Both the position numbers and the translations under genes were made by a program. This document shows, one piece after another, positions 1 to 64,000 of a stretch of 64,000 nucleotides of DNA. Each line of letters begins with the position of its first letter. The first letter of the stretch is position 1. Under the pieces are notes generated by a model. The model saw only the letters and a list, made by a program, of their open reading frames with translations. It made no database searches and was not told the DNA's origin. Source of the stretch: a virus; the IMG/VR virus record IMGVR_UViG_3300022562_001969, positions 1 to 64,000 of that record; one strand, 5' to 3'.

Positions 1-651
1 CAGGGCGACCAGGTCGGCGCAACTCAAAGCGGCCTCATCCGGGACGGGTCGGACCAGCGGGGCCACCAATTGAGGCTCCTGCACGCTGGGCAGCGGCAGC
101 CCGATGCAATCCCCCATTTTCGACAGGAGCGGGCTGGGGTTGAGGGTATTGCCGATTAGCACCTGGCCGGTCACCTCATCGTTGCCCGCGTCCAGCCACC
201 AGAGGGGTTGGTTATGAATAATCGACTCCTCCATTTTATCCTCAATGGCCTCGCCAATCGTTCGTCTCGCCTCCGGGTTGTCCACGCAACCCACGACCAG
301 GGTCAAGCGGCCATTGGCGCTCCAATCCGGCCGATAATCAGCCAATAAGGCCGCCTCAAACCGGCCCACTATGGGCGTAATTTGCAGCCCAAAGGCCAGA
401 TTCAGGCGGGTGGCCAGGACCTGCGCCTTGGGGCGGCCCACATCGGCCGGGCAAAAATATTGGCGGCCAATATTCTTTTCTTCCACCTGGTCGAAATCGA
501 CGAAAAGCAGCCTGATTTTTAGCTGCGGATTGCTAACCGCAAACCTGGCCAGGTTGAGGGCGACAAAACTACCGGTGCCCCCACAACCGACCAGGATGAT
601 GACGATATTGTCCGGCCGGCCGATTTGAATTTTATGACGTTTTTGGATCAT
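1..651 (-). CDS. PRTRC system ThiF/E1-like adenylyltransferase (runs off the window start)
   Basis: Manual translation from ATG at 651: ILVGCGGTGS, DFDQVEEKNIGRQ, GRPKAQVLA, VGCVDN, WWLDAGN. ATGA overlap with the JAB gene stop. Confidence 0.9.
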   Translation of the reverse strand, partial: MIQKRHKIQIGRPDNIVIILVGCGGTGSFVALNLARFAVSNPQLKIRLLFVDFDQVEEKNIGRQYFCPADVGRPKAQVLATRLNLAFGLQITPIVGRFEAALLADYRPDWSANGRLTLVVGCVDNPEARRTIGEAIEDKMEESIIHNQPLWWLDAGNDEVTGQVLIGNTLNPSPLLSKMGDCIGLPLPSVQEPQLVAPLVRPVPDEAALSCADLVAL

Positions 652-1205
652 GCTTTCACCTCAAATAAAGCGTTTAAACTTACCCGTTGGTACGTCCCCC
701 ACACCCCCACCCGCAGGGCGATCTCCGGACGATCATAAATATGGCCGATCACCCCGTAGAAGCGGCAACCCTGCTCATCCCGGTCATCGGTGGCGCTGAA
801 AAAGGCCCCCATATTGTGATGGCTGTGCAGGTCCAGGATGATTGAGCGATCATCGCCCCCCTGGTAACAGACCCGGCCCGGCGTGGCCAGTTGGCGCGGC
901 AGACTGACCCGCCAGCGCGACCCCAGATAATGGAAGTGGTACATTTGCTCTACAACGACCCGCCGGGCGTGAGCCAGGACTTCATTAAGCCGTTCGATGG
1001 GGATTTTGGCTGTTAATAGGTGTGGCTGGTCGTCAAAATCCGGCAGACCGGCCACCCGGCAACGGACCAGTGGGGCAACCGCCCTAAAGTCAGGGGGACG
1101 CGCCCACTTGTAAAGGCCATTGCCGGCCAACACGTAGGCGTAATATTTCGGCTGCGGCAATGGTTGCCCCCGATAGATGTGATACTCAATTGGATCAGGC
1201 AACAT
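648..1205 (-). CDS. PRTRC system protein A, JAB/MPN metalloprotease
   Basis: E...HSHHNMGAFFSATDDRDE JAMM motif; operon context. Confidence 0.9.
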   Translation of the reverse strand: MLPDPIEYHIYRGQPLPQPKYYAYVLAGNGLYKWARPPDFRAVAPLVRCRVAGLPDFDDQPHLLTAKIPIERLNEVLAHARRVVVEQMYHFHYLGSRWRVSLPRQLATPGRVCYQGGDDRSIILDLHSHHNMGAFFSATDDRDEQGCRFYGVIGHIYDRPEIALRVGVWGTYQRVSLNALFEVKA

Positions 1206-1461
1206 CGTCCACCTCGCAGACAGGGCAGCGATCATAGCTGATATGGACCTCCGCCTCGCACTCCGGGCATAGCCAATAGAAATCTACCCGGTGTTTTTCG
1301 GCGGCGTCTGCCATCTCCAGTTCGAATAGCGCCCCCTGCCCCGCCTTTTGGCCAACACGGGATTTGGGCGCAAATGGTCTCAGGAAACCCCGTTGGGCGA
1401 CGCCACTAAAGAGGGGCAAATCTTCCCCGTTAGGAAACATACAAGCCTGAATATATTTCAC
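1195..1461 (-). CDS. small zinc-ribbon protein
   Basis: CPEC...CPVC; GTG start overlapping the upstream TGA. Confidence 0.55.
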   Translation of the reverse strand: MKYIQACMFPNGEDLPLFSGVAQRGFLRPFAPKSRVGQKAGQGALFELEMADAAEKHRVDFYWLCPECEAEVHISYDRCPVCEVDDVA

Positions 1462-2165
1462 CCAATCACCCCCTGCAGCGTGTGCCCCGCCTCGATCAGA
1501 TCGCCCAATGGGTAAACCGTCGCCCCCTTGTCCTGGAGAGTTTGCCACATCTCCAGGACATTTTCCGGGTGAGCGGCGCTCTTTTTGTTGGCCAGATGCC
1601 GGTTGAAGCCACTCTCAAAAAACATATGCAGCGCCTCCCAAATCGTGGCTGAACTGGCGGCCGGAAACGGGGCGTTACCGCCGCAGATCAGGCCGCCCAC
1701 GTCCACATTGGGCGACGGGAAGCGGTATAAAATCGTCTCGGCCCCCGGCGGCTGATCCTGAACCGCAAAAATTTTGTAATCCGTCCCCTGGCCCACAAAA
1801 ACCACGCCGGGCAAGGGAATATGCCAGGTCTTTTTATGGCCGTGGACCGCCACCGGCCAGACCTGCGGCTCGACATAGATCGCCAGCCGTTCAAGCCCAT
1901 CCTTGCGGCCCCAGCATAAACAGCCGGGGGGCAGCAGCCCGCTATGGGCCGTCAGGCCGTTCAGGGCCTGGGCCAGGTCGGTCGGATCAACCGCAAAAAC
2001 GGCCTCCGCCTGGGCCGCCTCGCCGAACTTGGTCGCCAGGATCAGATCGTCATACAAGTCCAGGCGCATCCGCAGCCGGGCGTAATTCTCCGGGTCCAGG
2101 TCCAGGGTGGGGAAAATCAGGTTAGGGGTGGTATAGCTCGCTCTTGTCTCAGTCATCGTCGTCAT
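1458..2165 (-). CDS. PRTRC system protein B, prokaryotic E2 family
   Basis: IPLPGVVF and FPSPNVDVGGLICGGN with a candidate catalytic Cys; context. Confidence 0.85.
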   Translation of the reverse strand: MTTMTETRASYTTPNLIFPTLDLDPENYARLRMRLDLYDDLILATKFGEAAQAEAVFAVDPTDLAQALNGLTAHSGLLPPGCLCWGRKDGLERLAIYVEPQVWPVAVHGHKKTWHIPLPGVVFVGQGTDYKIFAVQDQPPGAETILYRFPSPNVDVGGLICGGNAPFPAASSATIWEALHMFFESGFNRHLANKKSAAHPENVLEMWQTLQDKGATVYPLGDLIEAGHTLQGVIG

Positions 2166-3021
2166 CGCCTCCATCACAGCCAATGATGGCCCAGGCCATC
2201 TCAATGTAGTTGTTGGAATTTTCGTTCAGCCATTGAACCAGCAGCTCCAACTTTTCAACCACTGGCTTGGCTTGTTGCCAATGCTGCCGCAGTAAATTCA
2301 GGTCCTGGTCCCACCTGAACTCGTGAGACCAGGATTCGAATAGATCTTGCGAGGTGTCCAGAATGATATTGCCGGTGTCCCTGGTGGCCACCCCGGCGAT
2401 CTCCGGCAGCCAGCACAGTGGCTCCGGGAAGTGGCTAAAGTCTTCGCTGCGCAGGCGTTCCCGCAGCTGCTCTTTGCTGATTTCAGCCAGATTATCATAT
2501 AACTCAATATCCTCCAGATAGTCAACGGTCAGCGGAATATCATCGTGCAGCAGCCCGGCCAGGATGTGCAAGCCGGGGTAATTCTCAAGGTCCCACTCGT
2601 TGAGGCCATAGCACCGGACCGGGATGCCGGTCAGATATTCAGCCAATTCAAATTCGTAATCGTCGCCATTCATATACGCTTCCCAAAGGTAGTCCAGTAC
2701 ACCATAGCTGCGATATGTTTTTCGCTCAGTCTCCCAATCAATGTGGAACCAATCCGCCTTTTCGACCAGACCGAAAAAATGAGATTGAATACTGATCCAA
2801 TCGGTCCTATCAAAGTTGAGATTCGCCCCCTCCTCCGGGAAATGGGTCTCAATCAGTTGGATGGCTTCCGCCTTCCAACCCCACTCGCGCAGTTGGGCGG
2901 CAATCACCTCTAATCTGAGCGGCCGGAAGCGCTGCAACACCTGCAGCCGGGGCAACCGGGCCGGCCAGGCTAAAAGCCGTCCGGTGTCGTTCGCGTTGGT
3001 ATAGCTCGCAGTTGCAAACAT
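2149..3021 (-). CDS. acidic hypothetical protein in the position of PRTRC protein F
   Basis: 290 aa ORF between Ubl and E2 genes; assignment by position only. Confidence 0.55.
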   Translation of the reverse strand: MFATASYTNANDTGRLLAWPARLPRLQVLQRFRPLRLEVIAAQLREWGWKAEAIQLIETHFPEEGANLNFDRTDWISIQSHFFGLVEKADWFHIDWETERKTYRSYGVLDYLWEAYMNGDDYEFELAEYLTGIPVRCYGLNEWDLENYPGLHILAGLLHDDIPLTVDYLEDIELYDNLAEISKEQLRERLRSEDFSHFPEPLCWLPEIAGVATRDTGNIILDTSQDLFESWSHEFRWDQDLNLLRQHWQQAKPVVEKLELLVQWLNENSNNYIEMAWAIIGCDGGDDDDD

Positions 3022-3398
3022 CGGGTCACCACCTTTTCAGATTCTCGGCTGATCCGCTCCGCTTCCGGGATAGCCGCTTCAATATCGGCGGCCAGGCGCA
3101 ATAAATTCTCTGTGCCGCTATCGGCCGCTATCGCCTGTAGCAATTCAACCGCCGCAATTTGCGCCGGCTCAAGGGTCAGCAGGGCCTCGACCACCGGGGC
3201 GCTGCCCTTCGTCCCCACTTTTTTGGCGAAAATGACCTTGCGGGGGGTATCCCCCTGGGCCGGGATCACCGTATAGGTGGCCTGGGCCAATTCGCCAAAG
3301 TGCTGGCTGTAGTGGGCCTGAATCTCCTCGATGGTATAGGCCCCGCCCTCGTCCTTAAATAGTTCCTCGTTATTGTACTCATACACGGTCGCTGTCAT
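2970..3398 (-). CDS. PRTRC system protein C (prokaryotic ubiquitin-like) with a C-terminal extension
   Basis: 65 aa Ubl-like part ending FAKKVGTKG, then 77 more residues; GGAGG RBS. Confidence 0.8.
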   Translation of the reverse strand: MTATVYEYNNEELFKDEGGAYTIEEIQAHYSQHFGELAQATYTVIPAQGDTPRKVIFAKKVGTKGSAPVVEALLTLEPAQIAAVELLQAIAADSGTENLLRLAADIEAAIPEAERISRESEKVVTRCLQLRAIPTRTTPDGF

Positions 3399-4599
3399 GG
3401 TCATTACCTCCAAAATGCTCAATAACAATCGTTTCAATCGCCTGTTGTAGCAGGCCATAGGTTGTTTGTCGCGTCACCAGTTGGCCCGCGGCTCCGGTGG
3501 TCAGCATCACCGGGCAGGCGGCCGGCGTGGTGGCGTGTTTGATGGTCAGGCTGATCTGTAGGTCGGCCGGCCGGGCCGGGGCTTGTGGTGTAGCCGGGGG
3601 TGGCGGTGGGGGTGGGGCCAATTTTGCCGGTGGAGGGGGCGGCGGGGGTGGGGCCAATTTTGCCGGTGGAGGGGGCGGCGGGGGCAACGGGGACGCCTCG
3701 TCAGGGGGCGCTACCGCTTCCCCTCCGGCGTTCAGCCATTGCGGTTCGTCAGCCGCGGTTGATGTTCGCGCGCGAACATCGGGCGGGGGGGGTGGAGGGG
3801 GAGCCGCTTCCGGTTGCCGCGCCCCGGCCGCCGCCTCGCGTTCAGCCCGCTCGCGCTTGGCCCGCTCATCCGCCTCCCAGCGCCGCAGTTTGGCCGCCTC
3901 TATTTTCCCCTTGATCTTCTCCACCAATTTACGGATTTGATCGCTGGTCAAATCGCCGCCGGCGAGCAACCTTTCCTGAATCGCCGCCGGGGTGGGGCAA
4001 TCCAGGGGCGAATCCGGGCTAAAATCGGGGCTGTCAGACAGGCTGGCTATAGCCAAATCCGCCGCCGAAATCTCCAGCGCCGGTAATAGCTCCATCCCTT
4101 GCCGCTCGCTAATCCGGCCCTGGTCAATGGCCTCAAGGACCCCTGCCGGCAATCTGAGTAAGCGTAATTTGTTGGAGATTGAGCTGCGCCCCATCTGGCG
4201 TAGCCTGGCCAGTTGCTCCTGGGTCAGCTGGCGGCTTTCCATCGTCCGCTGCAACGCCCGCGCCTGCTCGACCGGCGATAAATCGGAGCGGTCCTTATTC
4301 TCATCCCAGGCGATATCATCCATCGCCTGGTCATCCAGCGCGAGCAGGTTGACCGGGAAATACCCGTACTCCCCATCCCCCTCAGCCAGCTGGCGAAAGG
4401 CCCGCAGTCGCCGGTGGCCCTCCGCCAGTTGGATGCGGCCATTAACCCGCCGGCCGGTGGGGACGTGGATCAAGCCCTTTGTGGCCGGCAGGGTGGGCCG
4501 CATGGCCGCAATTTTATCCGCCAATTCGACAATGCCCTCATACCGCTGCCGGGGTTGGTAGGGGTTGTCATCAATTTCATCTAGCCGTATGTAGTCCAT
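3379..4599 (-). CDS. parB: ParB/Spo0J family partition protein with Pro-rich linker
   Basis: NPYQPRQ, AEGHRRLRAF, ENKDRSDLSPVEQA, HTH LTQEQLA...SSISNKLRLL. Confidence 0.9.
   Translation of the reverse strand: MDYIRLDEIDDNPYQPRQRYEGIVELADKIAAMRPTLPATKGLIHVPTGRRVNGRIQLAEGHRRLRAFRQLAEGDGEYGYFPVNLLALDDQAMDDIAWDENKDRSDLSPVEQARALQRTMESRQLTQEQLARLRQMGRSSISNKLRLLRLPAGVLEAIDQGRISERQGMELLPALEISAADLAIASLSDSPDFSPDSPLDCPTPAAIQERLLAGGDLTSDQIRKLVEKIKGKIEAAKLRRWEADERAKRERAEREAAAGARQPEAAPPPPPPPDVRARTSTAADEPQWLNAGGEAVAPPDEASPLPPPPPPPAKLAPPPPPPPPAKLAPPPPPPPATPQAPARPADLQISLTIKHATTPAACPVMLTTGAAGQLVTRQTTYGLLQQAIETIVIEHFGGNDHDSDRV
3763..3778. promoter_or_regulatory. parS-like 16-bp palindrome TGTTCGCGCGCGAACA, copy 1 (inside parB)
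   Basis: Six near-identical copies in the window. Confidence 0.6.
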
Positions 4600-4967
4600 T
4601 ATGCCTCCTGAAAAATAACTTGCTTGATTATCCGCTGGCGACGGTATCGCCCGGGCGCGTCGAAAATCAACTCGCTCCGCAAATACCCTCGCCGGCAATA
4701 TGAATCCAATGTCGCTTTGCTAATGCCCGATTCGCCGGCCACGGCCTTAACCGTAGGTGTTTCCAGCCTCTCGACCGCCGCCTCGATTTTGAGGAGGCGC
4801 TCGTATCGACGCTGATCAAAGTCCACCTGGGGCCGGGCCCCGTCGATGGGGCAAACGTCCTCCGGTCTGGCCTCCGGCATATGGACACATTCCCACAGCG
4901 GACACGCCAGACAAATATCACGGCCCTGGGGGGCCACGGTATAATAAGTTTTTTCAATATCAGCCAT
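4599..4967 (-). CDS. Cys-rich N-terminus plus HTH protein
   Basis: CLACPLWEC..C; TVKAVAGESGISKATL HTH-like segment. Confidence 0.55.
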   Translation of the reverse strand: MADIEKTYYTVAPQGRDICLACPLWECVHMPEARPEDVCPIDGARPQVDFDQRRYERLLKIEAAVERLETPTVKAVAGESGISKATLDSYCRRGYLRSELIFDAPGRYRRQRIIKQVIFQEA

Positions 4968-5382
4968 AGTCCGCCCCCTTTATCCGGCCACGCTCCTCGG
5001 TCAAGCCGGTGGTTCCCAACCAGGGGTCCCACTTAAATAGGCCGTAGTGGCCAACTGCCCCGGCCACCAGATCGGCCACCCCATCACAAGCCATATTGGC
5101 CAACCGCCAGCGCGATCTGAAAGCCCGGCCCCGGCTGGCCGCTTCCGGCGGCTCATGGTAATGGCGGCCGGCAATGGCTTCGTACAGGCTCTGCGCCAGA
5201 TCTCCGCCGATTGCCACCGCGCCCGGATGGCTGTCCAATAACGGCTGGCGCAGGTGGGGATGGTCAAAAGCGACCTGGACGACCCGATAGCTGGCCGGGT
5301 CGATCAGGAGGATGACGTTTTCGGTGTCTATTGTCCGGATATGGGTGGTCGGGCCGGTTGAAAATCTGGTTTGAGCCGTCAT
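4960..5382 (-). CDS. hypothetical protein
   Basis: ORF tightly coupled to neighbours. Confidence 0.6.
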   Translation of the reverse strand: MTAQTRFSTGPTTHIRTIDTENVILLIDPASYRVVQVAFDHPHLRQPLLDSHPGAVAIGGDLAQSLYEAIAGRHYHEPPEAASRGRAFRSRWRLANMACDGVADLVAGAVGHYGLFKWDPWLGTTGLTEERGRIKGADYG

Positions 5383-5780
5383 TAGAAGTCAACCTCCTCA
5401 TAATTGGCCGCCCGGCGGCGCTCATCCACGATCCGGGCCACCTGCTTCTCTACCTCGGCCAGGGCCTCCAGCCGCTCGGCCTCGGCGATCAGGCGATGGA
5501 CCCAGGGGCCATATTTGAAGACGCTGATGAAATGGCCGTAGTTGGTCGCCCGGTAGAGGGTATTTTCCTCAGTGGCCATATTCGAGCCGTCATCAATGCT
5601 GACCACCGCGCTATTGGTCCCCGCGCCAAAGGTGGCGCTGATATGGAGCTTTTCAAATCGGGCGTAATAGTTGATGTGGTTGCTATGGTTATAATAGCGT
5701 TCTTTGGCCACCGTTCTGACCGCCTGGTCGATGTTTAATTCTCTGGCCCGGTGGATGGCCAGTCTTTGTTGCTCGTCCAT
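5382..5780 (-). CDS. hypothetical protein
   Basis: ORF with RBS, coupled to neighbour. Confidence 0.6.
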   Translation of the reverse strand: MDEQQRLAIHRARELNIDQAVRTVAKERYYNHSNHINYYARFEKLHISATFGAGTNSAVVSIDDGSNMATEENTLYRATNYGHFISVFKYGPWVHRLIAEAERLEALAEVEKQVARIVDERRRAANYEEVDF

Positions 5781-5852
5781 TAGGTTGCCCCTTTCGATAG
5801 TCTCAATTTCTTTGCCCCGGCCAGAGCGCCGGGGCCTCTTTATATTACTGAG

Positions 5853-6959
5853 TTAAGCGGCGACTTTGAGGCCGCCATTCATTGCCTTTTCCAGGGTCCG
5901 CCAGGCGTTAACCTGGTCTGTGTCATTGCGTAACTTCGTGGCGGTAACGTGGTCGATCTGGCCGTTCCTGATCGCCTCGCTTACGTTGGCCTGAAATAAT
6001 CGTCGCGCTTCCTCGTTGCTCATGGTCTGCGCGGCGACGGCTACGACCTGGGCCTGGCTCATCGGCGACGCCGGGGGCGCTGGGGGTGTAGCCCGTCGTT
6101 GATCGTGATCCGCAAATGTCTGAGTATTGTCGGTCCACATCCGTTGTTCTTCGGAGCTGATCGGGGCCGGGCCGCTGGGCGGCTGTGGGTTCCGGGGCGG
6201 AGCCGGGTTGTTGTCCCCGCCGCCGTTGGCCAGCGATTCCCGCCAGGCGCGGGCCTCGTCCCAACCGGCGCTCAGGATATGTTGGTAGAGATAATCCGGG
6301 ATAGCCAGCTCTCGCAGGATGTCTATTTGCGTCTGGGGATCAAGGTCCCCTATGGCCACATCCCAGTAGGGCGTAGGCGGAGCTATAGTGTAGGGTGTTG
6401 CGGCGTCAGGAAAAAAGACACGGCCATTACTGCCTATGACAGCATAGTAAAAATAGTGCGGGCAACGTAACCCGCTCAGTTTGTCGGCCGTGGTCAGGAC
6501 CTGGCTGCGGAAATCTCGCAGCACATTCTTAAAACCCTGGGCCACCCTCGATTTTACGCTGAGGACAACCGGCGTTAGCCGGGCCGATTGTTCGATTTCG
6601 GCGGCGTAGCAAAAATAGAGGGTGCGGCTCCGAAAGCCCTCGTCAAAAAGGGGGGTGGCTGACCATTCGGTATTGTCGCCATTTTCCCGGTAGTAGGATG
6701 TATGGCTCTGCACTATGGCCAGATTCATTACCGGTAGCAAGTAGCCAGGTTCTATTACCGTCCCGTTGCGGTGCGGAATTTCCAAAATTTCACCACTGAT
6801 TAAATTTCTAAACTGGCTCAACGGCAATTCAAAGCCGCCGCTGGCCAGGACGCCGGTCGCGCCGGTATAGCCATTGTTCCATTGGAGGGTGGGGTATTCA
6901 TAGCTATTTTCAATGTGATCTTCAGGGGCTTGTCGATTCAAGAAATCATTATTGGTCAT
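5853..6959 (-). CDS. hypothetical phage protein, possibly ssDNA-binding or recombination
   Basis: 368 aa, GGAG RBS, globular N-terminus with Pro/Gln-rich tail; function is a guess. Confidence 0.55.
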   Translation of the reverse strand: MTNNDFLNRQAPEDHIENSYEYPTLQWNNGYTGATGVLASGGFELPLSQFRNLISGEILEIPHRNGTVIEPGYLLPVMNLAIVQSHTSYYRENGDNTEWSATPLFDEGFRSRTLYFCYAAEIEQSARLTPVVLSVKSRVAQGFKNVLRDFRSQVLTTADKLSGLRCPHYFYYAVIGSNGRVFFPDAATPYTIAPPTPYWDVAIGDLDPQTQIDILRELAIPDYLYQHILSAGWDEARAWRESLANGGGDNNPAPPRNPQPPSGPAPISSEEQRMWTDNTQTFADHDQRRATPPAPPASPMSQAQVVAVAAQTMSNEEARRLFQANVSEAIRNGQIDHVTATKLRNDTDQVNAWRTLEKAMNGGLKVAA

Positions 6960-7186
6960 TGTTTAATCTCCATTATTAACCGCACCCCTGGCCGCTATAC
7001 CAGGGCGTAGGCGGCCATAGGGTTAAAAAATTGCGTTTAATTCGGTTACGCTGTCTTGCCACGAGTTCGGTAACGGTGGGGCGGTGAGCGCCGCCCGGAT
7101 CTCCGCCCGGCTCATAGAGAGGAAGCGGCCCAGCAAGCCGGCTTCCCGCGAGATGATGTTGCGCCAGCGACGGAGACGACCCAACA

Positions 7187-7666
7187 TTAAACCACCTCCG
7201 CCATAAAATCGTCGGCCAGGCCCTCAGCCCCCCATTCAGCCCAATCCGTTTCTACTTCAGCGGTCTCGGCCTCGCGGCGGAAATTGGCCAAAATCTCATC
7301 ATCCAGGCGACGCTTGATCTCGGCCGGGCGCAGGCCGTAAGGAAACAGAACCTCTTCATCCTGCCAACGAGCCACCAGGCCAATCCGGCCGGGCGCTATC
7401 TGCCAGACCGGGCAATTGGGGACGCCGGGCCAGGTGTAGCTGTAGCTGCTCGTGGTCTCCTCGGTGAAGCCCAGGTCTGTCAGGGTCTGTTCGCGAAACG
7501 CGGCCCAGTCGCGGGACCGTGGTTGGCCGGTTCCCCCGTCCTTTTTATTGCCGCGCCGCCGGGGGGCGTTTGTCTTGACTTCCAAGTAATTGGTCATTAT
7601 AATATCCTTGTCCTTTCGCCCCGTGTGGGGCATAAGCATAAAATGGGGGACCTCGGAACTTTCCAC
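7187..7666 (-). CDS. hypothetical protein (true start probably MTNYL)
   Basis: ORF in the early leftward cluster. Confidence 0.55.
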   Translation of the reverse strand: MESSEVPHFMLMPHTGRKDKDIIMTNYLEVKTNAPRRRGNKKDGGTGQPRSRDWAAFREQTLTDLGFTEETTSSYSYTWPGVPNCPVWQIAPGRIGLVARWQDEEVLFPYGLRPAEIKRRLDDEILANFRREAETAEVETDWAEWGAEGLADDFMAEVV

Positions 7667-7688
7667 GGCTACGAGGTCCCTCGTCTAT

Positions 7689-8159
7689 TTAGAACACCCT
7701 GGTCCAAACTGGTTCAATATCCGCGTTCGGGAAAAGACGCTTCAACAAAGAGCGCCAGGCAACGGCGTCGCTGTATGATACGTTGGCTTTCAGGGGCTGG
7801 CCGTCAATGACCAGGGTGACGCCTTCGGCGTCAAAGATTATGGGTTGGTCGTTTTTGGCTCGAATCCATTGTTGGAATGCCGGGTCCAGGGCGGGTATAA
7901 TGTGGCAGGGCTGGCAATAACCATCATCAGTCAGGCCACCCTCGCAATCGGGACAAATGCCATTATTTATTTTCTCGAAACGATTGATTTTTTGACTGCG
8001 GAGTTCCTTGTACCAATTTTGTTGGCATACACAATCTAAATAACCGCAGGCGACGCAAACATAGGGGCGACCGGAGTCGGCTTCGGTCTGGTCTTCGTCG
8101 CGCTCGGCGGCCTGTTCGCGTTCAAGATAAATCCGATCTAGTTCTGCTTCTGTTAACAT
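7689..8159 (-). CDS. Cys-rich (zinc finger) hypothetical protein
   Basis: CVAC, CVC, CPDC, CQPC; AGGAG RBS. Confidence 0.6.
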   Translation of the reverse strand: MLTEAELDRIYLEREQAAERDEDQTEADSGRPYVCVACGYLDCVCQQNWYKELRSQKINRFEKINNGICPDCEGGLTDDGYCQPCHIIPALDPAFQQWIRAKNDQPIIFDAEGVTLVIDGQPLKANVSYSDAVAWRSLLKRLFPNADIEPVWTRVF

Positions 8160-8187
8160 TGTTTTTGCTCCTTAAACTTATTGAAAA

Positions 8188-8445
8188 TTATTGGGCGACG
8201 TAGGCTTTTAGCGCGTCCCACGCCTTAAAATGAAAATCACCCGGATCACCACACGGCCGGTTTTTACCGCGTGTGTTCTCAGGGTGATACCACCAGCCCC
8301 AGGAATAAGGGGGTCTGGTCAAGTTGCTATTATCTGGCTGAAATTTCCAGCCAATAGAAAAAAGATGCGCTACCGTCGCATGTAGATGATCTGCGGTCGG
8401 GTTGATTGTTCTTAATTCTCTGGCTGTCATTTCTGATATGGGCAT
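8188..8445 (-). CDS. hypothetical protein
   Basis: AAGGA RBS; first gene after the leftward promoter. Confidence 0.55.
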   Translation of the reverse strand: MPISEMTARELRTINPTADHLHATVAHLFSIGWKFQPDNSNLTRPPYSWGWWYHPENTRGKNRPCGDPGDFHFKAWDALKAYVAQ

Positions 8446-8469
8446 TTTTAGTTCCTTTAAGTCAATTGT

Positions 8470-8572
8470 TTAATTACAGTATGGTATTACAACACTGTAA
8501 GAGTATTGTATCATAACTCGAAAAAAAATGCAATACCCAATTTTCATATTTGTATTACAATTTTGTAATAAG
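8470..8572 (-). promoter_or_regulatory. leftward sigma70 promoter with TATTAC/GTAATA operator-like repeats
   Basis: TTGCAT...TGaTACAAT on the minus strand; palindrome TATTACAA-TT-TTGTAATA near 8553-8570. Confidence 0.5.
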
Positions 8573-8670
8573 TTTGGGGAATAAAAAAAGCCCTGGCTAA
8601 AACCAGGGCTTATCCAGACCTAAAGGTTTAAAAACCGGTCAGGTTTGTTAGCTCGCTACGCCGCCGCGTA

Positions 8671-9048
8671 TTACTCGTATTTCGGCAACATCTCAAGCGG
8701 ATCACGGCCGGTTATCCGGCCAAGAGCCGTTTCCCACTCTTCACTACAAAGGGTGTTGTCCATGGCCTCAACGGCCTGGACCAGGGCGCCATCCAGGTCC
8801 AGGAGAGCAATAATGTCTACCGCTCCGCTCGCGTCTCGTTTGGGGTTGGCGGCGAAATCGGTCAAGGCCGTAATGGCCTCGGCTAAACGCCCCAGACCGG
8901 GCAAGTCCACCCCGGGGGCTGCTTCTGTCTCCGGCGCAGCTTCGGGCGACAGGAGCGCCGCCGCCAGCAGGCCAGTGGCCGCCAAAAAACGACGACGGCT
9001 TATTTTGTTGATTAAGTTGGAGAATGTTAAAATAGTTTCAGTCTTCAT
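8671..9048 (-). CDS. small acidic protein with twin-arginine-like N-terminus (paralog of 37336-37728)
   Basis: SRRRFLAATGLLAA; GGGAGG RBS; strong similarity to the 37.3 kb gene. Confidence 0.75.
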   Translation of the reverse strand: MKTETILTFSNLINKISRRRFLAATGLLAAALLSPEAAPETEAAPGVDLPGLGRLAEAITALTDFAANPKRDASGAVDIIALLDLDGALVQAVEAMDNTLCSEEWETALGRITGRDPLEMLPKYE

Positions 9049-9159
9049 CAGTACCTCCCGTACTGTTGTGGATTAGAGCCGGTTTGATGGTTTCAACATC
9101 AGGCCGGCTCGTTCGTTTAAAGTTGACCGCATTATATACCCGAAGTCAGGACAGGTCAA
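9049..9159 (-). promoter_or_regulatory. repeated promoter/leader cassette, copy 1
   Basis: TTGACC-17-TATAAT, downstream GGTCAA inverted repeat, GC hairpin, RBS. Confidence 0.75.
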
Positions 9160-9284
9160 ATTCGCGTCAGATTTTTTTACAACGCTTGCGCCGGCGCACA
9201 TTGCCCTCCCCCAAACTTATGCTAAAATAAACATAACCCAAAACAAAAAGGCGCCCCACCTTAGTAATAGCTGATTCTGCAACT

Positions 9285-9734
9285 GTGGGAATAACCCGCG
9301 AGGACGACTATTTCTTCGGCGTTCTCCACTCAAAACTCCACGAACTTTGGGCGCTTCGCCAAGGCACATCCCTCGAAGACCGCCCCCGCTACACCCCCAC
9401 CACCACCTTCGAAACCTTCCCCTTCCCCTGGCCCCCCGGCCAGGAACCAGCCGGCCACCCCCACGTCCAGGCCATCGCCCAGGCCGCCCAGGAGTTGGTC
9501 GAAAAACGCGACCGCTGGCTCAACCCGGCCGGGATCAGCCAAAAGGACCTCAACAAACGCACTCTGACCAACCTCTACAACCAGCGCCCCACCTGGCTCG
9601 ACCTGGCCCACCAAACCCTCGACCGGGCGGTCTTTGACGCCTACGGCTGGCCCCACGATTTGAGCGATGAGGCGATTTTGGAACGACTGCTGGCCTTGAA
9701 TTTGGAGCGGGCCAAAACCCAACAAACCGGCTAA
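9285..9734 (+). pseudogene. C-terminal fragment of an MmeI-like (type IIL/IIG) restriction-modification enzyme
   Basis: RYTPTTTFETFPFP and TLTNLYNQRPTWLDLAHQTLDRAVFDAYGW; no MTase or nuclease domain upstream. Confidence 0.75.
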
Positions 9735-9884
9735 CGCCGCCAGAGGCGACCACTATCATTTCAGGAGCAATTAGTATGGCTGATTTTACCACCTGGTAAT
9801 AATTTTACATCCCTGTATTGCATTACTGAAAAATATATGGTATTATATCTACAAATCATTATGAAGAAAGGAGGTCTATTGGAC

Positions 9885-10178
9885 ATGAGCGGACTGATGG
9901 AGCTGATAAAAGTCAGACAAGGTGATGTTTCGAATGAAAAATATGCCAACCTGATTGGACTGACTGGCGTGTCGTTATGGCGATATCACAACGACAAAAG
10001 CGAAATCAACCTCGAGGCCATACAAAAACTTGGCGCGTTTTTTGCCAACAACAACGACCCGGAAATGGTAGGCGCATTAGCCGCCTACGCGCTTGGGTTG
10101 CCTGTTGATAACACCGCCCTGGGCGCAATAGGCGAAACTGTTCTAAAAACGCTCAAAAATCCAACTCCATCAGTATAA
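9885..10178 (+). CDS. XRE-family HTH regulator (CI/Cro-like)
   Basis: SNEKYANLIGLTGVSLWRYHN HTH; AGGAGG RBS. Confidence 0.75.
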   Translation: MSGLMELIKVRQGDVSNEKYANLIGLTGVSLWRYHNDKSEINLEAIQKLGAFFANNNDPEMVGALAAYALGLPVDNTALGAIGETVLKTLKNPTPSV

Positions 10179-10365
10179 TACAATAAAACGCCCTCTTAAA
10201 AAAAAGGACGTTTCATTGTAGATGGATCTGGCCTCTAAGCCCTGATCCTATTCAATCCCGTAGCTTGCCGGCGGGGGATTGAGATCATCACACCAAATGG
10301 TGAATGATTGATGAAAGGAGAGTTGTAATACCTGGGGTGTTTAAAATAAAAATCCCCGGTTTCGG

Positions 10366-10428
10366 TAGCCTCGCTGATTGATCTACTGATCCGAAGTCAG
10401 CTGCTCTTATCCATTGAGCTACGAGGGC
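10366..10428 (-). tRNA. tRNA-Arg(UCG)-like RNA lacking the T-arm (pseudo-tRNA)
   Basis: GCCCTCG-TA-GCTCAATGGATAAGAGC-A-GCTGA-CTTCGGA-TCAGT then no TTCGA loop; short 3' acceptor strand CGAGG. Confidence 0.7.
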
Positions 10429-10530
10429 GAACGAAACCGAGGATTTTCTCGGTCATGATTAATCATTATTATAGCCATTTTTACCATATAGTCAATTCCG
10501 CACCCCCCACCCCGGGCCAAATGAATAACC

Positions 10531-11538
10531 CTACTGATTCTCACTAGTAAGCGCCCGCTGCGCCTCGTCTAATCGTTGGCCCAGCCCGCCGGCCTGATAG
10601 GCCGCCACCTGTTCCTGATTGCGAAGTTGCAAATACACTTCCGTCATTTTTATGGACCGGTGGCCTAACTGATCTTTAACTTTATGAATCGGAATATTTT
10701 GGTCCATCGCCGCCAAAGCGGATGAATGGCGAAGCGCATGGAATTTGCGATGCGGCAGTCCACAATCGCGACAATGCCGCCGCAACATCTGGTTCAGCGC
10801 ATCGCGGCCCAATGGCTTGCCGATCCCCACCCGCCCCCCATAAGAGACAAACAGTTCGGGCGAGCCGGATCGGGGCCGGATCTGCAACCAGGCCAAAAGC
10901 GCGGCGGCTACCTCATCATCAAAGCCGACGAAACGGTCCCGTTTAGATTTTGAGGTTTCTCGCCGGATGAGGGCCTGGCGACCGGGGATATCGACATCGG
11001 TCAGCTTCAAGCAAACAATCTCATTCGCCCTGGCGCCGGTCACATAGGCAAAATAGATGATGGCGTAATCGCGTTTCACCCGTTCATCCTTCTTAAAAAG
11101 GCTTTTAGCCCGGTTAGCCAAATGACGCAGCAATAGGGCAATTTCCTGATCAGTAAAGGCCGTCGGCGACAGGTCCGGCATCCGGGGGAACATCCCGGCC
11201 AGTTTCATCCGCCGCACCGGGTTCTCATCAACGGATAACAGGCCAACCCCTTCGCAATAGTTGAGAAAGGAGCGCAGATGCCGCCAGTAGTTGTGAACCG
11301 TGGCCTCGCTGTTGGACAGACTGACCGTTTCCAGCCAGTCCATCACCAGGTCAACCGAGGGTGGCCACGGCTCCGCCTCGGCGTACTGGGCGAATAGACG
11401 CAGGACGGAATTGTAGGCGCGGCGGGTGCTGGCCGCTTTGAATCGTTTGGCCCGGTTAAATTGGTCAATGTAGCTTAATAGGTCTGTTTCTGTTTCTTGA
11501 ATCATACCAAACCAATCGACGAGAGGGGTGATTACCAT
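10531..11538 (-). CDS. tyrosine recombinase/integrase 1 (XerC/D-like)
   Basis: TGARANE, SKSK, FHALRH, LGHRSIKMTEVY catalytic set. Confidence 0.92.
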   Translation of the reverse strand: MVITPLVDWFGMIQETETDLLSYIDQFNRAKRFKAASTRRAYNSVLRLFAQYAEAEPWPPSVDLVMDWLETVSLSNSEATVHNYWRHLRSFLNYCEGVGLLSVDENPVRRMKLAGMFPRMPDLSPTAFTDQEIALLLRHLANRAKSLFKKDERVKRDYAIIYFAYVTGARANEIVCLKLTDVDIPGRQALIRRETSKSKRDRFVGFDDEVAAALLAWLQIRPRSGSPELFVSYGGRVGIGKPLGRDALNQMLRRHCRDCGLPHRKFHALRHSSALAAMDQNIPIHKVKDQLGHRSIKMTEVYLQLRNQEQVAAYQAGGLGQRLDEAQRALTSENQ

Positions 11539-11570
11539 CTACAACCATCATATCATAAAGAGGTGTTTTT

Positions 11571-11900
11571 GTGATTACATTCGTCAAACCAATATTGATT
11601 TATTTAATCTATGTGGCTGTGGCCATCGCTCTCTGGCATTGGTTGGTGCAACAGCGATGGAAACCGCACGAAGACGCCAGATGGTTGCCCGCCATTTTGT
11701 TCGTGTTTCTACCGGGCTTCTACTTCGTCTGGCTGGAAATGCCGAGCCACTGGATTATCATCGTCCAATTTTTTGGTTTTGTCGCCGCCTTTTTAACGAA
11801 AAAGGGGCTTGATTTTCAATCTGAGACCAGAATAACATCGTCACTGCGGAGGAAAATCTATGACGAACTCGGAGGATCGTCCCCGCATCCCGGATCATGA
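11571..11900 (+). CDS. small membrane protein
   Basis: Three hydrophobic segments; GAGG RBS. Confidence 0.6.
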   Translation: MITFVKPILIYLIYVAVAIALWHWLVQQRWKPHEDARWLPAILFVFLPGFYFVWLEMPSHWIIIVQFFGFVAAFLTKKGLDFQSETRITSSLRRKIYDELGGSSPHPGS

Positions 11901-12228
11901 GCTGGCCCTGCTGGAAAATAGCATGGCGTTGGTCCTGGACGCTATTCACCACTTACAACGGGCCACTATGTCAACGACCGACCCGGAGACGTTGACCCAT
12001 ATTTACGGGGTGGCCCGCAGTTTAAGCAGACTAAAGAAATTATTGTTGAGCTGGAAACCGCTGCGCACCGGGAACGCCGGCCAGCCGACCCTGACAATGC
12101 CCGCCCCATTGGTCAAAGAAGAGGCCATCAAGGAACTTAATGGCTCCCTCGACTTGCTGGAACAGGCGTTTCAGGAGATAAGCGCCTTAAAAACAAAGCT
12201 AGAAGCCCAAAGGAGCCTGAACGAATGA
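11860..12228 (+). CDS. hypothetical coiled-coil protein
   Basis: GGAGG RBS; overlaps neighbours. Confidence 0.6.
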   Translation: MTNSEDRPRIPDHELALLENSMALVLDAIHHLQRATMSTTDPETLTHIYGVARSLSRLKKLLLSWKPLRTGNAGQPTLTMPAPLVKEEAIKELNGSLDLLEQAFQEISALKTKLEAQRSLNE

Positions 12229-12440
12229 AAACAAAATCAATTTATCGTACCTGGGCCAGGGCGGAGGAGGTCCGCCGAAAGACCTTGCGCGCCATACGCC
12301 GCCAGGGCCGGCGTGTCCCCATGCTGCGCATCTACCGGGCAGGGACCGGCTGGGCAATCACCAGCCGCCCGCAGCGCCAACGCCAGGCCACCCCCTATCA
12401 ACGCCGCCCCTGGCGTTGGGAATGGATCAGCGCCAATTGA
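12225..12440 (+). CDS. small basic hypothetical protein
   Basis: ATGA coupling. Confidence 0.5.
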   Translation: MKTKSIYRTWARAEEVRRKTLRAIRRQGRRVPMLRIYRAGTGWAITSRPQRQRQATPYQRRPWRWEWISAN

Positions 12441-13466
12441 ATGAGTTACGAATTCCAAAATCGTGTCTTGTCTGTCTCCAAAACAAAACAGTCCCAACGG
12501 CTGCTAATGCTCACCCTGGCCCTGCATGCCGATAAATATGGCGTGTGTTGGCCCTCAGTCAACACCCTGGCCAAAGAACTCAACGCCGCCGTCAGAAATA
12601 CCAACGCCCTCATCGCCAGGCTCAAAGACAGTGGCGAGATAATCATCATCGAGGGGGGAGGGCGCGAAATTAGCAACACCTATATTATCACCCTGGGACA
12701 ATCGGAAACAGATATCGCCCGCATATTAAAAACCCACCCCCGCCTGATCGGGCGTGTAAACCCTGATGATAACATCATAGTATCCAATGACATAAACCCT
12801 GATGATAGTGACATAAACCCTGATGATAGTGACATAAACCCTGATGATAACATCATAGTATCCGATGACATAAACCCTGATGATAGTGGCATAAACCCTG
12901 ATGATAGTGGCATAAACCCTGATGATAGTGGCATAAACCCTGATGATAACATCAGACGAATAGATAGAATATATAGAATCAGTGAATCTAAGAAGAAGAC
13001 ATGTGCGCCTGCGCCTGCGATCACGTTACCCGCTTGCGATCCGGAATTGGGCCGCTGTTATAACATCTATCTCAACAACATGGGAGGCTCGCTGACCGAT
13101 GTCCTGGTGCAGGATATTCGCACCGTTTATTACAGCCTCGCCCCTCCCGGCGGCGAGAAACAGTCAGACTGGTTTGAGTACGCCATCCTGGAGGCGCAAT
13201 CGAACCGGAAAAATAGTTGGTCCTATGTCAAAAAGATCGTCACCGCTATTGCAAATAATGGCAGTTTAGAAAAACATAAGGAGATCCGGCAAAATGGATA
13301 TTCAAACCGCGAATCAGAAACTAATGGCCTTACGCCAGGCGGACGAAATCAAGCGCAATCAACAACGAACGGCCATAGTGGGCCACCCGGCGAATCATAC
13401 GCCGAGTCCTATAGCCGCGTTAACGACGAAAACATTAGCGCCTATATGCGACGTTACTCCAACTGA
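12441..13466 (+). CDS. phage replication initiator (N-terminal HTH, C-terminal DnaD-like)
   Basis: CWPSVNTLAKEL HTH; WFEYAILEA...SWSYVKKIV; internal iterons; next to DnaC-like gene. Confidence 0.8.
   Translation: MSYEFQNRVLSVSKTKQSQRLLMLTLALHADKYGVCWPSVNTLAKELNAAVRNTNALIARLKDSGEIIIIEGGGREISNTYIITLGQSETDIARILKTHPRLIGRVNPDDNIIVSNDINPDDSDINPDDSDINPDDNIIVSDDINPDDSGINPDDSGINPDDSGINPDDNIRRIDRIYRISESKKKTCAPAPAITLPACDPELGRCYNIYLNNMGGSLTDVLVQDIRTVYYSLAPPGGEKQSDWFEYAILEAQSNRKNSWSYVKKIVTAIANNGSLEKHKEIRQNGYSNRESETNGLTPGGRNQAQSTTNGHSGPPGESYAESYSRVNDENISAYMRRYSN
12757..12948. repeat. iteron array, probable replication origin (8 x TAAACCCTGATGATA, 21/36-bp spacing)
   Basis: Direct repeats inside the initiator gene encoding NPDD x8. 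Confidence 0.8.
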
Positions 13467-14262
13467 GTATGAATGGCGCTGCCCCGATTGCGGCGCCATC
13501 GTCGGCCCGGTCGAAGTGGAGGACCATAAGGGTCATATTTTCTACTATCGCCGCCAGTTTTGCCATTGTGCGGCCCAGAGCGCAAAAAAAACCGAGTATG
13601 AACGCCAGATGGCCTATCAAGACTGGCGCGATCAGGCCCGGCGCTTGGCCGATCAAGCCGGTCTCAATCAGGGGCTCTATGATAGCTTCCGCTTCACCCG
13701 CTGGAATAAGGAACGCCCTCAGTCTAACGCCGGAGAGGTCTTTGACAAGGTCAATCTGTATATCGACCAGGTCCTGAATGATCCTGAGTATCCCCGTCGC
13801 TGGCTGTATCTCTACGGCCCCAACGGCAACGGCAAAACCCACCTGGGGGTGGCCGCCCTGCGCAAAATCGCCCTCTCCAAACTGTGGCGGCCCTATATCG
13901 TGGTCTGGCCGGAATTATGCCAGGCCACTAAAGAGAGCTGGTCGAGCGATCATGGCCCCTCTGAGGGCCAATTGTGGGGACCGGCCAAGACGGCCCCGAT
14001 TTTGTTGCTTGATGACCTGGACAAGGTGACCACCTCCGAGTGGTCGATGGAGAAACTTTTGGGAACGATTCATTGCCGGGTAGTGCGCAGGTTGCCCACC
14101 ATCATCACCGCTAACCGGGCTCTGGATGTACTGAAGAGGCAATGGCAAGGCTCCAAATTGCCCCATGTGCAGGATACCGGCCTGGCCATCCTCTCTCGCA
14201 TCGCCAACGAATTATGGAGTATGATTCGCTTTTCCGGACCCGATCAAAGGTGGATAGACTGA
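13294..14262 (+). CDS. DnaC/IstB-like AAA+ helicase loader
   Basis: Walker A GPNGNGKT, Walker B LLLDDL, PTIITAN, zinc-binding CPDC/CHC. Confidence 0.88.
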   Translation: MDIQTANQKLMALRQADEIKRNQQRTAIVGHPANHTPSPIAALTTKTLAPICDVTPTEYEWRCPDCGAIVGPVEVEDHKGHIFYYRRQFCHCAAQSAKKTEYERQMAYQDWRDQARRLADQAGLNQGLYDSFRFTRWNKERPQSNAGEVFDKVNLYIDQVLNDPEYPRRWLYLYGPNGNGKTHLGVAALRKIALSKLWRPYIVVWPELCQATKESWSSDHGPSEGQLWGPAKTAPILLLDDLDKVTTSEWSMEKLLGTIHCRVVRRLPTIITANRALDVLKRQWQGSKLPHVQDTGLAILSRIANELWSMIRFSGPDQRWID

Positions 14263-14471
14263 TGCAAAAGGGTGTTGCAATTCGTAAATGTTCGCGCGCG
14301 AACATTGCCACGCCGCTCTATTACGCCGCGCTGAAGCTGGTCGAACTGATTGACCAGCGCCTGGCCACCGGCACAGGCCATTATCGCGACCGCAACGGGC
14401 GGCTACTGACCGATTTGGGCGAGGTGGTGCAGGCTATTATTAGTGGCCATCTGGAAGCGGGTGACCACTAA
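14262..14471 (+). CDS. hypothetical protein
   Basis: Coupled ORF starting MQKG. Confidence 0.5.
   Translation: MQKGVAIRKCSRANIATPLYYAALKLVELIDQRLATGTGHYRDRNGRLLTDLGEVVQAIISGHLEAGDH
14289..14304. promoter_or_regulatory. parS-like palindrome, copy 2
   Basis: TGTTCGCGCGCGAACA. Confidence 0.6.
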
Positions 14472-14827
14472 TGAGCAAGCTAATTGGAATCGCCGCCGAA
14501 ATGAAGCGCGAGGCCCGGGCCAATCTGGGCCAACCCGTCCGCCGCCAACTAAAAGGCGGCCTCCACCTGGTCCTGTTGCAAACCATCCGCCAGAGCCAAT
14601 TGTCCCTGATTCGCGATGGCGTCACCCCCTCCCCCAAAGAAGTCGAGGTCATCCGCCGCGATTTCGAGGTCCCGGCGGCGGCCAGGCTGGAGCGGGATCA
14701 AAAGTTAACCCAGGGGCGGTCATTTTATATCGTTCGCCTGATCTGGCCGCAAACCAATCAATTAACCCTCTTCGCGGAAGAGGACAATCGGGTCGTGATG
14801 ACCTGGAAAGGACAATCAACCTTATGA
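14471..14827 (+). CDS. hypothetical protein
   Basis: Coupled ORF. Confidence 0.55.
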   Translation: MSKLIGIAAEMKREARANLGQPVRRQLKGGLHLVLLQTIRQSQLSLIRDGVTPSPKEVEVIRRDFEVPAAARLERDQKLTQGRSFYIVRLIWPQTNQLTLFAEEDNRVVMTWKGQSTL

Positions 14828-15549
14828 AGTATTTAGCGTTTGACCTTGAAATTGCAGCGGAGATACCAGAAGGAGAAACCGATTGGAAGCAATACCGCCC
14901 CCTGGGGATCACCTGCGCGGCGGCCGCCGATAACGAGGGGAATTTGTGGAACTGGTGGGCCCACGATGACTATGGGCGATTTACGCCCCGGATGACCGGC
15001 GAGCAATGCCGGCAGATGTTGGCCGATCTGGGCCGGCTGGTCGATGGCTTTGATTACACCCTGCTCACCTGGAATGGCCTGGGCTTTGACTTCGATATTT
15101 TGGCGGAGGAGAGCGGGGAGCCTGAAATATGCAAACGGATGGCCTTGGATCACGTTGATTTAATGTTCCAGTTTTTTTGTTTCAAGGGTTACCCGCTGGG
15201 GCTGGACACCGCCGCAAAGGGGATGGGCCTGCCCGGCAAAACTGAGGGGATGGACAGGGCTAAAGCGCCGGAGTTGTGGGCTGCCGGGGAATATCATAAA
15301 GTCCTGGCGTATGTCAGCCAGGATGTCAAAGTGACCGTCACCTTAGCCCAGGCTATTAAAGCGCGAGGCGCGTTGAACTGGATCAGCCGGTCGGGCCGCG
15401 AAAATCAGTGCCAGTTTTTGGGTTTTATACCGGTCAGAGAGTGTATTACCGTGCCCGGTCCTGACACGTCCTGGATGACCGACCCCTGGCCCCGGTCGAA
15501 ATTTTACGAGTGGACGACGACGGAACAACTGTTAGTAATTGATAATTGA
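14824..15549 (+). CDS. DEDD 3'-5' exonuclease (RNase H-like fold)
   Basis: AFDLE, TWNGLGFDF, YVSQDV motifs. Confidence 0.85.
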   Translation: MKYLAFDLEIAAEIPEGETDWKQYRPLGITCAAAADNEGNLWNWWAHDDYGRFTPRMTGEQCRQMLADLGRLVDGFDYTLLTWNGLGFDFDILAEESGEPEICKRMALDHVDLMFQFFCFKGYPLGLDTAAKGMGLPGKTEGMDRAKAPELWAAGEYHKVLAYVSQDVKVTVTLAQAIKARGALNWISRSGRENQCQFLGFIPVRECITVPGPDTSWMTDPWPRSKFYEWTTTEQLLVIDN

Positions 15550-15600
15550 TAATTGATAATTGATAATTGACATTTTGGTTTAATTGAGGAGCTAACAACG

Positions 15601-16350
15601 ATGGAAATCAAAAACGTAACCGTTAAATATGGCCTGACTTACAACCTCGGCGATTATAACAATGTCCGGCCGGAGGTGGTCCTGTCGGCTGAACTGGCGG
15701 CAAATGAGGATCCGGCGGCCGCCTTGACCCTGCTGGAAGATCGAGCCCGGGCGCGGGTAGAGGCGATGGTAGATGAGGCGCTGGAACGGCTGGACGAGGC
15801 GCCATTTTTTTATGATGGCCCGCGATATACGCTTTATACGATGGACACGGATAAATTGGCCGTCATCGCCCCGGCCGGAGATCCCGCTCTGGCAGCGTGG
15901 CATGAGAAAGTCAGGAACCGGCGCTGCGCGGTGGTCAGCGCTGCGCTTGCCAGTGATAAGTATGCCGGTTATCGCCGGTTTGATTGCTCCAGTGGCGATC
16001 TATCTCGTCTGCCGCTATTGGAGAGTTTTAAGCGAATTGTCAACGCCGACTATGACCGCAATGCGACCACTTTCGCTTTGATAATGGCTGACGCTGACAT
16101 TCCCGACGGCTGGCGTTCTTCATCCTGGCATCTATCCAACCGGCTCAGAGAAAATGTGATCATTCAAATCGCGACAGAAGCTCAGGAAAAAGGCGTGGCT
16201 TTCATTGACGCCACCGGCGGCGATTTCACCAAGCTGCCGCCGCCGGTCAGCCGGCCGCCTGAGCCGGCGAGAATAGATGAGGATGAATTCGACGATGAAG
16301 ACGATGAGGATGAATTCGACGATGAAGACGATTATGAAGTCGAATTTTAA
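15601..16350 (+). CDS. hypothetical protein with acidic tail
   Basis: GAGGAG RBS; 27-bp duplication encoding DEDEFDDED. Confidence 0.65.
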   Translation: MEIKNVTVKYGLTYNLGDYNNVRPEVVLSAELAANEDPAAALTLLEDRARARVEAMVDEALERLDEAPFFYDGPRYTLYTMDTDKLAVIAPAGDPALAAWHEKVRNRRCAVVSAALASDKYAGYRRFDCSSGDLSRLPLLESFKRIVNADYDRNATTFALIMADADIPDGWRSSSWHLSNRLRENVIIQIATEAQEKGVAFIDATGGDFTKLPPPVSRPPEPARIDEDEFDDEDDEDEFDDEDDYEVEF

Positions 16351-16548
16351 TTCGTCCGGCGACAGCTCAATCAGCCGCAGCCAATCGGCCGAAACCAGGC
16401 CGGGCCAGATGGTGGATTGGCTGGCTTTATTGGCGGTGTTGTTGGCCGCCCTGGCCATTATCGTGACCAGCGTCGGCCAGGATACCGGGGACGCCAGTTG
16501 CCAACAACAGGCTATTATAAACCAGATTATTAGCGGAGAGAGCGAACG

Positions 16549-17115
16549 ATGAGTATCAAGGCCGATGTTTGGATTGAGAAAATGGCCCTCGAGTACGGCA
16601 TGATTGAGTCCTTTCAGGCCGACCAGGTTCGCGAGGGGGTCATTTCCTACGGCCTCTCTTCCTATGGCTATGACATCCGTGTGGCAGACGAGTTCAAAAT
16701 CTTCACCAACGTCAACACCACCGTCGTCGATCCGAAAAACTTTGATCCTCAATCGTTTGTCGAGTTTCAGGGTGAGATTTGCACCATTCCCCCTAACTCT
16801 TTTGCCCTGGCCCGCAGCGTTGAATATATACGGATGCTGCGTAATGTAATAGGGATTACGTTGGGCAAATCGACTTATGCCCGCTGTGGGGTGATAACGA
16901 ATTTTACCCCCTTAGAAGCTGGTTGGGAGGGCCACATCACCATCGAGATTAGCAATACCACCCCCCTCCCGGCCCGCATCTACGCCAACGAGGGAATCGC
17001 CCAAATCCTGTTTTTCGCCAGCGATGAAGCTTGCCGGGTTAGCTACGCCGACCGGCGCGGCGGCCAGGGCGGCAAGTATCAGGGGCAGCGGGGTATCACG
17101 TTGCCGAGATTGTGA
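16549..17115 (+). CDS. dcd: dCTP deaminase
   Basis: [37 protein letters not shown]. Confidence 0.95.
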
Positions 17116-17178
17116 CGATGGACGATGGACGACCGACGATAGACGACGGGCACGGCGCCCAAAGGAGGAATCAAGACT

Positions 17179-17658
17179 ATGAGACTACTTGAAAAAATAT
17201 CTGATATGAATTGGTTTTCAGTAAAAGACGGCGATGCCAGAGCATTTGCCCTGATGCGCAGACACTATAGTTTTAATCACTATGCAGACAATAGGCGGGA
17301 AAACCTGAATTATCGGAACCGTTTTTTATTTGTCGGCCCCGGAGAGAAGATGATTTTAATGACTGCCGACTGCAAGGCGCTTTTTGTGTGGCGGAAATTC
17401 ATTGACGCTTCCGGCCAGAATGGCATTAATTGCGCCGTATTTCGCAACGAAAGCGCGTTGCTCTCAAGTAGTTTAATACTGGAAGCTGAAGCGCTCGCCT
17501 GGCGAAGATGGCCAAACGAGCGGTTGTACACCTATGTCAATCCCGACAAGGTGAGCGATAATCCTGGATATTGTTTCAAGTGCGCCGGATGGGTATATGT
17601 GGGAAAGACAAAGTATAATCGGCTCCATATTTTGGAAAAATGCGCCGGAGGGCAATGA
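17179..17658 (+). CDS. Mom-like/GNAT-fold phage protein
   Basis: RRHYS...AVFRNE...RLYTYVNP...PGYCFKCAGW resembles Mom-type DNA modification proteins. Confidence 0.5.
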   Translation: MRLLEKISDMNWFSVKDGDARAFALMRRHYSFNHYADNRRENLNYRNRFLFVGPGEKMILMTADCKALFVWRKFIDASGQNGINCAVFRNESALLSSSLILEAEALAWRRWPNERLYTYVNPDKVSDNPGYCFKCAGWVYVGKTKYNRLHILEKCAGGQ

Positions 17659-17987
17659 GGCTCTTGAATAAGGAAATGGAGCCTCATAAATTTGATGCCA
17701 TTTTGGGCGGGGCCGCCCCAACGACAGGGGACCAACGGCATAGGCCAGCCATCCGCAGGGCATAAGCTGCGGACGTAACACCGCCCGATTAGATGATATA
17801 GCCCGGAAGCCATAGCCCATAGGGTTGATATACCGGGACAGGTAGGCCAATAAATCATATATGGCGGAATGGTCTACCCGCAAGCTGAGTGTGCGTGTTG
17901 ACAGTAGGATACTGGAACCGGCTGGCCCGGCCGTCTCAGTAGGGCCCAGAAATATCCACCATTCATTACGTTGAAAGGAAGGTAGAT

Positions 17988-18551
17988 TTGAATCAATTAA
18001 CAAGCATCACTGATCAACCGGCTCGCTGTACTTGCGGCTGGCAGGGGACGGTATGGGATTGCGAGGCCAATGAAGCCGAGGATAGCGATGGGGAACTACT
18101 TTGCCCAAATTGTTTGGCGGAAGTAGCCGTTTATGCGTCGCCAACTTTTAATGAGATTGTGGCCCTGTTGGACCGCTGTGGTTTACCGGTGACGATTCGT
18201 TACGATCCTGAGCGGGCGGCGAATCGGTTTACCGTAATTGGCCCGGCTGAGGTGGGGCGACTGTGCGATACGGATGAGCCGCTGGTAGTTTTGCGCGGGT
18301 GGTTAGTCGAAAGACTGATGATCTGTGATGGTTGCCAACATTTACGAAAAAGCCTTCATCGTTCTGGCAGGAATCCGGTTTATCAATCTCATTGTGAACA
18401 TCCTCAGATTATCCAGGATCACGATGTTATTTGTAGAGGCAGGATGAATATGGTCAAAAGGCCGGGCCGATATATTATCAGAAGCGCGTCAATTCAAATC
18501 AATAGGCCCAATTGGTGTCCAATATTAAATAATAAAGAGCTAGAGGCATAA
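17988..18551 (+). CDS. Cys-rich hypothetical protein
   Basis: CTCG, CPNC, CDGC, PNWCP. Confidence 0.55.
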   Translation: MNQLTSITDQPARCTCGWQGTVWDCEANEAEDSDGELLCPNCLAEVAVYASPTFNEIVALLDRCGLPVTIRYDPERAANRFTVIGPAEVGRLCDTDEPLVVLRGWLVERLMICDGCQHLRKSLHRSGRNPVYQSHCEHPQIIQDHDVICRGRMNMVKRPGRYIIRSASIQINRPNWCPILNNKELEA

Positions 18552-18553
18552 TC

Positions 18554-19141
18554 ATGGCATTTGATCCGCAAAGTTGGAATAAACAATTCTTGGCCAGCCC
18601 CGGCTACAATGACGCCCAAAATTATGGGGCGCAGATTAAGACCACGCCCGGCGCAACGTGGCGGGTGATCGGGGTGCATCATCTGAGCGGGGCGGAGAAT
18701 ATGGGCAATCACCATATTTATTGCGATGTCCTGGCCGCAGGGGGAGAACGGGTTAACCTGGCCCGTTTGAGGTTATTGCAAGGCCAACAAGCCCCGGTGT
18801 ACGCCGTAATTGACAAGCCGGCCAATGAGCCGGGGACCAACTTCCCCCTCTGGGGCGAGACGCCGGCAACGGTGATGGTGGCCGGCGCGACCAGCGATTC
18901 GGTCAGCGGTCTGCGGATCAACCATGCGGACGAGGAGATCGGCAATACAATCGGCCATCATTCGTTTTATGTGGTTTGGCAAGCCGCCGCCGGGGTGGTT
19001 GAGCCGGAGCCTGAGCCGGAGCCGCCCGCTGAAACTGTTAGCGTCTTGACCTTGCGGGTAAAACGCGAGGATTTGCTAAAGATTAGCCCCGATGCGGCCG
19101 GGTTTATCGAGTTGGTTTTTGATGTGCAGGGGCCGAAATGA
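18554..19141 (+). CDS. hypothetical protein
   Basis: GAGG RBS; 195 aa with PE linker. Confidence 0.6.
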   Translation: MAFDPQSWNKQFLASPGYNDAQNYGAQIKTTPGATWRVIGVHHLSGAENMGNHHIYCDVLAAGGERVNLARLRLLQGQQAPVYAVIDKPANEPGTNFPLWGETPATVMVAGATSDSVSGLRINHADEEIGNTIGHHSFYVVWQAAAGVVEPEPEPEPPAETVSVLTLRVKREDLLKISPDAAGFIELVFDVQGPK

Positions 19142-19473
19142 ACTATTACTACGCCTGGAAGAATAACGAGAAAGGAGGAATCAAGACGATGAGCAAAGAA
19201 AAGCCGATTTGGCGAGACGGGGAACCTGAAAACTTAGCAGCGGCAGCGAATGATGCGTTGGAGTGGCTTAGATTATTTCAGAATTATTTAAGCCAACATA
19301 TCACTTCTGAAAAATCGGAGTGGGATCAAGCCAAAATAACGCTTGGCGGAGCTATAAGGAACTTATTGGCTTATCTCCCATCCGGCGAACCGCTGTATTT
19401 GGAAACTCACACAAAAACCGGGGTGGTTTTTGAGGTGGTAATATCATCGCAGAAAAAGATAGCGACGAAATGA
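19138..19473 (+). CDS. hypothetical protein (true start probably MSKEK)
   Basis: Internal AGGAGG RBS. Confidence 0.55.
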   Translation: MNYYYAWKNNEKGGIKTMSKEKPIWRDGEPENLAAAANDALEWLRLFQNYLSQHITSEKSEWDQAKITLGGAIRNLLAYLPSGEPLYLETHTKTGVVFEVVISSQKKIATK

Positions 19474-19538
19474 ACTATTACTACCGCCAGTGTCGAGTTA
19501 TCGCTCACGGCGCAACTACGACGCGCAGCCGTTGAAGG

Positions 19539-19763
19539 ATGAAAGGTGCGATAATGGCTAGATTGACAATCATGGCAAGCGAGAAACAAGCGATTGAGAT
19601 TGGAGGGCTGGTTGACGAGTTAGGAGTTGGATTTTATCGTGACGTTAAAGCAAAGTCAGGAGTCGGTAGAATGAAACCTTTCTCTCATCTAACCAGGTTA
19701 GAGGCTGATACAGTTATCGAGATGTTGAAGACTGAATTAAATAAGCAGTCTTCATCTCATTAA
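19539..19763 (+). CDS. hypothetical protein
   Basis: Short ORF before nrdJ. Confidence 0.45.
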   Translation: MKGAIMARLTIMASEKQAIEIGGLVDELGVGFYRDVKAKSGVGRMKPFSHLTRLEADTVIEMLKTELNKQSSSH

Positions 19764-19782
19764 ACTAAACGAGGTAAATATA

Positions 19783-22242
19783 GTGAATAGCGAATTAAAT
19801 GAAGTAAAGACCGAGCAAGGATTCACCCCGGTCGAATGGACTGAATCGGCGTTAAGAATTCTAAGAGAGCGCTACCTGCAATCGGGCGAAAGCCCGGAGG
19901 ATATGCTTAGGCGCGTGGCCGGAGCCATAGCTGAGGGGGACCGGGATGTAATAAGAGCAAAGTGGGAGGATCGTATTAAACATCATGAAAAGGCCGATAA
20001 CCCTAGCGTTAAGACCGATATCGAAGCGATGGTTGAATCCGAAATAAGTAAGATCGCCAAAGAATTTTACGACCTGATGGCCAGCCATAAATTTATGCCA
20101 AATTCGCCCACCCTGATGAACGCCGGGCTGGATAATGATCTGCAATACTCGGCCTGTTATGTTTTGCCGGTTGAAGATAGCATTGAGGGTATCTTTGATG
20201 CGATTAAGCACGCCGCGCTGATTCACAAAACCGGCGGCGGGACGGGCTTCGCCTTTAGTCGTTTGCGCCCCAATGGAAACCGGGTCAATACCAGCGGCGG
20301 GGTGGCCAGCGGCCCGGTGAGCTTTATGAGGGTCTTTGATGGGGCCACTGAAGCCATTAAGCAAGGCGGCCGCCGCCGGGGGGCCAATATGGGCATCCTC
20401 CGGGTTGATCACCCCGACATAGAAGAATTTATCAGCTGTAAACTCGACGGCGGGATCACGAATTTTAATATCTCGGTGGCCGTCACTGAAGCCTTTATGG
20501 ACGCATTGTTAAACCATAGCAACGACAGCGTGGTTGGTAGCAACTATAATTTAATCGCCCAACCAGGCTGGCCCAAGTCAAACGGAGATGGAGTTTACGA
20601 GGGGGGCGAGGTCATTGGCCAGAAAAACGCTCGGCAGATTTGGGACATGATCGTAGACGCAGCCTGGCATACTGGGGACCCAGGGTTAATTTTCCTGGAT
20701 CGGATAAATCATAGCGGCGCTAACCCCGTTCCCGATTTATACAACATAGAGACGTGTAACCCGTGCGGTGAACAAAATTTATATCCAAATGACGCTTGCA
20801 ACCTCGGTTCTATAAACCTGTCCAAATTCATCGTAAATGGCGATTTCGATTGGGAAGAACTTTCAGACGCCGTAAAAACTGCGGTCCATTTCCTGGATAA
20901 CGTAATCACCGTAAATCCATATCCTCTGCCTGAGATAGACAAAATGGTCAAATCAGTCAGGCGAATTGGTCTGGGCGTAATGGGTTGGGCGGACGTTCTA
21001 TTTGAGTTGGGAATTCCGTATAACAGCGAACGCGCGCTTGGTCTGGCGGCTACGGTCAGCACACACATTAATGCGGTGGCCACCGTAGCGTCTAAAGGCT
21101 TGTCGAAAGAAAGAGGCGTTTTCCCGTTGTGGGACAAAAGCATTTATAAATATGGTCCAGAATTAAGAAACGGAACTTTGACCACCATCGCCCCCACCGG
21201 CTCAATTAGCATCATCGCGGGTTGCAGCAGCGGCATTGAGCCAATTTTTGCCCTGGCCTATCAACACAAAGTTAAGCAGCCCGATGGCGAGCGGGTGTTA
21301 ACCTTTGTCAATCCAATATTTGAACGAGTGGCCAGGGAAAAGGGCTTTTGGCGTGATGATTTGAAAGAAAAAATCCTTGAAACCGGGTCTTGTCAGGGGG
21401 CGCCGGAAGTCCCTGAAGATGTTCGAAATGTATTTGTGACCGCTCATGAGATCAGCCCGGATTGGCACGTTCGTATGCAAGCGGCCTTCCAGAAACATAC
21501 CGATAATGGGGTTAGCAAGACGATCAATCTACCTAATAGCGCCACCCGCCAGGATATTGAAGACGCTTACCTGTTGGCCTATCAAACCGGGTGTTTGGGG
21601 ATTACGGTTTTTCGGGACGGCTGCAAAAGCGAACAAGTGCTAAATGTGGGGGTCAAAAAAGAGACAACGCCGGCCAAAGCAAATGGAGACTTGACCGGCG
21701 GGGCCTCAACCATCAGTAAAACCCCTAAAGTGCGACCGGTGAAATTGCATGGCGCCACCTACCGCAAGAAGACACCGGTCGGCACAGCCTATATTACCGT
21801 CAACGCCAATGGCGATGGTGATCAAGACCCCTTTGAGGTCTTCATCAATGTGGGCAAGGCCGGCTCCGATGTGGCCGCCGACGCTGAGGGCCTGGGCCGC
21901 TTGATTAGTCTCATTTTACGCCTGCCCGGCCCTCTAAGCGCTACCGAGCGAGCCAAAGATATTGTCAGCCAACTACGCGGCATTGGGTCCGGCCGGGCGC
22001 AGGGCTTTGGCCCGAATCGGGTGATGAGCCTGGCGGACGGCGTGGCCCAGGCCCTGGCCGAGCGTCTGGGGATTCAGCTGACGGTCAGTTTGCCCGGCTT
22101 GCCCGATGTGGGTGAGAGCGCGCCGGGCGAGCAGCCTCTGGGCCGGCCGGCCGGCGACCTGTGCCCGGAATGTGGCCAGGCGGCTTTTGTGCTTGAGGAG
22201 GGGTGTCAGAAATGTTATGGTTGTGGGTTTAGTGAATGTTGA
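19783..22242 (+). CDS. nrdJ: class II (adenosylcobalamin-dependent) ribonucleotide reductase
   Basis: PNSPTLMNAG, SAC, NPCGEQ, TIAPTGSIS, SKTIN, C-terminal TSCPD-like domain and CPEC..CYGCGFSEC. Confidence 0.95.
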   Translation: MNSELNEVKTEQGFTPVEWTESALRILRERYLQSGESPEDMLRRVAGAIAEGDRDVIRAKWEDRIKHHEKADNPSVKTDIEAMVESEISKIAKEFYDLMASHKFMPNSPTLMNAGLDNDLQYSACYVLPVEDSIEGIFDAIKHAALIHKTGGGTGFAFSRLRPNGNRVNTSGGVASGPVSFMRVFDGATEAIKQGGRRRGANMGILRVDHPDIEEFISCKLDGGITNFNISVAVTEAFMDALLNHSNDSVVGSNYNLIAQPGWPKSNGDGVYEGGEVIGQKNARQIWDMIVDAAWHTGDPGLIFLDRINHSGANPVPDLYNIETCNPCGEQNLYPNDACNLGSINLSKFIVNGDFDWEELSDAVKTAVHFLDNVITVNPYPLPEIDKMVKSVRRIGLGVMGWADVLFELGIPYNSERALGLAATVSTHINAVATVASKGLSKERGVFPLWDKSIYKYGPELRNGTLTTIAPTGSISIIAGCSSGIEPIFALAYQHKVKQPDGERVLTFVNPIFERVAREKGFWRDDLKEKILETGSCQGAPEVPEDVRNVFVTAHEISPDWHVRMQAAFQKHTDNGVSKTINLPNSATRQDIEDAYLLAYQTGCLGITVFRDGCKSEQVLNVGVKKETTPAKANGDLTGGASTISKTPKVRPVKLHGATYRKKTPVGTAYITVNANGDGDQDPFEVFINVGKAGSDVAADAEGLGRLISLILRLPGPLSATERAKDIVSQLRGIGSGRAQGFGPNRVMSLADGVAQALAERLGIQLTVSLPGLPDVGESAPGEQPLGRPAGDLCPECGQAAFVLEEGCQKCYGCGFSEC

Positions 22243-22243
22243 A

Positions 22244-22726
22244 ATGAAAATGATATTTATTAAACCGGACTTAGAAGCGATTACCTTGTGGGAGCCGTGG
22301 GCCACTCTGGTGGCCTATGGATACAAACAATATGAAACGCGATCCTGGCAGACACAGCATCGAGGGCCATTGCTGATTCACGCCGCCAGGCGGCCGCCCA
22401 TGGCAGCGGATTTATCGCCCGCTCCTATTCGCCAGGCATTGGATGAAATTGGTATCAAGGCTGAAACTGATTTCCATTTAGGTTGCGGGATAGCCATTGT
22501 GCAACTAACGGGAGTTTATCGAACTGAAGCGATAGTAGATAGATTGACTGACCAGGATTTAGCTTTTGGTGATTTTGCACTTGATCGTTACACCTGGGTC
22601 TTAATCGCTCCCCAACGCTTAAAAGAACCATTGCCATTGCGTGACCAAGAGGGAATATGGTCAGTAAGCGATGATGTAGCAAGGCGACTGCGGGCTTTTG
22701 AATTAGCAGGTGTTAAAAGTATATGA
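22244..22726 (+). CDS. ASCH domain protein
   Basis: AITLWEPWATLVAYGYKQYETRSWQTQHRGPLLIHA. Confidence 0.88.
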   Translation: MKMIFIKPDLEAITLWEPWATLVAYGYKQYETRSWQTQHRGPLLIHAARRPPMAADLSPAPIRQALDEIGIKAETDFHLGCGIAIVQLTGVYRTEAIVDRLTDQDLAFGDFALDRYTWVLIAPQRLKEPLPLRDQEGIWSVSDDVARRLRAFELAGVKSI

Positions 22727-22881
22727 AGATCATAGTCAGAAGCAGAGCGGGCGGCTATTCTGGCCCGCTGCGTGGTTAAACGGCGGGGTGGCTTTGGCTT
22801 ATTTCGTAGTTTCAATGTGCCCCCTAAAGGGCAACGGGATCGCAGAAAATTTATTCAGCAATCACAGGAGGATACAGGCGC

Positions 22882-23838
22882 GTGAGTTTTGAGATCAGGC
22901 GGAGATCGAAGCCGGTGGGCGTTTTCTCGGACAACGGGACGTTGGGGCTGGATGTTTATTTGAGGCACATTGGCGGCCACGGTTATTTGAGCCGGGCCGG
23001 GGAATTGGCGCTATTTAACCAACTGGATGAGGCTTATCCGGAGCGGCTGGCCGCTAAACCGGGGGCCAGTTTCCCGGTCAACTGCCGGCCGATTGTCGCT
23101 GAAATCTCCGGCTATTATTACAAATTGGTGGTGGCGGTGGCCAACGGCTACAAAGGGGGCCACACCCTCCCTTTCGCCGATCTCATCCAGGCCGGCAATG
23201 AGGGCCTGCTGCGGGCGATCTGGCGCTTTGATCAATCTCGCGGCCATCGCTTTTCCACCTACGCCACCTATTGGATCAGGCAGGCTGTTCTCCGGGCCAT
23301 CCCGGAGCAGGGTCGCGCCATCCGGCTGCCGGTTTACCAATATAGCCGCTGGGTGCAGATCTGCCAATTGATAGATAATGGGGATCGGGATCAGGAGCCG
23401 GATTGGGCGGAAATCGCCCGGAAAGTCAGCACCGCCGAGGCCCCGGTTACACCGGGGGGGGCGGTCCAGACCTTCCACCTGGGGCTGCGGTCGTTGACAG
23501 TCTCGCTGGATGAGCAATGGTACCCGGAGGAGGAGGAGACCGATAAATACGCGACAATTGCCGCCGAAACGCCGGGCGCGGAAGCGCTGATGGAAAAGAT
23601 GGACGCCGCCGAAGTCATTAACCGGGCTTTAGATAAGCTGCCGGCCCGGCTGGCCAAAATCATCAGCCTCCGCTTTGGCCTGTCCGGGGACGCCCCGCTG
23701 ATCCTGGAAGATATTGCCAAAAAGTTTGGTCTGACCCGGGAGCGGGTCCGCCAACTGGAAAAGGAGGCGCTGGTGATGCTGCGCCAAAATGGCGACCTGG
23801 CCTGTTTGGTCGCGAAAAGTGAGACTGAAGATGGCTGA
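22882..23838 (+). CDS. RNA polymerase sigma70-family factor
   Basis: DLIQAGNEGLLRAIWRFD, RFSTYATYWIRQAV, region 4 LEDIAKKFGLTRERVRQLE. Confidence 0.92.
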   Translation: MSFEIRRRSKPVGVFSDNGTLGLDVYLRHIGGHGYLSRAGELALFNQLDEAYPERLAAKPGASFPVNCRPIVAEISGYYYKLVVAVANGYKGGHTLPFADLIQAGNEGLLRAIWRFDQSRGHRFSTYATYWIRQAVLRAIPEQGRAIRLPVYQYSRWVQICQLIDNGDRDQEPDWAEIARKVSTAEAPVTPGGAVQTFHLGLRSLTVSLDEQWYPEEEETDKYATIAAETPGAEALMEKMDAAEVINRALDKLPARLAKIISLRFGLSGDAPLILEDIAKKFGLTRERVRQLEKEALVMLRQNGDLACLVAKSETEDG

Positions 23839-23856
23839 CGAAATCGGTTTCAATCG

Positions 23857-23893
23857 GTTTCAATCTCTCATTCGAGATAATCGGCCTTTGAAC
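23857..23893 (-). CRISPR. isolated perfect copy of the 37-bp array-1 repeat
   Basis: Identical to the repeats at 25478-26098; adjacent partial GTTTCAATC duplication at 23847. Confidence 0.9.
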
Positions 23894-24038
23894 GCGGCGT
23901 AGGCCGGGGCCGGCGCTCGCAAGGGAATGACGCCCGGCCGCTCGGCCGCGCCAGGCGCTAACCCCAACCAGACCAGGAGGCCCAACAAGCCCAGCAGCCC
24001 CCATTTGATATATGACAAAATATGGCTATAATTCATCT

Positions 24039-24123
24039 TAGTCTTTACTCCTCTCTTTATACGTCAGGAGTTTGGATAATGAGTGAAGCCCCCCGCCTAT
24101 CAGTAAAGCGGGGGACTTTTTTT
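24039..24123 (+). ncRNA. candidate small RNA with own promoter and intrinsic terminator
   Basis: TTGATA(24005)-16-TATAAT(24027); ACTCCT/AGGAGT stem; CCCCCGC/GCGGGGG stem plus T7. Confidence 0.45.
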
Positions 24124-24146
24124 ATGATCTGATTGGTAACCCCCTA

Positions 24147-24431
24147 TTAAGGATTTCTGTATATATCGTGATGCCCAATTTTTCTGAAAACAAAGGTAAT
24201 TTCGCCAGTTTCGTCGTCTTCTTCCCGGTGAAATGTAAAGACATACCCAAGTGTTATATGGCCTTCCCAGATATCAGAATGTCCCTTCATTGGCTTAATC
24301 CGTAATGAGGGATGATAAGGATGGAAAGGCTGTTCTTTGAATAACTTAAAGCTTTTTTTTGCTTGGTCTCGAATGTCAGTCGGCAATTGCTCAAAACACT
24401 TGCGAAAATGCCGGGTTACACGATATTTCAT
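24147..24431 (-). CDS. RelE/ParE-superfamily toxin
   Basis: TRHFRKCFEQLP...HPSLRIKPMKG..IWEGHI...IGHHDIY. Confidence 0.82.
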   Translation of the reverse strand: MKYRVTRHFRKCFEQLPTDIRDQAKKSFKLFKEQPFHPYHPSLRIKPMKGHSDIWEGHITLGYVFTFHREEDDETGEITFVFRKIGHHDIYRNP

Positions 24432-24441
24432 TATTGATAGG

Positions 24442-24765
24442 TTATAATGTCTCCAGGAAACCATCGAGCGAGTCAAAATCTTCGTACTGTCCGGTTTGTA
24501 AGTCGCGTTCAACTTCGCGTTCCCCGGCTTGCCATTCCGGTGTCCAGAACCAGGCCTGGGTTTGATCGGTTTCAACCGTTATCAAGCTGGAGGATGTATA
24601 TATATTGGCGATCAATTGGCCGGTCATTACATTATTTCGCACATCAAATATATAAAAACAGGCCGGCGGTTGTCCCCATTCTTCTTCGCCAGGATGACTA
24701 TGAATAAAAATAGCGGCTGATCCTTCTTCACTTGAAGCCAGCGTTTTGGTGTTACTTTCAATCAT
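24442..24765 (-). CDS. antitoxin-like protein
   Basis: C-terminal QAWFWTPEWQAGEREVERDL motif typical of antitoxins upstream of this RelE type. Confidence 0.7.
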   Translation of the reverse strand: MIESNTKTLASSEEGSAAIFIHSHPGEEEWGQPPACFYIFDVRNNVMTGQLIANIYTSSSLITVETDQTQAWFWTPEWQAGEREVERDLQTGQYEDFDSLDGFLETL

Positions 24766-25441
24766 GGTTGTTCCCCTGTATAAATGTTTTGACTTGATTT
24801 TCAATAAACCTGTCAACCTCGGTGATCCGGTCTGTTGGCTTAAATTCCCCTGTTTGTACCCACTTAAAAATAGCCTCGATAAAGAATTGTTTTGTATTCC
24901 CTAGATATGACTCTATTTTGATCTCTATTTGCGGCGAACCATCATCAGTGTGGGGCATAACAAATCTAAGCCCCCCCCCCAGAATTGGCCTGCCAAATAT
25001 GGATAATGACGCTTCAGGCTGTCTTAAGCGAGTGACCCATAATTCTTGAAATGCATGGTCACCTGAAGCTTGATAAAGATAACGAATAGATGCGTCACAA
25101 GATAAAATCTGACGCGATCCTGTCCAGGTAGACCGGAAAGCTTGAATAACCATATCGACGATTCTGGAAAATTCATCCGGTATATAGGTCGGATTAGGGT
25201 TAGCGATTATGAGTAACTGGCCGATAGGAGCATCAATATTGGCCCCAATTTTTATTTGAAGCGGCGGCGTCTTTTTGAGAATCAGTATCCCATTATCAGC
25301 TGTTAGCTCACCTCTATCATAATCAACGCCAGCGTTCAATATCGCTTGTTGAAAGGCGATCAATCGTTGTTTATTTATTTCAGGTGGGGGGGATAAAACA
25401 TAATTAATTCCTAAATGTAACAAAACCCCTTCATCATGCAT
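24758..25441 (-). CDS. hypothetical protein, TIGR04255-like, first gene of the TA operon
   Basis: 227 aa, AT-rich, coupled to antitoxin; family by resemblance only. Confidence 0.55.
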   Translation of the reverse strand: MHDEGVLLHLGINYVLSPPPEINKQRLIAFQQAILNAGVDYDRGELTADNGILILKKTPPLQIKIGANIDAPIGQLLIIANPNPTYIPDEFSRIVDMVIQAFRSTWTGSRQILSCDASIRYLYQASGDHAFQELWVTRLRQPEASLSIFGRPILGGGLRFVMPHTDDGSPQIEIKIESYLGNTKQFFIEAIFKWVQTGEFKPTDRITEVDRFIENQVKTFIQGNNHD

Positions 25442-25477
25442 TCCTTAAACCCCTTTCTGTAAAAGTTTTGAAGATGA

Positions 25478-26098
25478 GTTTCAATCTCTCATTCGAGATA
25501 ATCGGCCTTTGAACCTGACGCAAAAAGCGGCGCAAAAAATGGCGCAGATTGAGTTTCAATCTCTCATTCGAGATAATCGGCCTTTGAACAGCATCTAACC
25601 ACATCTAGCAATAGGCAAAAAAGAGGTTTCAATCTCTCATTCGAGATAATCGGCCTTTGAACATAAAAATAGTATACCATAAATTTGCCGAGTGTGCAGT
25701 TTCAATCTCTCATTCGAGATAATCGGCCTTTGAACTGATGTTAAGATTGTGGGGACGGTGGCCAGCTTGTTGTTTCAATCTCTCATTCGAGATAATCGGC
25801 CTTTGAACCAGATAATGGCCAAGGTTGCCAAGTATTACGGTGTGTTTCAATCTCTCATTCGAGATAATCGGCCTTTGAACAGGACAAATGAGCGGAATTG
25901 TAGAGGTTGTAAACGGGTTTCAATCTCTCATTCGAGATAATCGGCCTTTGAACAGTGACGATCCACTAGCAGGCGCAACTTTTTAAGGAGTTTCAATCTC
26001 TCATTCGAGATAATCGGCCTTTGAACGCGGGCGCAATTGGATGAGGCCATCAATGAGGCGGGTTTCAATCTCTCATTCGAGATAATCGGCCTTTGAAC
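25478..26098 (-). CRISPR. CRISPR array 1: 9 identical 37-bp repeats, 8 spacers of 35-38 bp (I-D/III-like)
   Basis: Minus-strand repeat GTTCAAAGGCCGATTATCTCGAATGAGAGATTGAAAC ends in the ATTGAAAC handle. Confidence 0.97.
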
Positions 26099-26133
26099 AG
26101 CGGTCGTCCATCGTCTATCGTCGCCGGTCGTCG

Positions 26134-26586
26134 TCAGTTCCGCAGGCGCTTAATCCGGTCCATCTTGCGGGTCATGAGGCCGCTCAAGCGATAAATGGCC
26201 TTAACCACGATAGCCTGACGGCTGAGGCCGAGCAGCAGGCCGTCGTGATAGCTGGAAAGGTCGCCGATGTGGGAGGCGATGGCCGGGCTGTGGAAGCCGG
26301 GCCGGGGGTAGTCGTGGGCGAAGCGGTTGCGGATGTGGTTAATGATCGTCAGGTCGTCAAAGTCGGCCTGGTCTATCAGGCCGGTGCAGAGGGCCAGCCG
26401 GCGGCGGGTGACCGCCCGTTCCAGGAGGGCCGTTTTCTGGGTTTTGCTGCCCAGGAGGGCCACGTCCAGGAGTCGGTAGAGGACCTGGTCCAGGTGGGCC
26501 GCGCCGCGAATGGCGATCTCGGAATCGATGACGGTCTTGATTTGGGGATTGGTTTGGGGCTGTGCTAAAATAGATACAGCTTGCAT
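26134..26586 (-). CDS. HEPN-superfamily (MtlR-like) protein
   Basis: AAHLDQVL...GLID...INHIRNRFAHD, an RxxxxH motif. Confidence 0.7.
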   Translation of the reverse strand: MQAVSILAQPQTNPQIKTVIDSEIAIRGAAHLDQVLYRLLDVALLGSKTQKTALLERAVTRRRLALCTGLIDQADFDDLTIINHIRNRFAHDYPRPGFHSPAIASHIGDLSSYHDGLLLGLSRQAIVVKAIYRLSGLMTRKMDRIKRLRN

Positions 26587-26697
26587 GGTAAGTTCACTCC
26601 TTACTGTGCTTGTTAGAGTTCCGTCGGTGGTATCAACACCGGCGGAATTCGTCATTTAATTGACCTTCATTATAAATCTGTTTGGGGAAAAGGTCAA
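26587..26697 (-). promoter_or_regulatory. repeated promoter/leader cassette, copy 2
   Basis: TTGACC-17-TATAAT, GGTCAA inverted repeat, hairpin, CACAGTAAGGAG RBS. Confidence 0.72.
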
Positions 26698-26710
26698 AAA
26701 GCGGGGGGGA

Positions 26711-26726
26711 TGTTCGCACGCGAACA
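26711..26726. promoter_or_regulatory. parS-like palindrome, copy 3
   Basis: TGTTCGCACGCGAACA. Confidence 0.55.
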
Positions 26727-26854
26727 TTCGACGATAGACGTTGATAATTGACAATTGACAATTGACAATTGACAATGGTCGTCCATCGTCCATCGTCGTC
26801 TAATTGATTTCATGCGCGTTGACAGGCGGGCATAATATATGTATCATATGTAAT

Positions 26855-27025
26855 ATGACGACAGAACGCGAACCGGAAAAAATGAAACCGTATCCTGTAA
26901 ATTTTCCGCCCAGCCTATGGCTGGCTGCCCGCCGTAAAGCGGGGGTGCGTTCGCTGGCCGGGATTATCCGGCGGCTGATAATAATGTGGTTAAGGGAGGA
27001 GGTTGTTCTGATGGATGATGAATAG
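26855..27025 (+). CDS. ribbon-helix-helix (CopG/Arc-like) regulator
   Basis: YPVNFPPSLWLAARRKAGVRSLAGIIRRLI; TTGACA-17-TATCAT promoter upstream. Confidence 0.6.
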   Translation: MTTEREPEKMKPYPVNFPPSLWLAARRKAGVRSLAGIIRRLIIMWLREEVVLMDDE

Positions 27026-27205
27026 ATAATAGATAATTGTCAATTGTCAATTATCAATTGTCAATTATAAACAGAGGGCCATCCGGGTGCAACCGGTGGC
27101 CCCGCTTACATACTATATCAGGGGCACAGCATGCAAGGTACTTTTTATTTTACCAACGATAAAAAAAATAGACAAATGCCGCCGCCCCCTTTCAATTTTT
27201 TGTTA

Positions 27206-27234
27206 GTTTTCCCCACAGGCGTGGGGGTGAACCG
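27206..27234 (+). CRISPR. solitary type I-E-like repeat abutting an RBS
   Basis: GTTTTCCCCACAGGCGTGGGGGTGAACCG followed directly by GGAGGAGCT-ATG. Confidence 0.85.
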
Positions 27235-27243
27235 GGAGGAGCT

Positions 27244-27996
27244 ATGGCAAAGCGTAGGGTTAAGTGCCCGCAGTGCGGGTATAGACACATCATCAACATT
27301 CCCAGTCGGAAAGCGATGACGGTGGGCGTGCGAGCCAAACGGATCACGGCCAACCAGTTTGAATACACCCTAAACGGTCCCGCCGAAATCTCGGATGACG
27401 CCAGATTTAGCACGGTGGCTGACGACCTGGTCCTGTCCGGCGCGTTTGGCGGCGCGTTGGGAGCCGTGGCGGGGGGCGCGGTGGCTGTCTTCGCGCCGGA
27501 GTACGCCCTGCACGGGGCCGGCGTGGGCATGAGCGCCGGGGTAGCCCTGGCCTGGGGCTGGTTGTGCGCGGAACATAACCAACGGCTGAAACGGGTGTTG
27601 CCCTGGTTCGTTGAGCAGCGGCAAAACTGGAAACGGCCCGAGCTGGGGGACGATGGCGAGATCAGGCTGACGGTAGATCATCTCCATCGGGACAGCTACA
27701 GCGAGCAAGGCCGCTCCATCGCCCTCCTGGGGACCCTACCGGTCGATGTGGAGCGCTTCCGGGCCTGGGCGCAAGGGGCCATCCGGGGCGATAGCCTGGC
27801 CATCAAACACTGGACGGGAGCCGAACGGCCTTTCAGCCGGGATGAGTATGATCGCCTGCTGCTCAAAATGAGGGCGGCCAATATAGTGACCAATCTGCCG
27901 GGGAAGGGCAATACCCTGACCAATCCCGGCAAGCACGCTCTGAAACGTATCCTGGCCGAGACCCCCTCCCCTACCCCGGCTGAGGAGCGTGCGTGA
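27244..27996 (+). CDS. zinc-ribbon, membrane and winged-helix-like protein
   Basis: CPQCG N-terminus, two Gly/Ala-rich TM segments. Confidence 0.65.
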   Translation: MAKRRVKCPQCGYRHIINIPSRKAMTVGVRAKRITANQFEYTLNGPAEISDDARFSTVADDLVLSGAFGGALGAVAGGAVAVFAPEYALHGAGVGMSAGVALAWGWLCAEHNQRLKRVLPWFVEQRQNWKRPELGDDGEIRLTVDHLHRDSYSEQGRSIALLGTLPVDVERFRAWAQGAIRGDSLAIKHWTGAERPFSRDEYDRLLLKMRAANIVTNLPGKGNTLTNPGKHALKRILAETPSPTPAEERA

Positions 27997-28202
27997 TGCC
28001 AAAAAGCCCGGAAAATGCACGCACGCACGTGCCCGCCCGCTCCAGATGGGGCTATAGCGTCTCCTATTGGCCCAGCAAAAGCGAATTCAGGATTGTTAAC
28101 TATGGCCAGGGGGAGCTGATCAAGTCGTTGCTGTTTTGGTGGCGTTTGCGCCGCCATCCCTCATTTAAGAATGTACGATGGTCGTTAATCACTGATTGGT
28201 AA
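27993..28202 (+). CDS. small hypothetical protein
   Basis: Coupled ORF. Confidence 0.45.
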   Translation: MMPKSPENARTHVPARSRWGYSVSYWPSKSEFRIVNYGQGELIKSLLFWWRLRRHPSFKNVRWSLITDW

Positions 28203-28208
28203 GGTGCT

Positions 28209-29024
28209 ATGACAAAACCAGACAATAAACAGAAACCTTTCATCATCCGCTATAGAGAATTTTGGACCAATGTCCAGGCGATGATCTTCTACCCCTTCCA
28301 GAATATCGGCCCTTTCATTGTGGCCGCTATGCCGGCGCTCTTCACCGGCCATAGCGTCTACACCTGGTACGCGGAAACCAGCGCCGCCTGGCTGGCCATG
28401 CTCATTAGCTGCGTGGTGGCTATTGCCATGGAGGCGATCAATATCAACGTGGTCCATACATCCCTCGATCTTTTTGAGCAAAAACAAAATGGCAAGGGTT
28501 GGCTGATGGCCCTTTTCTCCCTCATTGTAATGGCCCTGGTTTCGACCGTTATCGGCTTCAGTGAAGGGGACCTATCCCCCTTGATCAAGGGGTTGGCCGT
28601 CTCCAGCCCCTGGCTCACCGGCATTGTCTACCTGGCGGTCGGGATGGCGCAGGGCATCCACCAGGAGAAACAGCAAGCCGATTTGGACAGAAACGAGCGG
28701 CGTCAATCCGAGGCGGAACAACGTGAGTTCGAGCGACAATTGAAGCTAAAAGAGATAGACAAAAATCACGAATTACGATTAGCCAAAATTGAAGCGGCTA
28801 AAAGTGTTCAATCGAGTGTCAAGCCAACTGTTCAATCGAGTGTCAAGGGGTTGACACCTGAAGATGTCAAAAACGCTGTTTCCCAATCGGAAAAGCCGGT
28901 TAACATTACACAATTGGCTAAAGATTTACAAGTAAGCCGGACAACACTTTACACTAAACTGAACGGTCTGGTAGATAGTGGGGAAATGATTAAAAATGGG
29001 AACGGTTACGAGGTAATCAAATAA
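28209..29024 (+). CDS. 4-TM membrane protein with coiled coil and C-terminal HTH
   Basis: Hydrophobic helices; NITQLAKDLQVSRTTLY. Confidence 0.7.
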   Translation: MTKPDNKQKPFIIRYREFWTNVQAMIFYPFQNIGPFIVAAMPALFTGHSVYTWYAETSAAWLAMLISCVVAIAMEAININVVHTSLDLFEQKQNGKGWLMALFSLIVMALVSTVIGFSEGDLSPLIKGLAVSSPWLTGIVYLAVGMAQGIHQEKQQADLDRNERRQSEAEQREFERQLKLKEIDKNHELRLAKIEAAKSVQSSVKPTVQSSVKGLTPEDVKNAVSQSEKPVNITQLAKDLQVSRTTLYTKLNGLVDSGEMIKNGNGYEVIK

Positions 29025-29169
29025 TTTATGAAGACCGCTTGGTCAAACGCTGTTTATGGTGCAATGGTTTAGGTTATGATACCTACCTGGGCCACACTTG
29101 CGATATGTGTAACGGCAAAGGTGGAAAATGGGAACGGGTGAGGGTACTAGTAGGTGAGGAAGTAATAGA

Positions 29170-29661
29170 ATGAGAAAAATAATGCTCTTGGCATTAACTT
29201 TAATTATCTTGACAGGCTGCAATAGTAGCGTCAAAAACGCTAAAGCCGAAGCCATACGTCACCAGACTGACCGCGCAGACGATTGGCACATTGCCAGATT
29301 AGAGGAATCCGAGGCTTTAATGCCAGTCAGAATTATGGTCAAGGAAGTGCTTTGGTATACCGGTATGGTTAGCGGTATCCTTCTCCTTTTAGGTAGCGGC
29401 CTGGCCGGTGGCTGGTGGATGGTAGGCACATCAGTCAACAGGGTGAAATTTCACCGGGTCAGTCTGGATGTCCAGACAAGGCAGTATCCACTGTTGGTTT
29501 ATGGCAACGGCCGGCGGGTCTTCAACCCGAATACCGGCGAACGGCTATTGTTGGCCGAAAACAGTGAAGCGTCTTTGACCCGGATCGAGGCCAGTACAAA
29601 GGTACAACTGGCGGGGATGCTACCGGATCGGATGATAATAGATGATCCTCATCATCACTAA
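29170..29661 (+). CDS. putative lipoprotein
   Basis: Lipobox LTGC and one further TM segment. Confidence 0.65.
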   Translation: MRKIMLLALTLIILTGCNSSVKNAKAEAIRHQTDRADDWHIARLEESEALMPVRIMVKEVLWYTGMVSGILLLLGSGLAGGWWMVGTSVNRVKFHRVSLDVQTRQYPLLVYGNGRRVFNPNTGERLLLAENSEASLTRIEASTKVQLAGMLPDRMIIDDPHHH

Positions 29662-29836
29662 CCCCACCAGGCGCAGCCGGTCATCGAGCGGCAGATTATC
29701 ATGGTGGTGGGGCCGGGTCAGTCGCGGGGGGAGATGTGGCGGCAGTTAAGCGCGAGCTATGACGATAGACGACGGTAGACGATAGACGATAGACGGCCGG
29801 TGACCGTTTAGCTATCGTCCATCGTCCATCGTCGAA

Positions 29837-29852
29837 TGTTCGCGTGCGAACA
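29837..29852. promoter_or_regulatory. parS-like palindrome, copy 4
   Basis: TGTTCGCGTGCGAACA. Confidence 0.55.
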
Positions 29853-30125
29853 CTTACCTTAGATCTACTCTTCGCCGGTGGCGTAACCCAGTATCTGACC
29901 TATCGGCCGCCCGGTGACAATCTCCAGCAAAGTGTCAGTGTCATCCGGACCAACCTCATCAAATCGCCTCGCCAAATGCGATACAACCTGAAATACGGCT
30001 TCCTGGACGGCCAGGGCCTCGGCCGGGTCTATCTGGTCGGCCGGAGTGTTACCAGCACTCGGGCGGCCTGCCAATCAAATCCTTACCAGGTGGACGCGGA
30101 TGAGGGGAGTTTTATGGTTAGTGAG

Positions 30126-30533
30126 TCAAGGTTGTGAGGTAGGGTCTTGAGGACCTTGGATGATCATTTGTTCACCGCTCTCTGCTTCGGCCAGAGCGCG
30201 AAGCAACCGTTCCTGGAAACGCCGGCTATCTTCCTGGTCTACATCCGACTTTTTGAACATTTTTATATAAAACGCCTTGTAGGAACATTGCCAATGGCTA
30301 CCAACATAATAAACCCGGTGACGGCCAATTCTGATTTTGCGAACATTTTCCAAACCTGGCGGCATCCGCTTCAGCTTTTTATCGGAGGCGTCTAACGACC
30401 CCCTCCGCTCAGAGTTGGCCTCGTCGGCAAAACCAAAGAGCCTTTTTTCGATCATTGTCTTATCTCTGCTATTGGCGCGTTGAAGCTGGTCCAGTTGTTT
30501 ATCGACCGTCTTATTTATCGAGATCGAGCACAC
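30126..30533 (-). CDS. RelE-like toxin
   Basis: KKLK...VRKIRIGRHRVYY...FKKSD. Confidence 0.6.
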   Translation of the reverse strand: MCSISINKTVDKQLDQLQRANSRDKTMIEKRLFGFADEANSERRGSLDASDKKLKRMPPGLENVRKIRIGRHRVYYVGSHWQCSYKAFYIKMFKKSDVDQEDSRRFQERLLRALAEAESGEQMIIQGPQDPTSQP

Positions 30534-31017
30534 GATACGTCTCCTGATCTTTAAAGGCTTTTTCTAATTGGATCAGTAAGGTATCATCCCGGATCAGGCG
30601 CTCATCTTCTAACGCATCAAGATCGATCCCCCGGATATTGAATTGAGCCATCTTCCGCAAGAAAGAAATGGCGCTATTGATCTGGGCGAAGGATAGATTA
30701 GGGAATTCTCCCTGTAATTCGTCATAATCTATAAGGCCGTCCAGGGCCTCCACAAATTCGTAGAGGGAGACTGATTGCCCGTCGTTCCCGACCAATACCG
30801 GGAGAAATCCAAGGTCTGGGTTCAGGTGAATATAGCCGCCGGTGGCTTTATTCCACGCCTCAAAAGAACTAAGGACGCTTGTACGGGTAGTTAGTTTCAG
30901 GCTGTCCCTTAGAAACCGCTCAATCAGGTAATTTGTTTGGCCGGAGGGGCCACTATCCTGAACAATAAAAACAAGTCTGTTCTCAGCCTCGGTTGTTTTG
31001 ACAATAGGATCATTCAT
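30511..31017 (-). CDS. DUF433-like antitoxin
   Basis: NPDLGFLPVLVG...ELQGEFPNLSFAQINSAISF. Confidence 0.65.
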   Translation of the reverse strand: MNDPIVKTTEAENRLVFIVQDSGPSGQTNYLIERFLRDSLKLTTRTSVLSSFEAWNKATGGYIHLNPDLGFLPVLVGNDGQSVSLYEFVEALDGLIDYDELQGEFPNLSFAQINSAISFLRKMAQFNIRGIDLDALEDERLIRDDTLLIQLEKAFKDQETYRVLDLDK

Positions 31018-31339
31018 CAGCTGTTTGTCCTTCCAAAGCTTTACGCGCTTCAGGCGTTAATCGATTTTCCGGATTAGCCTCAATCTCTCCAAATAGTTGC
31101 TCATAGGCATTGAGGCTATTTGTTAAAGCATCGGCAACACGTTTGGCATGGGGGACGCTCAGATAAATTTTCGCCACGCCAACCGCCCCATCAGATTCTA
31201 CATTCTTCTTTAAGCCAAAGTGCAAGACAATTTCTTCGGCGGTCACTTTTATTTCCATCAGGTCCGAGTAACACACCTTTTGATCAGGCGCATCAAGGAT
31301 TTTTTCTTTCCTTTTCGCCACTTTGTCATCATCGGCCAT
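31010..31339 (-). CDS. DUF3467-like small protein
   Basis: YSD...EIVLHFG...AKIYLSVPHAKRVADAL...YEQLFGEI. Confidence 0.7.
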   Translation of the reverse strand: MADDDKVAKRKEKILDAPDQKVCYSDLMEIKVTAEEIVLHFGLKKNVESDGAVGVAKIYLSVPHAKRVADALTNSLNAYEQLFGEIEANPENRLTPEARKALEGQTADE

Positions 31340-31431
31340 TATGGTCCTCCAAACTGGACTGTATTTTGTTCTGTTTATAACTATACTATAGCCGATCATT
31401 ATCTGGCAAAAACGATAAATCTTTCGTCGAA

Positions 31432-31447
31432 TGTTCGCACGCGAACA
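31432..31447. promoter_or_regulatory. parS-like palindrome, copy 5
   Basis: TGTTCGCACGCGAACA. Confidence 0.55.
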
Positions 31448-31549
31448 TTGACGATGGACGATTGACGACCGCTGTCTTTTAGTTGTGGCTGGTTTGGTGT
31501 CGGGTGGCTCTTTGGCAGTTTGGACGATGGACGATGGACGACCGCCGGT

Positions 31550-33199
31550 TTATATCTCCAACCGCCCTTGTGTTGGCCCTGCTCTTTCTTCTCTTTGGGC
31601 TTGTTTGAAGGTTCCATAGGCGGGCGGCATTTGTACACTTGCCCCCCCTAACAACGCCTCAATGGTAAGTATCTGAATTTTAGGGTATTTTTGGCCCCAG
31701 GCTACAGCCTCATAAAAACCGGCTGACACCGCCTCCTGGATCATCGGCTGCGTTGGTTCTTCCAGGGTGATAAAAACGCCGATAGCCGCCTTTTCCCGTT
31801 CAACCGTCCCAACCAGATCACGAATATCCCGGCTTGACACCTTGCCGCTCTTGACTTGCGCTAAAACCCGCTTAGGTTTGCCTTTTGCCGTATCAATAAA
31901 GGTGATAACCCCATCGATCCCTTTATCCGCTCCTTTTTTGCCCTTTTTACTGCCCTGGGTCGCTTTGCCCGGTCTGGCCCTAACTAACGACAAGGCCCAC
32001 CATTCAAACTGAAAGCGGTCTTGTTCTGCCAGAAAACGAGCAGAGCCTATTGTTTCAGGCTCGCCCTTGACTTCAAACGTTGTGTCCGGAAAGGCTTCTT
32101 GTAGACGATATTTTTGCAAGGCAATAGATAAATGGGTGATGTCAATACCTATCCACTTTCGGCCTAGTTTTTCAGCGGCTACTATCGCAGTACCACAACC
32201 GCAAAATGGATCAAGGACTACATCACCAGGGTTGCTACTGGCTGAAATGATACGTTCTAGTAAAGGTAAAGGTTTTTGTGTAGGATAACCCAGACGTTCA
32301 GCATCAGAACTTTGCAAAGGATTTATATCAGCCCAAATGTTTGTAATAATTGTTCCTTTTTGTTCGTTCAAAAAACGTTTAAGCGCAGGACGTTTACTAA
32401 AATCATAGGAACCATCTTTGTGACGTGGATAATAAATGCGCCCTTCATCGTGTAACTTTTGCATGGTTTCAGGTTTATAACGCCAACCTTTAGCAGGATA
32501 CGGAAAGCCTAGCCATTCGTACATCATATTGGGTCTAGGATTTGGACTTGTCATATTATCCAAACGATATAAACCGCGTCCATTATTATCATCAAATCGG
32601 TAATTTTTTTGGATATATTCCAAATCATATGGTCCATATTGAACAATAAACAGGTTTTTTTTGGAACGTTTATAAAAAAGAATTATGTCAGCAATATCAG
32701 CAAATTTCGTCTTTGCGTCACTATGGGCTGACTGTCGTTTCCAAATAATTTCATTGCCAAAGTTCTCAGCCCCAAAAATAGTATCAAGGATGACCTTCAA
32801 ATAATGGCTTGCTGTTGGGTCACAATGCAGATATAAGCTACCAGTAGGGTTCAATACCCGATGAAGTTCAACCAATCGACTAGCCATCATAACCAAATAA
32901 GCCATCATTTGGTTAGCGCCAATAAAATCACGCATGGCCCCAATCATCTTACTTATATGATCTGGTGATTCTGTTATCAATTCGTGATAGGTTTCCTCAG
33001 CGGCCGCGTTCCAGTGCCAAGTATCATCAAAAGCCGTTATCTGCGCCTGGCTATCTTGCCCACTTTCATCTTTGAATAAGACATTATAGCTGCGCTTTGA
33101 GTTAAAGGGGGGGTCAAGATAGACTAAATCAATACTTTCATCTGCTATGTAATCACGTAGAATTTGAAGGTTATCGCCATAATAAAGGGTATTTTTCAT
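31550..33199 (-). CDS. N6-adenine/N4-cytosine DNA methyltransferase fused to an Mrr-like endonuclease domain
   Basis: DPPF, YPTQKP, DPFCGCGT; C-terminal DKGIDG...QVKSG. Confidence 0.9.
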   Translation of the reverse strand: MKNTLYYGDNLQILRDYIADESIDLVYLDPPFNSKRSYNVLFKDESGQDSQAQITAFDDTWHWNAAAEETYHELITESPDHISKMIGAMRDFIGANQMMAYLVMMASRLVELHRVLNPTGSLYLHCDPTASHYLKVILDTIFGAENFGNEIIWKRQSAHSDAKTKFADIADIILFYKRSKKNLFIVQYGPYDLEYIQKNYRFDDNNGRGLYRLDNMTSPNPRPNMMYEWLGFPYPAKGWRYKPETMQKLHDEGRIYYPRHKDGSYDFSKRPALKRFLNEQKGTIITNIWADINPLQSSDAERLGYPTQKPLPLLERIISASSNPGDVVLDPFCGCGTAIVAAEKLGRKWIGIDITHLSIALQKYRLQEAFPDTTFEVKGEPETIGSARFLAEQDRFQFEWWALSLVRARPGKATQGSKKGKKGADKGIDGVITFIDTAKGKPKRVLAQVKSGKVSSRDIRDLVGTVEREKAAIGVFITLEEPTQPMIQEAVSAGFYEAVAWGQKYPKIQILTIEALLGGASVQMPPAYGTFKQAQREERAGPTQGRLEI

Positions 33200-33575
33200 T
33201 GGTTGACCACCTGACCAGGCCAGGCTATAACAAATGGCAAGTGAACGGTTCACCATCATGCCCGTGGAGAATACCCTGATTTTATCCGAGTTTGGGATGA
33301 CAGGCAAAAAAGACGGTCGTCCATCGTCCATCGCCCATCGTCGGTTACTTGTTTTCAGGCCAAAAGGGTATATAATTGATTTAGCGACATTTTGGCTTGA
33401 TAGTCTGATCAAGATATAATAGTAAAAGAAGCTCCAACCTCTGACAGGCTATCTGTCCAAAGTGTCGCAACTTGAGAGGTCTGGGGCTTCTTTTTGGTGC
33501 TTCAGGATTTTCCGTGGGAACCACTATATCGCCATACAAGAAAAGTAAGCCAACTTTCAAAGATAGGTTCGCAAG

Positions 33576-35627
33576 ATGACTGAAAGCCGCCAACCTGGTA
33601 GGAATTTTAGGGATGAATTACTTAAGATTTTGTCAGGGATGACCGCTTTGGATGACCCTGACAACCGATATCGGCTATTGGACAAGTTGCCACTAGAGGC
33701 AGTAGCAACCATACGACGCAATTCTGCTAAGGGGACCGACCTATACAATATCGTTCAGGCTGCCGAAGGATGGGGACAATTGACCTCTGGAGAGTGGGCC
33801 TTGGTCGTTATCGCCCAAAACGCCCTATCTCTAGTTAAAGGAACCCACCCCGGTCGTCAGCTAGAGGCTCTTTTAGCTGAAAGGGTTATTCATCAGGCCA
33901 AGCCAGGCCGGCAGATCCCCCTTGATCTGCCAGCGCGAGAGGAGAATTTTATAGACCGTAAGGACGAACTGGTATCTCTACTCACCGAATTACAACCAGG
34001 ACGAGTAGTCACTTTGACTGGGCCGGGGGGCATGGGCAAGACTGCCCTGGCCGCGGAAGCCGTTGGCCAACTGGTGGTTGATCATAAGCCCCCTGAGCGT
34101 TTCCCGGATGGCATCTTCTTTCATAGCTTTTACAACCAACCCCAAGCCGGTTTAGCCCTGGAAAGTCTGGCCCTGGCCTTTGGCGAGGAAGCCAGGCCAA
34201 CGGCCCAGGTAGCGGCACAACGGGCGTTGAGCGGCCGGCAGGCCTTATTGGTGTTGGATGGCGCTGAAGATGCGGATGACTTGGCGGCCGTGTTAGCGGT
34301 GCGCGGGGGGTGTGGGGTTTTAATAACCAGCCGTAATCGGGGCGATGCGCCGGCCGTGTTGCAAGACCTGGCGCCCCTCAAACAGCAAGACGCCCTGGAC
34401 TTATTACAACGCTGGGCTGAAGCGCAGCTTGATGACCAGGCGGCGGCCATTGCCATCTGCGAACTGGTGGGGAGGCTGCCGCTGGCGGTGCGTCTGGTAG
34501 GGCGGTATCTGCGTGAGACCGGGGAGACGGCCAGCGAGTATCTAGCCTGGTTACAAGAAACCCCGTTAGAGGCCCTGAACCAGGGGCGGCGACGCGAAGA
34601 AAGTATACCTGTCTTACTTGAGCGCAGTCTAAAGCAGGTCAGTGAGGCGGCGCGGCAAGTGTTGGCGGTGGCCGGCCGGCTGGCGCTGGCCCCGCTGCAA
34701 CAAGAGGTGATGGGGGCCGCTTTGGCAGCCGAAGCGCGTGAGGTGAGACAGTGGTTAGGAGAATTGGTGCGCTATGGCTTGCTGAGCCGGGACAAAGGGC
34801 GTTATGCCATCAGTCACGCCCTCATTCACACCTACGCCAGTGAGCGGCTCAATGTGGCGGAGGAGATGGTCGAGCGGTTGGTGGCTTTCTATGTCGCTTT
34901 GGCTGAACACTTTAGCCAGCAAGGATTGGCAGGCTACCAGGCGCTTGATGGGGAGCGGCCTCACCTGCTGCGCTTGATTGCAGGCTGCGCGAAAGGAGAT
35001 GATTGGCTGGGGGTTCGCAAGCTGGTCTGGGCCATTGATGGTTATTTGTCAATTCAGGGTCACGCCAGCGAACGACAAACTGCCCTAGCGACAGGGCTAA
35101 CAGCCGCCCAACAACTGGGCGACCGCCAAGATGAAGGGGCATTTTTAGGCAGCCTGGGGACCGCCTACTACGACCAGGGGGAGCTGGACAAAGCCATCGC
35201 CCATTCTCAGCAAGCCCTGGTCATCCACCGCGAGATTGGCTACCGCCAGGGGGAGGCTGCTGTTTTAGGCTACCTGGGAACCGCCTACAGCATCCAGGGG
35301 GAGCTGGCCAAAGGCATCGACCATTATCAGCAAGCCCTGGTCATCCACCGCGAGATTGGCTACCGCCAGGGGGAGGCTTATAATTTAGGCATCCTGGGTC
35401 TCGCCTACCGCGCCCAGGGGGAGAGGGCCAAAGCCAGAGAATACTTAGCCCAGGCGCTCACTATTTTTGAGGCGATCAAATCGCCCCAGGCAGACGCAAT
35501 TCGTGAACAGTTGACTATGCTGACTATGTTAGGCCGCCTCCATATACTCTTAGCAATGTGTCAGGCCATCTACGAGAAAGGATTGATGAGGCAGCTTTTG
35601 CCGCTTTTCAAAAGGCTTATTCACTAA
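33576..35627 (+). CDS. NLR-like STAND protein: effector-associated-like N-domain, NB-ARC, TPR repeats
   Basis: GPGGMGKT, LLVLDGAE, LITSR, GRLPLAV; 40-aa TPR repeats. Confidence 0.88.
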   Translation: MTESRQPGRNFRDELLKILSGMTALDDPDNRYRLLDKLPLEAVATIRRNSAKGTDLYNIVQAAEGWGQLTSGEWALVVIAQNALSLVKGTHPGRQLEALLAERVIHQAKPGRQIPLDLPAREENFIDRKDELVSLLTELQPGRVVTLTGPGGMGKTALAAEAVGQLVVDHKPPERFPDGIFFHSFYNQPQAGLALESLALAFGEEARPTAQVAAQRALSGRQALLVLDGAEDADDLAAVLAVRGGCGVLITSRNRGDAPAVLQDLAPLKQQDALDLLQRWAEAQLDDQAAAIAICELVGRLPLAVRLVGRYLRETGETASEYLAWLQETPLEALNQGRRREESIPVLLERSLKQVSEAARQVLAVAGRLALAPLQQEVMGAALAAEAREVRQWLGELVRYGLLSRDKGRYAISHALIHTYASERLNVAEEMVERLVAFYVALAEHFSQQGLAGYQALDGERPHLLRLIAGCAKGDDWLGVRKLVWAIDGYLSIQGHASERQTALATGLTAAQQLGDRQDEGAFLGSLGTAYYDQGELDKAIAHSQQALVIHREIGYRQGEAAVLGYLGTAYSIQGELAKGIDHYQQALVIHREIGYRQGEAYNLGILGLAYRAQGERAKAREYLAQALTIFEAIKSPQADAIREQLTMLTMLGRLHILLAMCQAIYEKGLMRQLLPLFKRLIH

Positions 35628-35914
35628 AGACAATGCGTGAGGCAGCAACTCAGTTTCCGGCAATGACTGAGGAGACGTTTCGGGACGCTGTAAAGGCGTT
35701 CATAGATGAGCAAGTGCCAAAGAACTATATATTTTCGTTTAAGCAACGATTGATGTGGTTAGGTCAACTTCTTGATGAGTGGCCAGATGAACCAGTCTCA
35801 GGATCGTTAAAAAAGGAAACTTCCGCTGTGAGATCTATAATCAAGCCAAAATCGCTTAAAGAGCGGAAGAAGATTAAAGCGCAAAGGAAGTGGTGGCAGT
35901 TTTGGAAGAAATGA
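35558..35914 (+). CDS. hypothetical protein
   Basis: ORF ending KWWQFWKK. Confidence 0.5.
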   Translation: MSGHLRERIDEAAFAAFQKAYSLKTMREAATQFPAMTEETFRDAVKAFIDEQVPKNYIFSFKQRLMWLGQLLDEWPDEPVSGSLKKETSAVRSIIKPKSLKERKKIKAQRKWWQFWKK

Positions 35915-35929
35915 GGTTGATTTTTAGCT

Positions 35930-36128
35930 TTGGACGATGGACGACCGGCGGCGACTTAAGACTGCGGCCGCCCATCGTCCATCGTCCATCGTCGCCAAGG
36001 CGAAGCGACCACCGACGACACAACACCGCCGCCCATCGTCCATCGTCCATCGTCGCCAAGGCGAAGCGACCACCGACGACACAACACCGCCGCCCGCCGT
36101 CCATCGTCTATCGTCCATCGTCCGTCGT
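35930..36128. repeat. heptamer REP/STRR-like tract (GACGATG/CATCGTC)
   Basis: Also near 17.1, 26.1, 26.8, 29.8, 31.5, 33.3, 38.0-38.46 and 39.3 kb. Confidence 0.8.
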
Positions 36129-37049
36129 CAGCCCCCGGTACGCCCGGGCCCGGGCCTCATCCCGGCCGCGCAGATAGACCGAAGTCGTGGCGATGTCCGC
36201 ATGGCCCAATTGGTCGCGCACCTTGTCCAGGGAGACGCCGGCTTCGAGGGCCAGCAAAGCCGAGGTGTGGCGCAGGGCGTGAAAGTAAGCCCGGGGCAAG
36301 CCGGCCGCCCTGGCCCGGCGCTTGAACAGTTGGCTCACCCCGGAGGCGGTCAGGCCGGGCCCCGGGCGGCCCCAGCGCCAGGCCGGGAAGACATGAGCGG
36401 GCCGGTGGCCACCCTCGGCCAGATAACGTTGCCAGGCCCACAAATCCCCTTTGACCGCCAAATTAAAATAGACCACCCGCCCCCGGCGCGTCTTGGCCGT
36501 CTCCGCCGCCACCTCGGCGGCCAGCTCGGCCAGGCGCAGTTGCTCCCAGCGCAGGGCGGCCACTTCCCCGGCCCGGCAGCCGGTGACCAGGGCAAAATGG
36601 ACCAGGGCCAGGTCGCGCAGCTCACGCCCCTCGCCGGCGGCGGCCGCCCGGCGCAACTGGGCCAGCAGGCGCTCCACTTCGGCCCGGCTGAGGGCCACCG
36701 GCGGCAGGTGGGGCCGGGGCGGCAAGAGGCGCAATTGGGCAATTTGCCGGGTCGGGTTGCGGTTGGCCTCAATGATCTCTAATTGTTCCAAAAAGTTGAA
36801 AAATGCGCGCAGGTGGGTATAATAGGTGCGCACCGTCACCTCTCCACCGGCGGTGGAGTCTATCCAGCCCATTACCTGACCGGCCGTGACCGGCCAGGCC
36901 GGGCCGATGTAGTCGGCGAAGCGGCTTAAGATATTGGTGTAGTTCTGTAGCGTCTTCGGCCGCCACGAACGTCTCTTGAGAGTGATAAAACCTTTAATGT
37001 GCCCTCCCAGAATGGTATCCGGGAGGGACACAGAAGGCGGCGTAGCCAT
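36108..37049 (-). CDS. tyrosine recombinase/integrase 2 (paralog of 10531-11538)
   Basis: TGCRAGE, AKT, FHALRH, LGHADIATTSVY. Confidence 0.92.
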   Translation of the reverse strand: MATPPSVSLPDTILGGHIKGFITLKRRSWRPKTLQNYTNILSRFADYIGPAWPVTAGQVMGWIDSTAGGEVTVRTYYTHLRAFFNFLEQLEIIEANRNPTRQIAQLRLLPPRPHLPPVALSRAEVERLLAQLRRAAAAGEGRELRDLALVHFALVTGCRAGEVAALRWEQLRLAELAAEVAAETAKTRRGRVVYFNLAVKGDLWAWQRYLAEGGHRPAHVFPAWRWGRPGPGLTASGVSQLFKRRARAAGLPRAYFHALRHTSALLALEAGVSLDKVRDQLGHADIATTSVYLRGRDEARARAYRGLTTDDGR

Positions 37050-37071
37050 ACGATTGGAGGCTCCGGAGAGA

Positions 37072-37152
37072 CTTCGGAGTCAAAACCTTTAGGTTTTTCT
37101 TCGGAGTCGAAACCTTTAGGTTTTTCTTCGGAGTCAAAACCTTTAGGTTTTT
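37072..37152. repeat. 3 x 27-bp tandem repeat upstream of recombinase 2
   Basis: CTTCGGAGTC(A/G)AAACCTTTAGGTTTTT x3. Confidence 0.92.
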
Positions 37153-37222
37153 CAAGCCTGAAGGCTTGGACTCCTCTATTCCGGAGTCGAAACCGGTTCA
37201 CCCCCACGTCTGTGGGGAATAC
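37153..37222 (-). CRISPR. solitary type I-E-like repeat (37194-37222) plus 25-nt spacer-like segment and hairpin
   Basis: GTATTCCCCACAGACGTGGGGGTGAACCG, then GTTTCGACTCCGGAATAGAGGAGTC, then CAAGCC-TTCA-GGCTTG. Confidence 0.8.
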
Positions 37223-37335
37223 GGGCTCCGGTTAATGCCCAAACCTAAAGGCTTGGACTCCTTTGAGCCTTTGAGCCTTTGAGCCTAAAATAAAAACCTG
37301 ACCGGTTTTTGAAACCAGTCAGGTTTGTTACCTCG

Positions 37336-37728
37336 CTACGCCGCCGTGCGTTGCTGGTATTCCACCAGCATCTCGACCGGATCGCGGCCGGCCACGCGGC
37401 CCAGGGCCTCTTCCCAGTCGCCGCTGTGGAGGATGGCGTTGAGGGATTCGACGGCCTGCACCAGGGCCACCTCAAGGTCCAGCAGGGCGACGATGTCCAC
37501 CGCCCCACTCGCCTCTCTGGTAGGGTTGGCGGCGAAGTCAGTCAGGGCCGCAATGGCCTCGACCAGTCTCGCCAGCCCGGGCAACTCAGCGCCGGGGGCT
37601 ACTTCTGCTTCCGGCGCCAGCTCGCCCAACGCCAGGCTGGCCGCCAGCAGACCGGTTGCCGCCAGAAATCCGCGACGGTCTATTTGGTTGTTGGTTTGGG
37701 GGTGTGCTAAAATACGTTCAGTTCTCAT
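37336..37728 (-). CDS. small acidic protein with twin-arginine-like N-terminus (paralog of 8671-9048)
   Basis: DRRGFLAATGLLAA; GAGGAG RBS. Confidence 0.75.
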   Translation of the reverse strand: MRTERILAHPQTNNQIDRRGFLAATGLLAASLALGELAPEAEVAPGAELPGLARLVEAIAALTDFAANPTREASGAVDIVALLDLEVALVQAVESLNAILHSGDWEEALGRVAGRDPVEMLVEYQQRTAA

Positions 37729-37913
37729 GGTAAGCTCCTCTTACTGTGTGAATTAGGGCCGGTTTGATGTTTCAGCATCAGGCCGGCTCGTTCGTTTAAA
37801 GTTGACCACATTATATGCCCAAACTCAGCATTAGTCAAATCCGGCTCAGGATTTATTTTTTTACGACGCTTGCGGCTGGCCGCCGGGCGACGTATACTAA
37901 TAGTAGCTCTCAT
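37725..37913 (-). CDS. small basic peptide (62 aa)
   Basis: Strong RBS CACAGTAAGGAG, but the ORF overlaps the downstream promoter. Confidence 0.35.
   Translation of the reverse strand: MRATISIRRPAASRKRRKKINPEPDLTNAEFGHIMWSTLNERAGLMLKHQTGPNSHSKRSLP
37729..37838 (-). promoter_or_regulatory. repeated promoter/leader cassette, copy 3
   Basis: TTGACT-17-TATAAT, GGTCAA, hairpin nearly identical to copy 1. Confidence 0.75.
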
Positions 37914-37982
37914 GGTATCTCCTTACTGTGAGAGTATGGTTTCGCCTCGTTTTTTAGCCCGCGAGGCGAAGCCTGTTTTTTT

Positions 37983-38277
37983 GGACGATAGACGATGGAC
38001 GATGGACGGCGGGCGGCGGTTTGACGGGCGGCGGTCGTCCATCGTCGGTCGTCGCTTCGCCTTGACGACGATAGACGATGGACGGCGGTTTGACGGTCGT
38101 CGGTCGTCCATCGTCGGTCGTCACTTTGCCTTGGCGACGCTAGACGATAGACGATAGACCGCGGTTTGACGGTCGTCTATCGTCCATCGTCGGTCGTCAC
38201 TTCGCCTTGGCGACGCTAGACGATAGACGATGGATGGCTGTATGGCATCGTCGGTCGTCGGTCGTCGGTCGTCGTTC
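37983..38277. repeat. heptamer REP/STRR-like inverted tract
   Basis: GACGATAGACGATGGACG and its complement repeated. Confidence 0.8.
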
Positions 38278-38377
38278 CGCCAGGCGTCAACTTGTTTGGA
38301 TAGCATACCTCTACGTAGGTCTCCCGTTAGGTTTCCGTTTTGCCGGTTTGGTAAAACGGCCTTGCTGGGGGGGGATT

Positions 38378-38407
38378 ATCGTATCATAGGTGGGGGGGAT
38401 CTGTCAA
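38378..38407 (-). promoter_or_regulatory. sigma70 promoter
   Basis: TTGACA-18-TACGAT with TGn extended -10. Confidence 0.6.
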
Positions 38408-38495
38408 GCGGTTTTAAGCTTCGCGACGATGGACGATAGACGACCGGCGACTAACGACGACCGTCTCTTTTGTTTATTTGTTTATTTGTTTATTT

Positions 38496-38854
38496 ATTTC
38501 AATCCACGCCCCCCGTGAGGGGAGCGACTTCGGTGAAGGAAAAAATTCCTTAACCGATGGGGTTTCAATCCACGCCCCCCGCGAGGGGAGCGACATAAAA
38601 ACAGGCTTCGCTTTGCGGGCTATTTCAATCCACGCCCCCCGCGAGGGGAGCGACTTGGCCGGTCAAGGTGATCCGCCAACCGGTTGCGGTTTCAATCCAC
38701 GCCCCCCGCGAGGGGAGCGACTTGCTGAAACGTTCGTGGTAGACTGTTTCAGTTTGTTTCAATCCACGCCCCCCACAAGGGGAGCGACGCGACCAGCTCA
38801 TCACTATCCAATTCAAAAAGCGTTTCAATCCACGCCCCCCACAAGGGGAGCGAC
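38496..38854 (-). CRISPR. CRISPR array 2: type I-C-like, 6 repeats of 33 bp, spacers of 33, 27, 34, 34, 33 bp
   Basis: Minus-strand repeat GTCGCTCCCCTCGCGGGGGGCGTGGATTGAAAC with variants. Confidence 0.95.
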
Positions 38855-39020
38855 GGCAACATCTGGGTATACCCAGATTATACATAATATATATTGTGGC
38901 GCCTTTTTTGTCAATCGGACAACCGGCTCAATATTGCTCGCTAAATGTTCTTTTTTGGGGTGGTTAAGGTACAAAATAGGCGCGAACCCTCCGGGCAATG
39001 GCTGGGCGCTTGGGGTTCGC
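38855..39020 (-). promoter_or_regulatory. type I-C leader
   Basis: AT-rich segment with GCGAACC...GGTTCGC inverted motif typical of I-C leaders. Confidence 0.65.
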
Positions 39021-39041
39021 AAACCCAGATTAAAGGATGAT

Positions 39042-39124
39042 CGGTTCACCCCCACGCCTGTGGGGAATACTCGTCCATCGTCCATCGTCGCGAAGCGGTT
39101 CACCCCCCCGCCTGTGGGGAATAC
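39042..39124 (-). CRISPR. type I-E-like mini-array: two 29-bp repeats, one 25-bp spacer
   Basis: Repeats at 39042-39070 and 39096-39124; spacer 39071-39095. Confidence 0.9.
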
Positions 39125-39311
39125 GCTCCAAAACGTTATAAAGTTTTAATGTTACAACCGTTCGCTAGCTTAGAACACGGATATGGGGAGGGTAACGGAT
39201 TTTCGACCTGGCTATAAGTAATCCGTTACCTTCTGCCAATCCGCTGTTCTCAAGCTAACCGTGCAATAGCAGCAACGCCCAAACGGTCGTCCATCGTCCA
39301 TCGTCAGCCGT

Positions 39312-39617
39312 CTATCGTCCACCGTCCATCGTCACCCCCGGGCAGCCTTCGACAAGCTCAGGCTGCTGCGGTCGTCCATCGTCGGTCGTCCATCGTCGGT
39401 CGTCCATCGTCGCCCCCCGGGCGGCCAGCGCCGTATTAAGCGCCTTGAGTTCCGCCTCAAGATCACCTATTTTTTTTTGCAAAGCGGTTTCGTTGGCGGC
39501 CATCTTGGCCAACCGCTTCTCCAGGGTAATATTCAGGAGAAGCGCCTGGCTTAATAGTGAGCCCCAGCGTTGGCCGAGGGTATCGACCAGCTCCAAAATT
39601 TGCTGTTCGGTCATCAT
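39312..39617 (-). CDS. small coiled-coil protein (3' end runs into a REP tract)
   Basis: Coupled to the upstream ORF. Confidence 0.5.
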   Translation of the reverse strand: MMTEQQILELVDTLGQRWGSLLSQALLLNITLEKRLAKMAANETALQKKIGDLEAELKALNTALAARGATMDDRRWTTDDGRPQQPELVEGCPGVTMDGGR

Positions 39618-39880
39618 GGTCTCTCGAACAGGAATTGGTCAATGTTCGTACCGTGGCCGCCCGCTAACCAGATATTCAGTAGGTCATTGATTGATGAATA
39701 TGCGTTGTCATACTGCGTTTTATTAACCGCTCGCCCGTCAAAATCCCCGCTGACCAATGCAATATAATTATTATGAGTATGCCTGCTATACAATCCTTCT
39801 AAGTCGGTCAAAATCTTTCTAAATTCTTGTAATTTCTGACCGGTTTCTTCGATGTGACTGTTAAACGTATTTATTGCCAT
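39614..39880 (-). CDS. hypothetical phage protein
   Basis: ORF after the tail fibre gene. Confidence 0.6.
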   Translation of the reverse strand: MAINTFNSHIEETGQKLQEFRKILTDLEGLYSRHTHNNYIALVSGDFDGRAVNKTQYDNAYSSINDLLNIWLAGGHGTNIDQFLFERP

Positions 39881-39884
39881 ATTA

Positions 39885-41567
39885 TTATCCTAAAATTCCC
39901 GCTGTCTGAAAATCGTTAATGAGTGTTCCCAGCACGTCGGCTATTTCGGCCAATGTCGTACTATCCGCGTCGAATGACCTGTCCGTGGTGACATTGGTCG
40001 GCGTGTAGGTTTGCAAGCCGCCGTCTTTGGCAATGATAACCGTATTGCCGGAGCTAAAAACTACTTTTTGCTGAGTGGTTCCCCCCCCATCATCCTCAGC
40101 GTATAGACGAGTGGTGTTTGCCCCGCCTGCGCCCGGCGCAGTCATCTCTGTAAATTCAATATCTCCCGCCCCCAGGTCGATTTTGGCTGATGGTGAGGCT
40201 ACGCCAACGCCAATATTAGCGGCGGCGGTAATGACCAACCTGTTACCACTGCCCCCTACCGTAAACCGCATCTCATCAGCCGAGTGGTTGTAGACAAACT
40301 GACCAACATTGGCGCTACTGGCGTCGCCAAAATCTATAATGGAGTTTGCCGCCGCGCCCCCTATCAGGGTTAGGCGGACATTGTCTGTAGTATTGACGTT
40401 GTTTTGGACAAAAATCCCGTTACCCGTTGGGATGGAGGGCAACGAGCCGGCTCCGCCAGTAACGTGCAATTTGTATTGCGGGCTGCTTTCACTGATGCCG
40501 ACATTGCCACCCGGCAACACCCGTAATCTTTCGACATTGCCGCCGCTATTATTGGGACTGGTTTTAATGAAAAATGACATCGGCACGGTATTGGCGGCCA
40601 CACTGCCCTCTATCTCGGCCCCAAACTGGGCGGCCAGATTATAATCGGTGCCGTCGTGGGCCTCAAAATTGAACAGCCCTACAGTGTCTCCAGCCTGAAC
40701 TGCCGCCCCCCCGGCTCTGGCTCGCAAAAATGCGGCCTGGCTGCCACGCCCGGCCGTATCCGATTGTCGCGACAACACGATAGCGCGGACGTTGGCCACG
40801 TCCGCATCCTGCACGGACAGTTGCGCCTGAGTGACCGTACCTTGAAACGTATATTGCGTATCGGCCGACCTGATACTAACAGCCTCATTAGTCACATCGA
40901 CATTAAACACCGGCGCGCCGCCATCAGCGTCCAATACCTGGAAAAAGTCCGTACTATCAGTCGTTGGTTGTAGCTTTATCTGGCCGGTAGAGGTAGGTTT
41001 AATGGTTAAGTCGTGGCTGGCGTCTACCGCCAGCGTGGCGTAGACCGAATTATCCGTATGGGTGAGCCGTAGTTGCGGGCCGGCGTTATTGAGGATGTCC
41101 ACCTGATTGCGAGGCGTGGCCACGCCAACGCCGAAAAAGCCGTCACTGCCCCGCAAAAACATATCGCCATTGAAATTGATGTCCACATCCCCTGAGCCGG
41201 GGCCAAGGGTAATCAAATCCTGGGTGGTCTCTGTCAATTTCAGCATCGACAGGCCGCCAGCGGTAAACTCTATCTCATCGTCAGCGAAACAAATTTTGGT
41301 GTCCGGGTCGCCAGTGTGAATGATGCAATCGGCCAGGGTCAGATTACCCACCCCACTCAGATCGCCGGTGATAATCAGGTTTCCGGCCAGGGTGACATCG
41401 CCGTTATTGTCAACGCTCACAGCCGGATCAACCGTCCCATCCGGCGAGACCATGACGCTATGAGGCGGCGCTTCCAGAGTTTTCAATTGGTTCAGATCGG
41501 TAATTAGCCGGATCATCCCCTGATTGCTTTGCTGGCCAATCACCTCGTTGAAATTTGGATCAGGCAT
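39885..41567 (-). CDS. tail fibre protein
   Basis: Repeated GNVGI...P..KLHV fibre motifs; Gly/Thr-rich. Confidence 0.8.
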   Translation of the reverse strand: MPDPNFNEVIGQQSNQGMIRLITDLNQLKTLEAPPHSVMVSPDGTVDPAVSVDNNGDVTLAGNLIITGDLSGVGNLTLADCIIHTGDPDTKICFADDEIEFTAGGLSMLKLTETTQDLITLGPGSGDVDINFNGDMFLRGSDGFFGVGVATPRNQVDILNNAGPQLRLTHTDNSVYATLAVDASHDLTIKPTSTGQIKLQPTTDSTDFFQVLDADGGAPVFNVDVTNEAVSIRSADTQYTFQGTVTQAQLSVQDADVANVRAIVLSRQSDTAGRGSQAAFLRARAGGAAVQAGDTVGLFNFEAHDGTDYNLAAQFGAEIEGSVAANTVPMSFFIKTSPNNSGGNVERLRVLPGGNVGISESSPQYKLHVTGGAGSLPSIPTGNGIFVQNNVNTTDNVRLTLIGGAAANSIIDFGDASSANVGQFVYNHSADEMRFTVGGSGNRLVITAAANIGVGVASPSAKIDLGAGDIEFTEMTAPGAGGANTTRLYAEDDGGGTTQQKVVFSSGNTVIIAKDGGLQTYTPTNVTTDRSFDADSTTLAEIADVLGTLINDFQTAGILG

Positions 41568-42727
41568 TATATATCCTCAAACTCCATCCGGATTTCATCC
41601 ACCTCCTCGCCATCCGGGTTGACGCTGGTGGAGATGCTGCGCAATTGTTTGTTCACCCGCACCCCGGAGCGATTGGACTGCGCAGTCACAAAATCGGCCA
41701 GAAAATAATCCCGGTATAACACCTGCGCCCCCCGGCGCGGGTTGAAGTTGAATTGCTCTTTGGAGACCAGCTCCTTCAGCTTGGCCTTGGCCGACCCTAC
41801 CAGGTCGGCCGCCGTGTCACTCTGCACCGAGTTGACCACGCTCTCACGCTGGGCGATACCCGACACCGCCAGGCTGTCCGTGTCGGTGGCCACCTCTACC
41901 CGGCGATCAGAGCCATAGCCCTGCCCCAGGGCGACCACCACATTGGCTTCGTTGTAGCGGCTGCGGCTGAGGCGCTCCGACTGAATGTTGCCCAATTGCG
42001 CGCTGAAAATGAGAGGGGCGTTGCCGGCGGCGTTTAGACCACCGCTGCCAATGTGCAGCCCCTCGGTGGTCCGGTCAATGCCCAATTGACCGACCTCAAA
42101 TTGAAACTGAAACCCACCCAGATAAGTCACCCGGAAATCGACCTTGTCGGTGATGGCGGCGTTATTCTCGCGGGTGAAATCGCTAATCTCGCGGATGGTG
42201 GCCATTAAATTCTTTCTGGCCTTGGAGCCGGACCAGGTTCCCCCCAGGATCGGATCCGCCGCCAGAGTGACCAAATTCTGGGCCGGATAGTCGCGGCTGG
42301 CCGTCCCACCGGCCCCCACGTTTTCATACACGTATGAGAGCATGACGCTGGAAGCGGCCCCGCTTTTGTTGGCCTGGGCGCTGTCGGTCGGATATAAAAT
42401 CCAGGTTTTTTCTAATAGCTCCTCCATCGCCGGGCCGTAGGAAGTGTAAATCTGCTGGCCGTTTGGCGAGAGTGAATCGCTAAAAGTTTTGTGGATACCG
42501 TTGAAGATGTTGAGCCAGTCAATGCCAAAGGTGTTATCCTGAAACCAAATCCGGACAATGGAGTCGTCCTGAATTTCGCCAATGCGACTATCAAACCCGG
42601 ATAAGGTGAGCTGGTATTCCCCCTTGGCCGAGATACGTTGGGTGAAAGAGAGCGAGCGGAAATCCTCAAAAATGGCCACAGTGGAGCCGGCCGAGTTTTC
42701 AATATCCACCCGATAAAGAACCGGCAT
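41567..42727 (-). CDS. siphovirus minor tail protein (Gp37-like hub)
   Basis: NVVVALGQGYG..R, YRDYFLADFV; position. Confidence 0.75.
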   Translation of the reverse strand: MPVLYRVDIENSAGSTVAIFEDFRSLSFTQRISAKGEYQLTLSGFDSRIGEIQDDSIVRIWFQDNTFGIDWLNIFNGIHKTFSDSLSPNGQQIYTSYGPAMEELLEKTWILYPTDSAQANKSGAASSVMLSYVYENVGAGGTASRDYPAQNLVTLAADPILGGTWSGSKARKNLMATIREISDFTRENNAAITDKVDFRVTYLGGFQFQFEVGQLGIDRTTEGLHIGSGGLNAAGNAPLIFSAQLGNIQSERLSRSRYNEANVVVALGQGYGSDRRVEVATDTDSLAVSGIAQRESVVNSVQSDTAADLVGSAKAKLKELVSKEQFNFNPRRGAQVLYRDYFLADFVTAQSNRSGVRVNKQLRSISTSVNPDGEEVDEIRMEFEDI

Positions 42728-43725
42728 TAGATCAGCCCCATCAATGTTATACTCGACCCATCGGCGAAATTCCCGGCCGCCACTGCAATATCAATTCGAG
42801 TAATAGCGCCTGTGTTCCGCCACCAGGCCGCCCCCTGGGTAATTTCAAAAGCGGCGCCGTCCCCGAAGAAAGTATTTTTGGAAAGGGCGTTTTTATACCC
42901 GGTGGTTAATCTGTAAAACGGTATCAGAATTTCAAAGCTGTCATAATAATCAGTGGTCCCATTGGCCGCAGTTGTTTTCATATTGCCAATGGACGTGTCG
43001 GCTGCCGCATCGGTCTCGCTCAGTGTGCCGGCTGAGTTAGCTGTGTGCGCAATCCAGTCGTAATTAGCCCCCCCGTCACTGTTGAAGGTCATTTGTAGAG
43101 CGACAGATGCAGCCGCAGTGGTGCCTCTGATACGACCTTTCAACAACAGGTGGGAGAAAAGAGGGGCAATACTTGAAAAAGTGGCCGTGGCGGAGCCACC
43201 GGCGCTGGTAAATACGCCCAGTTTGACCGCCGTCCCTGAAGGGGTGGCCAACACCCGGGCGTCCGAAATGGAAGAGAAATTACCAGCCCCATCCAGGACG
43301 ACATCTACAATGGGCACTTCCCAGGTGGCGGCGGTCTGGGTCAAAACAGCCTTAGAGCTGACTGCGCCGCCTATCCGGGCCAGCCTGACTGTCTGAGAGG
43401 CCGCCACACGCTGCAAAACAATGATATCGGTGGCGTTGATGTTGCCGGGGCTGGCGTTAATATCAAAATCGACATTGGCGTCATTGGTATAAACCCAACC
43501 CTCGACAATGCCCACCCCGCTGGCGATACGGACGGTGGAACCGGCTGGGTTCGTCGGTTCTAACAGACCAGAGTAAGGGGATTGGGTCCAGTAGATCACC
43601 CCGGCCGTGTCAGGGGTGATATTGCTTAAAAATTTGTTTGTGTCCTCCACAATAGCCAGGCTGTAAGAGGAGGCGCCCCCGTCTCCGGCGACTGTGCAAC
43701 TCCATGGAAATGAAAATTCTGTCAT
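42727..43725 (-). CDS. minor tail/baseplate protein (paralog B)
   Basis: VRIASGVGIVEGWVY, DIIVL, LTQTAATWEVP. Confidence 0.72.
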   Translation of the reverse strand: MTEFSFPWSCTVAGDGGASSYSLAIVEDTNKFLSNITPDTAGVIYWTQSPYSGLLEPTNPAGSTVRIASGVGIVEGWVYTNDANVDFDINASPGNINATDIIVLQRVAASQTVRLARIGGAVSSKAVLTQTAATWEVPIVDVVLDGAGNFSSISDARVLATPSGTAVKLGVFTSAGGSATATFSSIAPLFSHLLLKGRIRGTTAAASVALQMTFNSDGGANYDWIAHTANSAGTLSETDAAADTSIGNMKTTAANGTTDYYDSFEILIPFYRLTTGYKNALSKNTFFGDGAAFEITQGAAWWRNTGAITRIDIAVAAGNFADGSSITLMGLI

Positions 43726-44699
43726 TATACTACTCCATATAGCGTCATCGCAGTGCCGGCTCCGCCACCAGCCGCCACAACTACTCTTAAGGAATTTATG
43801 GGAGAGGCGGAACGAAAAAACCAGCATCCACTCCGGCTAATCTTGAAATCTGCCACACTCTGGAAAAATGCGCTGCGGGTCAGAAAACTTTTGGCGGGGG
43901 CATTGGTAGCGTAGTCAGGCATAAGGATTTCAAAAACGCTAAAATAGTTGGCCGTGCTGTTGGTCTCAACCGCTGTATAACTGGCGCCTCCCCCCGTGCC
44001 GTTCGTCTCGGACTGAGTACCGCTTGCGTCGGCCGAATGAATTATTTGAGAGCCAATCGGTACACTGGTGTTAACTTGCAGGCTGATGAATGAGGAAACA
44101 GTGGCGTTGCCACGCCCAATCAGTTTTAATGCAGAGAAAACGGGGGGGATATTATCGAACCGGTTATCCAGCGTGTCGAATATTTCCGCTATTTTTATTA
44201 TTGTCCCGGACGATACGGCCAAAGCTCTGACATCGGTTATTGAGACTAACTTCCCCGTTCCATCCAGGGACAATTCCACCAGGGGCACTTCCCAGGTGGC
44301 GGCGGTTTGGGTCAGCGTGGCTTTGGCGTTTGCTTCCCCCCGCAGTCGCACTAATCGCACGGTCTGATTAATCAAAGAGCGGCGTAAAACAATGATATCA
44401 GTGGCGCTGGCGTTGCCGGGGTTGCCGTTAATATCAAAATCGACATTGGCGTCATTGGTATACAGCCACCCCTCTACAAAGCCCACCCCACTGGCGATAC
44501 GGACGGTATTGACACCATCTGGCAAACTCGGTCCTAATAAATTTTCGTAGGGTGATGTTGTCCAATAAACGACCCCATTTTCGGTGGGATTGAAATTACA
44601 CAACAAGCGATTGGTCGCGGTCACCATACTCAAGCTGAGCGAATTCGGGCCACCGTCGCCGGTGGCCGTACAACTCCAGGGAAAGGAAAATTGGGTCAT
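43725..44699 (-). CDS. minor tail/baseplate protein (paralog A)
   Basis: N-terminal half highly similar to the next gene. Confidence 0.72.
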   Translation of the reverse strand: MTQFSFPWSCTATGDGGPNSLSLSMVTATNRLLCNFNPTENGVVYWTTSPYENLLGPSLPDGVNTVRIASGVGFVEGWLYTNDANVDFDINGNPGNASATDIIVLRRSLINQTVRLVRLRGEANAKATLTQTAATWEVPLVELSLDGTGKLVSITDVRALAVSSGTIIKIAEIFDTLDNRFDNIPPVFSALKLIGRGNATVSSFISLQVNTSVPIGSQIIHSADASGTQSETNGTGGGASYTAVETNSTANYFSVFEILMPDYATNAPAKSFLTRSAFFQSVADFKISRSGCWFFRSASPINSLRVVVAAGGGAGTAMTLYGVV

Positions 44700-44708
44700 C
44701 GGTCTACC

Positions 44709-45650
44709 TCAACAGGGCGCAAAGGCCGAAATATGGCGCACATAATAGGTAAAGGTCACCTGCGAGACGCCCTCCTCTACCGCCGCGCCCACGACGGTGA
44801 TGGAGTTGTCGCCGCTGGCGGTCAAATCCCCCACGGTGGCCAGGGCAAAGGTCGCCAGGTCGGAATCGCTGGAAACTGTGCCAATCAGGTTAACCCCCAG
44901 GTCGTTGAGGACGGTGACCGTATTGGGCAGGATGGTGATGGTCACCGTCTCGCCACTGGCCACAATGTAATCCAGTTGAATACTCTGGCCGGTGGTGTTG
45001 TTGATGATTTCCGGCGAGGTCATGGGGCCGGTAATGACGATGGTGATCTGATCACCTTCCCAGGTGCCCGGGTAATTGATGGTCGTGGTGGTGGCGATAT
45101 AGTCATTGGCCAGGCAGGTGTCCAGACAGGTGTCCAGACAGGCCCCGGTGATGGTTGAGGTAAACGTTTCGGTCAGGGCCGTGGGCAGCCGCCAAATGGG
45201 GTCCTCGCAAAAAAAGCGCACCGATTCGCGCAAATCGGCCGTGGACAGGCTGCTCTCCCCATCCCAATTGCCGGCCGGCCCTTCCAGGATTCTGGCCCCG
45301 ATCTCAATCTCGACATTATCGGGCCGGATAAAGAGCAATGTCCCGGCGGCGACCACACTGGACCGGTTGGGCCGTAAGGCGTTAATCATCTCGGCCTCAT
45401 TGCACCAAAAATCATCCCGCAGGCAACCCCGCTCGTAGAGTTGCAGATTGATAATCCGGGCGTCCAGCCGGAAATCGCGCACCGTGACCCCGTTCTGGAA
45501 GGGCCCGCGATCTTGCAGATAGGTAATCGGCGGCATCCCGGCCGCTTGCCAGGACATCAGCGCCCGCCGGCCGCCAAAAAGGGGATATTGCACCCCGTCC
45601 GGCGTGATATAGTAGGCGAATTCAATTAGCTGATAATTTCGATTAAACAT
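44709..45650 (-). CDS. distal tail protein (Dit-like)
   Basis: Follows the tape measure gene; FFCEDPIW, ITIVITGPMTSPEI. Confidence 0.78.
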   Translation of the reverse strand: MFNRNYQLIEFAYYITPDGVQYPLFGGRRALMSWQAAGMPPITYLQDRGPFQNGVTVRDFRLDARIINLQLYERGCLRDDFWCNEAEMINALRPNRSSVVAAGTLLFIRPDNVEIEIGARILEGPAGNWDGESSLSTADLRESVRFFCEDPIWRLPTALTETFTSTITGACLDTCLDTCLANDYIATTTTINYPGTWEGDQITIVITGPMTSPEIINNTTGQSIQLDYIVASGETVTITILPNTVTVLNDLGVNLIGTVSSDSDLATFALATVGDLTASGDNSITVVGAAVEEGVSQVTFTYYVRHISAFAPC

Positions 45651-45656
45651 AGCCTT

Positions 45657-48600
45657 TTATGGCGCGCTGGCCAAAATATAGGATAACTGGGATTGATCCG
45701 CAATCGGCGTCCCGCTATTATTGGTATAGTTAACCGTGGTGTTATTGGTGGTGTTATTTTGCGAGAGCGCGCTGTTAGTGATTTGCTGGGCCGACGCCGG
45801 TTGCTCATAAACGCCCGCCTCCACCTGGGCCACAATCTGGTCAAAGGTCAGGCCGCTCGAAAAGGCGGTCGAGGGCACAATCCGGGCCAACTCGCGCACC
45901 TGATCCAATATCTGGCTGAAGGTCATCCCGCTATCCAGCCCGCCCAGGCTTAAAAATCGTTGTTCAGCGACTTTTTGCATATCGCCCGCGGATAAAGGCG
46001 GCGGCGGCGCGGGGGGTGGGGGCGGTGGCGGCGGTGGGGGGGGCGGTGGCGGGGGCGGCAAGGCCGGGGTGGACCGCTGAGACATCATCTGGATGAACCT
46101 ATCCCATTCGCTCATCTCCGGGCCCTGCACATCCAACTTTATCGGAGGCGGCGAGGTGATCACCAAATCCTTATTGATCTGGGAGACCGTATTTTTGAGC
46201 GCCCCTCGTTGGCTCTCAATGCCCCCGACCAGGCCGGTCATGATATCGGTGCCGATGCCGGCAAAGACGGTACTGGGCGATCTGATGCCCAGTACGGCTT
46301 TAGCCTGGCTAATGGCCCGGCTGACCACATCGCCCAGGGCGTTTACGATCTGGGAGGCGTTGGTCACAATGCCCGATAATAGCCCCTGCATCAGGCTGGC
46401 CGCAACGGTCACGAATTGAGGGACGCTGCTTTGTAGCAGGCCAATGGCCTCCCGGACCAGGGTGGCAATGCCCACCAAGAAATTAGCTACAAACCGTTTC
46501 CCGGCCTCGATGATGGCCGTAAACATATCCGGGATGATCGAGCCGCCGATCAGGGCGTCGGACAGAGAGGTGAAGTAGTCAATGACGCCGGTGACCAGGC
46601 CGCTAATCAGGGAGTAGATAGTTTGCACGAAGCCGGTCACCAGACCGACGACGCCACTGATTAAGCCCCCGACGATATTTTTTAGCCCCTGGCCCATCTG
46701 CGTCCAGGCCGCCTGCACCTGCTCGCTATTGCCTTGGAATAGGCCGACAACCAACTGCACAAAGCCGGTTATAAATTGCACGACGCCGGTCAAGGCGGTA
46801 GTGATCCCGGTGGCCACCTTTATGAAGGTGTCAATCAGGGGGCCAATGGCCTGCGAGATACCGGTCACCATCCCCACCGCCACCCCGACCGCAGCCAACA
46901 TTGCCGCCCCGATGACCGTCAAGACAACGGTGATGGCCGGCTGTAACGCCTGCCACAATTGGCCCAGTTGAGCCAGGAGTGGCCCAAAACGGCCCAGGGC
47001 GGCTGAGGCGTTTTCAACGAAAGTGGCGATAACCGGCCCAATTAAAGAGATAGCCACCCCAATGACAGTGGAGATCAGAGACCATGCGGTGGCGATGACG
47101 CGCTGAACATTTTCCCAGGTGTCCCGGATTGTCTGGCGAATACCCTCGCTATTTTTCTCCAAAAAGGCCAGCATATTGGCCAGCCCATCCCGGATGGCGA
47201 CCACTATCCGGCCCAGGCTGAGGAAGATCGTATCCGAGATATTGCTCATAGAATTACTGGCGTCGCGGTCACTTTTTCCCCAGAATGTGCGCCAGATACC
47301 GCCAATCGTCTCCAACGCTCCACTAAAAATTTCCTGAATAATCGGGAAGGCAGCCCCTAAAATATCCTGCACCAGGCCAAACGCCTCTTTTACCACCCCC
47401 CCATATTCCGCCCAGAATGAGGCCCAGAAGATTTTTAAGGCGTCAAATGTTTCGGTTATGAAGCCACTGATAAAGCTGATGGCCGTCTGGGTCTTTTCCT
47501 GGATGCCGCCCCAATTGTTGCTCCAGACCACCCCCAGGGCCACCACCGCGCCGGCCACCAGGCCAATCGGCGAGAGCAACAGCCCAATCGCGCTCACCAG
47601 GGCTGTAATGCCAAGGTAAATAGCGCCGCCGGCCAAAATGCCCCCGATAGCGATCAAAACCCCCTTGAGCGCCTCCGCATGGTCAGAGACAAAGTCGCCA
47701 ATCGTCATCCCCAGGTTGATAACGCCGGCGGCAAAGTTTTTGATCCGGGTTAACTCCGGCCCTTCTACCCCAAAGGCGGCCAGCCCGGCGATAAAGGAAT
47801 CTAGTAGCCCTTGTCCCCCTAGCAAACTGCCGATGAAGGTAGTCAGACCCTCGCCGGCCCGTTTGAAGAAATCTACAAATGGCTCCGCGTTATTGGCCAC
47901 AAAATCAGTGATAGCCCGGACAACGGCCGTCAGAGCGGGCAGCAAGGCCGTCCCCAGTTGGAGCTGGATGTCCTCAACCACCCCGCCCAAAATGTCCATT
48001 GCCCCGGCGAAGTTGTCAACCCGGGTCGCCGCCGCTTCCTGGGCCTGTCCAGAGGCGTTGACCGTGGTGGAAAGGGCCTCAAATTCAGAGCGAGTCAGGC
48101 CGGCCAGGGCCAGCACTGTCCGGGCAGCGTCCGCTCCCCCCAGGGCGGTGGCGGTCTGAGCTTGCTGGGCCTCTGTCATCCCACTAAAGGCCCCGTGTAA
48201 TTGGTCCACCACCTCGGCCATTGACCGCATTTGGCCAGATTCGTCGAAAAGGGTGATACCCAATTCGTCCAATGTCTCCTGCAGCTTGTCGGTCGGAGCG
48301 GCCAATCGTTGCAAAAAAGTCTTGAAACTGGTGCCGGCGTCGGCCCCGCTACTGAATGAAGAGGCTGAAGCGGCCAGGACGGTATTCAGGTCGCCAAAGC
48401 TGACCCCCATCCCGGCGGCGATCCCCCCGGCGTTGGCCAGAGCCAACCCGTAGTCATTAATATCGAATTTAGAGGCCGTGGTCACCCCGGTGATGCCATC
48501 AATGGCGGTTGACATATCGTTGGCTTCAATGTGAAACAGGGCCATCGCGTCGGTGGCAATATCGGCCGCTCTGGAAAAATCGGCTCCGGTCGCGTTCGAC

Positions 48601-49064
48601 AGAGCCACGGTAGCCCGGGCCGCGCCGGAGACAATATCCTCTACCTGTAAACCGTTTTTCGCCAGCATCTCAATAGCCTGGGCCGCCTCCAATGAAGAAA
48701 CCTTCAGATTGGGATCCATCCCCAGGTCAGACACCAGCTTCTTTAGCTGGCTCATCTCATCATCGCTGGCCCCCAGGACGGCGTTAACGCCATCCATCTG
48801 GACTTCCAGATCGGCGGCCATTGAGACGCTATTGGAGAGGAAACCGCCGGCAGCCTGAGTGACCGAGGTGAAACCCCTGGCCAGGAGAGACAGGCCCCCC
48901 GTGGCCAGGTTGCCCAGGACCGTACCGAAGGCGACCGAGCCGGCCCCGGCCCCTTTGACGGTCTTTTCAAACCCATCAACGGAGCCGGAGGCTTTATTCA
49001 TCCCTTGGATAAAGCCGCCCTCGTTCTCCAGTATCAACCTTGCCCCAACCGGTTTTAAGGCCAT
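45657..49064 (-). CDS. tape measure protein (TP901 family)
   Basis: EAAQAIEMLAKNG, GADAGTSFKT, amphipathic repeats, LGIRSPSTVF. Confidence 0.93.
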   Translation of the reverse strand: MALKPVGARLILENEGGFIQGMNKASGSVDGFEKTVKGAGAGSVAFGTVLGNLATGGLSLLARGFTSVTQAAGGFLSNSVSMAADLEVQMDGVNAVLGASDDEMSQLKKLVSDLGMDPNLKVSSLEAAQAIEMLAKNGLQVEDIVSGAARATVALSNATGADFSRAADIATDAMALFHIEANDMSTAIDGITGVTTASKFDINDYGLALANAGGIAAGMGVSFGDLNTVLAASASSFSSGADAGTSFKTFLQRLAAPTDKLQETLDELGITLFDESGQMRSMAEVVDQLHGAFSGMTEAQQAQTATALGGADAARTVLALAGLTRSEFEALSTTVNASGQAQEAAATRVDNFAGAMDILGGVVEDIQLQLGTALLPALTAVVRAITDFVANNAEPFVDFFKRAGEGLTTFIGSLLGGQGLLDSFIAGLAAFGVEGPELTRIKNFAAGVINLGMTIGDFVSDHAEALKGVLIAIGGILAGGAIYLGITALVSAIGLLLSPIGLVAGAVVALGVVWSNNWGGIQEKTQTAISFISGFITETFDALKIFWASFWAEYGGVVKEAFGLVQDILGAAFPIIQEIFSGALETIGGIWRTFWGKSDRDASNSMSNISDTIFLSLGRIVVAIRDGLANMLAFLEKNSEGIRQTIRDTWENVQRVIATAWSLISTVIGVAISLIGPVIATFVENASAALGRFGPLLAQLGQLWQALQPAITVVLTVIGAAMLAAVGVAVGMVTGISQAIGPLIDTFIKVATGITTALTGVVQFITGFVQLVVGLFQGNSEQVQAAWTQMGQGLKNIVGGLISGVVGLVTGFVQTIYSLISGLVTGVIDYFTSLSDALIGGSIIPDMFTAIIEAGKRFVANFLVGIATLVREAIGLLQSSVPQFVTVAASLMQGLLSGIVTNASQIVNALGDVVSRAISQAKAVLGIRSPSTVFAGIGTDIMTGLVGGIESQRGALKNTVSQINKDLVITSPPPIKLDVQGPEMSEWDRFIQMMSQRSTPALPPPPPPPPPPPPPPPPAPPPPLSAGDMQKVAEQRFLSLGGLDSGMTFSQILDQVRELARIVPSTAFSSGLTFDQIVAQVEAGVYEQPASAQQITNSALSQNNTTNNTTVNYTNNSGTPIADQSQLSYILASAP

Positions 49065-49074
49065 TTAAACAGCG

Positions 49075-49350
49075 TCATCTCCTGCCACGGCGTGGCGGCC
49101 GGGGGCGGGGGGGCTGGGCGCGTTTTCTGGGGCGATTGGCGTGGGCCACCACGGCCTCAATTTGTTGTTTGGTTTCAAAATGGGCGATCAATTTTTCTTG
49201 ATAATCCACCGGTTTTTGTCTGAACTCCTCATAACTCAGCTGGTCGGCGTGGGCGGCCTCAATCCAATTCATCTCCACGCCATGGATCGTAATGCCGGAA
49301 CGGGGCGCAACGCAGCGCCAGATGTCGCGGCCCTTATATCTAACGTCGAA
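49075..49350 (-). CDS. tail assembly chaperone, frameshifted (gpT-like) part
   Basis: +1 frame is open from TTT-CGA at 49351-49346 through ORF 49075-49278. Confidence 0.6.
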   Translation of the reverse strand, partial: FDVRYKGRDIWRCVAPRSGITIHGVEMNWIEAAHADQLSYEEFRQKPVDYQEKLIAHFETKQQIEAVVAHANRPRKRAQPPRPRPPRRGRR

Positions 49351-49816
49351 AGTTTTGCTTGGCCGCCTCGACGCCCTCCCGGCTCGGGTCCTTTAAGCCG
49401 GACACCGCGTTGAGAATATCCCGTAAATCCTGGTCGTTCCCGATTGCGATTTCGGTCAACCAGACCAATTGGTCCGATTCGGGCAACTGCTCGTCCGAAA
49501 GAATTTCGCGCAATTCCGCCACCTCTTTTTTCTGGGCCTCAGTCAATTTTTGTTTGGCGGCCAGGCGCTTAATCATGCGATCTGTCACCTCAAGCTGGAG
49601 CAAATTCTCCCAGACTTTGATCGACTCAATGTAATCCGGGTCGGCGTGATTTCGTTCGACGACCCGTTTGCCCAGCAGCTCCACCTCAACCAGCGGCGGC
49701 TTCGGCTGGGGGATTTCCCGCCGCACCTTTAAGCCCAGGCTCACCTGGGAAATTGGGAAAATCTGGATCGTTTCACCGGTGCTTTCGCACAGATACGGTG
49801 TTAGTTTGACAGTCAT
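49340..49816 (-). CDS. tail assembly chaperone (gpG-like)
   Basis: Position between tail tube and tape measure genes. Confidence 0.7.
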   Translation of the reverse strand: MTVKLTPYLCESTGETIQIFPISQVSLGLKVRREIPQPKPPLVEVELLGKRVVERNHADPDYIESIKVWENLLQLEVTDRMIKRLAAKQKLTEAQKKEVAELREILSDEQLPESDQLVWLTEIAIGNDQDLRDILNAVSGLKDPSREGVEAAKQNFRR

Positions 49817-49881
49817 TTACAGGTCCCTCCTGTGTGATAAAAAAAAATGTCAATTATCAATTGTCAATTATCAATTACTAA

Positions 49882-51441
49882 TTAGCCGCGCACCGGGGCC
49901 GCCCCGATCAGGATGATGCCATCTGTACCGTTGCCGGCCAGGCCGCCAAAGACCAGGTTGTTGGCCGCCACGGCCTGGTTACTGACCACCGGATAGGCTA
50001 ACCGGTTTACCCGGTCCAGCGTGGGGAAGGTGTTGACCGAAATGTCGGCTTCCCAGGTGCGGCCGCCGTTAATGGTGGCGTAGAAAATCGCGGCTGGGCC
50101 ACTGGTGGCGGCCACAATATAGCCGACTTCGTCGGTGGCAAAAACGATGTCCTGTACCGTAGCCGGCGCGCCGGCGGTAGCGGCCGGCAAGGTGGTCTCA
50201 TTCCAGGCCGTTTCCCCCCGGTTGTTGGTCCAGTAAACATCACCCTCACTATCCCCTACCCACCAACGAAACTCATCAATCACTTCCAGGGCGTCCAGGC
50301 TGAAAGCGGCCGGGGCGTTACTGGCCACGGCAAAGGTGCTACCCCGATTGAGCGAGTAAATAATGGCCGCCCCATCGCCTACCGCCACCACCGTATTTTC
50401 ATAGCCATCAATCCGGTTAAGATTATCTGTGGCAGTGTTGGCCGGGTCCAGAACGTCTACTCCGCTGGTGATCACTTCCGATTTGTAGATGTAGCCGCCA
50501 TCACCGCAGAAATAAATCTCACGCGGGTTAGAGACCCAGATGTCATTGGGGGCGTTGCCGCTGACGAAACCAGTGGTGACCTTGCTCCAGGTTCCGGGAA
50601 TACCGGTGATACTATTCAGGGTAGAGATAAAGTAGCCGCCGGTAGCCCCATCGTTGAAGACGACAATGAGCCGCTGGCCCACCACATCAATCGCCTTGGG
50701 GATATCGTTGCTGGTCGCTCCATTGATGGCCGCCACCGTCCAGGTCAGGCCACCGTCCAGGCTATAAGCCACGCTTGGCCCCACGCCGGGAGAGGCGACG
50801 GTATTGTTCAGGACGGCGTATACCAACTTTGTGCCATTGTCATTAGGCCCACAGGCCCCACAACGGACCTTGGAGCCATAAACGACATCAATCACTTCGC
50901 TGGCGACCTCGGCGGCGGCTTTTTCACCGACGCTCATGCCGGCGACCACATATACCCCCGACTGGGCGGTGTAATCCTGGTCATCCTGGACCATTGAGTC
51001 GCCGTCGAAAGCGCTGCCGCCCGCAGTGGTAGAGGTTGATTTGGCGTTCGAGTAGATTTTGACGTAATCGGCCGCGTTGCGGGTGAAGACGCCGGGGTCT
51101 TTACATTTCCCGGTGACCTCGTAATAGTCAACCACGCAGTCGCGCAGGTCATACAATTGGCGAGGAATGGCCCCATGATGTTGCAGGAAATTGACGGTAA
51201 AGGTGTCAAAATCCGGGGCTGAAACTTCTGTCCCCACCCGGCGAAACTTTTTAAACTCGCTGGGGTCGCCCACGTTGATTGGGCTAATATCGCCATCGGG
51301 CAAGGTCCCGCTTTCAATGACCATGTACTGGCCATCAACGCCGGCGTAAAAAATGGGATTGTCGGCCCCGGGGCCTTGCGGTTGGTAAAAATACCGCTTA
51401 TGTTGTTGGGTTACGATCTGATCTGCTGTTGGCAGTGGCAT
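49882..51441 (-). CDS. probable major tail protein with C-terminal BNR/beta-propeller domain
   Basis: Position; Asp-box motifs SLDGGLTW, SLNRGSTF, TINGGRTW. Confidence 0.62.
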   Translation of the reverse strand: MPLPTADQIVTQQHKRYFYQPQGPGADNPIFYAGVDGQYMVIESGTLPDGDISPINVGDPSEFKKFRRVGTEVSAPDFDTFTVNFLQHHGAIPRQLYDLRDCVVDYYEVTGKCKDPGVFTRNAADYVKIYSNAKSTSTTAGGSAFDGDSMVQDDQDYTAQSGVYVVAGMSVGEKAAAEVASEVIDVVYGSKVRCGACGPNDNGTKLVYAVLNNTVASPGVGPSVAYSLDGGLTWTVAAINGATSNDIPKAIDVVGQRLIVVFNDGATGGYFISTLNSITGIPGTWSKVTTGFVSGNAPNDIWVSNPREIYFCGDGGYIYKSEVITSGVDVLDPANTATDNLNRIDGYENTVVAVGDGAAIIYSLNRGSTFAVASNAPAAFSLDALEVIDEFRWWVGDSEGDVYWTNNRGETAWNETTLPAATAGAPATVQDIVFATDEVGYIVAATSGPAAIFYATINGGRTWEADISVNTFPTLDRVNRLAYPVVSNQAVAANNLVFGGLAGNGTDGIILIGAAPVRG

Positions 51442-51460
51442 AATATGCTCCTTTAAGAAA

Positions 51461-52810
51461 TTAAACTGATACCCCGCGAGACATCACGAGGTTTTTAACC
51501 TGTTTCCAGGCGTAAATATGACCGGAGAGCGTGCCAAATGGATTATTCAGATCCTCCGGGCTAACACTGTAACGCTCATCATTGGTCCCCCCCACTCTGG
51601 CCCGGTCAAACTGCCACCGCCATAGCCGTTGGTTGGCGTTGTCGCAGCCACAAATCCGGTAGGGGGCTAATTCGGCCATCGCCAGCCGGGCCACAATATG
51701 GCGCCACGAGCCGCCATAGCGGACCGAGCTATTGATTTCGCTTTCGTCCGCTCCGGCCAGATAGCGGATAGTCACCCGGTCTGGCTGGCGGCAAACAGAC
51801 CAATTGACGGCCACATAGCGCTCATTGGTCGCGTCCCAGACAGCCTCGCCGACCGCAATCTCACCCAGGCGGTTGTCCCGGATGACCGCCCTGGCCAGGG
51901 CATAAGCCTGCGCGGCCGGATCGTTGGCGTAAGGATCAAATTCGGCCGATCCGGCGCAGGAGAGGCACGGGCAACAATTGTAAGGGGGGTCGGTTTCCCA
52001 GATTAGCATGGCCTGGGCCGTCTGAGGCGTGATCCCATTCGGGTCGGTATATACGCGCTGCACCGACAACTGGGTGACAAAATTAGCGGCGTCCGTGGGG
52101 TCAAGTTGTTGCGGATTCCAGGTCTGATACAAAACCGGCTTGACCAATAACCAACGCCGCCCGGTAATGGTGGCCACTGTGCCGGATACGGTCACCTGCA
52201 CCGGCTCGATCTGCCAGCGGGGGCTGATCGGATCGCCAAAGCGGTCGGCTGAAATGAAATAGACCGCTATTTCAGCCGGGTCTGTGCCGGCGGTAACGGC
52301 GGCGGTGACGGTAAACGTGTCATCCAGGCCGCCGTTAAAAATTTCCGAGTAGGTCACCGGGTTGTCGCCCAGGTCTTCGAACGCCGCTGTGCCAATAGCG
52401 CGAATAAATCCCTCCCCGGCGTCAATCGCCAGATAGCGGCCGGTGGCGTCGGCCGGGCTGCCGAATTCCATACGCCGGTCATAAGGCCGGGGATATTGGA
52501 AGGTTTTCTCCACGTACTGGGGAGCTACCCGAAAATTGAGATATTCAAATAACCGTTGCTGGGCCGTTTCAATACTTTCCCGGATTTGTTCGCGCCCGGC
52601 CACGTCCGCATTTTGCCAGGCGTGTTCATAAACCAGGCCGTTGCAGGCGCTATCTATCTCCAGCCCGGCGATACTGTTGGTAGCCATTTGCCAAAAATGC
52701 CAGGGATGATAGCCCAAAATTTGCCGCCACGCTTCCAGGGAAAGCCCCAAAGCGCCACTGGCGGTGGATAACGTTGACGTTGTGACCGGCGTGCCGATGA
52801 TACCACCCAT
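51461..52810 (-). CDS. virion structural protein (head-tail connector-like)
   Basis: VTIRYLAG motif and position; assignment tentative. Confidence 0.5.
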   Translation of the reverse strand: MGGIIGTPVTTSTLSTASGALGLSLEAWRQILGYHPWHFWQMATNSIAGLEIDSACNGLVYEHAWQNADVAGREQIRESIETAQQRLFEYLNFRVAPQYVEKTFQYPRPYDRRMEFGSPADATGRYLAIDAGEGFIRAIGTAAFEDLGDNPVTYSEIFNGGLDDTFTVTAAVTAGTDPAEIAVYFISADRFGDPISPRWQIEPVQVTVSGTVATITGRRWLLVKPVLYQTWNPQQLDPTDAANFVTQLSVQRVYTDPNGITPQTAQAMLIWETDPPYNCCPCLSCAGSAEFDPYANDPAAQAYALARAVIRDNRLGEIAVGEAVWDATNERYVAVNWSVCRQPDRVTIRYLAGADESEINSSVRYGGSWRHIVARLAMAELAPYRICGCDNANQRLWRWQFDRARVGGTNDERYSVSPEDLNNPFGTLSGHIYAWKQVKNLVMSRGVSV

Positions 52811-53349
52811 TAGCTGACCACCTCCGTGTCAGGGTTCGGAAAGGTGTAGCCCGCTTTCTGAACCCAGATGAAATAAGTGCCCGGATCAAGGAACGGCTTT
52901 TCGTTGTTTGTGGCGTCGCGGGCCACGCCAAAGGTGTCTGTAACCCCCCGCCAGACGACATTAGCGCCGGCGTTATCGGTGGCGATGGAGACATTAGCCC
53001 CCTCAATCGGGTTACCGCTTCCCGCTTCGGTGACCGTATAGGTGTAGTCAACCCCGGCCACATTTCGGGCTTTGACCACATATTCCAGATTTTGCTGGAT
53101 GGCCCCGGTCCCGGTTACCCGGATTGATACCGGGCCAACCGTGTCCGCTTCGGCCGCTGTGCTGAGATAGGTGTACCAGCCGTCACTCATCTCGGCTTTG
53201 GTTCCTCCGCTGGCGGCAAACGCGCCGCCGTTTTTGGCGATTTCCAGGGTAAAGCCCGCTCCCAGGCCGCTCACCTCGTTGCCGCTGGCGTCCACCATGA
53301 CAAAGGTAATCCTATTCTGTTGGCTTTGCTCCCACATAAAGCCGGGCAT
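52810..53349 (-). CDS. Ig-like virion protein
   Basis: Beta-rich; GNPIEGANV...TDTFG...LDPGTY. Confidence 0.55.
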   Translation of the reverse strand: MPGFMWEQSQQNRITFVMVDASGNEVSGLGAGFTLEIAKNGGAFAASGGTKAEMSDGWYTYLSTAAEADTVGPVSIRVTGTGAIQQNLEYVVKARNVAGVDYTYTVTEAGSGNPIEGANVSIATDNAGANVVWRGVTDTFGVARDATNNEKPFLDPGTYFIWVQKAGYTFPNPDTEVVS

Positions 53350-53354
53350 TACCC

Positions 53355-53750
53355 TTATCCTCCCACCTTATCCCTGGTTTTTATCGTATCCTGCACGCGG
53401 ACGCCCAGCGTTTTGGGGTGCCCCTCTGGCGTCAGTTCGACCGGCGCTTCTTGCTTTTGGGGTTGCGGTAATCTGGCAAAAAGATCAACCACATCCTGCC
53501 TGAATTTGAGAAAACAAAGCAGGGCCTCGATTGCCTTATCCGCGTCCTCTACCGGCGTCTCAAATTTAGCCGCTATCTCCCGGGCGAATTGTTGCCGGGC
53601 CGGGGTATTAATCACGGGAACACCTCCCCATCGGGGTTGATATGTTGGCAAAATATGGCGGTGTCCACCAGGAACGGGTACGTCATTTCCTGATAGGCGT
53701 CCCAGCCGGCTTTTTTGAAATAGCCCTCTTTCATCACCCGGTTGCACCAA
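53355..53750 (-). CDS. hypothetical protein (start uncertain)
   Basis: ORF in the late operon. Confidence 0.4.
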   Translation of the reverse strand: MVQPGDERGLFQKSRLGRLSGNDVPVPGGHRHILPTYQPRWGGVPVINTPARQQFAREIAAKFETPVEDADKAIEALLCFLKFRQDVVDLFARLPQPQKQEAPVELTPEGHPKTLGVRVQDTIKTRDKVGG

Positions 53751-54451
53751 TTCAGGTCGGAAGTGCCCCCGAAAATACTCATATTTTGCGGTTCTTCCGG
53801 GTCGTACCAGATATCGCGGGGGCTTTCGAAGACGCGCCGGGTTTGTTGGCCGCCTACCTGATATGGGTCGCTATCGGCCCACATCTCACGCAGAATGCCC
53901 ATATGGATTAGCAAGATGCCCGTGGGCACGCCATCGGCCCAGACCTTATCTCCCAGCTCGAAATCGGTATAAACCGAATTGCCGCGCCCCCGAAAAACGA
54001 GCGGGTACGATGGCCGCCCGCGACAAAAATAAAGCCCGCTGACGACCGGCGTCTCTTCCTTGAGCATATATTCATTAAATCTGATAAAAGCGTCGGGGGG
54101 CATAATGACATCATGCTCAATTAGTAATAGCCACTCCATCTCTTTTTCGATGGCGTATTTGACAATCAGGTTTTGGGCGTCGGCCACCTGGTAGCGGAGG
54201 GGCATATAGGCGCTAATGAATTGGTTCATATACAAATAAGACCAATTCATCGGAATGACCTGGCCGTAGCGGGCCCCCACCCATTCGATTCTGACCAGGC
54301 CGGTGACGGGGGTGCCGATCATAACCCGGTTAATATAGGAGTTGCCATTTTCATCAATGATGGTCCGGTATTGACGCACCGGGCTATTCGTATTTCGTTT
54401 CGGAAATAGCCTCTCCGGCGTTTCCGTTTTCGTCTGCGTTCCGTTTAACAA
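53612..54451 (-). CDS. GT-A fold glycosyltransferase-like protein
   Basis: VADAQNLIV, LLLIEHDV, PVVSGLY, SDLNWC. Confidence 0.7.
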   Translation of the reverse strand: MLNGTQTKTETPERLFPKRNTNSPVRQYRTIIDENGNSYINRVMIGTPVTGLVRIEWVGARYGQVIPMNWSYLYMNQFISAYMPLRYQVADAQNLIVKYAIEKEMEWLLLIEHDVIMPPDAFIRFNEYMLKEETPVVSGLYFCRGRPSYPLVFRGRGNSVYTDFELGDKVWADGVPTGILLIHMGILREMWADSDPYQVGGQQTRRVFESPRDIWYDPEEPQNMSIFGGTSDLNWCNRVMKEGYFKKAGWDAYQEMTYPFLVDTAIFCQHINPDGEVFP

Positions 54452-55052
54452 GGATCACCTCAATATTTGCGTCCGGAGACCAGTTCAAAAACTTGATCTC
54501 CCAGGGCTTAGGCCGGTAAATGTTATAAAGGAGGCCGTTAGTTCGATTTTCGTATGGATCAAAATAGGCCCAGGTGGTTTCATTGATTTCGTTGATGTGG
54601 GTTGGGTCCTGCAAAAAACCGTTTGAGCGGCCGTGCGGGCAACAAATGGCGAATTTCGCGCCAGGTTTCAAAATTCGCCACACCTCATTCATAAACCGGA
54701 TAAAAGTGGGGACCGGCTCGATATCCCCGATGTAGGCGGCAATTTCGCTCTGGCTGATCAGTTCCCGATCCAGGAGCAACCGGATCAACCCCAACAGGCG
54801 TGGGTCAGGCAGAAAGGGGGGAATATGCTCCACCAGGTGGCTGGAGATAGCGTTGATTACGCTTTCGTCGGGTAGCGGCCAGGGGAATTTTTGAATATCC
54901 CAAACAATATCCACGCCGGGCAGTGGCCGGATGTCCAGCCCGACAAACCCTGCTTGCTTGTTGCCCCCACACCCGATGTCGAGCATAATGCCTGTCTGCT
55001 TTTGCAGGACCGTGGTTACGGCCTCATCATTAGCCGGTAAAGTCAATGTCAT
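54384..55052 (-). CDS. class I SAM-dependent methyltransferase
   Basis: LDIGCGG, SHLVEH, EVWRILKPG, QDPTH. Confidence 0.85.
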   Translation of the reverse strand: MTLTLPANDEAVTTVLQKQTGIMLDIGCGGNKQAGFVGLDIRPLPGVDIVWDIQKFPWPLPDESVINAISSHLVEHIPPFLPDPRLLGLIRLLLDRELISQSEIAAYIGDIEPVPTFIRFMNEVWRILKPGAKFAICCPHGRSNGFLQDPTHINEINETTWAYFDPYENRTNGLLYNIYRPKPWEIKFLNWSPDANIEVILVKRNADENGNAGEAISETKYE

Positions 55053-55515
55053 AAGTCACGTTTACATTTTGGTTGGTGTTCACCTGCGAACTGGCGTAGG
55101 TGTTACCGGCGAAAATCGTGCCGGTATCGGTATTGGATTGCTGGAAGAGCCCCACATTGGAAATGTTGGCCGTATTGGTCACAAACGATTGGGTGCTATC
55201 AAACGTGGCGGTGACTCGCAGGCGGCTGCTGGCCGAGGTGGCCAGAGTGGCCGCCGCCCGGCTATTAGCGCCGTGGGTCAATTCCCCCGGTAGCCCGGTC
55301 GCGGTATCGTTGACGGTTGTGCCGGTGCCCAGGGCGACGTGGGAGACCCGCAGGCTGCCGGCGCCGCCACTCATCAATTGCAAGATGTAGCGGTCCATCC
55401 CCTCGTTGGTGACGTTATTGGGCACATAGCCCGAATCGCCCACGATTTCGCCATCCTGCGTGATCTGGATGCGGTAAAACCCTTTAATCTTGGCTCTATC
55501 TTGTTGTCTCATCAC
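55030..55515 (-). CDS. virion structural protein
   Basis: NNVTNEG, HVALGTGT, ISNVGLF motifs typical of phage baseplate/fibre proteins. Confidence 0.6.
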   Translation of the reverse strand: MMRQQDRAKIKGFYRIQITQDGEIVGDSGYVPNNVTNEGMDRYILQLMSGGAGSLRVSHVALGTGTTVNDTATGLPGELTHGANSRAAATLATSASSRLRVTATFDSTQSFVTNTANISNVGLFQQSNTDTGTIFAGNTYASSQVNTNQNVNVTYDIDFTG

Positions 55516-55531
55516 ATAACTCCTTTAAGAC

Positions 55532-57202
55532 CTACATATTCTTAAACATTCCCCGGAACATTCCTTTGAAAACGACCTCCCGCAAAAATGCGGCTACAAT
55601 CAAAAGGGTGACCGTATCGCTAACGCCAATAGTCTCCGCCGCCTGGATGAATAGTTCCGGTAAAAGCGCTGTGGTTGCCTCGCTGATTGCTACTGTTTCC
55701 GAGGCGTTAATAAAGCTGGTCAATTGGGCAGCCATCAGTTCAGTCATGGTGATCGTCTCGCCTGCCGCTATATTCAGGCTGAATAGGACCTGCGCACTTT
55801 CGGCCAGGGTGATGGCCTCAGCCACAACCACAAAACTGGTCAAGAGCAGACCGGCCGTCTCGCTTAGACTGATGCCGTCTGAAACCAGGATTTGTAACGC
55901 CCCCACGGCCTGAATGAGAACCGAGATGATTTCCGAAATGGTGATAGTTTCCGAAACGGTGATGAAGTTGGTTAAGAGCAACTTGATCGTTTCATTGATG
56001 GTCACTGTCTCGGAGGCGTTTACCATGCTGGTCAAGAGGAGGGTGATTGTTTCACTCAGGCTGATCCCATCCGAAACACTAATAAAACTGGATAAGAGTA
56101 GCTTGACCGCTTCGCCAATGGTGACGCTATCAGCCACGGCAATCAGATTGATTAAGGCCACATTGACCGCTTCCACTATGCTGATCGGATCGCTAACCTG
56201 AATAAAACTGGTCAGCAGCAACGCGGCGGCTTCGTTAACCGTGATAGTCTCGGAAACATTAACGAAACTGGTCAGGAGTAGTTTGACCGTCTCGCCAATG
56301 GTGACGCTATCAGAAACCATCAACTGCAAAACGCCTTCAATCTGGACAATGACGCTAACCGCCTCGCCAAGACTGATACTATCAGCCGCCCGGATAAAAC
56401 TGGTCAGGAGTAGTTTGACTGTCTCGCCAATGGTGACACCATCCGAGACGCTAATCAGATGCGCCAGGGTCAAGGCGACTGTTTCCGGGATGGTTACGCC
56501 ATCAGAAACCTGGATCAAATGAATCAGGGCCAAATTGACCGCTTCAGTTATAGCAATCGGGTCGCTGACCTGAATGAAACCGACCAGCGCCATGCTAACC
56601 GTTTCGCTTAAGCTGATCGTTTCGCTGGCCTGAATGAAACCGGTTAAAAGCGCCTTAACCGTCTCACCTACGGTTACACTATCCGAGACGCTAATCAGAT
56701 TGATCAGGGTCACGGCTACCGCTTCGCTGATCGTTACACTGTCCGAGACGTTGACGAAACTGGTCAAAAGCAGCTTAATCGGCGTCGAAATCGTCAGGCT
56801 TTCCGAAACGCTAATAAAACTCGTCAACAGGGGGCTGGCCGTTTCGTTTAAGCTGATCCCATCGGAAACATTAATGAAACTGGTCAAAAGTAGTTTGACC
56901 GCTTCACTGACAATCACACTCTCAGTAACCGTCACCATGTGCGTCAAGATCATATTGACCGCTTCAGCCACCGTAATGGTGTCCGAAACACCAACGAAAT
57001 TGACGACCAGCAATTTAACGGCTTCCGAAATCGTCACCCCTTCAGAAGCGCTGATAGCCAGCGGATTAGCTGCTGCATACTCATAAAAATATTCCCGGTC
57101 TGTAAGCCACCGGTCAAAATCGCCACTGCTACCGGCCAGCGGTTTTAATACCTGGAAGGAAGTCTGAGCCGTGATCCAGGTGTTAAAAATGGTTGAGGTC
57201 AT
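55532..57202 (-). CDS. repetitive (about 21-aa period) fibre-like structural protein
   Basis: About 20+ repeats resembling VSDSVTIGETVKLLLTSFI. Confidence 0.7.
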   Translation of the reverse strand: MTSTIFNTWITAQTSFQVLKPLAGSSGDFDRWLTDREYFYEYAAANPLAISASEGVTISEAVKLLVVNFVGVSDTITVAEAVNMILTHMVTVTESVIVSEAVKLLLTSFINVSDGISLNETASPLLTSFISVSESLTISTPIKLLLTSFVNVSDSVTISEAVAVTLINLISVSDSVTVGETVKALLTGFIQASETISLSETVSMALVGFIQVSDPIAITEAVNLALIHLIQVSDGVTIPETVALTLAHLISVSDGVTIGETVKLLLTSFIRAADSISLGEAVSVIVQIEGVLQLMVSDSVTIGETVKLLLTSFVNVSETITVNEAAALLLTSFIQVSDPISIVEAVNVALINLIAVADSVTIGEAVKLLLSSFISVSDGISLSETITLLLTSMVNASETVTINETIKLLLTNFITVSETITISEIISVLIQAVGALQILVSDGISLSETAGLLLTSFVVVAEAITLAESAQVLFSLNIAAGETITMTELMAAQLTSFINASETVAISEATTALLPELFIQAAETIGVSDTVTLLIVAAFLREVVFKGMFRGMFKNM

Positions 57203-57285
57203 TTAGCGCCGCTCCCTCTTCAAATAGCCCGACTTGGGAGGAAAATCGGAGGCTTTGGGTCGTTTGATATAAACGCGCCAGGGCA

Positions 57286-58671
57286 TCAGCTCACCTCCAG
57301 ATCATCAAAATAGGTGGCGTAGCTACCGGAGGTGGCTGTATTGTTGCTGACCAGTTCCACAATGAAATAGTCAGGCGTGGCCGCCGGCGTAAACGTATCG
57401 CTCAATTGGTTCCAGGCGCCACTTGACCCGACATCGGTCGTCGTCCGATCCGCTTGCCCCGGCTGCTTGATAATCATCTGGGGATTTGTGCCGGCGTAAT
57501 TGGCCTCGCGTCGCACGTAGACGCTAACCGTGGTGCTGATCGCCGCGCCGGCTGGCACAATGAATTGGCGACGGTCGGCGTCAGGCATTTGGGCGGCCGC
57601 CGTGCCACTGCGCACCGTAGTGGTCTCCCGTTGGAAATCATTAAATTGGGTCGTCCCCCACGATTTCTTGGCCGAGGTGGTAGGCCGCGCTATGCCGAAA
57701 ATATCGTCTGTCGCTTCACCTGTCCCCGCAATAGCGGCGATGGGTGACCATTCAGAAAGGGCGCTAAAAAACCAGGGGACCAATCTGAATTCAGCCAACA
57801 AAATGGGCAACGCGAAAAGCGGCGGGTAGGTCTGGCTATTCGAGCCGGTGGCTGTGTTGGCGCGGTCGGTGCTGTTGTTGAAAAAGGTATTGTAATCTTC
57901 AACGATATCGCCGGTGACTGTCCCCACGAGCGCCGTGTTATCGGTATTGGTGAAAATCGAATTATTGACGCTGGTGAATTGGCCGGCCCCGGTGCCGGCG
58001 GTGACGGTCACATCTATCCCATTACTCCCGGAAGCGAAAAAGAGACAATTCTTAAAAAGGGTATCGCCGATTCGGTCAATCCTGGCTATAGCGGCGGCAG
58101 AGGAGATGAAAAGGCAGTTTTCAATCAAATGGTTGGTCCCGGTCACCACCGAGGTGTGAGTTAGCCGGATATGATTGCCTGAACAACCAATGAAAACACA
58201 TCGCCGGCAGGTGAAGTCACTTTGGCTCGCGCCGTCAACCCGGATGCTGGTGGCGGTGGCGCTGAAGGCGCAATCTTCTACGATCCAGTTGGTGCCATTG
58301 GTATTGTTAATGGCCGAGACCGAGGGCAGATCAAAATGAAACCCCCGGAAAGTGCGGTAGTCGAACGAGGTGCCGCTGATACAATTAGAGCGGGTGGTGG
58401 TTTGATCATCGTCTGATCCGGTTATCCTGACCACGCCCCCCACGCCATCGGTGTTAACCCCGCTGACATCGGCGATGTAAGTGATCGGGGAACCCGAAGA
58501 GCCGGAAACGTCAACCGTCAACGTTTCCCGGTAGACGCCCGGCCCCACATATACCGTGTCGCCGGCGGTGACCGCAATATCTTCTACGCCGTTGAGTGTT
58601 AACTTTCTATTAGCCCAGCTAGTCCCCGAATTGCCGTTATTGCCTCCGGGTCCCACGAAGTAATCGGTCAC
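57286..58671 (-). CDS. right-handed beta-helix (pectin-lyase-like) protein
   Basis: GNNGNSGTSW, AGDTVYVGPGVYRE, repeated IENCLF. Confidence 0.75.
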   Translation of the reverse strand: MTDYFVGPGGNNGNSGTSWANRKLTLNGVEDIAVTAGDTVYVGPGVYRETLTVDVSGSSGSPITYIADVSGVNTDGVGGVVRITGSDDDQTTTRSNCISGTSFDYRTFRGFHFDLPSVSAINNTNGTNWIVEDCAFSATATSIRVDGASQSDFTCRRCVFIGCSGNHIRLTHTSVVTGTNHLIENCLFISSAAAIARIDRIGDTLFKNCLFFASGSNGIDVTVTAGTGAGQFTSVNNSIFTNTDNTALVGTVTGDIVEDYNTFFNNSTDRANTATGSNSQTYPPLFALPILLAEFRLVPWFFSALSEWSPIAAIAGTGEATDDIFGIARPTTSAKKSWGTTQFNDFQRETTTVRSGTAAAQMPDADRRQFIVPAGAAISTTVSVYVRREANYAGTNPQMIIKQPGQADRTTTDVGSSGAWNQLSDTFTPAATPDYFIVELVSNNTATSGSYATYFDDLEVS

Positions 58672-58919
58672 GGACTATCCACTCCTGCGATTTCACGTAA
58701 AGCGGCCAACATCAGCTCGGTCAGATGTTGTTTAAGCCATTGGTTACTGATGGCCGGGTTGCCCAAAATGTTGGGGAACAAAATTGTCTGGCTGACGCTG
58801 CCGGGGGTACCATCATTTTTAATCCACTCGATGAATAGATCGACTGAGTATTGATCAACCAGTACCTGGGCGCCGGTGGCCTGATAATTTTCTATGGTTA
58901 CGTTGACATTGCGGGCCAT
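58668..58919 (-). CDS. hypothetical protein
   Basis: Coupled ORF. Confidence 0.55.
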   Translation of the reverse strand: MARNVNVTIENYQATGAQVLVDQYSVDLFIEWIKNDGTPGSVSQTILFPNILGNPAISNQWLKQHLTELMLAALREIAGVDSP

Positions 58920-59209
58920 TATTTCTCCATCCCATAATCAATTAAGCGTCGCGCCCCTTCGGCCACGGCCAACCATTCTCGCAGCCGGGGCGGGGCAATG
59001 ATAAAAACCAGCGCCAGCCAAAATGAAATGCAGTAAGGGCAGCTAAACCCCCGATAAATCCAGTGATCGGGGGGGTAATGGTCATAGATATAATTTCTAA
59101 GGCGGCCAAAAATATCGGCCGGTCCATCCTCGGTCAAAATCATCCAGGTTAGCCGGTAAGCCGCCAGGACCGCCAAACAGAGGTCAAGCCCGCGTTGCAT
59201 TACGTACAT
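58919..59209 (-). CDS. DUF1360-like membrane protein
   Basis: YRLTWMILTEDGP..IF..LR, CPYCISFW. Confidence 0.7.
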   Translation of the reverse strand: MYVMQRGLDLCLAVLAAYRLTWMILTEDGPADIFGRLRNYIYDHYPPDHWIYRGFSCPYCISFWLALVFIIAPPRLREWLAVAEGARRLIDYGMEK

Positions 59210-62138
59210 CTCGCACCGTAATCAACCCATCTTTCCCGGTGCCGGTGATGGTGTGCAGATCAATCCCCGCTTCCGTCGCCCGTTCAATGGCGGTCGGGGT
59301 GGCGTTAATCGTCCCATTGGTTTGGCCAATCTCTTCCGGCGGACTGGTGGCCACCGCCTCTTGACTGATAGCCTGATAATTGATGGCCACCGGCGGCGGT
59401 AAATTTGAGCTATTCGTCGCCGTTTGGGGCGTCTCCTCTACCCTCCACTCCCCGGTCGATTTTAACCGCTCAACGTCCGCCGGATCGGCGTCGATGTAGC
59501 GACCCACGGCGTTATTGCCGCCGCGATAGGTTCGAGTTAATTTCACGCCGCCCACCCGGACATAATCTTTCGAGCCGGGGCGGCTGCCAACAAACTTCAT
59601 TCTGGTCATGCTGTTCGTCTCCTGATTAGTTTCTTCTTCCAGCGCAGCCGCAGCCATCTGTCCCCAGATAGTCGCTTTTTTCGCCTTCAGCAATACATTC
59701 GCGCCATTACCACGGCATCCACAACTCATGATCTCATTCGCTCCTGTGTAATAGGCTTGATAGCGTTTTTTTAGGATTGGTAAAAGCTCTTTCATCTGCG
59801 AGGCGGCCCGGTCGCGCCGTTGACCGCTATAGTTGCGATAGACAAACGTTTCTACCGGCAACAAAACGCCACACACGCCATTAATGGCGCATTTAAGGGC
59901 AAAGTCCCAATCTTCCCAGCCGGGCAACGCCTCATCAAAGCCCCCCACCCCGATGGCGTCCTGCCGCCACATCAGCACATTCATGGCGTGCTGTCCGTGC
60001 CAATCGGTCTGGACGTATGGCTTCAGGCGCTCGTGTTTCATCTTCCCCTGCGGGCTGACAGAGATGTAGTTGCTATAGATGTAGCGGCTCGCGCCGTGTT
60101 TGATGAACGCCTGCAAACTGTCGTGTAGAGCGTTTGAGAGTAGCCAGTCATCGCCATCCAAAAAATAAACCAACTCCCCCTTGGCGGCTTGCAGCCCCAG
60201 GTTACGGGCGTGACCCGCCCCACGCGGGGCATTCTCTGTTTCCAGGATGGTGGCCCACTGGTGACCCGGCAGAGGTAACGGTCGCCCGGTGTCGTTAATA
60301 ACGATGGCTTCCCAGTTGGTGACTGCTTGAGCGTGCAGGCTGTCCAGGGCGTCAAGGACATATTCACTATGCCCCGGGCCGACCGGGATGATAACGCTAA
60401 TTAACGGGTCTTGTTGGTGGTCAATATTCCAACTTTTTATATCGGAGGGCGGCTTGGCCTGCGCTCCAAAGGGTACTAAGAGGGGCGGCGGCGTGAGCCG
60501 TTTGGCCATCGCTCGCGTGCCCTCATGATAATTCGAGGCCAGCCGCCAGCCATACCAGGCGCACCAGTCGCCATCACCATCCGCATATTTTTGGCGCTCT
60601 GTACTCCCTTTTGAATCCGGGCGCAAGCGGTAAAAGATAGTGGGTTGATCAGTGACCTTTTTAGCCCGGAAGCCGAATGAGGTCAGCCGGCACCAGAGCG
60701 AGGCGTCTTCTGCTCGCCAATCACGCCGGCGATAGCCGCCTGAATTTTCAAGCGCTTCCCGGCGCATCAGAGCGCAATAAAAGGGCTGGTTGATGTGGGC
60801 CATTTGCGCCAGCCAGTTGAATTCATTGGCCTGGCTGATCTCGCTATGGAATGATTGGCCATCCTCACTCATCATCAGTAGATTGCCATAGGCGATGTGA
60901 ATTGAGGGGTCTTTATCCAGGGCCTCCATTAAGGGCAATAATCCGGCCGGCGTCAGCATATCATCCGCGTCCAGCGGGAAAACATACTCGCCGCTGCTAA
61001 ACGAAAAGCCGAAATTTCTGGCCCCGGAGAGACCCAGGTTATGCTCCGGCTCCCGGTAAATAAACCGCTCGTCCCTGGCGCAAAAGAGTCTGGCCACGCT
61101 GCGGGTGTCATCGCTTGATTTGTCATCAACGATAACACATTCCCAATTATCAAATGGCAGCCCCAGCACGCTGCTGAGACAGGCTTCCAGATAACGGCCC
61201 AGGTTGTAGCAGGTAACAATGATGGACACCTTGGGGCGGGGGGTGTTCGCGCGCGAACATTGTTCATGGAAAATATTCGCGTACTGTTCGATTTTATTGA
61301 GCCAGCCCCAGCGTTCGCGGACATCGGCCAGACAGTTGGCGCTCAGGCGATCCCTTTCAACCCAGGCGGTGTTGACCGCCTCGATCAGGGCGTCATAATC
61401 TTCAAACGGGACCAGGTAGCCGGTCTGGCCGGGGATGATAATCTCGGAGTTGCCCCCAAAATCCCAGCCGACCACGGGCACGCCACAGGCCATCGCCTCC
61501 AAGGTGCCAATGCCAAACGTCTCCCGGGCGGTTGATAGATATAGCCCGGCTTCCTGGATGTAGGGTTTCATCTGCTGGTAAGGCTGCGGGCCGATCACCT
61601 TGATATTGCCGGCTGTGCGCGGGCCAATCGTGGAGACAAAGGTTTGTTTGGGGAGTCGTTGGGCCAGATTGATCATCTGATTGACATTAGAAACGACATC
61701 CGAGCGGGCTTTATTCCACAGGATATAGCCGCCATTATTACCGGGCGCCCATTCGTCCGGATCGACGCCATGATGGATGGGCCTGACCGGCCGGTAAATG
61801 CCCCGCCGCAACGCCCTCGCGACCCAATGAGAAGGGGCGGTCACTATTTTCGCCCGAACCATATTTTCGATGACCATCTGATTGGCCAGATAACAATCAG
61901 GCGGCCAATCGTAATTGGACCAATAGAGGCCGTGACAGGAAGCGACCAGGGGCTTATGGGGCGGGTAATCAACCAGGTCGCCGGCGTGGCAATTGATAAC
62001 ATCGGCCTCGTCTGGCTTATCAACCACTTCTACCTCGAAAATAGGCAGGTATTTGCGCTGGGCTTCAATTACCCGGCGGATGCCGCCATCAGCCCGATCC
62101 GGGTTTTTTAATTGGGGAGAGATGTATACTTTGGTCAT
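59184..62138 (-). CDS. multidomain glycosyltransferase (GT4 + GT2 + GT2) with C-terminal E3-binding/PSBD-like domain
   Basis: ETFGIGTLEAMACG; VSIIVTCYN..LDADD; ISVIIP..LDGDD; ATPTA...GIDL..ITGTGKDGLITVRDV. Confidence 0.9.
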   Translation of the reverse strand: MTKVYISPQLKNPDRADGGIRRVIEAQRKYLPIFEVEVVDKPDEADVINCHAGDLVDYPPHKPLVASCHGLYWSNYDWPPDCYLANQMVIENMVRAKIVTAPSHWVARALRRGIYRPVRPIHHGVDPDEWAPGNNGGYILWNKARSDVVSNVNQMINLAQRLPKQTFVSTIGPRTAGNIKVIGPQPYQQMKPYIQEAGLYLSTARETFGIGTLEAMACGVPVVGWDFGGNSEIIIPGQTGYLVPFEDYDALIEAVNTAWVERDRLSANCLADVRERWGWLNKIEQYANIFHEQCSRANTPRPKVSIIVTCYNLGRYLEACLSSVLGLPFDNWECVIVDDKSSDDTRSVARLFCARDERFIYREPEHNLGLSGARNFGFSFSSGEYVFPLDADDMLTPAGLLPLMEALDKDPSIHIAYGNLLMMSEDGQSFHSEISQANEFNWLAQMAHINQPFYCALMRREALENSGGYRRRDWRAEDASLWCRLTSFGFRAKKVTDQPTIFYRLRPDSKGSTERQKYADGDGDWCAWYGWRLASNYHEGTRAMAKRLTPPPLLVPFGAQAKPPSDIKSWNIDHQQDPLISVIIPVGPGHSEYVLDALDSLHAQAVTNWEAIVINDTGRPLPLPGHQWATILETENAPRGAGHARNLGLQAAKGELVYFLDGDDWLLSNALHDSLQAFIKHGASRYIYSNYISVSPQGKMKHERLKPYVQTDWHGQHAMNVLMWRQDAIGVGGFDEALPGWEDWDFALKCAINGVCGVLLPVETFVYRNYSGQRRDRAASQMKELLPILKKRYQAYYTGANEIMSCGCRGNGANVLLKAKKATIWGQMAAAALEEETNQETNSMTRMKFVGSRPGSKDYVRVGGVKLTRTYRGGNNAVGRYIDADPADVERLKSTGEWRVEETPQTATNSSNLPPPVAINYQAISQEAVATSPPEEIGQTNGTINATPTAIERATEAGIDLHTITGTGKDGLITVRDVRNATRA
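61244..61259. promoter_or_regulatory. parS-like palindrome, copy 6
   Basis: TGTTCGCGCGCGAACA. Confidence 0.55.
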
Positions 62139-62139
62139 T

Positions 62140-63378
62140 TTACACCGCCACCAGGTTGTAGTCCCAGGAAGCCGTTATATTCGTGTCTGTATCTGACACG
62201 CTAATCACCGCCAGCCTGATATTAGTTAAGGCGTCAAACACAAGCCCACTTTCCGGCTTGTTTAGGGGGCTGCTGGTAGTAATCTCGAAATTTCGCTTGG
62301 TTATCCAGGAGCCGCCACTGATTCGCGACTGTAATTCAATGTTGGCGCTTCCAGGCAGGCCATTGGCCCGGGCGCAGTAGACGAAAAGTTGTTTGATCTG
62401 GTATTTCATCCCGGCAGGAACGGTATCTGTCGCTTGCTGCGTTTGCCCTTTGCCGGGGGGAATGTAGGCCAGAACGGTAGATAAGTCATTGGGGACGCCA
62501 CCGGTGTGGGCGTTTTGGGTATTGAGATAGACGTGCCCCACATTTATATTTTCATTGCTAACGACCAACCGGTTGCTATCCAGTCCTGTTACCCCCAGGC
62601 TGACCGCCGTCTGACCATTAAGGTTGACTGTTATTGTCTGCCGGTTCCCGTCGCTATCCAGATAATACACATCCACATCCACATCGGTGTCGCTGCCGCT
62701 ACTGGAGGATAGATAAAGCGATTGGGCGCTGGTCGGAAAGGTTTTTCTGTCAACCCGATTAGCCAGGTTATCATCGGCCAATCGCCATGCGTCCACGGTA
62801 TTGTCCGCCGCGTCCAGAAATTTCACTCCACCGAATTTCTCATCTTCCAAGATACCACCAATGCGTCCCAGCGCCAGGTCTACTGACGTAGGCACCGAGC
62901 GCACAATGATAGCGTCCGCGTCTGCGGCAATGCTCAGATTCAGGGGGGCGTTCCCTTGCCGAAACATTCCCCAAAATGTACTCAGGGAGAAACTTCCCTG
63001 AGCTACGGAACCATTGAGAAATCGCACCCGGGTGGGGCGTGGCAGTTTAACCGCCGTGTGGAATTCCGGTGTGTTCGCCGCCACCGAAAAACCATTTGTC
63101 GGGAAGGCTCGCCAGGAGCCTCCCTCATCTTGAAACTCAAAAAACAGCGTGCCATCCTGGTCGGCCACGCAAAAAACGCCAATATCAGGATAGCCATTCT
63201 CTTCACCCTCGCCGGTAAATTCACCATCAGATCCCAAAATAGTCGTACTGCTATTAGCCGTAGATTTGATACCGGTTTGGCCAATCTGGGACAAGTCCAG
63301 CGAAACGGGCACTGATATATCGGCGGCGGCTGAGGCGATATGAATAGGCGTGGCGGCAGCCCCTATTAGTTTTGCCAT
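62140..63378 (-). CDS. virion structural protein
   Basis: Beta-rich, Ser/Thr/Gly-rich; late operon. Confidence 0.55.
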   Translation of the reverse strand: MAKLIGAAATPIHIASAAADISVPVSLDLSQIGQTGIKSTANSSTTILGSDGEFTGEGEENGYPDIGVFCVADQDGTLFFEFQDEGGSWRAFPTNGFSVAANTPEFHTAVKLPRPTRVRFLNGSVAQGSFSLSTFWGMFRQGNAPLNLSIAADADAIIVRSVPTSVDLALGRIGGILEDEKFGGVKFLDAADNTVDAWRLADDNLANRVDRKTFPTSAQSLYLSSSSGSDTDVDVDVYYLDSDGNRQTITVNLNGQTAVSLGVTGLDSNRLVVSNENINVGHVYLNTQNAHTGGVPNDLSTVLAYIPPGKGQTQQATDTVPAGMKYQIKQLFVYCARANGLPGSANIELQSRISGGSWITKRNFEITTSSPLNKPESGLVFDALTNIRLAVISVSDTDTNITASWDYNLVAV

Positions 63379-64000
63379 CAGTAGCTCCTCTCCGCGCCAA
63401 TATGGCCGAATAGGCCCCAGGTGCCTATATCAATCGGAATCAGGATGTCAGGACCTTTTCTTTGCTGCACCCGGGTGTCATAAGCCACCTCGGTGTCGCC
63501 CGGTTTTAGGCCGGTCGGGTAATCGCCATAGGCCTGGTGAAAGCGGTTGTGACGCAGGGAGGGGTTACCGGAGAAATAATAAGCCGGCCCTTTTTGTAGT
63601 TTGAGATAGACCTGCGCGCCGTCGCCAACGATTTGGCCCTGCAACCCGACCGGGATGCGACCCAGCCGGATCATACCCACGTCAGACTGGTTAATGAGCG
63701 CCTGCTCATAATGGCTGGGATTAAAGGGGCGATCTAATACCCAATCATCCTCCAGCCACATGGTCACCGGGTCGTGTTTGGCTGATTCCCGCCAGGCGAT
63801 ATTGGCCAGCGCCCCGTACCCGATGCGAGACGAATAAAGGCTGATCATATCAAAACCGATTTCTGTTTCCAGCGCCTTGAGGTGATCAATCGGGCTACCA
63901 TCGTCAACCACCAGCCAACGGGCCGGATAATCCAGCCGCTCCTTAATGGCCCGGATGGTGGCCAGAGCGTAAGCGGTGCGAGCGTAGGTTTGCAGGATGA
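63378..64000 (-). CDS. GT2 family glycosyltransferase (5' end outside the window)
   Basis: ILQTYAR, LVVDDGS, WLEDDW, FGHIG. Confidence 0.8.
   Translation of the reverse strand, partial: ILQTYARTAYALATIRAIKERLDYPARWLVVDDGSPIDHLKALETEIGFDMISLYSSRIGYGALANIAWRESAKHDPVTMWLEDDWVLDRPFNPSHYEQALINQSDVGMIRLGRIPVGLQGQIVGDGAQVYLKLQKGPAYYFSGNPSLRHNRFHQAYGDYPTGLKPGDTEVAYDTRVQQRKGPDILIPIDIGTWGLFGHIGAERSY

Follow-up and report, generated by a model that had tools for sequence, protein, structure and literature searches.

Introduction

CRISPR arrays carried by viruses are known from the Sulfolobales portogloboviruses SPV1 and SPV2, the mini-CRISPR arrays of which take part in interviral conflict (Medvedeva et al. 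2019, PMC6858448; review PMC11656645). The spacers of these portogloboviruses target kin, self-targeting is prevented by point mutations or deletions in the orthologous loci of the carrier, and virus-borne arrays have their targets near the array (PMC6858448). Regulatory crRNA-like RNAs are formed by the host CreR/CreA mini-arrays (PMC10120712), the viral mimics of which are termed Cracr (bioRxiv 10.1101/2024.10.29.618823). Short guides near promoters are the known regulatory design of crlRNA and Cracr, and their short psi-spacers form Cascades with fewer Cas7 subunits (PMC10120712; bioRxiv 10.1101/2024.10.29.618823). Solitary-repeat RNA anti-CRISPRs are described as Racr (Camara-Wilpert et al. 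2023, PMC10651486).

The window analysed here is a stretch of 64,000 nucleotides and forms the first 64 kb of a complete IMG/VR virus record (86,114 bp, with direct terminal repeats). It contains a type I-C CRISPR array of six repeats (R1 to R6) and five spacers (S1 to S5), of which the 27-nt spacer S2 matches a site in the phage itself. Like SPV1 and SPV2, the phage is a cas-less virus with host-type repeats, a leader and a promoter; it likewise has spacers apparently related to its own lineage, carrier loci with point differences and a target near the array. Unlike SPV1 and SPV2, it is a bacterial, siphovirus-like phage with repeats that point to a Chloroflexota-type host, its array has five spacers instead of one or two as well as mosaic repeats, one of the self-related spacers is 6–7 nt short, and a matching kin virus was not found in the collections searched.

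With the CreR/CreA and Cracr elements, which occur in phages and are sometimes stacked in arrays, S2 shares a short spacer between repeats and a partial match to a PAM-flanked site. Those elements target host cas or toxin promoters, whereas S2 targets the phage at a terminator-like hairpin with no promoter. They keep PAM-proximal pairing (contiguous over at least about 9 bp), lose distal pairing and often have a degenerate second repeat, whereas S2 pairs over 7 nt on the PAM side and over 15 contiguous nucleotides distally, has seed-proximal mismatches and lies between intact repeats. With Racr the likeness consists in a cas-less phage with repeats matching host systems, including solitary I-E repeats. 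Racr consists of a single repeat unit and acts independently of spacer content, so that no self-match is predicted, whereas S2 is flanked by two full repeats in a six-repeat, five-spacer, leader-bearing array.

The phage and its type I-C array

Among public sequencing runs, the best match for the phage DNA was a marine sediment metagenome, and the public runs listed for this DNA included no RNA run. Siphovirus-type tail genes (tape measure, Dit-like, Gp37-like, tail fibre) occupy positions 39885–49064 on the minus strand, and a tyrosine integrase is encoded at 36108–37049 (minus strand, start at 37049). The array lies between the integrase and the tail-gene block at 38496–38854 and is read on the minus strand from R6 (38822–38854) to R1 (38496–38528). 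Its repeats are 33 nt long, and its spacers S1 to S5 measure 33, 27, 34, 34 and 33 nt; four spacers of 33–34 nt are thus joined by one of 27 nt, the usual expectation for type I-C being about 33–36 nt with uniform repeats.

The repeat (about 32–33 nt, a G+C-rich hairpin with the 3′ end ATTGAAAC/T, reading GATTGAAAC at the end in the crRNA (minus) sense) matches repeats adjoining I-C cas operons exactly. In a locus of an Anaerolineae MAG (L039), an identical repeat comes directly after cas5d-csd1-cas7-cas4-cas1-cas2 and on their strand, which confirms both the subtype I-C, as claimed in the original prediction, and the minus orientation of the crRNA. The same orientation follows from the repeat end, the position of the promoter and a host-like leader segment. 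The promoter is a near-consensus sigma-70-type site (TTGACA-17-TATATT, 38886–38914, minus strand) located 32 bp upstream of R6. A leader element at 38960–39026 (minus strand) is 70–77% identical to host I-C leaders (L017, L011, L020 and L039); in L039, the corresponding element lies between cas2 and the first repeat. The likeness of the phage leader to the host leaders extends over about 170 nt. The array is a genuine I-C array with its own promoter and a host-like leader, and it was probably derived from a host.

Three loop variants occur among the repeats, namely TTGT in R5 and R6, TCGC in R2 to R4, and TCAC in R1. R1 and R3 end in T, all the other repeats in C. Host arrays with the I-C repeat are internally uniform in their repeats, the last base varying within some of them (L026, L032), and the TTGT loop form was absent from all genome matches to the repeat.

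Host assignment and cas genes

The I-C repeat was found in 30 genome loci and occurs in Chloroflexota (Anaerolineae, Caldilineaceae, Litorilinea) and Clostridia. A second repeat type of the phage, of the I-E type and present in four copies, recurs every 61 nt in arrays of three Chloroflexota genomes, one of which also has the I-C repeat. By these repeats, the host appears to be of the Chloroflexota type. None of 256 spacers from host arrays with the same I-C repeat matched the phage, and searches of five candidate Chloroflexota genomes and of 222 kb around host arrays found no site for S2 or for the I-E psi-spacers.

No match to Cas7 or Cas5 was obtained in the complete 86-kb phage record, and the designation "cas-less" refers to these two families. 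The phage has no homologs of the ORFs that flank host arrays. A PADLOC scan of all ORFs was dominated by methyltransferase models. Among the genes of the window, a methyltransferase fused to an Mrr-type restriction endonuclease domain (31550–33412, minus strand) and an NB-ARC/NACHT-TPR protein with an effector-associated domain (33576–35627, plus strand) are both defence-like. The only Rfam match in the window at the gathering threshold was a tRNA gene (10366–10428, minus strand).

Spacer S2 and its match within the phage

S2 (38595–38621, minus strand) is the second spacer from the trailer end and matches 37956–37982 (plus strand), 610 bp away on the same element, at 24 of 27 positions. The mismatches are at crRNA positions 8, 10 and 26, and the 5′ flank of the site is TTT (37953–37955). 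The coordinates, the mismatches and the flank had been given in the original prediction and hold on re-examination, none of 100 dinucleotide shuffles giving an equal match; a chance origin is ruled out by the same result. The self-site is the sole match with up to eight mismatches in the whole 86,114-bp genome, and membership of S2 in the dispersed heptamer family described below was rejected on the grounds of this uniqueness.

The spacer is indeed 6–7 nt shorter than the other four, as had been noted, and the comparison with host arrays makes it an extreme outlier: about 250 spacers next to this repeat measured 30–42 nt, none being shorter than 30 nt. Pairing from the PAM is unbroken for 7 nt only, up to mismatches 8 and 10; further from the PAM, 15 contiguous nucleotides pair. 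The repeat base directly before S2 is T instead of C, in agreement with the TTT flank; since some host arrays also vary in the last repeat base, S2 may really have been taken from a protospacer with a TTT flank. In Legionella, TTT ranks second among I-C PAMs, for acquisition as well as for interference (PMC5602111). Because the self-site retains this working PAM and a perfect 7-nt seed, its protection from a host Cascade and from priming is not assured.

The target site

The S2 site falls within an intrinsic-terminator-like hairpin on the plus strand (37938–37982), in which a 13-bp stem (37938–37950/37961–37973) is followed by TGTTTTTTT; the stretch matched by S2 runs from the loop end across the 3′ arm and the T-run. 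The hairpin has a folding energy of −24.2 kcal mol−1 (z=−3.5), none of 200 shuffles folding as well, and was missed by the promoter/terminator scan because of its 10-nt loop. The inverted repeat described earlier at 37941–37949/37962–37970 and the distance of the S2 site, 43–69 bp upstream of the ATG at 37913, were both correct. Inspection of the sequence places mismatches 8 and 10, both of them G/A transitions, on two G–C pairs of the hairpin stem. Such changes would fit a diverged homologous terminator or a structure-preserving escape through G–U pairs. No promoter-like site overlapping the S2 target was returned by the promoter scan.

The start of ORF62 (37725–37913, minus strand), a small basic ORF with a strong RBS, is 43 bp from the S2 site; no homolog of it was found in the databases searched. 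It is followed by ORF130 (37336–37728, minus strand), which has a TAT-like signal and a terminator downstream (37326–37294, minus strand). The only homolog found for ORF130 is a paralog in the same phage at 8674–9048 (66% amino-acid identity). The cassettes containing the two paralogs (8674–9190 and 37354–37874) are 80% identical at the nucleotide level in their 5′ regions, and the shared part includes a promoter-like TTGACT-17-TATAAT and a 15-bp hairpin. The homology ends at 37874 without reaching the S2 site, and a match of S2 to the paralogous cassette at 9 kb was therefore rejected.

A weak promoter-like site (TTGCGG-17-TATACT, 37870–37898, plus strand), below the threshold of the scan, can be read in the first codons of ORF62. 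A hypothetical antisense RNA of about 80 nt starting there could cross the ORF62 RBS and end at the hairpin matched by S2.

Spacer S1 and the remaining spacers

S1 (38529–38561, minus strand, 33 nt) is the trailer-most spacer and forms a palindromic hairpin. It matches positions 82892–82924 of the genome, outside the 64-kb window, at 30 of 33 positions, so that the idea of S2 as the only self-directed spacer had to be given up. The match consists of 29 consecutive identities followed by mismatches at crRNA positions 2–4, and the flank is ACC, which is no PAM. The site lies in the ParB-like gene of the phage, which encodes 388 aa with a ParB-like N-terminal and a methyltransferase-like C-terminal half; the differences at the site alter two residues (TEK versus TDG). 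The chance that three random mismatches would cluster in this way was put at about 0.001 by our own combinatorial estimate. The cluster corresponds to the classic pattern of escape or self-avoidance, here in a coding gene.

Self-targeting spacers can be tolerated through mutation of the PAM or seed. The present spacers resemble such cases in their imperfect matches with changes beside the PAM (S1) or seed (S2), and differ from them in that guide and target are on one mobile element that supplies no Cas proteins. S1 and S2 are the oldest spacers, at the trailer end of the array. Since S1, of normal length, also matches the phage with its mismatches on the PAM and seed side, self-matching is a trait of the old end of the array, and both spacers would appear to derive from this phage lineage. 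The carrier loci of S1 (30/33, no PAM) and S2 (24/27) have point differences, as is the case for virus-borne interviral arrays, and by analogy with these the changes may prevent self-targeting.

No self-match in the phage was found for S3 to S5. Exact scans of IMG/VR with the cores of S4 and S5, and a search of GenBank phages with S3 to S5, gave no target, and their description in the original prediction as ordinary defence guides is therefore a conjecture.

Search for related phages and protospacers

Contigs of kin with 90–96% identity, covering 37306–38012 and 38276–38428, were found in two sediment runs of another study (X2 and X3), and the Logan contigs of kin in run X3 span the S2 target, with about 96% identity over 37862–38012. 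A perfect protospacer of S2 or S1 in kin was not found in IMG/VR, JGI metagenomes or GenBank phages. Exact scans of IMG/VR with an S2/target pattern containing degenerate positions, with the S1 core and with the RBS motif of the cassette gave no match; a scan of JGI metagenomes with the S2 core gave two matches, both in unrelated coding sequence; and nothing in GenBank phages matched the 5.6-kb region. Searches seeded with proteins yielded distant relatives only. The best relative of the ParB-like gene (65% identity over the C-terminal half) is on a contig that does not share the array region, and a search for kin with the Gp37-like tail protein returned nothing.

Further CRISPR elements and repeats

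A two-repeat mini-array of type I-E is present at 39042–39124 (minus strand) and has a 25-nt spacer in place of the usual 32 nt. An AAG-flanked site of this 25-mer (38419–38443) is 8 bp from the −35 box of a promoter-like site on the minus strand (38407..38378). Two further copies of the 25-mer (35975–35999 and 36036–36060), with the flank CGC, match equally well. Three 27-bp tandem repeats (37072–37153) are situated immediately before the integrase start at 37049. The 12 nt that follow a solitary I-E repeat at 37194–37222 (minus strand) match an AAG-flanked motif in the middle one of these copies; the outer two match this seed at 11 of 12 positions. Another solitary I-E repeat, in the region 27206–27246 (plus strand), abuts the RBS GGAGG and the ATG (27244–27246) of a small ORF in which CPQCG forms a zinc-ribbon-like motif. 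Cleavage of this repeat by the I-E processing enzyme of a host would cut the mRNA just upstream of the RBS.

A further array, composed of nine identical 37-nt repeats ending in ATTGAAAC in the minus sense and of eight spacers of 35–38 nt, extends over 25478–26098; none of the eight spacers matches the phage. A lone copy of the 37-nt repeat occurs at 23857–23893, 1.6 kb from this array, in a stretch of low G+C content (42%).

Tracts of 7-nt repeats (GACGATG, GACGATA, GACGACC) are dispersed over more than 25 sites of the genome, most of them intergenic (in the window, for example, at 17114, 26104, 29815, 31450, 35975, 37984–38273 and 39287–39411; in the genome at 80359–85602). Between 37982 and 38290 the heptamers form three tandem hairpin units of about 70 nt. 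These tracts are not a feature of the five candidate Chloroflexota genomes searched.

A solitary I-C repeat is also found in an unrelated phage (78.8-kb IMG/VR contig, L013:4825–4923), with an identical 33-nt sequence on both sides. The upstream copy is preceded by TTG; a guide from this spacer–repeat–spacer unit would match adjacent DNA.

Interpretation of the self-matching spacers

The reading preferred here, tentatively and short of calling it probable, is that the array with S1 and S2 serves to attack sister phages while leaving its carrier unharmed. The cas-less phage would express the array, and the Cas proteins of the host would process and use the guides. In a host I-C Cascade these would attack co-infecting or superinfecting kin carrying matching alleles. 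Both spacers would have been acquired from this phage lineage, and such kin would have the perfect protospacers: that of S2 would be a TTT- or TTC-flanked form of the terminator locus about 600 bp from the array, and that of S1 a form of the ParB-like gene. The copies of the carrier would be protected by changes on the PAM side (positions 2–4 and the PAM for S1, positions 8 and 10 for S2), and S2 would owe its 27-nt length to decay at the trailer end or to aberrant acquisition, not to design. The statements on Cascade behaviour, here and below, are carried over by analogy from model I-C and I-E systems.

Several observations argue for such a use against kin. Of the five spacers, the two oldest have imperfect matches in the carrier, and the mismatches of S1 cluster at crRNA positions 2–4 next to a flank without a PAM. 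The G/A transitions of S2 on stem pairs are what a homologous terminator would show when diverging or escaping with its structure kept, and the T before S2 together with the TTT flank fits true acquisition. The near-consensus promoter and host-like leader in a phage without Cas5 and Cas7, the precedent in virus-borne arrays (PMC6858448) and the occurrence of kin at 90–96% identity in other sediment runs point in the same direction. On the other side, the searches of IMG/VR, JGI metagenomes and GenBank phages turned up no kin in which S2 or S1 has a perfect protospacer; the 27-nt length is not accounted for, given that the roughly 250 host spacers all measure at least 30 nt; and a working TTT PAM and a perfect 7-nt seed persist at the self-site. 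Moreover, two short I-E guides within the same 2 kb match local sites with canonical PAMs, which looks more like design than decay, and the mosaic repeats are unlike those of an array maintained by ongoing adaptation.

The proposal made in the original prediction, considered possible but doubtful after the present analysis, is that S2 is a regulatory guide. A host I-C Cascade with the short S2 crRNA would bind 37956–37982 without cutting, owing to the short spacer, the second-best PAM and mismatches 8 and 10, and would either act as a roadblock on minus-strand transcription into ORF62–ORF130–integrase or disturb the terminator of the antisense RNA. In that case the phage would have several guides, S2 among them, for drawing host Cascades to the lysogeny-side region. 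The shortness of the spacer, its TTT flank and its self-match stood up, and short psi-spacers are typical of crlRNA/Cracr guides; the S2 crRNA would also, on a reading of the strands, pair with the non-template strand of the ORF62 transcript. In addition, the spacer of the I-E mini-array (39042–39124) matches its AAG-flanked site at 24 of 25 positions, the 12-nt seed behind the solitary I-E repeat matches AAG-flanked tandem sites upstream of the integrase, and all three sites are on one minus-strand path towards the integrase. The regulatory part of the proposal fared less well, as the mismatches of S2 are beside the seed and not distal, the flanking repeats are intact and not degenerate, and the target is a terminator-like hairpin with no recognisable promoter. 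The normal-length S1 also matches the phage, and self-matching does not single out S2. In the I-E system of E. coli, spacers longer than 20 nt still interfere (PMC5159557), and TTT functions as an I-C PAM; a length of 27 nt therefore does not restrict a guide to binding, and regulation does not follow from shortness by itself. The I-E 25-mer is a member of the heptamer family with its more than 25 sites, and because of this and of the two equally good copies without a PAM, its apparent targeting may be incidental.

The same set of guides can be taken further, to a temperate, cas-less phage that programs two host Cascades (I-C and I-E) with shortened self-directed guides, S2 being the I-C member, which is rather doubtful. 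That binding without cutting from 38407 to the integrase would tie the expression of ORF62–ORF130–integrase to the CRISPR state of the host must be regarded with equal reserve.

It is unlikely that the array is a captured anti-self array without present use. An I-C host would have taken S1 and S2 from this phage, which would have escaped by changes in PAM and seed and later gained the host array, for which a solitary repeat on the phage may have served as the point of recombination; the self-matches would be fossils and S2 a decayed spacer. The host-like character of the leader over about 170 nt agrees with this course of events, as do the age of the self-matching spacers, the escape-type mismatch cluster of S1, the mosaic repeats, which suggest recombination between arrays, and the solitary repeat copies carried by other phages as possible recombination sites. 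Against it, the near-consensus promoter has been kept, the presence of three CRISPR repeat types at several places argues for use and not accident, and none of the 256 retrieved host-array spacers matches the phage.

Finally, an RNA anti-CRISPR, in which the array would soak up host I-C Cas proteins in the manner of Racr or S2 would be a Cracr that mimics a host CreR/CreA guide and silences a host cas or toxin promoter, the self-match being a by-product (for example, of a co-captured target), is improbable: solitary I-E repeats and a mini-array are hallmarks of Racr/Cracr (PMC10651486; bioRxiv 10.1101/2024.10.29.618823), and I-C-type Cracr arrays with short psi-spacers and varied repeats have been described, but no S2-like site was found in the five candidate Chloroflexota genomes or the 222 kb around host arrays, a guide directed at the host would not be expected to match the phage at 24 of 27 positions, and the array that contains S2 has five spacers and a full leader, unlike a compact psi-array.

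Conclusions

The finding is best placed among virus-borne CRISPR arrays with self-avoidance, with self-directed regulation as a live alternative. If the array is used against kin, it would be a clear bacterial case of a complete, leader-bearing array in a cas-less phage fighting its relatives; self-avoidance would be visible at two loci, and a phenomenon shown mainly in archaeal viruses would be extended. If S2 is a regulatory guide, phages would repress genes of their own by means of host Cascades, CRISPR guides would thus have a new use, and the guide, its site and the candidate regulated genes would all be found within 1 kb. If two host Cascades are programmed, this would be virus-encoded, self-directed CRISPR interference, the known viral crlRNAs being aimed at the host. 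With three CRISPR repeat types in several arrangements, the phage is a good system for studying how viruses exploit host Cas proteins.

Follow-up and report, generated by a model that had tools for sequence, protein, structure and literature searches.

Why would a phage without detected cas genes carry a two-repeat CRISPR array whose only spacer matches, next to a canonical PAM, a site in the phage's own genome that adjoins a predicted promoter? The array lies in the window that we analyzed, which covers the first 64 kb of one virus record of 86,114 bp, and the public run containing the phage is a marine sediment metagenome. The phage is temperate and siphovirus-like, with tail genes for a tape-measure protein, Dit-type and Gp37-like tail proteins, and a tail fiber, and it also encodes a large terminase, a ribonucleotide reductase, a sigma factor, two tyrosine integrases, and two ParB-HTH proteins. 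No Cas domain was detected in the 46 ORFs of the 86-kb genome that were scanned against Pfam, a set that covers the small ORFs only in part, and the mini-array lacks the adjacent cas1-cas2 genes and leader of a canonical adaptive array. In the same genome we observed three CRISPR repeat families plus three solitary type I-E repeats, with I-E repeats present at four separate loci. Elsewhere in the window, defense-like genes at 31550-35627 (a methylase-Mrr fusion and a STAND NTPase with EAD8 and TPR domains) adjoin the lysogeny module, and positions 10366-10428, beside integrase 1 (10531-11538), give a tRNA-like Rfam match (34 bits) at which ARAGORN finds no tRNA; this segment may be a tRNA-derived attachment site.

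The mini-array reads on the minus strand, which is the RNA sense, and consists of an upstream 29-nt repeat (39096-39124), a 25-nt spacer (39071-39095), and a downstream 29-nt repeat (39042-39070), which agrees with the earlier note's description of the locus as an I-E mini-array with a 25-nt spacer. The two repeats are identical at 28 of 29 positions; the downstream copy matches the consensus, and in the upstream copy a single T in the 3' half of the hairpin stem is changed to G. Both have the type I-E layout, a GC-rich hairpin followed by an 8-nt 3' tail ending in AACCG, and RNA folding returns the expected hairpin for the downstream repeat and a stem with one mismatch for the upstream one. 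No Rfam CRISPR-DR model, from a collection covering few repeat families, reached its gathering score in the window. Neither a consensus scan nor a reading of the sequence revealed a strong promoter directly upstream of the mini-array; sequence downstream of it folds no better as a terminator than shuffled sequence does (z = -1.0).

A pattern scan of species-representative genomes placed the closest I-E repeats in Chloroflexota. The complete Anaerolineae MAG OZ241372.1 carries a repeat identical to the mini-array repeat 39042-39070 at 28 of 29 positions, in an array of ∼75 repeats directly after a cse1...cas6e-cas1-cas2 operon (E = 1e-74 for Cse1 and 3e-55 for Cas6e), whose Cascade and Cas6e genes lie at 495-501 kb of the chromosome, and it is this identity to an array beside an I-E cas operon that identifies the mini-array repeat as a true type I-E repeat. 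Since OZ241372.1 has no spacer against the phage and contains neither the I-C repeat nor the heptamer repeat discussed below, we treat it as a stand-in and not as the host. In the phage, the heptamer repeat, (GACGATG)n, often forms hairpins and is found on the flanks of the arrays and of several promoters; of the 401 Anaerolineae genomes sampled, 38 contain it, three of them with ∼50 copies each. By this distribution, it is a host-type REP-like element common to the phage and the host lineage, and it gives a clue to the host. In two sediment runs (X1 and X2) we could also observe contigs that combine the mini-array's repeat with spacers of normal length, so an organism with a matching I-E array shares the habitat. 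We take a marine-sediment bacterium of the Anaerolineae (Chloroflexota) to be the probable host.

The spacer is composed of a CTTCGC junction (6 nt), two heptamers, and a further 5 nt, and it matches the plus strand at 38419-38443, where a solitary heptamer-REP arm starts. The earlier note had put this match at 24 of 25 positions with the mismatch at position 20, and our recomputation returned the same alignment, which leaves 19 contiguous PAM-proximal nucleotides without a mismatch. Directly 5' of the protospacer stands AAG (38416-38418, plus strand), the canonical type I-E PAM already pointed out in that note. The G of this AAG lines up with the repeat's terminal G, and the match thus continues by 1 base onto the repeat to give 26 nt at 96%. 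In Escherichia coli, this register, with the PAM G on the final base of the repeat, is what I-E spacer acquisition leaves behind. Read in these terms, the spacer carries the mark of type I-E acquisition by Cas1-Cas2, namely an AAG PAM with its G also serving as the repeat's final base.

A match built largely from a repeated element could be a by-product of that element, and the earlier note had recognized that its case would fall if PAM plus seed were frequent through REP copies. This is not what we found. AAGCTTCGCG occurs once in the 86-kb genome, in which the AAG trinucleotide has a frequency of 1.1%, in line with the note's observation that AAG plus seed stands beside the heptamers only here. 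Among the ∼26 heptamer-arm starts of the genome, the junction CTTCGC is present only in the spacer and the protospacer, and the other junctions vary. Within the phage, only two other sites match the spacer with 1 mismatch, 35975-35999 and 36036-36060 on the minus strand; both depart from it at position 4 of the seed and have a CGC flank. The site count that the note had called for is therefore one in the element and zero in 11 candidate-host genomes (5 with the heptamer REP and 6 with the closest I-E repeats), which were searched for PAM plus protospacer with up to 3 mismatches. The unique junction, the unique AAGCTTCGCG, and the poorer quality of the other matches together indicate a copy relationship and not a by-product of the repeat; the spacer was copied from a single, unique repeat-arm junction of the phage's own lineage. 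We also considered that the spacer and its target might be the two arms of one REP hairpin split by an insertion and rejected this, as the order of the arms is reversed relative to every intact hairpin.

At 25 nt the spacer is 7 nt below 32 nt, the lower of the canonical 32 to 33 nt, and host-type arrays with the mini-array's repeat have a period of 61 to 62 nt. Adding one 7-nt heptamer to 25 nt gives exactly 32 nt, which is canonical for repeats of this family. The simplest origin, and the most likely one given this arithmetic, is a normal 32-nt acquisition followed by the loss of one heptamer through slippage. The same two features, a canonical spacer minus one unit and a PAM and register that attest real acquisition, also fit a different account of the locus, in which an anti-phage spacer was taken from the corresponding site of a relative and served in superinfection exclusion, the self-match exists by descent, the loss of a heptamer disarmed a spacer that would have been suicidal, and the promoter plays no part. 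We consider this account somewhat unlikely, for reasons that involve the second array described below.

The site raises a second question, that of what it adjoins. A sigma-70-type promoter is predicted on the minus strand at 38378-38407 (TTGACA-18-TACGAT with an extended -10 TG; 10/12 in a consensus scan), with a start near 38371, ∼45 nt downstream of the PAM. The -35 box (38407-38402) had been named in the earlier note, which correctly placed the protospacer 11 bp from it, and the PAM is 8 bp from this box in what is a predicted promoter. Some of this proximity comes with the heptamer repeat itself, since a heptamer arm lies 18 to 41 nt upstream of the -35 box in at least 4 of the 31 promoter-like sites of the genome, which makes promoter adjacency partly a property of the repeat. 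By our own estimate, an arm-derived spacer would lie beside a promoter by chance in perhaps 15% of cases, against ∼0.2% for a random site.

Read along the minus strand, the region begins with the tail genes, followed by heptamer hairpins (39430-39280), the I-E mini-array, a predicted promoter (38914-38886), and a type I-C-like array (38854-38496). These are followed by the I-E protospacer and its PAM, the predicted promoter at 38407-38378, three heptamer hairpins, and a hairpin that contains the target of a 27-nt I-C spacer. Most distal are orf62, the predicted orf130 promoter, orf130, a terminator, a solitary I-E repeat, three 27-bp direct repeats, and integrase 2. The first ORFs downstream of the target promoter are thus orf62 and orf130 (37336-37913, minus strand), the latter with a TAT signal and a predicted promoter of its own at 37810-37838; as to function, PHROGs, Pfam, and a protein atlas returned only this TAT signal. 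A paralogue of orf130 at 8674-9048 is 66% identical and has the same promoter, 5'-UTR hairpin, and terminator (compare 8600-9200 with 37290-37920 of the window), and the orf130 cassette is a duplicated small-gene cassette. We had also entertained that 38300-38470 mimics a host promoter and dropped this idea because the region has no counterpart in the Anaerolineae MAG with the closest repeat.

The reading that we favor, tentatively and at somewhat below an even chance, is that the mini-array acts as a crRNA-like regulator by which host Cascade is stationed at a predicted promoter of the phage itself. From the anatomy, the unique site, its PAM, and its geometry, all of which are observed here, we infer transcription and processing of the mini-array, binding of Cascade, and repression, in the following manner. 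The mini-array would be transcribed leftward and cut by host Cas6e into a crRNA of ∼54 nt (8 + 25 + 21), in which the upstream repeat (39096-39124) would supply the 8-nt 5' handle and the downstream repeat (39042-39070) the 3' hairpin bound by Cas6e. Host Cascade loaded with this crRNA would bind 38419-38443 with its PAM side abutting the -35 box of the promoter 38378-38407, and would there block both initiation at this promoter and read-through from the upstream I-C array. The unit of REP, orf62, and orf130, possibly also with the integrase, would be silenced as long as host Cascade is active.

The geometry at the predicted promoter is that of published cases. In promoters validated by experiment as Cascade repressed, the target borders the -35 box and transcription starts 37 to 46 bp downstream of the target, and crRNA-like regulators of defense genes repress 5- to 60-fold (bioRxiv 10.1101/2024.12.27.630466). 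The target of an E. coli I-E mini-array is likewise AAG flanked and immediately upstream of Pcas (PMC10120712). The 25-nt guide between its two repeats also agrees with the 21 to 25 nt published for short guides between repeat-like units: viral I-E units have 24- and 21-nt guides (10.1101/2024.10.29.618823), and the RNA that regulates Gabija implies a 25-nt guide (bioRxiv 10.1101/2024.12.27.630466). Known regulatory guides, by comparison, pair over ∼16 to 20 bp, often discontinuously, and those of the CreR, CreA, and crlRNA class are located in or beside a cas operon, whereas the mini-array pairs at 24 of 25 positions and belongs to a phage with no detected cas genes. The Cascade action on the promoter that the earlier note had implied is upheld only in part; the published geometry and the short guide speak for it, and the predicted nature of the promoter, the 24/25 pairing, unlike that of known regulators, and the frequent position of REP arms beside promoters keep it a proposal.

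With a 24/25 match, any attenuation of Cas3 must come from the length of the guide alone. An E. coli I-E spacer from which 6 nt had been removed protected against neither phage nor transformation and caused plasmid loss only slowly (PMC5159557), and a 24-bp guide in an I-B system gave repression without interference (PMC10989794). We propose that the phage tolerates its self-match because the shortened guide would weaken Cas3-dependent cutting. E. coli spacers of more than 20 nt retain some interference, and together with the near-complete pairing this makes some self-damage by the 25-nt guide possible.

The type I-C-like array (38496-38854, minus strand; 6 repeats and 5 spacers) lies between the mini-array and its target and has a predicted promoter at 38886-38914 (minus strand; consensus, 11/12); its repeat was not found in the 11 candidate-host genomes. 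Its only short spacer, of 27 nt (38595-38621, minus strand), matches 37956-37982 on the plus strand at 24 of 27 positions with a TTT flank. This target, a hairpin arm followed by a T-run as read by eye, is 43 nt upstream of the orf62 start codon and ∼640 bp from its spacer, and it shares the leftward transcription unit of the I-E target, 460 bp downstream of it. The 27-nt spacer would act likewise at this second position of the same unit. For both short spacers of the phage, the 25-nt I-E and the 27-nt I-C one, the target is ∼630 to 640 bp distant, the seed is intact, and the PAM is usable. The one self-matching spacer of full length, the I-C spacer 38529-38561, presents the opposite picture of a broken PAM and seed: it matches a ParB-HTH-like gene 44 kb away (genome positions 82892-82924) at 30 of 33 positions, with all mismatches at positions 2 to 4 and a flank that is not TTC, a pattern that looks like escape from self-targeting. 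The contrast drawn from the short self-matching spacers belongs to a tiny sample in which such matches were being looked for.

This array bears directly on the account of a disarmed anti-phage spacer. Mismatches confined to positions 2 to 4 and a non-TTC flank are the expected pattern of a spacer aimed at relatives when the copy in its carrier has diverged or escaped, and since the I-C spacer against the ParB-like gene shows that the phage does carry spacers against its own kind, that account stays strong. The I-E self site differs from the escaped I-C site in keeping a perfect PAM and a 19-nt PAM-proximal match. Moreover, the targets of both short spacers lie within ∼640 bp, for which we estimate a probability of ∼2% each if the protospacer were at random in 86 kb, and searches of phage records returned no external protospacer for any spacer of the phage.

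A third array, at 25478-26098 of the window, has nine 37-nt repeats ending in ...ATTGAAAC (minus strand) and eight spacers, none of which matches the phage itself; an identical isolated copy of its repeat is found at 23857, 1.6 kb away.

Besides the mini-array, the phage has solitary I-E repeats at 27206, 33246, and 37194. The last of these (37194-37222, minus strand) lies 145 nt upstream of integrase 2. The 12-nt stretch after it has matches at three sites, all flanked by AAG, within 37075-37140 and ahead of the integrase gene; as these sites are copies of one tandem motif of 27-bp repeats, they count as a single event. The 27-bp repeats could be integrase arm sites, with the solitary repeat at 37194 as the attachment core. 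Within 27206-27243 of the window, the sense-oriented repeat at 27206 is separated from the ATG of a 250-aa ORF by 9 nt that include GGAGGAG, and cleavage or binding by Cas6e at this position would touch the ribosome-binding site of that ORF.

Dispersed I-E repeats are also a feature of OZ241372.1, in which ∼60 copies lie outside the main array, solitary or in mini-arrays of 2 to 4, across the whole chromosome. Many of them end 2 to 12 nt before an ATG. Degenerate copies stand directly before cas6e and cas2, their 3' half reading GGAGGTGAACCG, which is Shine-Dalgarno-like, and a repeat-spacer-repeat unit with a 32-nt spacer sits between cas3 and cse1 in a layout like that of crRNA-like regulators. 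From these positions, the I-E repeat in the lineage of OZ241372.1 may be used as a 5'-UTR or regulatory element. The rule of a seed with an AAG-flanked local match found no such pattern at ∼40 solitary repeats of this genome. In an unrelated MAG contig, the end of a type I-C array is followed ∼50 nt later by a solitary I-E repeat, with an ORF ∼55 nt downstream.

The three solitary copies in the phage fit the layout of Racr (PMC10651486), and they call for a further explanation to be weighed, in which the mini-array is an RNA decoy or anti-CRISPR that soaks up Cas6e and Cascade subunits together with the solitary repeats or, alternatively, a Cracr aimed at a host cas or toxin promoter, with an incidental self-match. 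Phage-borne solitary repeat units are an established kind of RNA anti-CRISPR (PMC10651486), the guides of viral I-E Cracr units span 21 to 24 nt between repeat-like sequences (10.1101/2024.10.29.618823), and the phage has its four I-E repeat loci and no detected cas genes; a PAM-flanked self-match would also be tolerable if host I-E were inhibited. A Cracr guide is expected to have 9 or more PAM-proximal bp in common with a host CreR/CreA guide or with a cas promoter, and we found no AAG-plus-seed match in the I-E cas locus of OZ241372.1. The empty search of the 11 candidate-host genomes and the missing counterpart of the target region in OZ241372.1 weigh against it in the same way, and a pure decoy has no need of a PAM-flanked, junction-specific match. 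We judge the explanation unlikely on the whole; its host-directed version may still hold in a host other than these candidate genomes.

Can the locus be trusted as assembled? Repeats are frequent in the phage, public contigs cover 37808-39041 poorly because they break at repeats, and there is no sign of conservation. All of this would suit a nonfunctional relic, a decayed array fragment among repeats, or a mis-join by the assembler of I-E and heptamer repeat copies. Nevertheless, run X1 contains 94% of the 31-mers sampled from 36000-40000, the repeat-CTTCGC junction is specific and mirrored only by the AAG-flanked site, and both repeats of the mini-array are nearly intact, and we hold a relic or artifact to be quite improbable. 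The only detectable relative is in run X2, where it is represented by short contigs ∼92 to 97% identical. One contig of this relative joins an I-E repeat to a different heptamer stretch, from which the spacer may not be conserved or the contig may come from another locus.

Searches for further relatives returned little. Megablast found no close relatives in phage records, viral contigs matched the phage only distantly and on a tail-fiber protein domain, and pattern searches of viral collections for the repeat and for short-spacer mini-arrays gave nothing, with the heptamer matches in viral contigs belonging to unrelated phages. JGI metagenomes held no relatives with orf130, and the short-spacer pattern there returned chance matches and one unrelated array; nothing was found for orf130 in the 401 Anaerolineae genomes either. 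The arrays of the genomes that we examined contain no spacers against the phage.

Taken together, the regulatory reading is favored by the published geometry, the short guide, the contrast between short and full-length spacers, and the 12-nt seed at 37194. Our confidence in it stays tentative because the promoter is predicted from consensus only, the pairing is near complete, heptamer arms stand beside promoters, the mini-array has no strong promoter, and the run X2 contig shows a different junction. A broader version, in which a cas-less phage uses the host I-E and I-C Cascades as transcription factors for its own lysogeny-side module by means of shortened, PAM-correct self-guides, so that expression of the module would report the presence or inhibition of host CRISPR, is rather doubtful. 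If it were true, phage genes could switch on when the anti-CRISPR of a superinfecting phage disables Cascade.

How does the mini-array compare with systems already described? Virus-borne mini-CRISPR arrays are reportedly involved in conflicts between viruses, as Medvedeva and Faure are said to have described in 2019. As far as such arrays are represented in PMC10120712 (refs 48 and 67 therein), the phage array is like them in having a cas-less virus as carrier, one spacer between two repeats, and an origin from its own kind; those spacers are, in that account, full length and directed against relatives, whereas the phage spacer is 7 nt short and its carrier keeps PAM and seed. Racr elements (PMC10651486) also place host-type repeats in a phage genome, as do the three solitary I-E repeats here, yet they have no functional guide, unlike the mini-array with its two repeats and a guide that has a PAM-flanked match. 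In laboratory constructs of short-spacer Cascade (PMC5159557 for I-E and PMC10989794 for I-B), a guide lacking approximately one Cas7 step (6 nt) assembles, binds, and cuts poorly; the mini-array would be a natural case of the same.

Viral Cracr units (bioRxiv 10.1101/2024.10.29.618823, Liu et al.) are phage borne, use host Cas proteins, as we infer for the mini-array, have a short guide between repeats, and can be arrayed. Their guides are copies of host CreR/CreA guides and shut down cas or toxin promoters of the host, whereas the only target found here is in the phage, and on this comparison the mini-array resembles viral Cracr in carrier and guide length with no target found in the candidate hosts. 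CreR, CreA, and the crlRNAs (10.1101/2024.12.27.630466; PMC10120712) have one or two repeat-like units, a short guide, and a nearby PAM-flanked target beside a -35 box, which is a predicted one in the phage, and with them Cascade represses without cutting, as is proposed for the mini-array. The mini-array differs from them in being in a phage, in pairing at 24 of 25 positions and not partially, in having near-canonical and not degenerate repeats, and in the control, proposed here, of the phage's own genes. On balance, it appears to work most like a crRNA-like regulator, yet it departs from that class in two defining features, location in a cas locus and partial pairing.

Should the regulatory reading fail, the locus would still be a clear case of three repeat families and a disarmed self-matching spacer in a phage. 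Regulatory crRNA-like RNAs are known from two settings, host cas loci and phages that aim at host promoters. If the regulatory reading is true, a phage guide against the phage's own promoter would be a third setting, in which the host immune complex would serve as repressor and as sensor of CRISPR status. The locus would also provide a natural conversion of a cutting guide into one that only binds, through shortening by one Cas7 step, apparently by a 7-nt repeat slippage.
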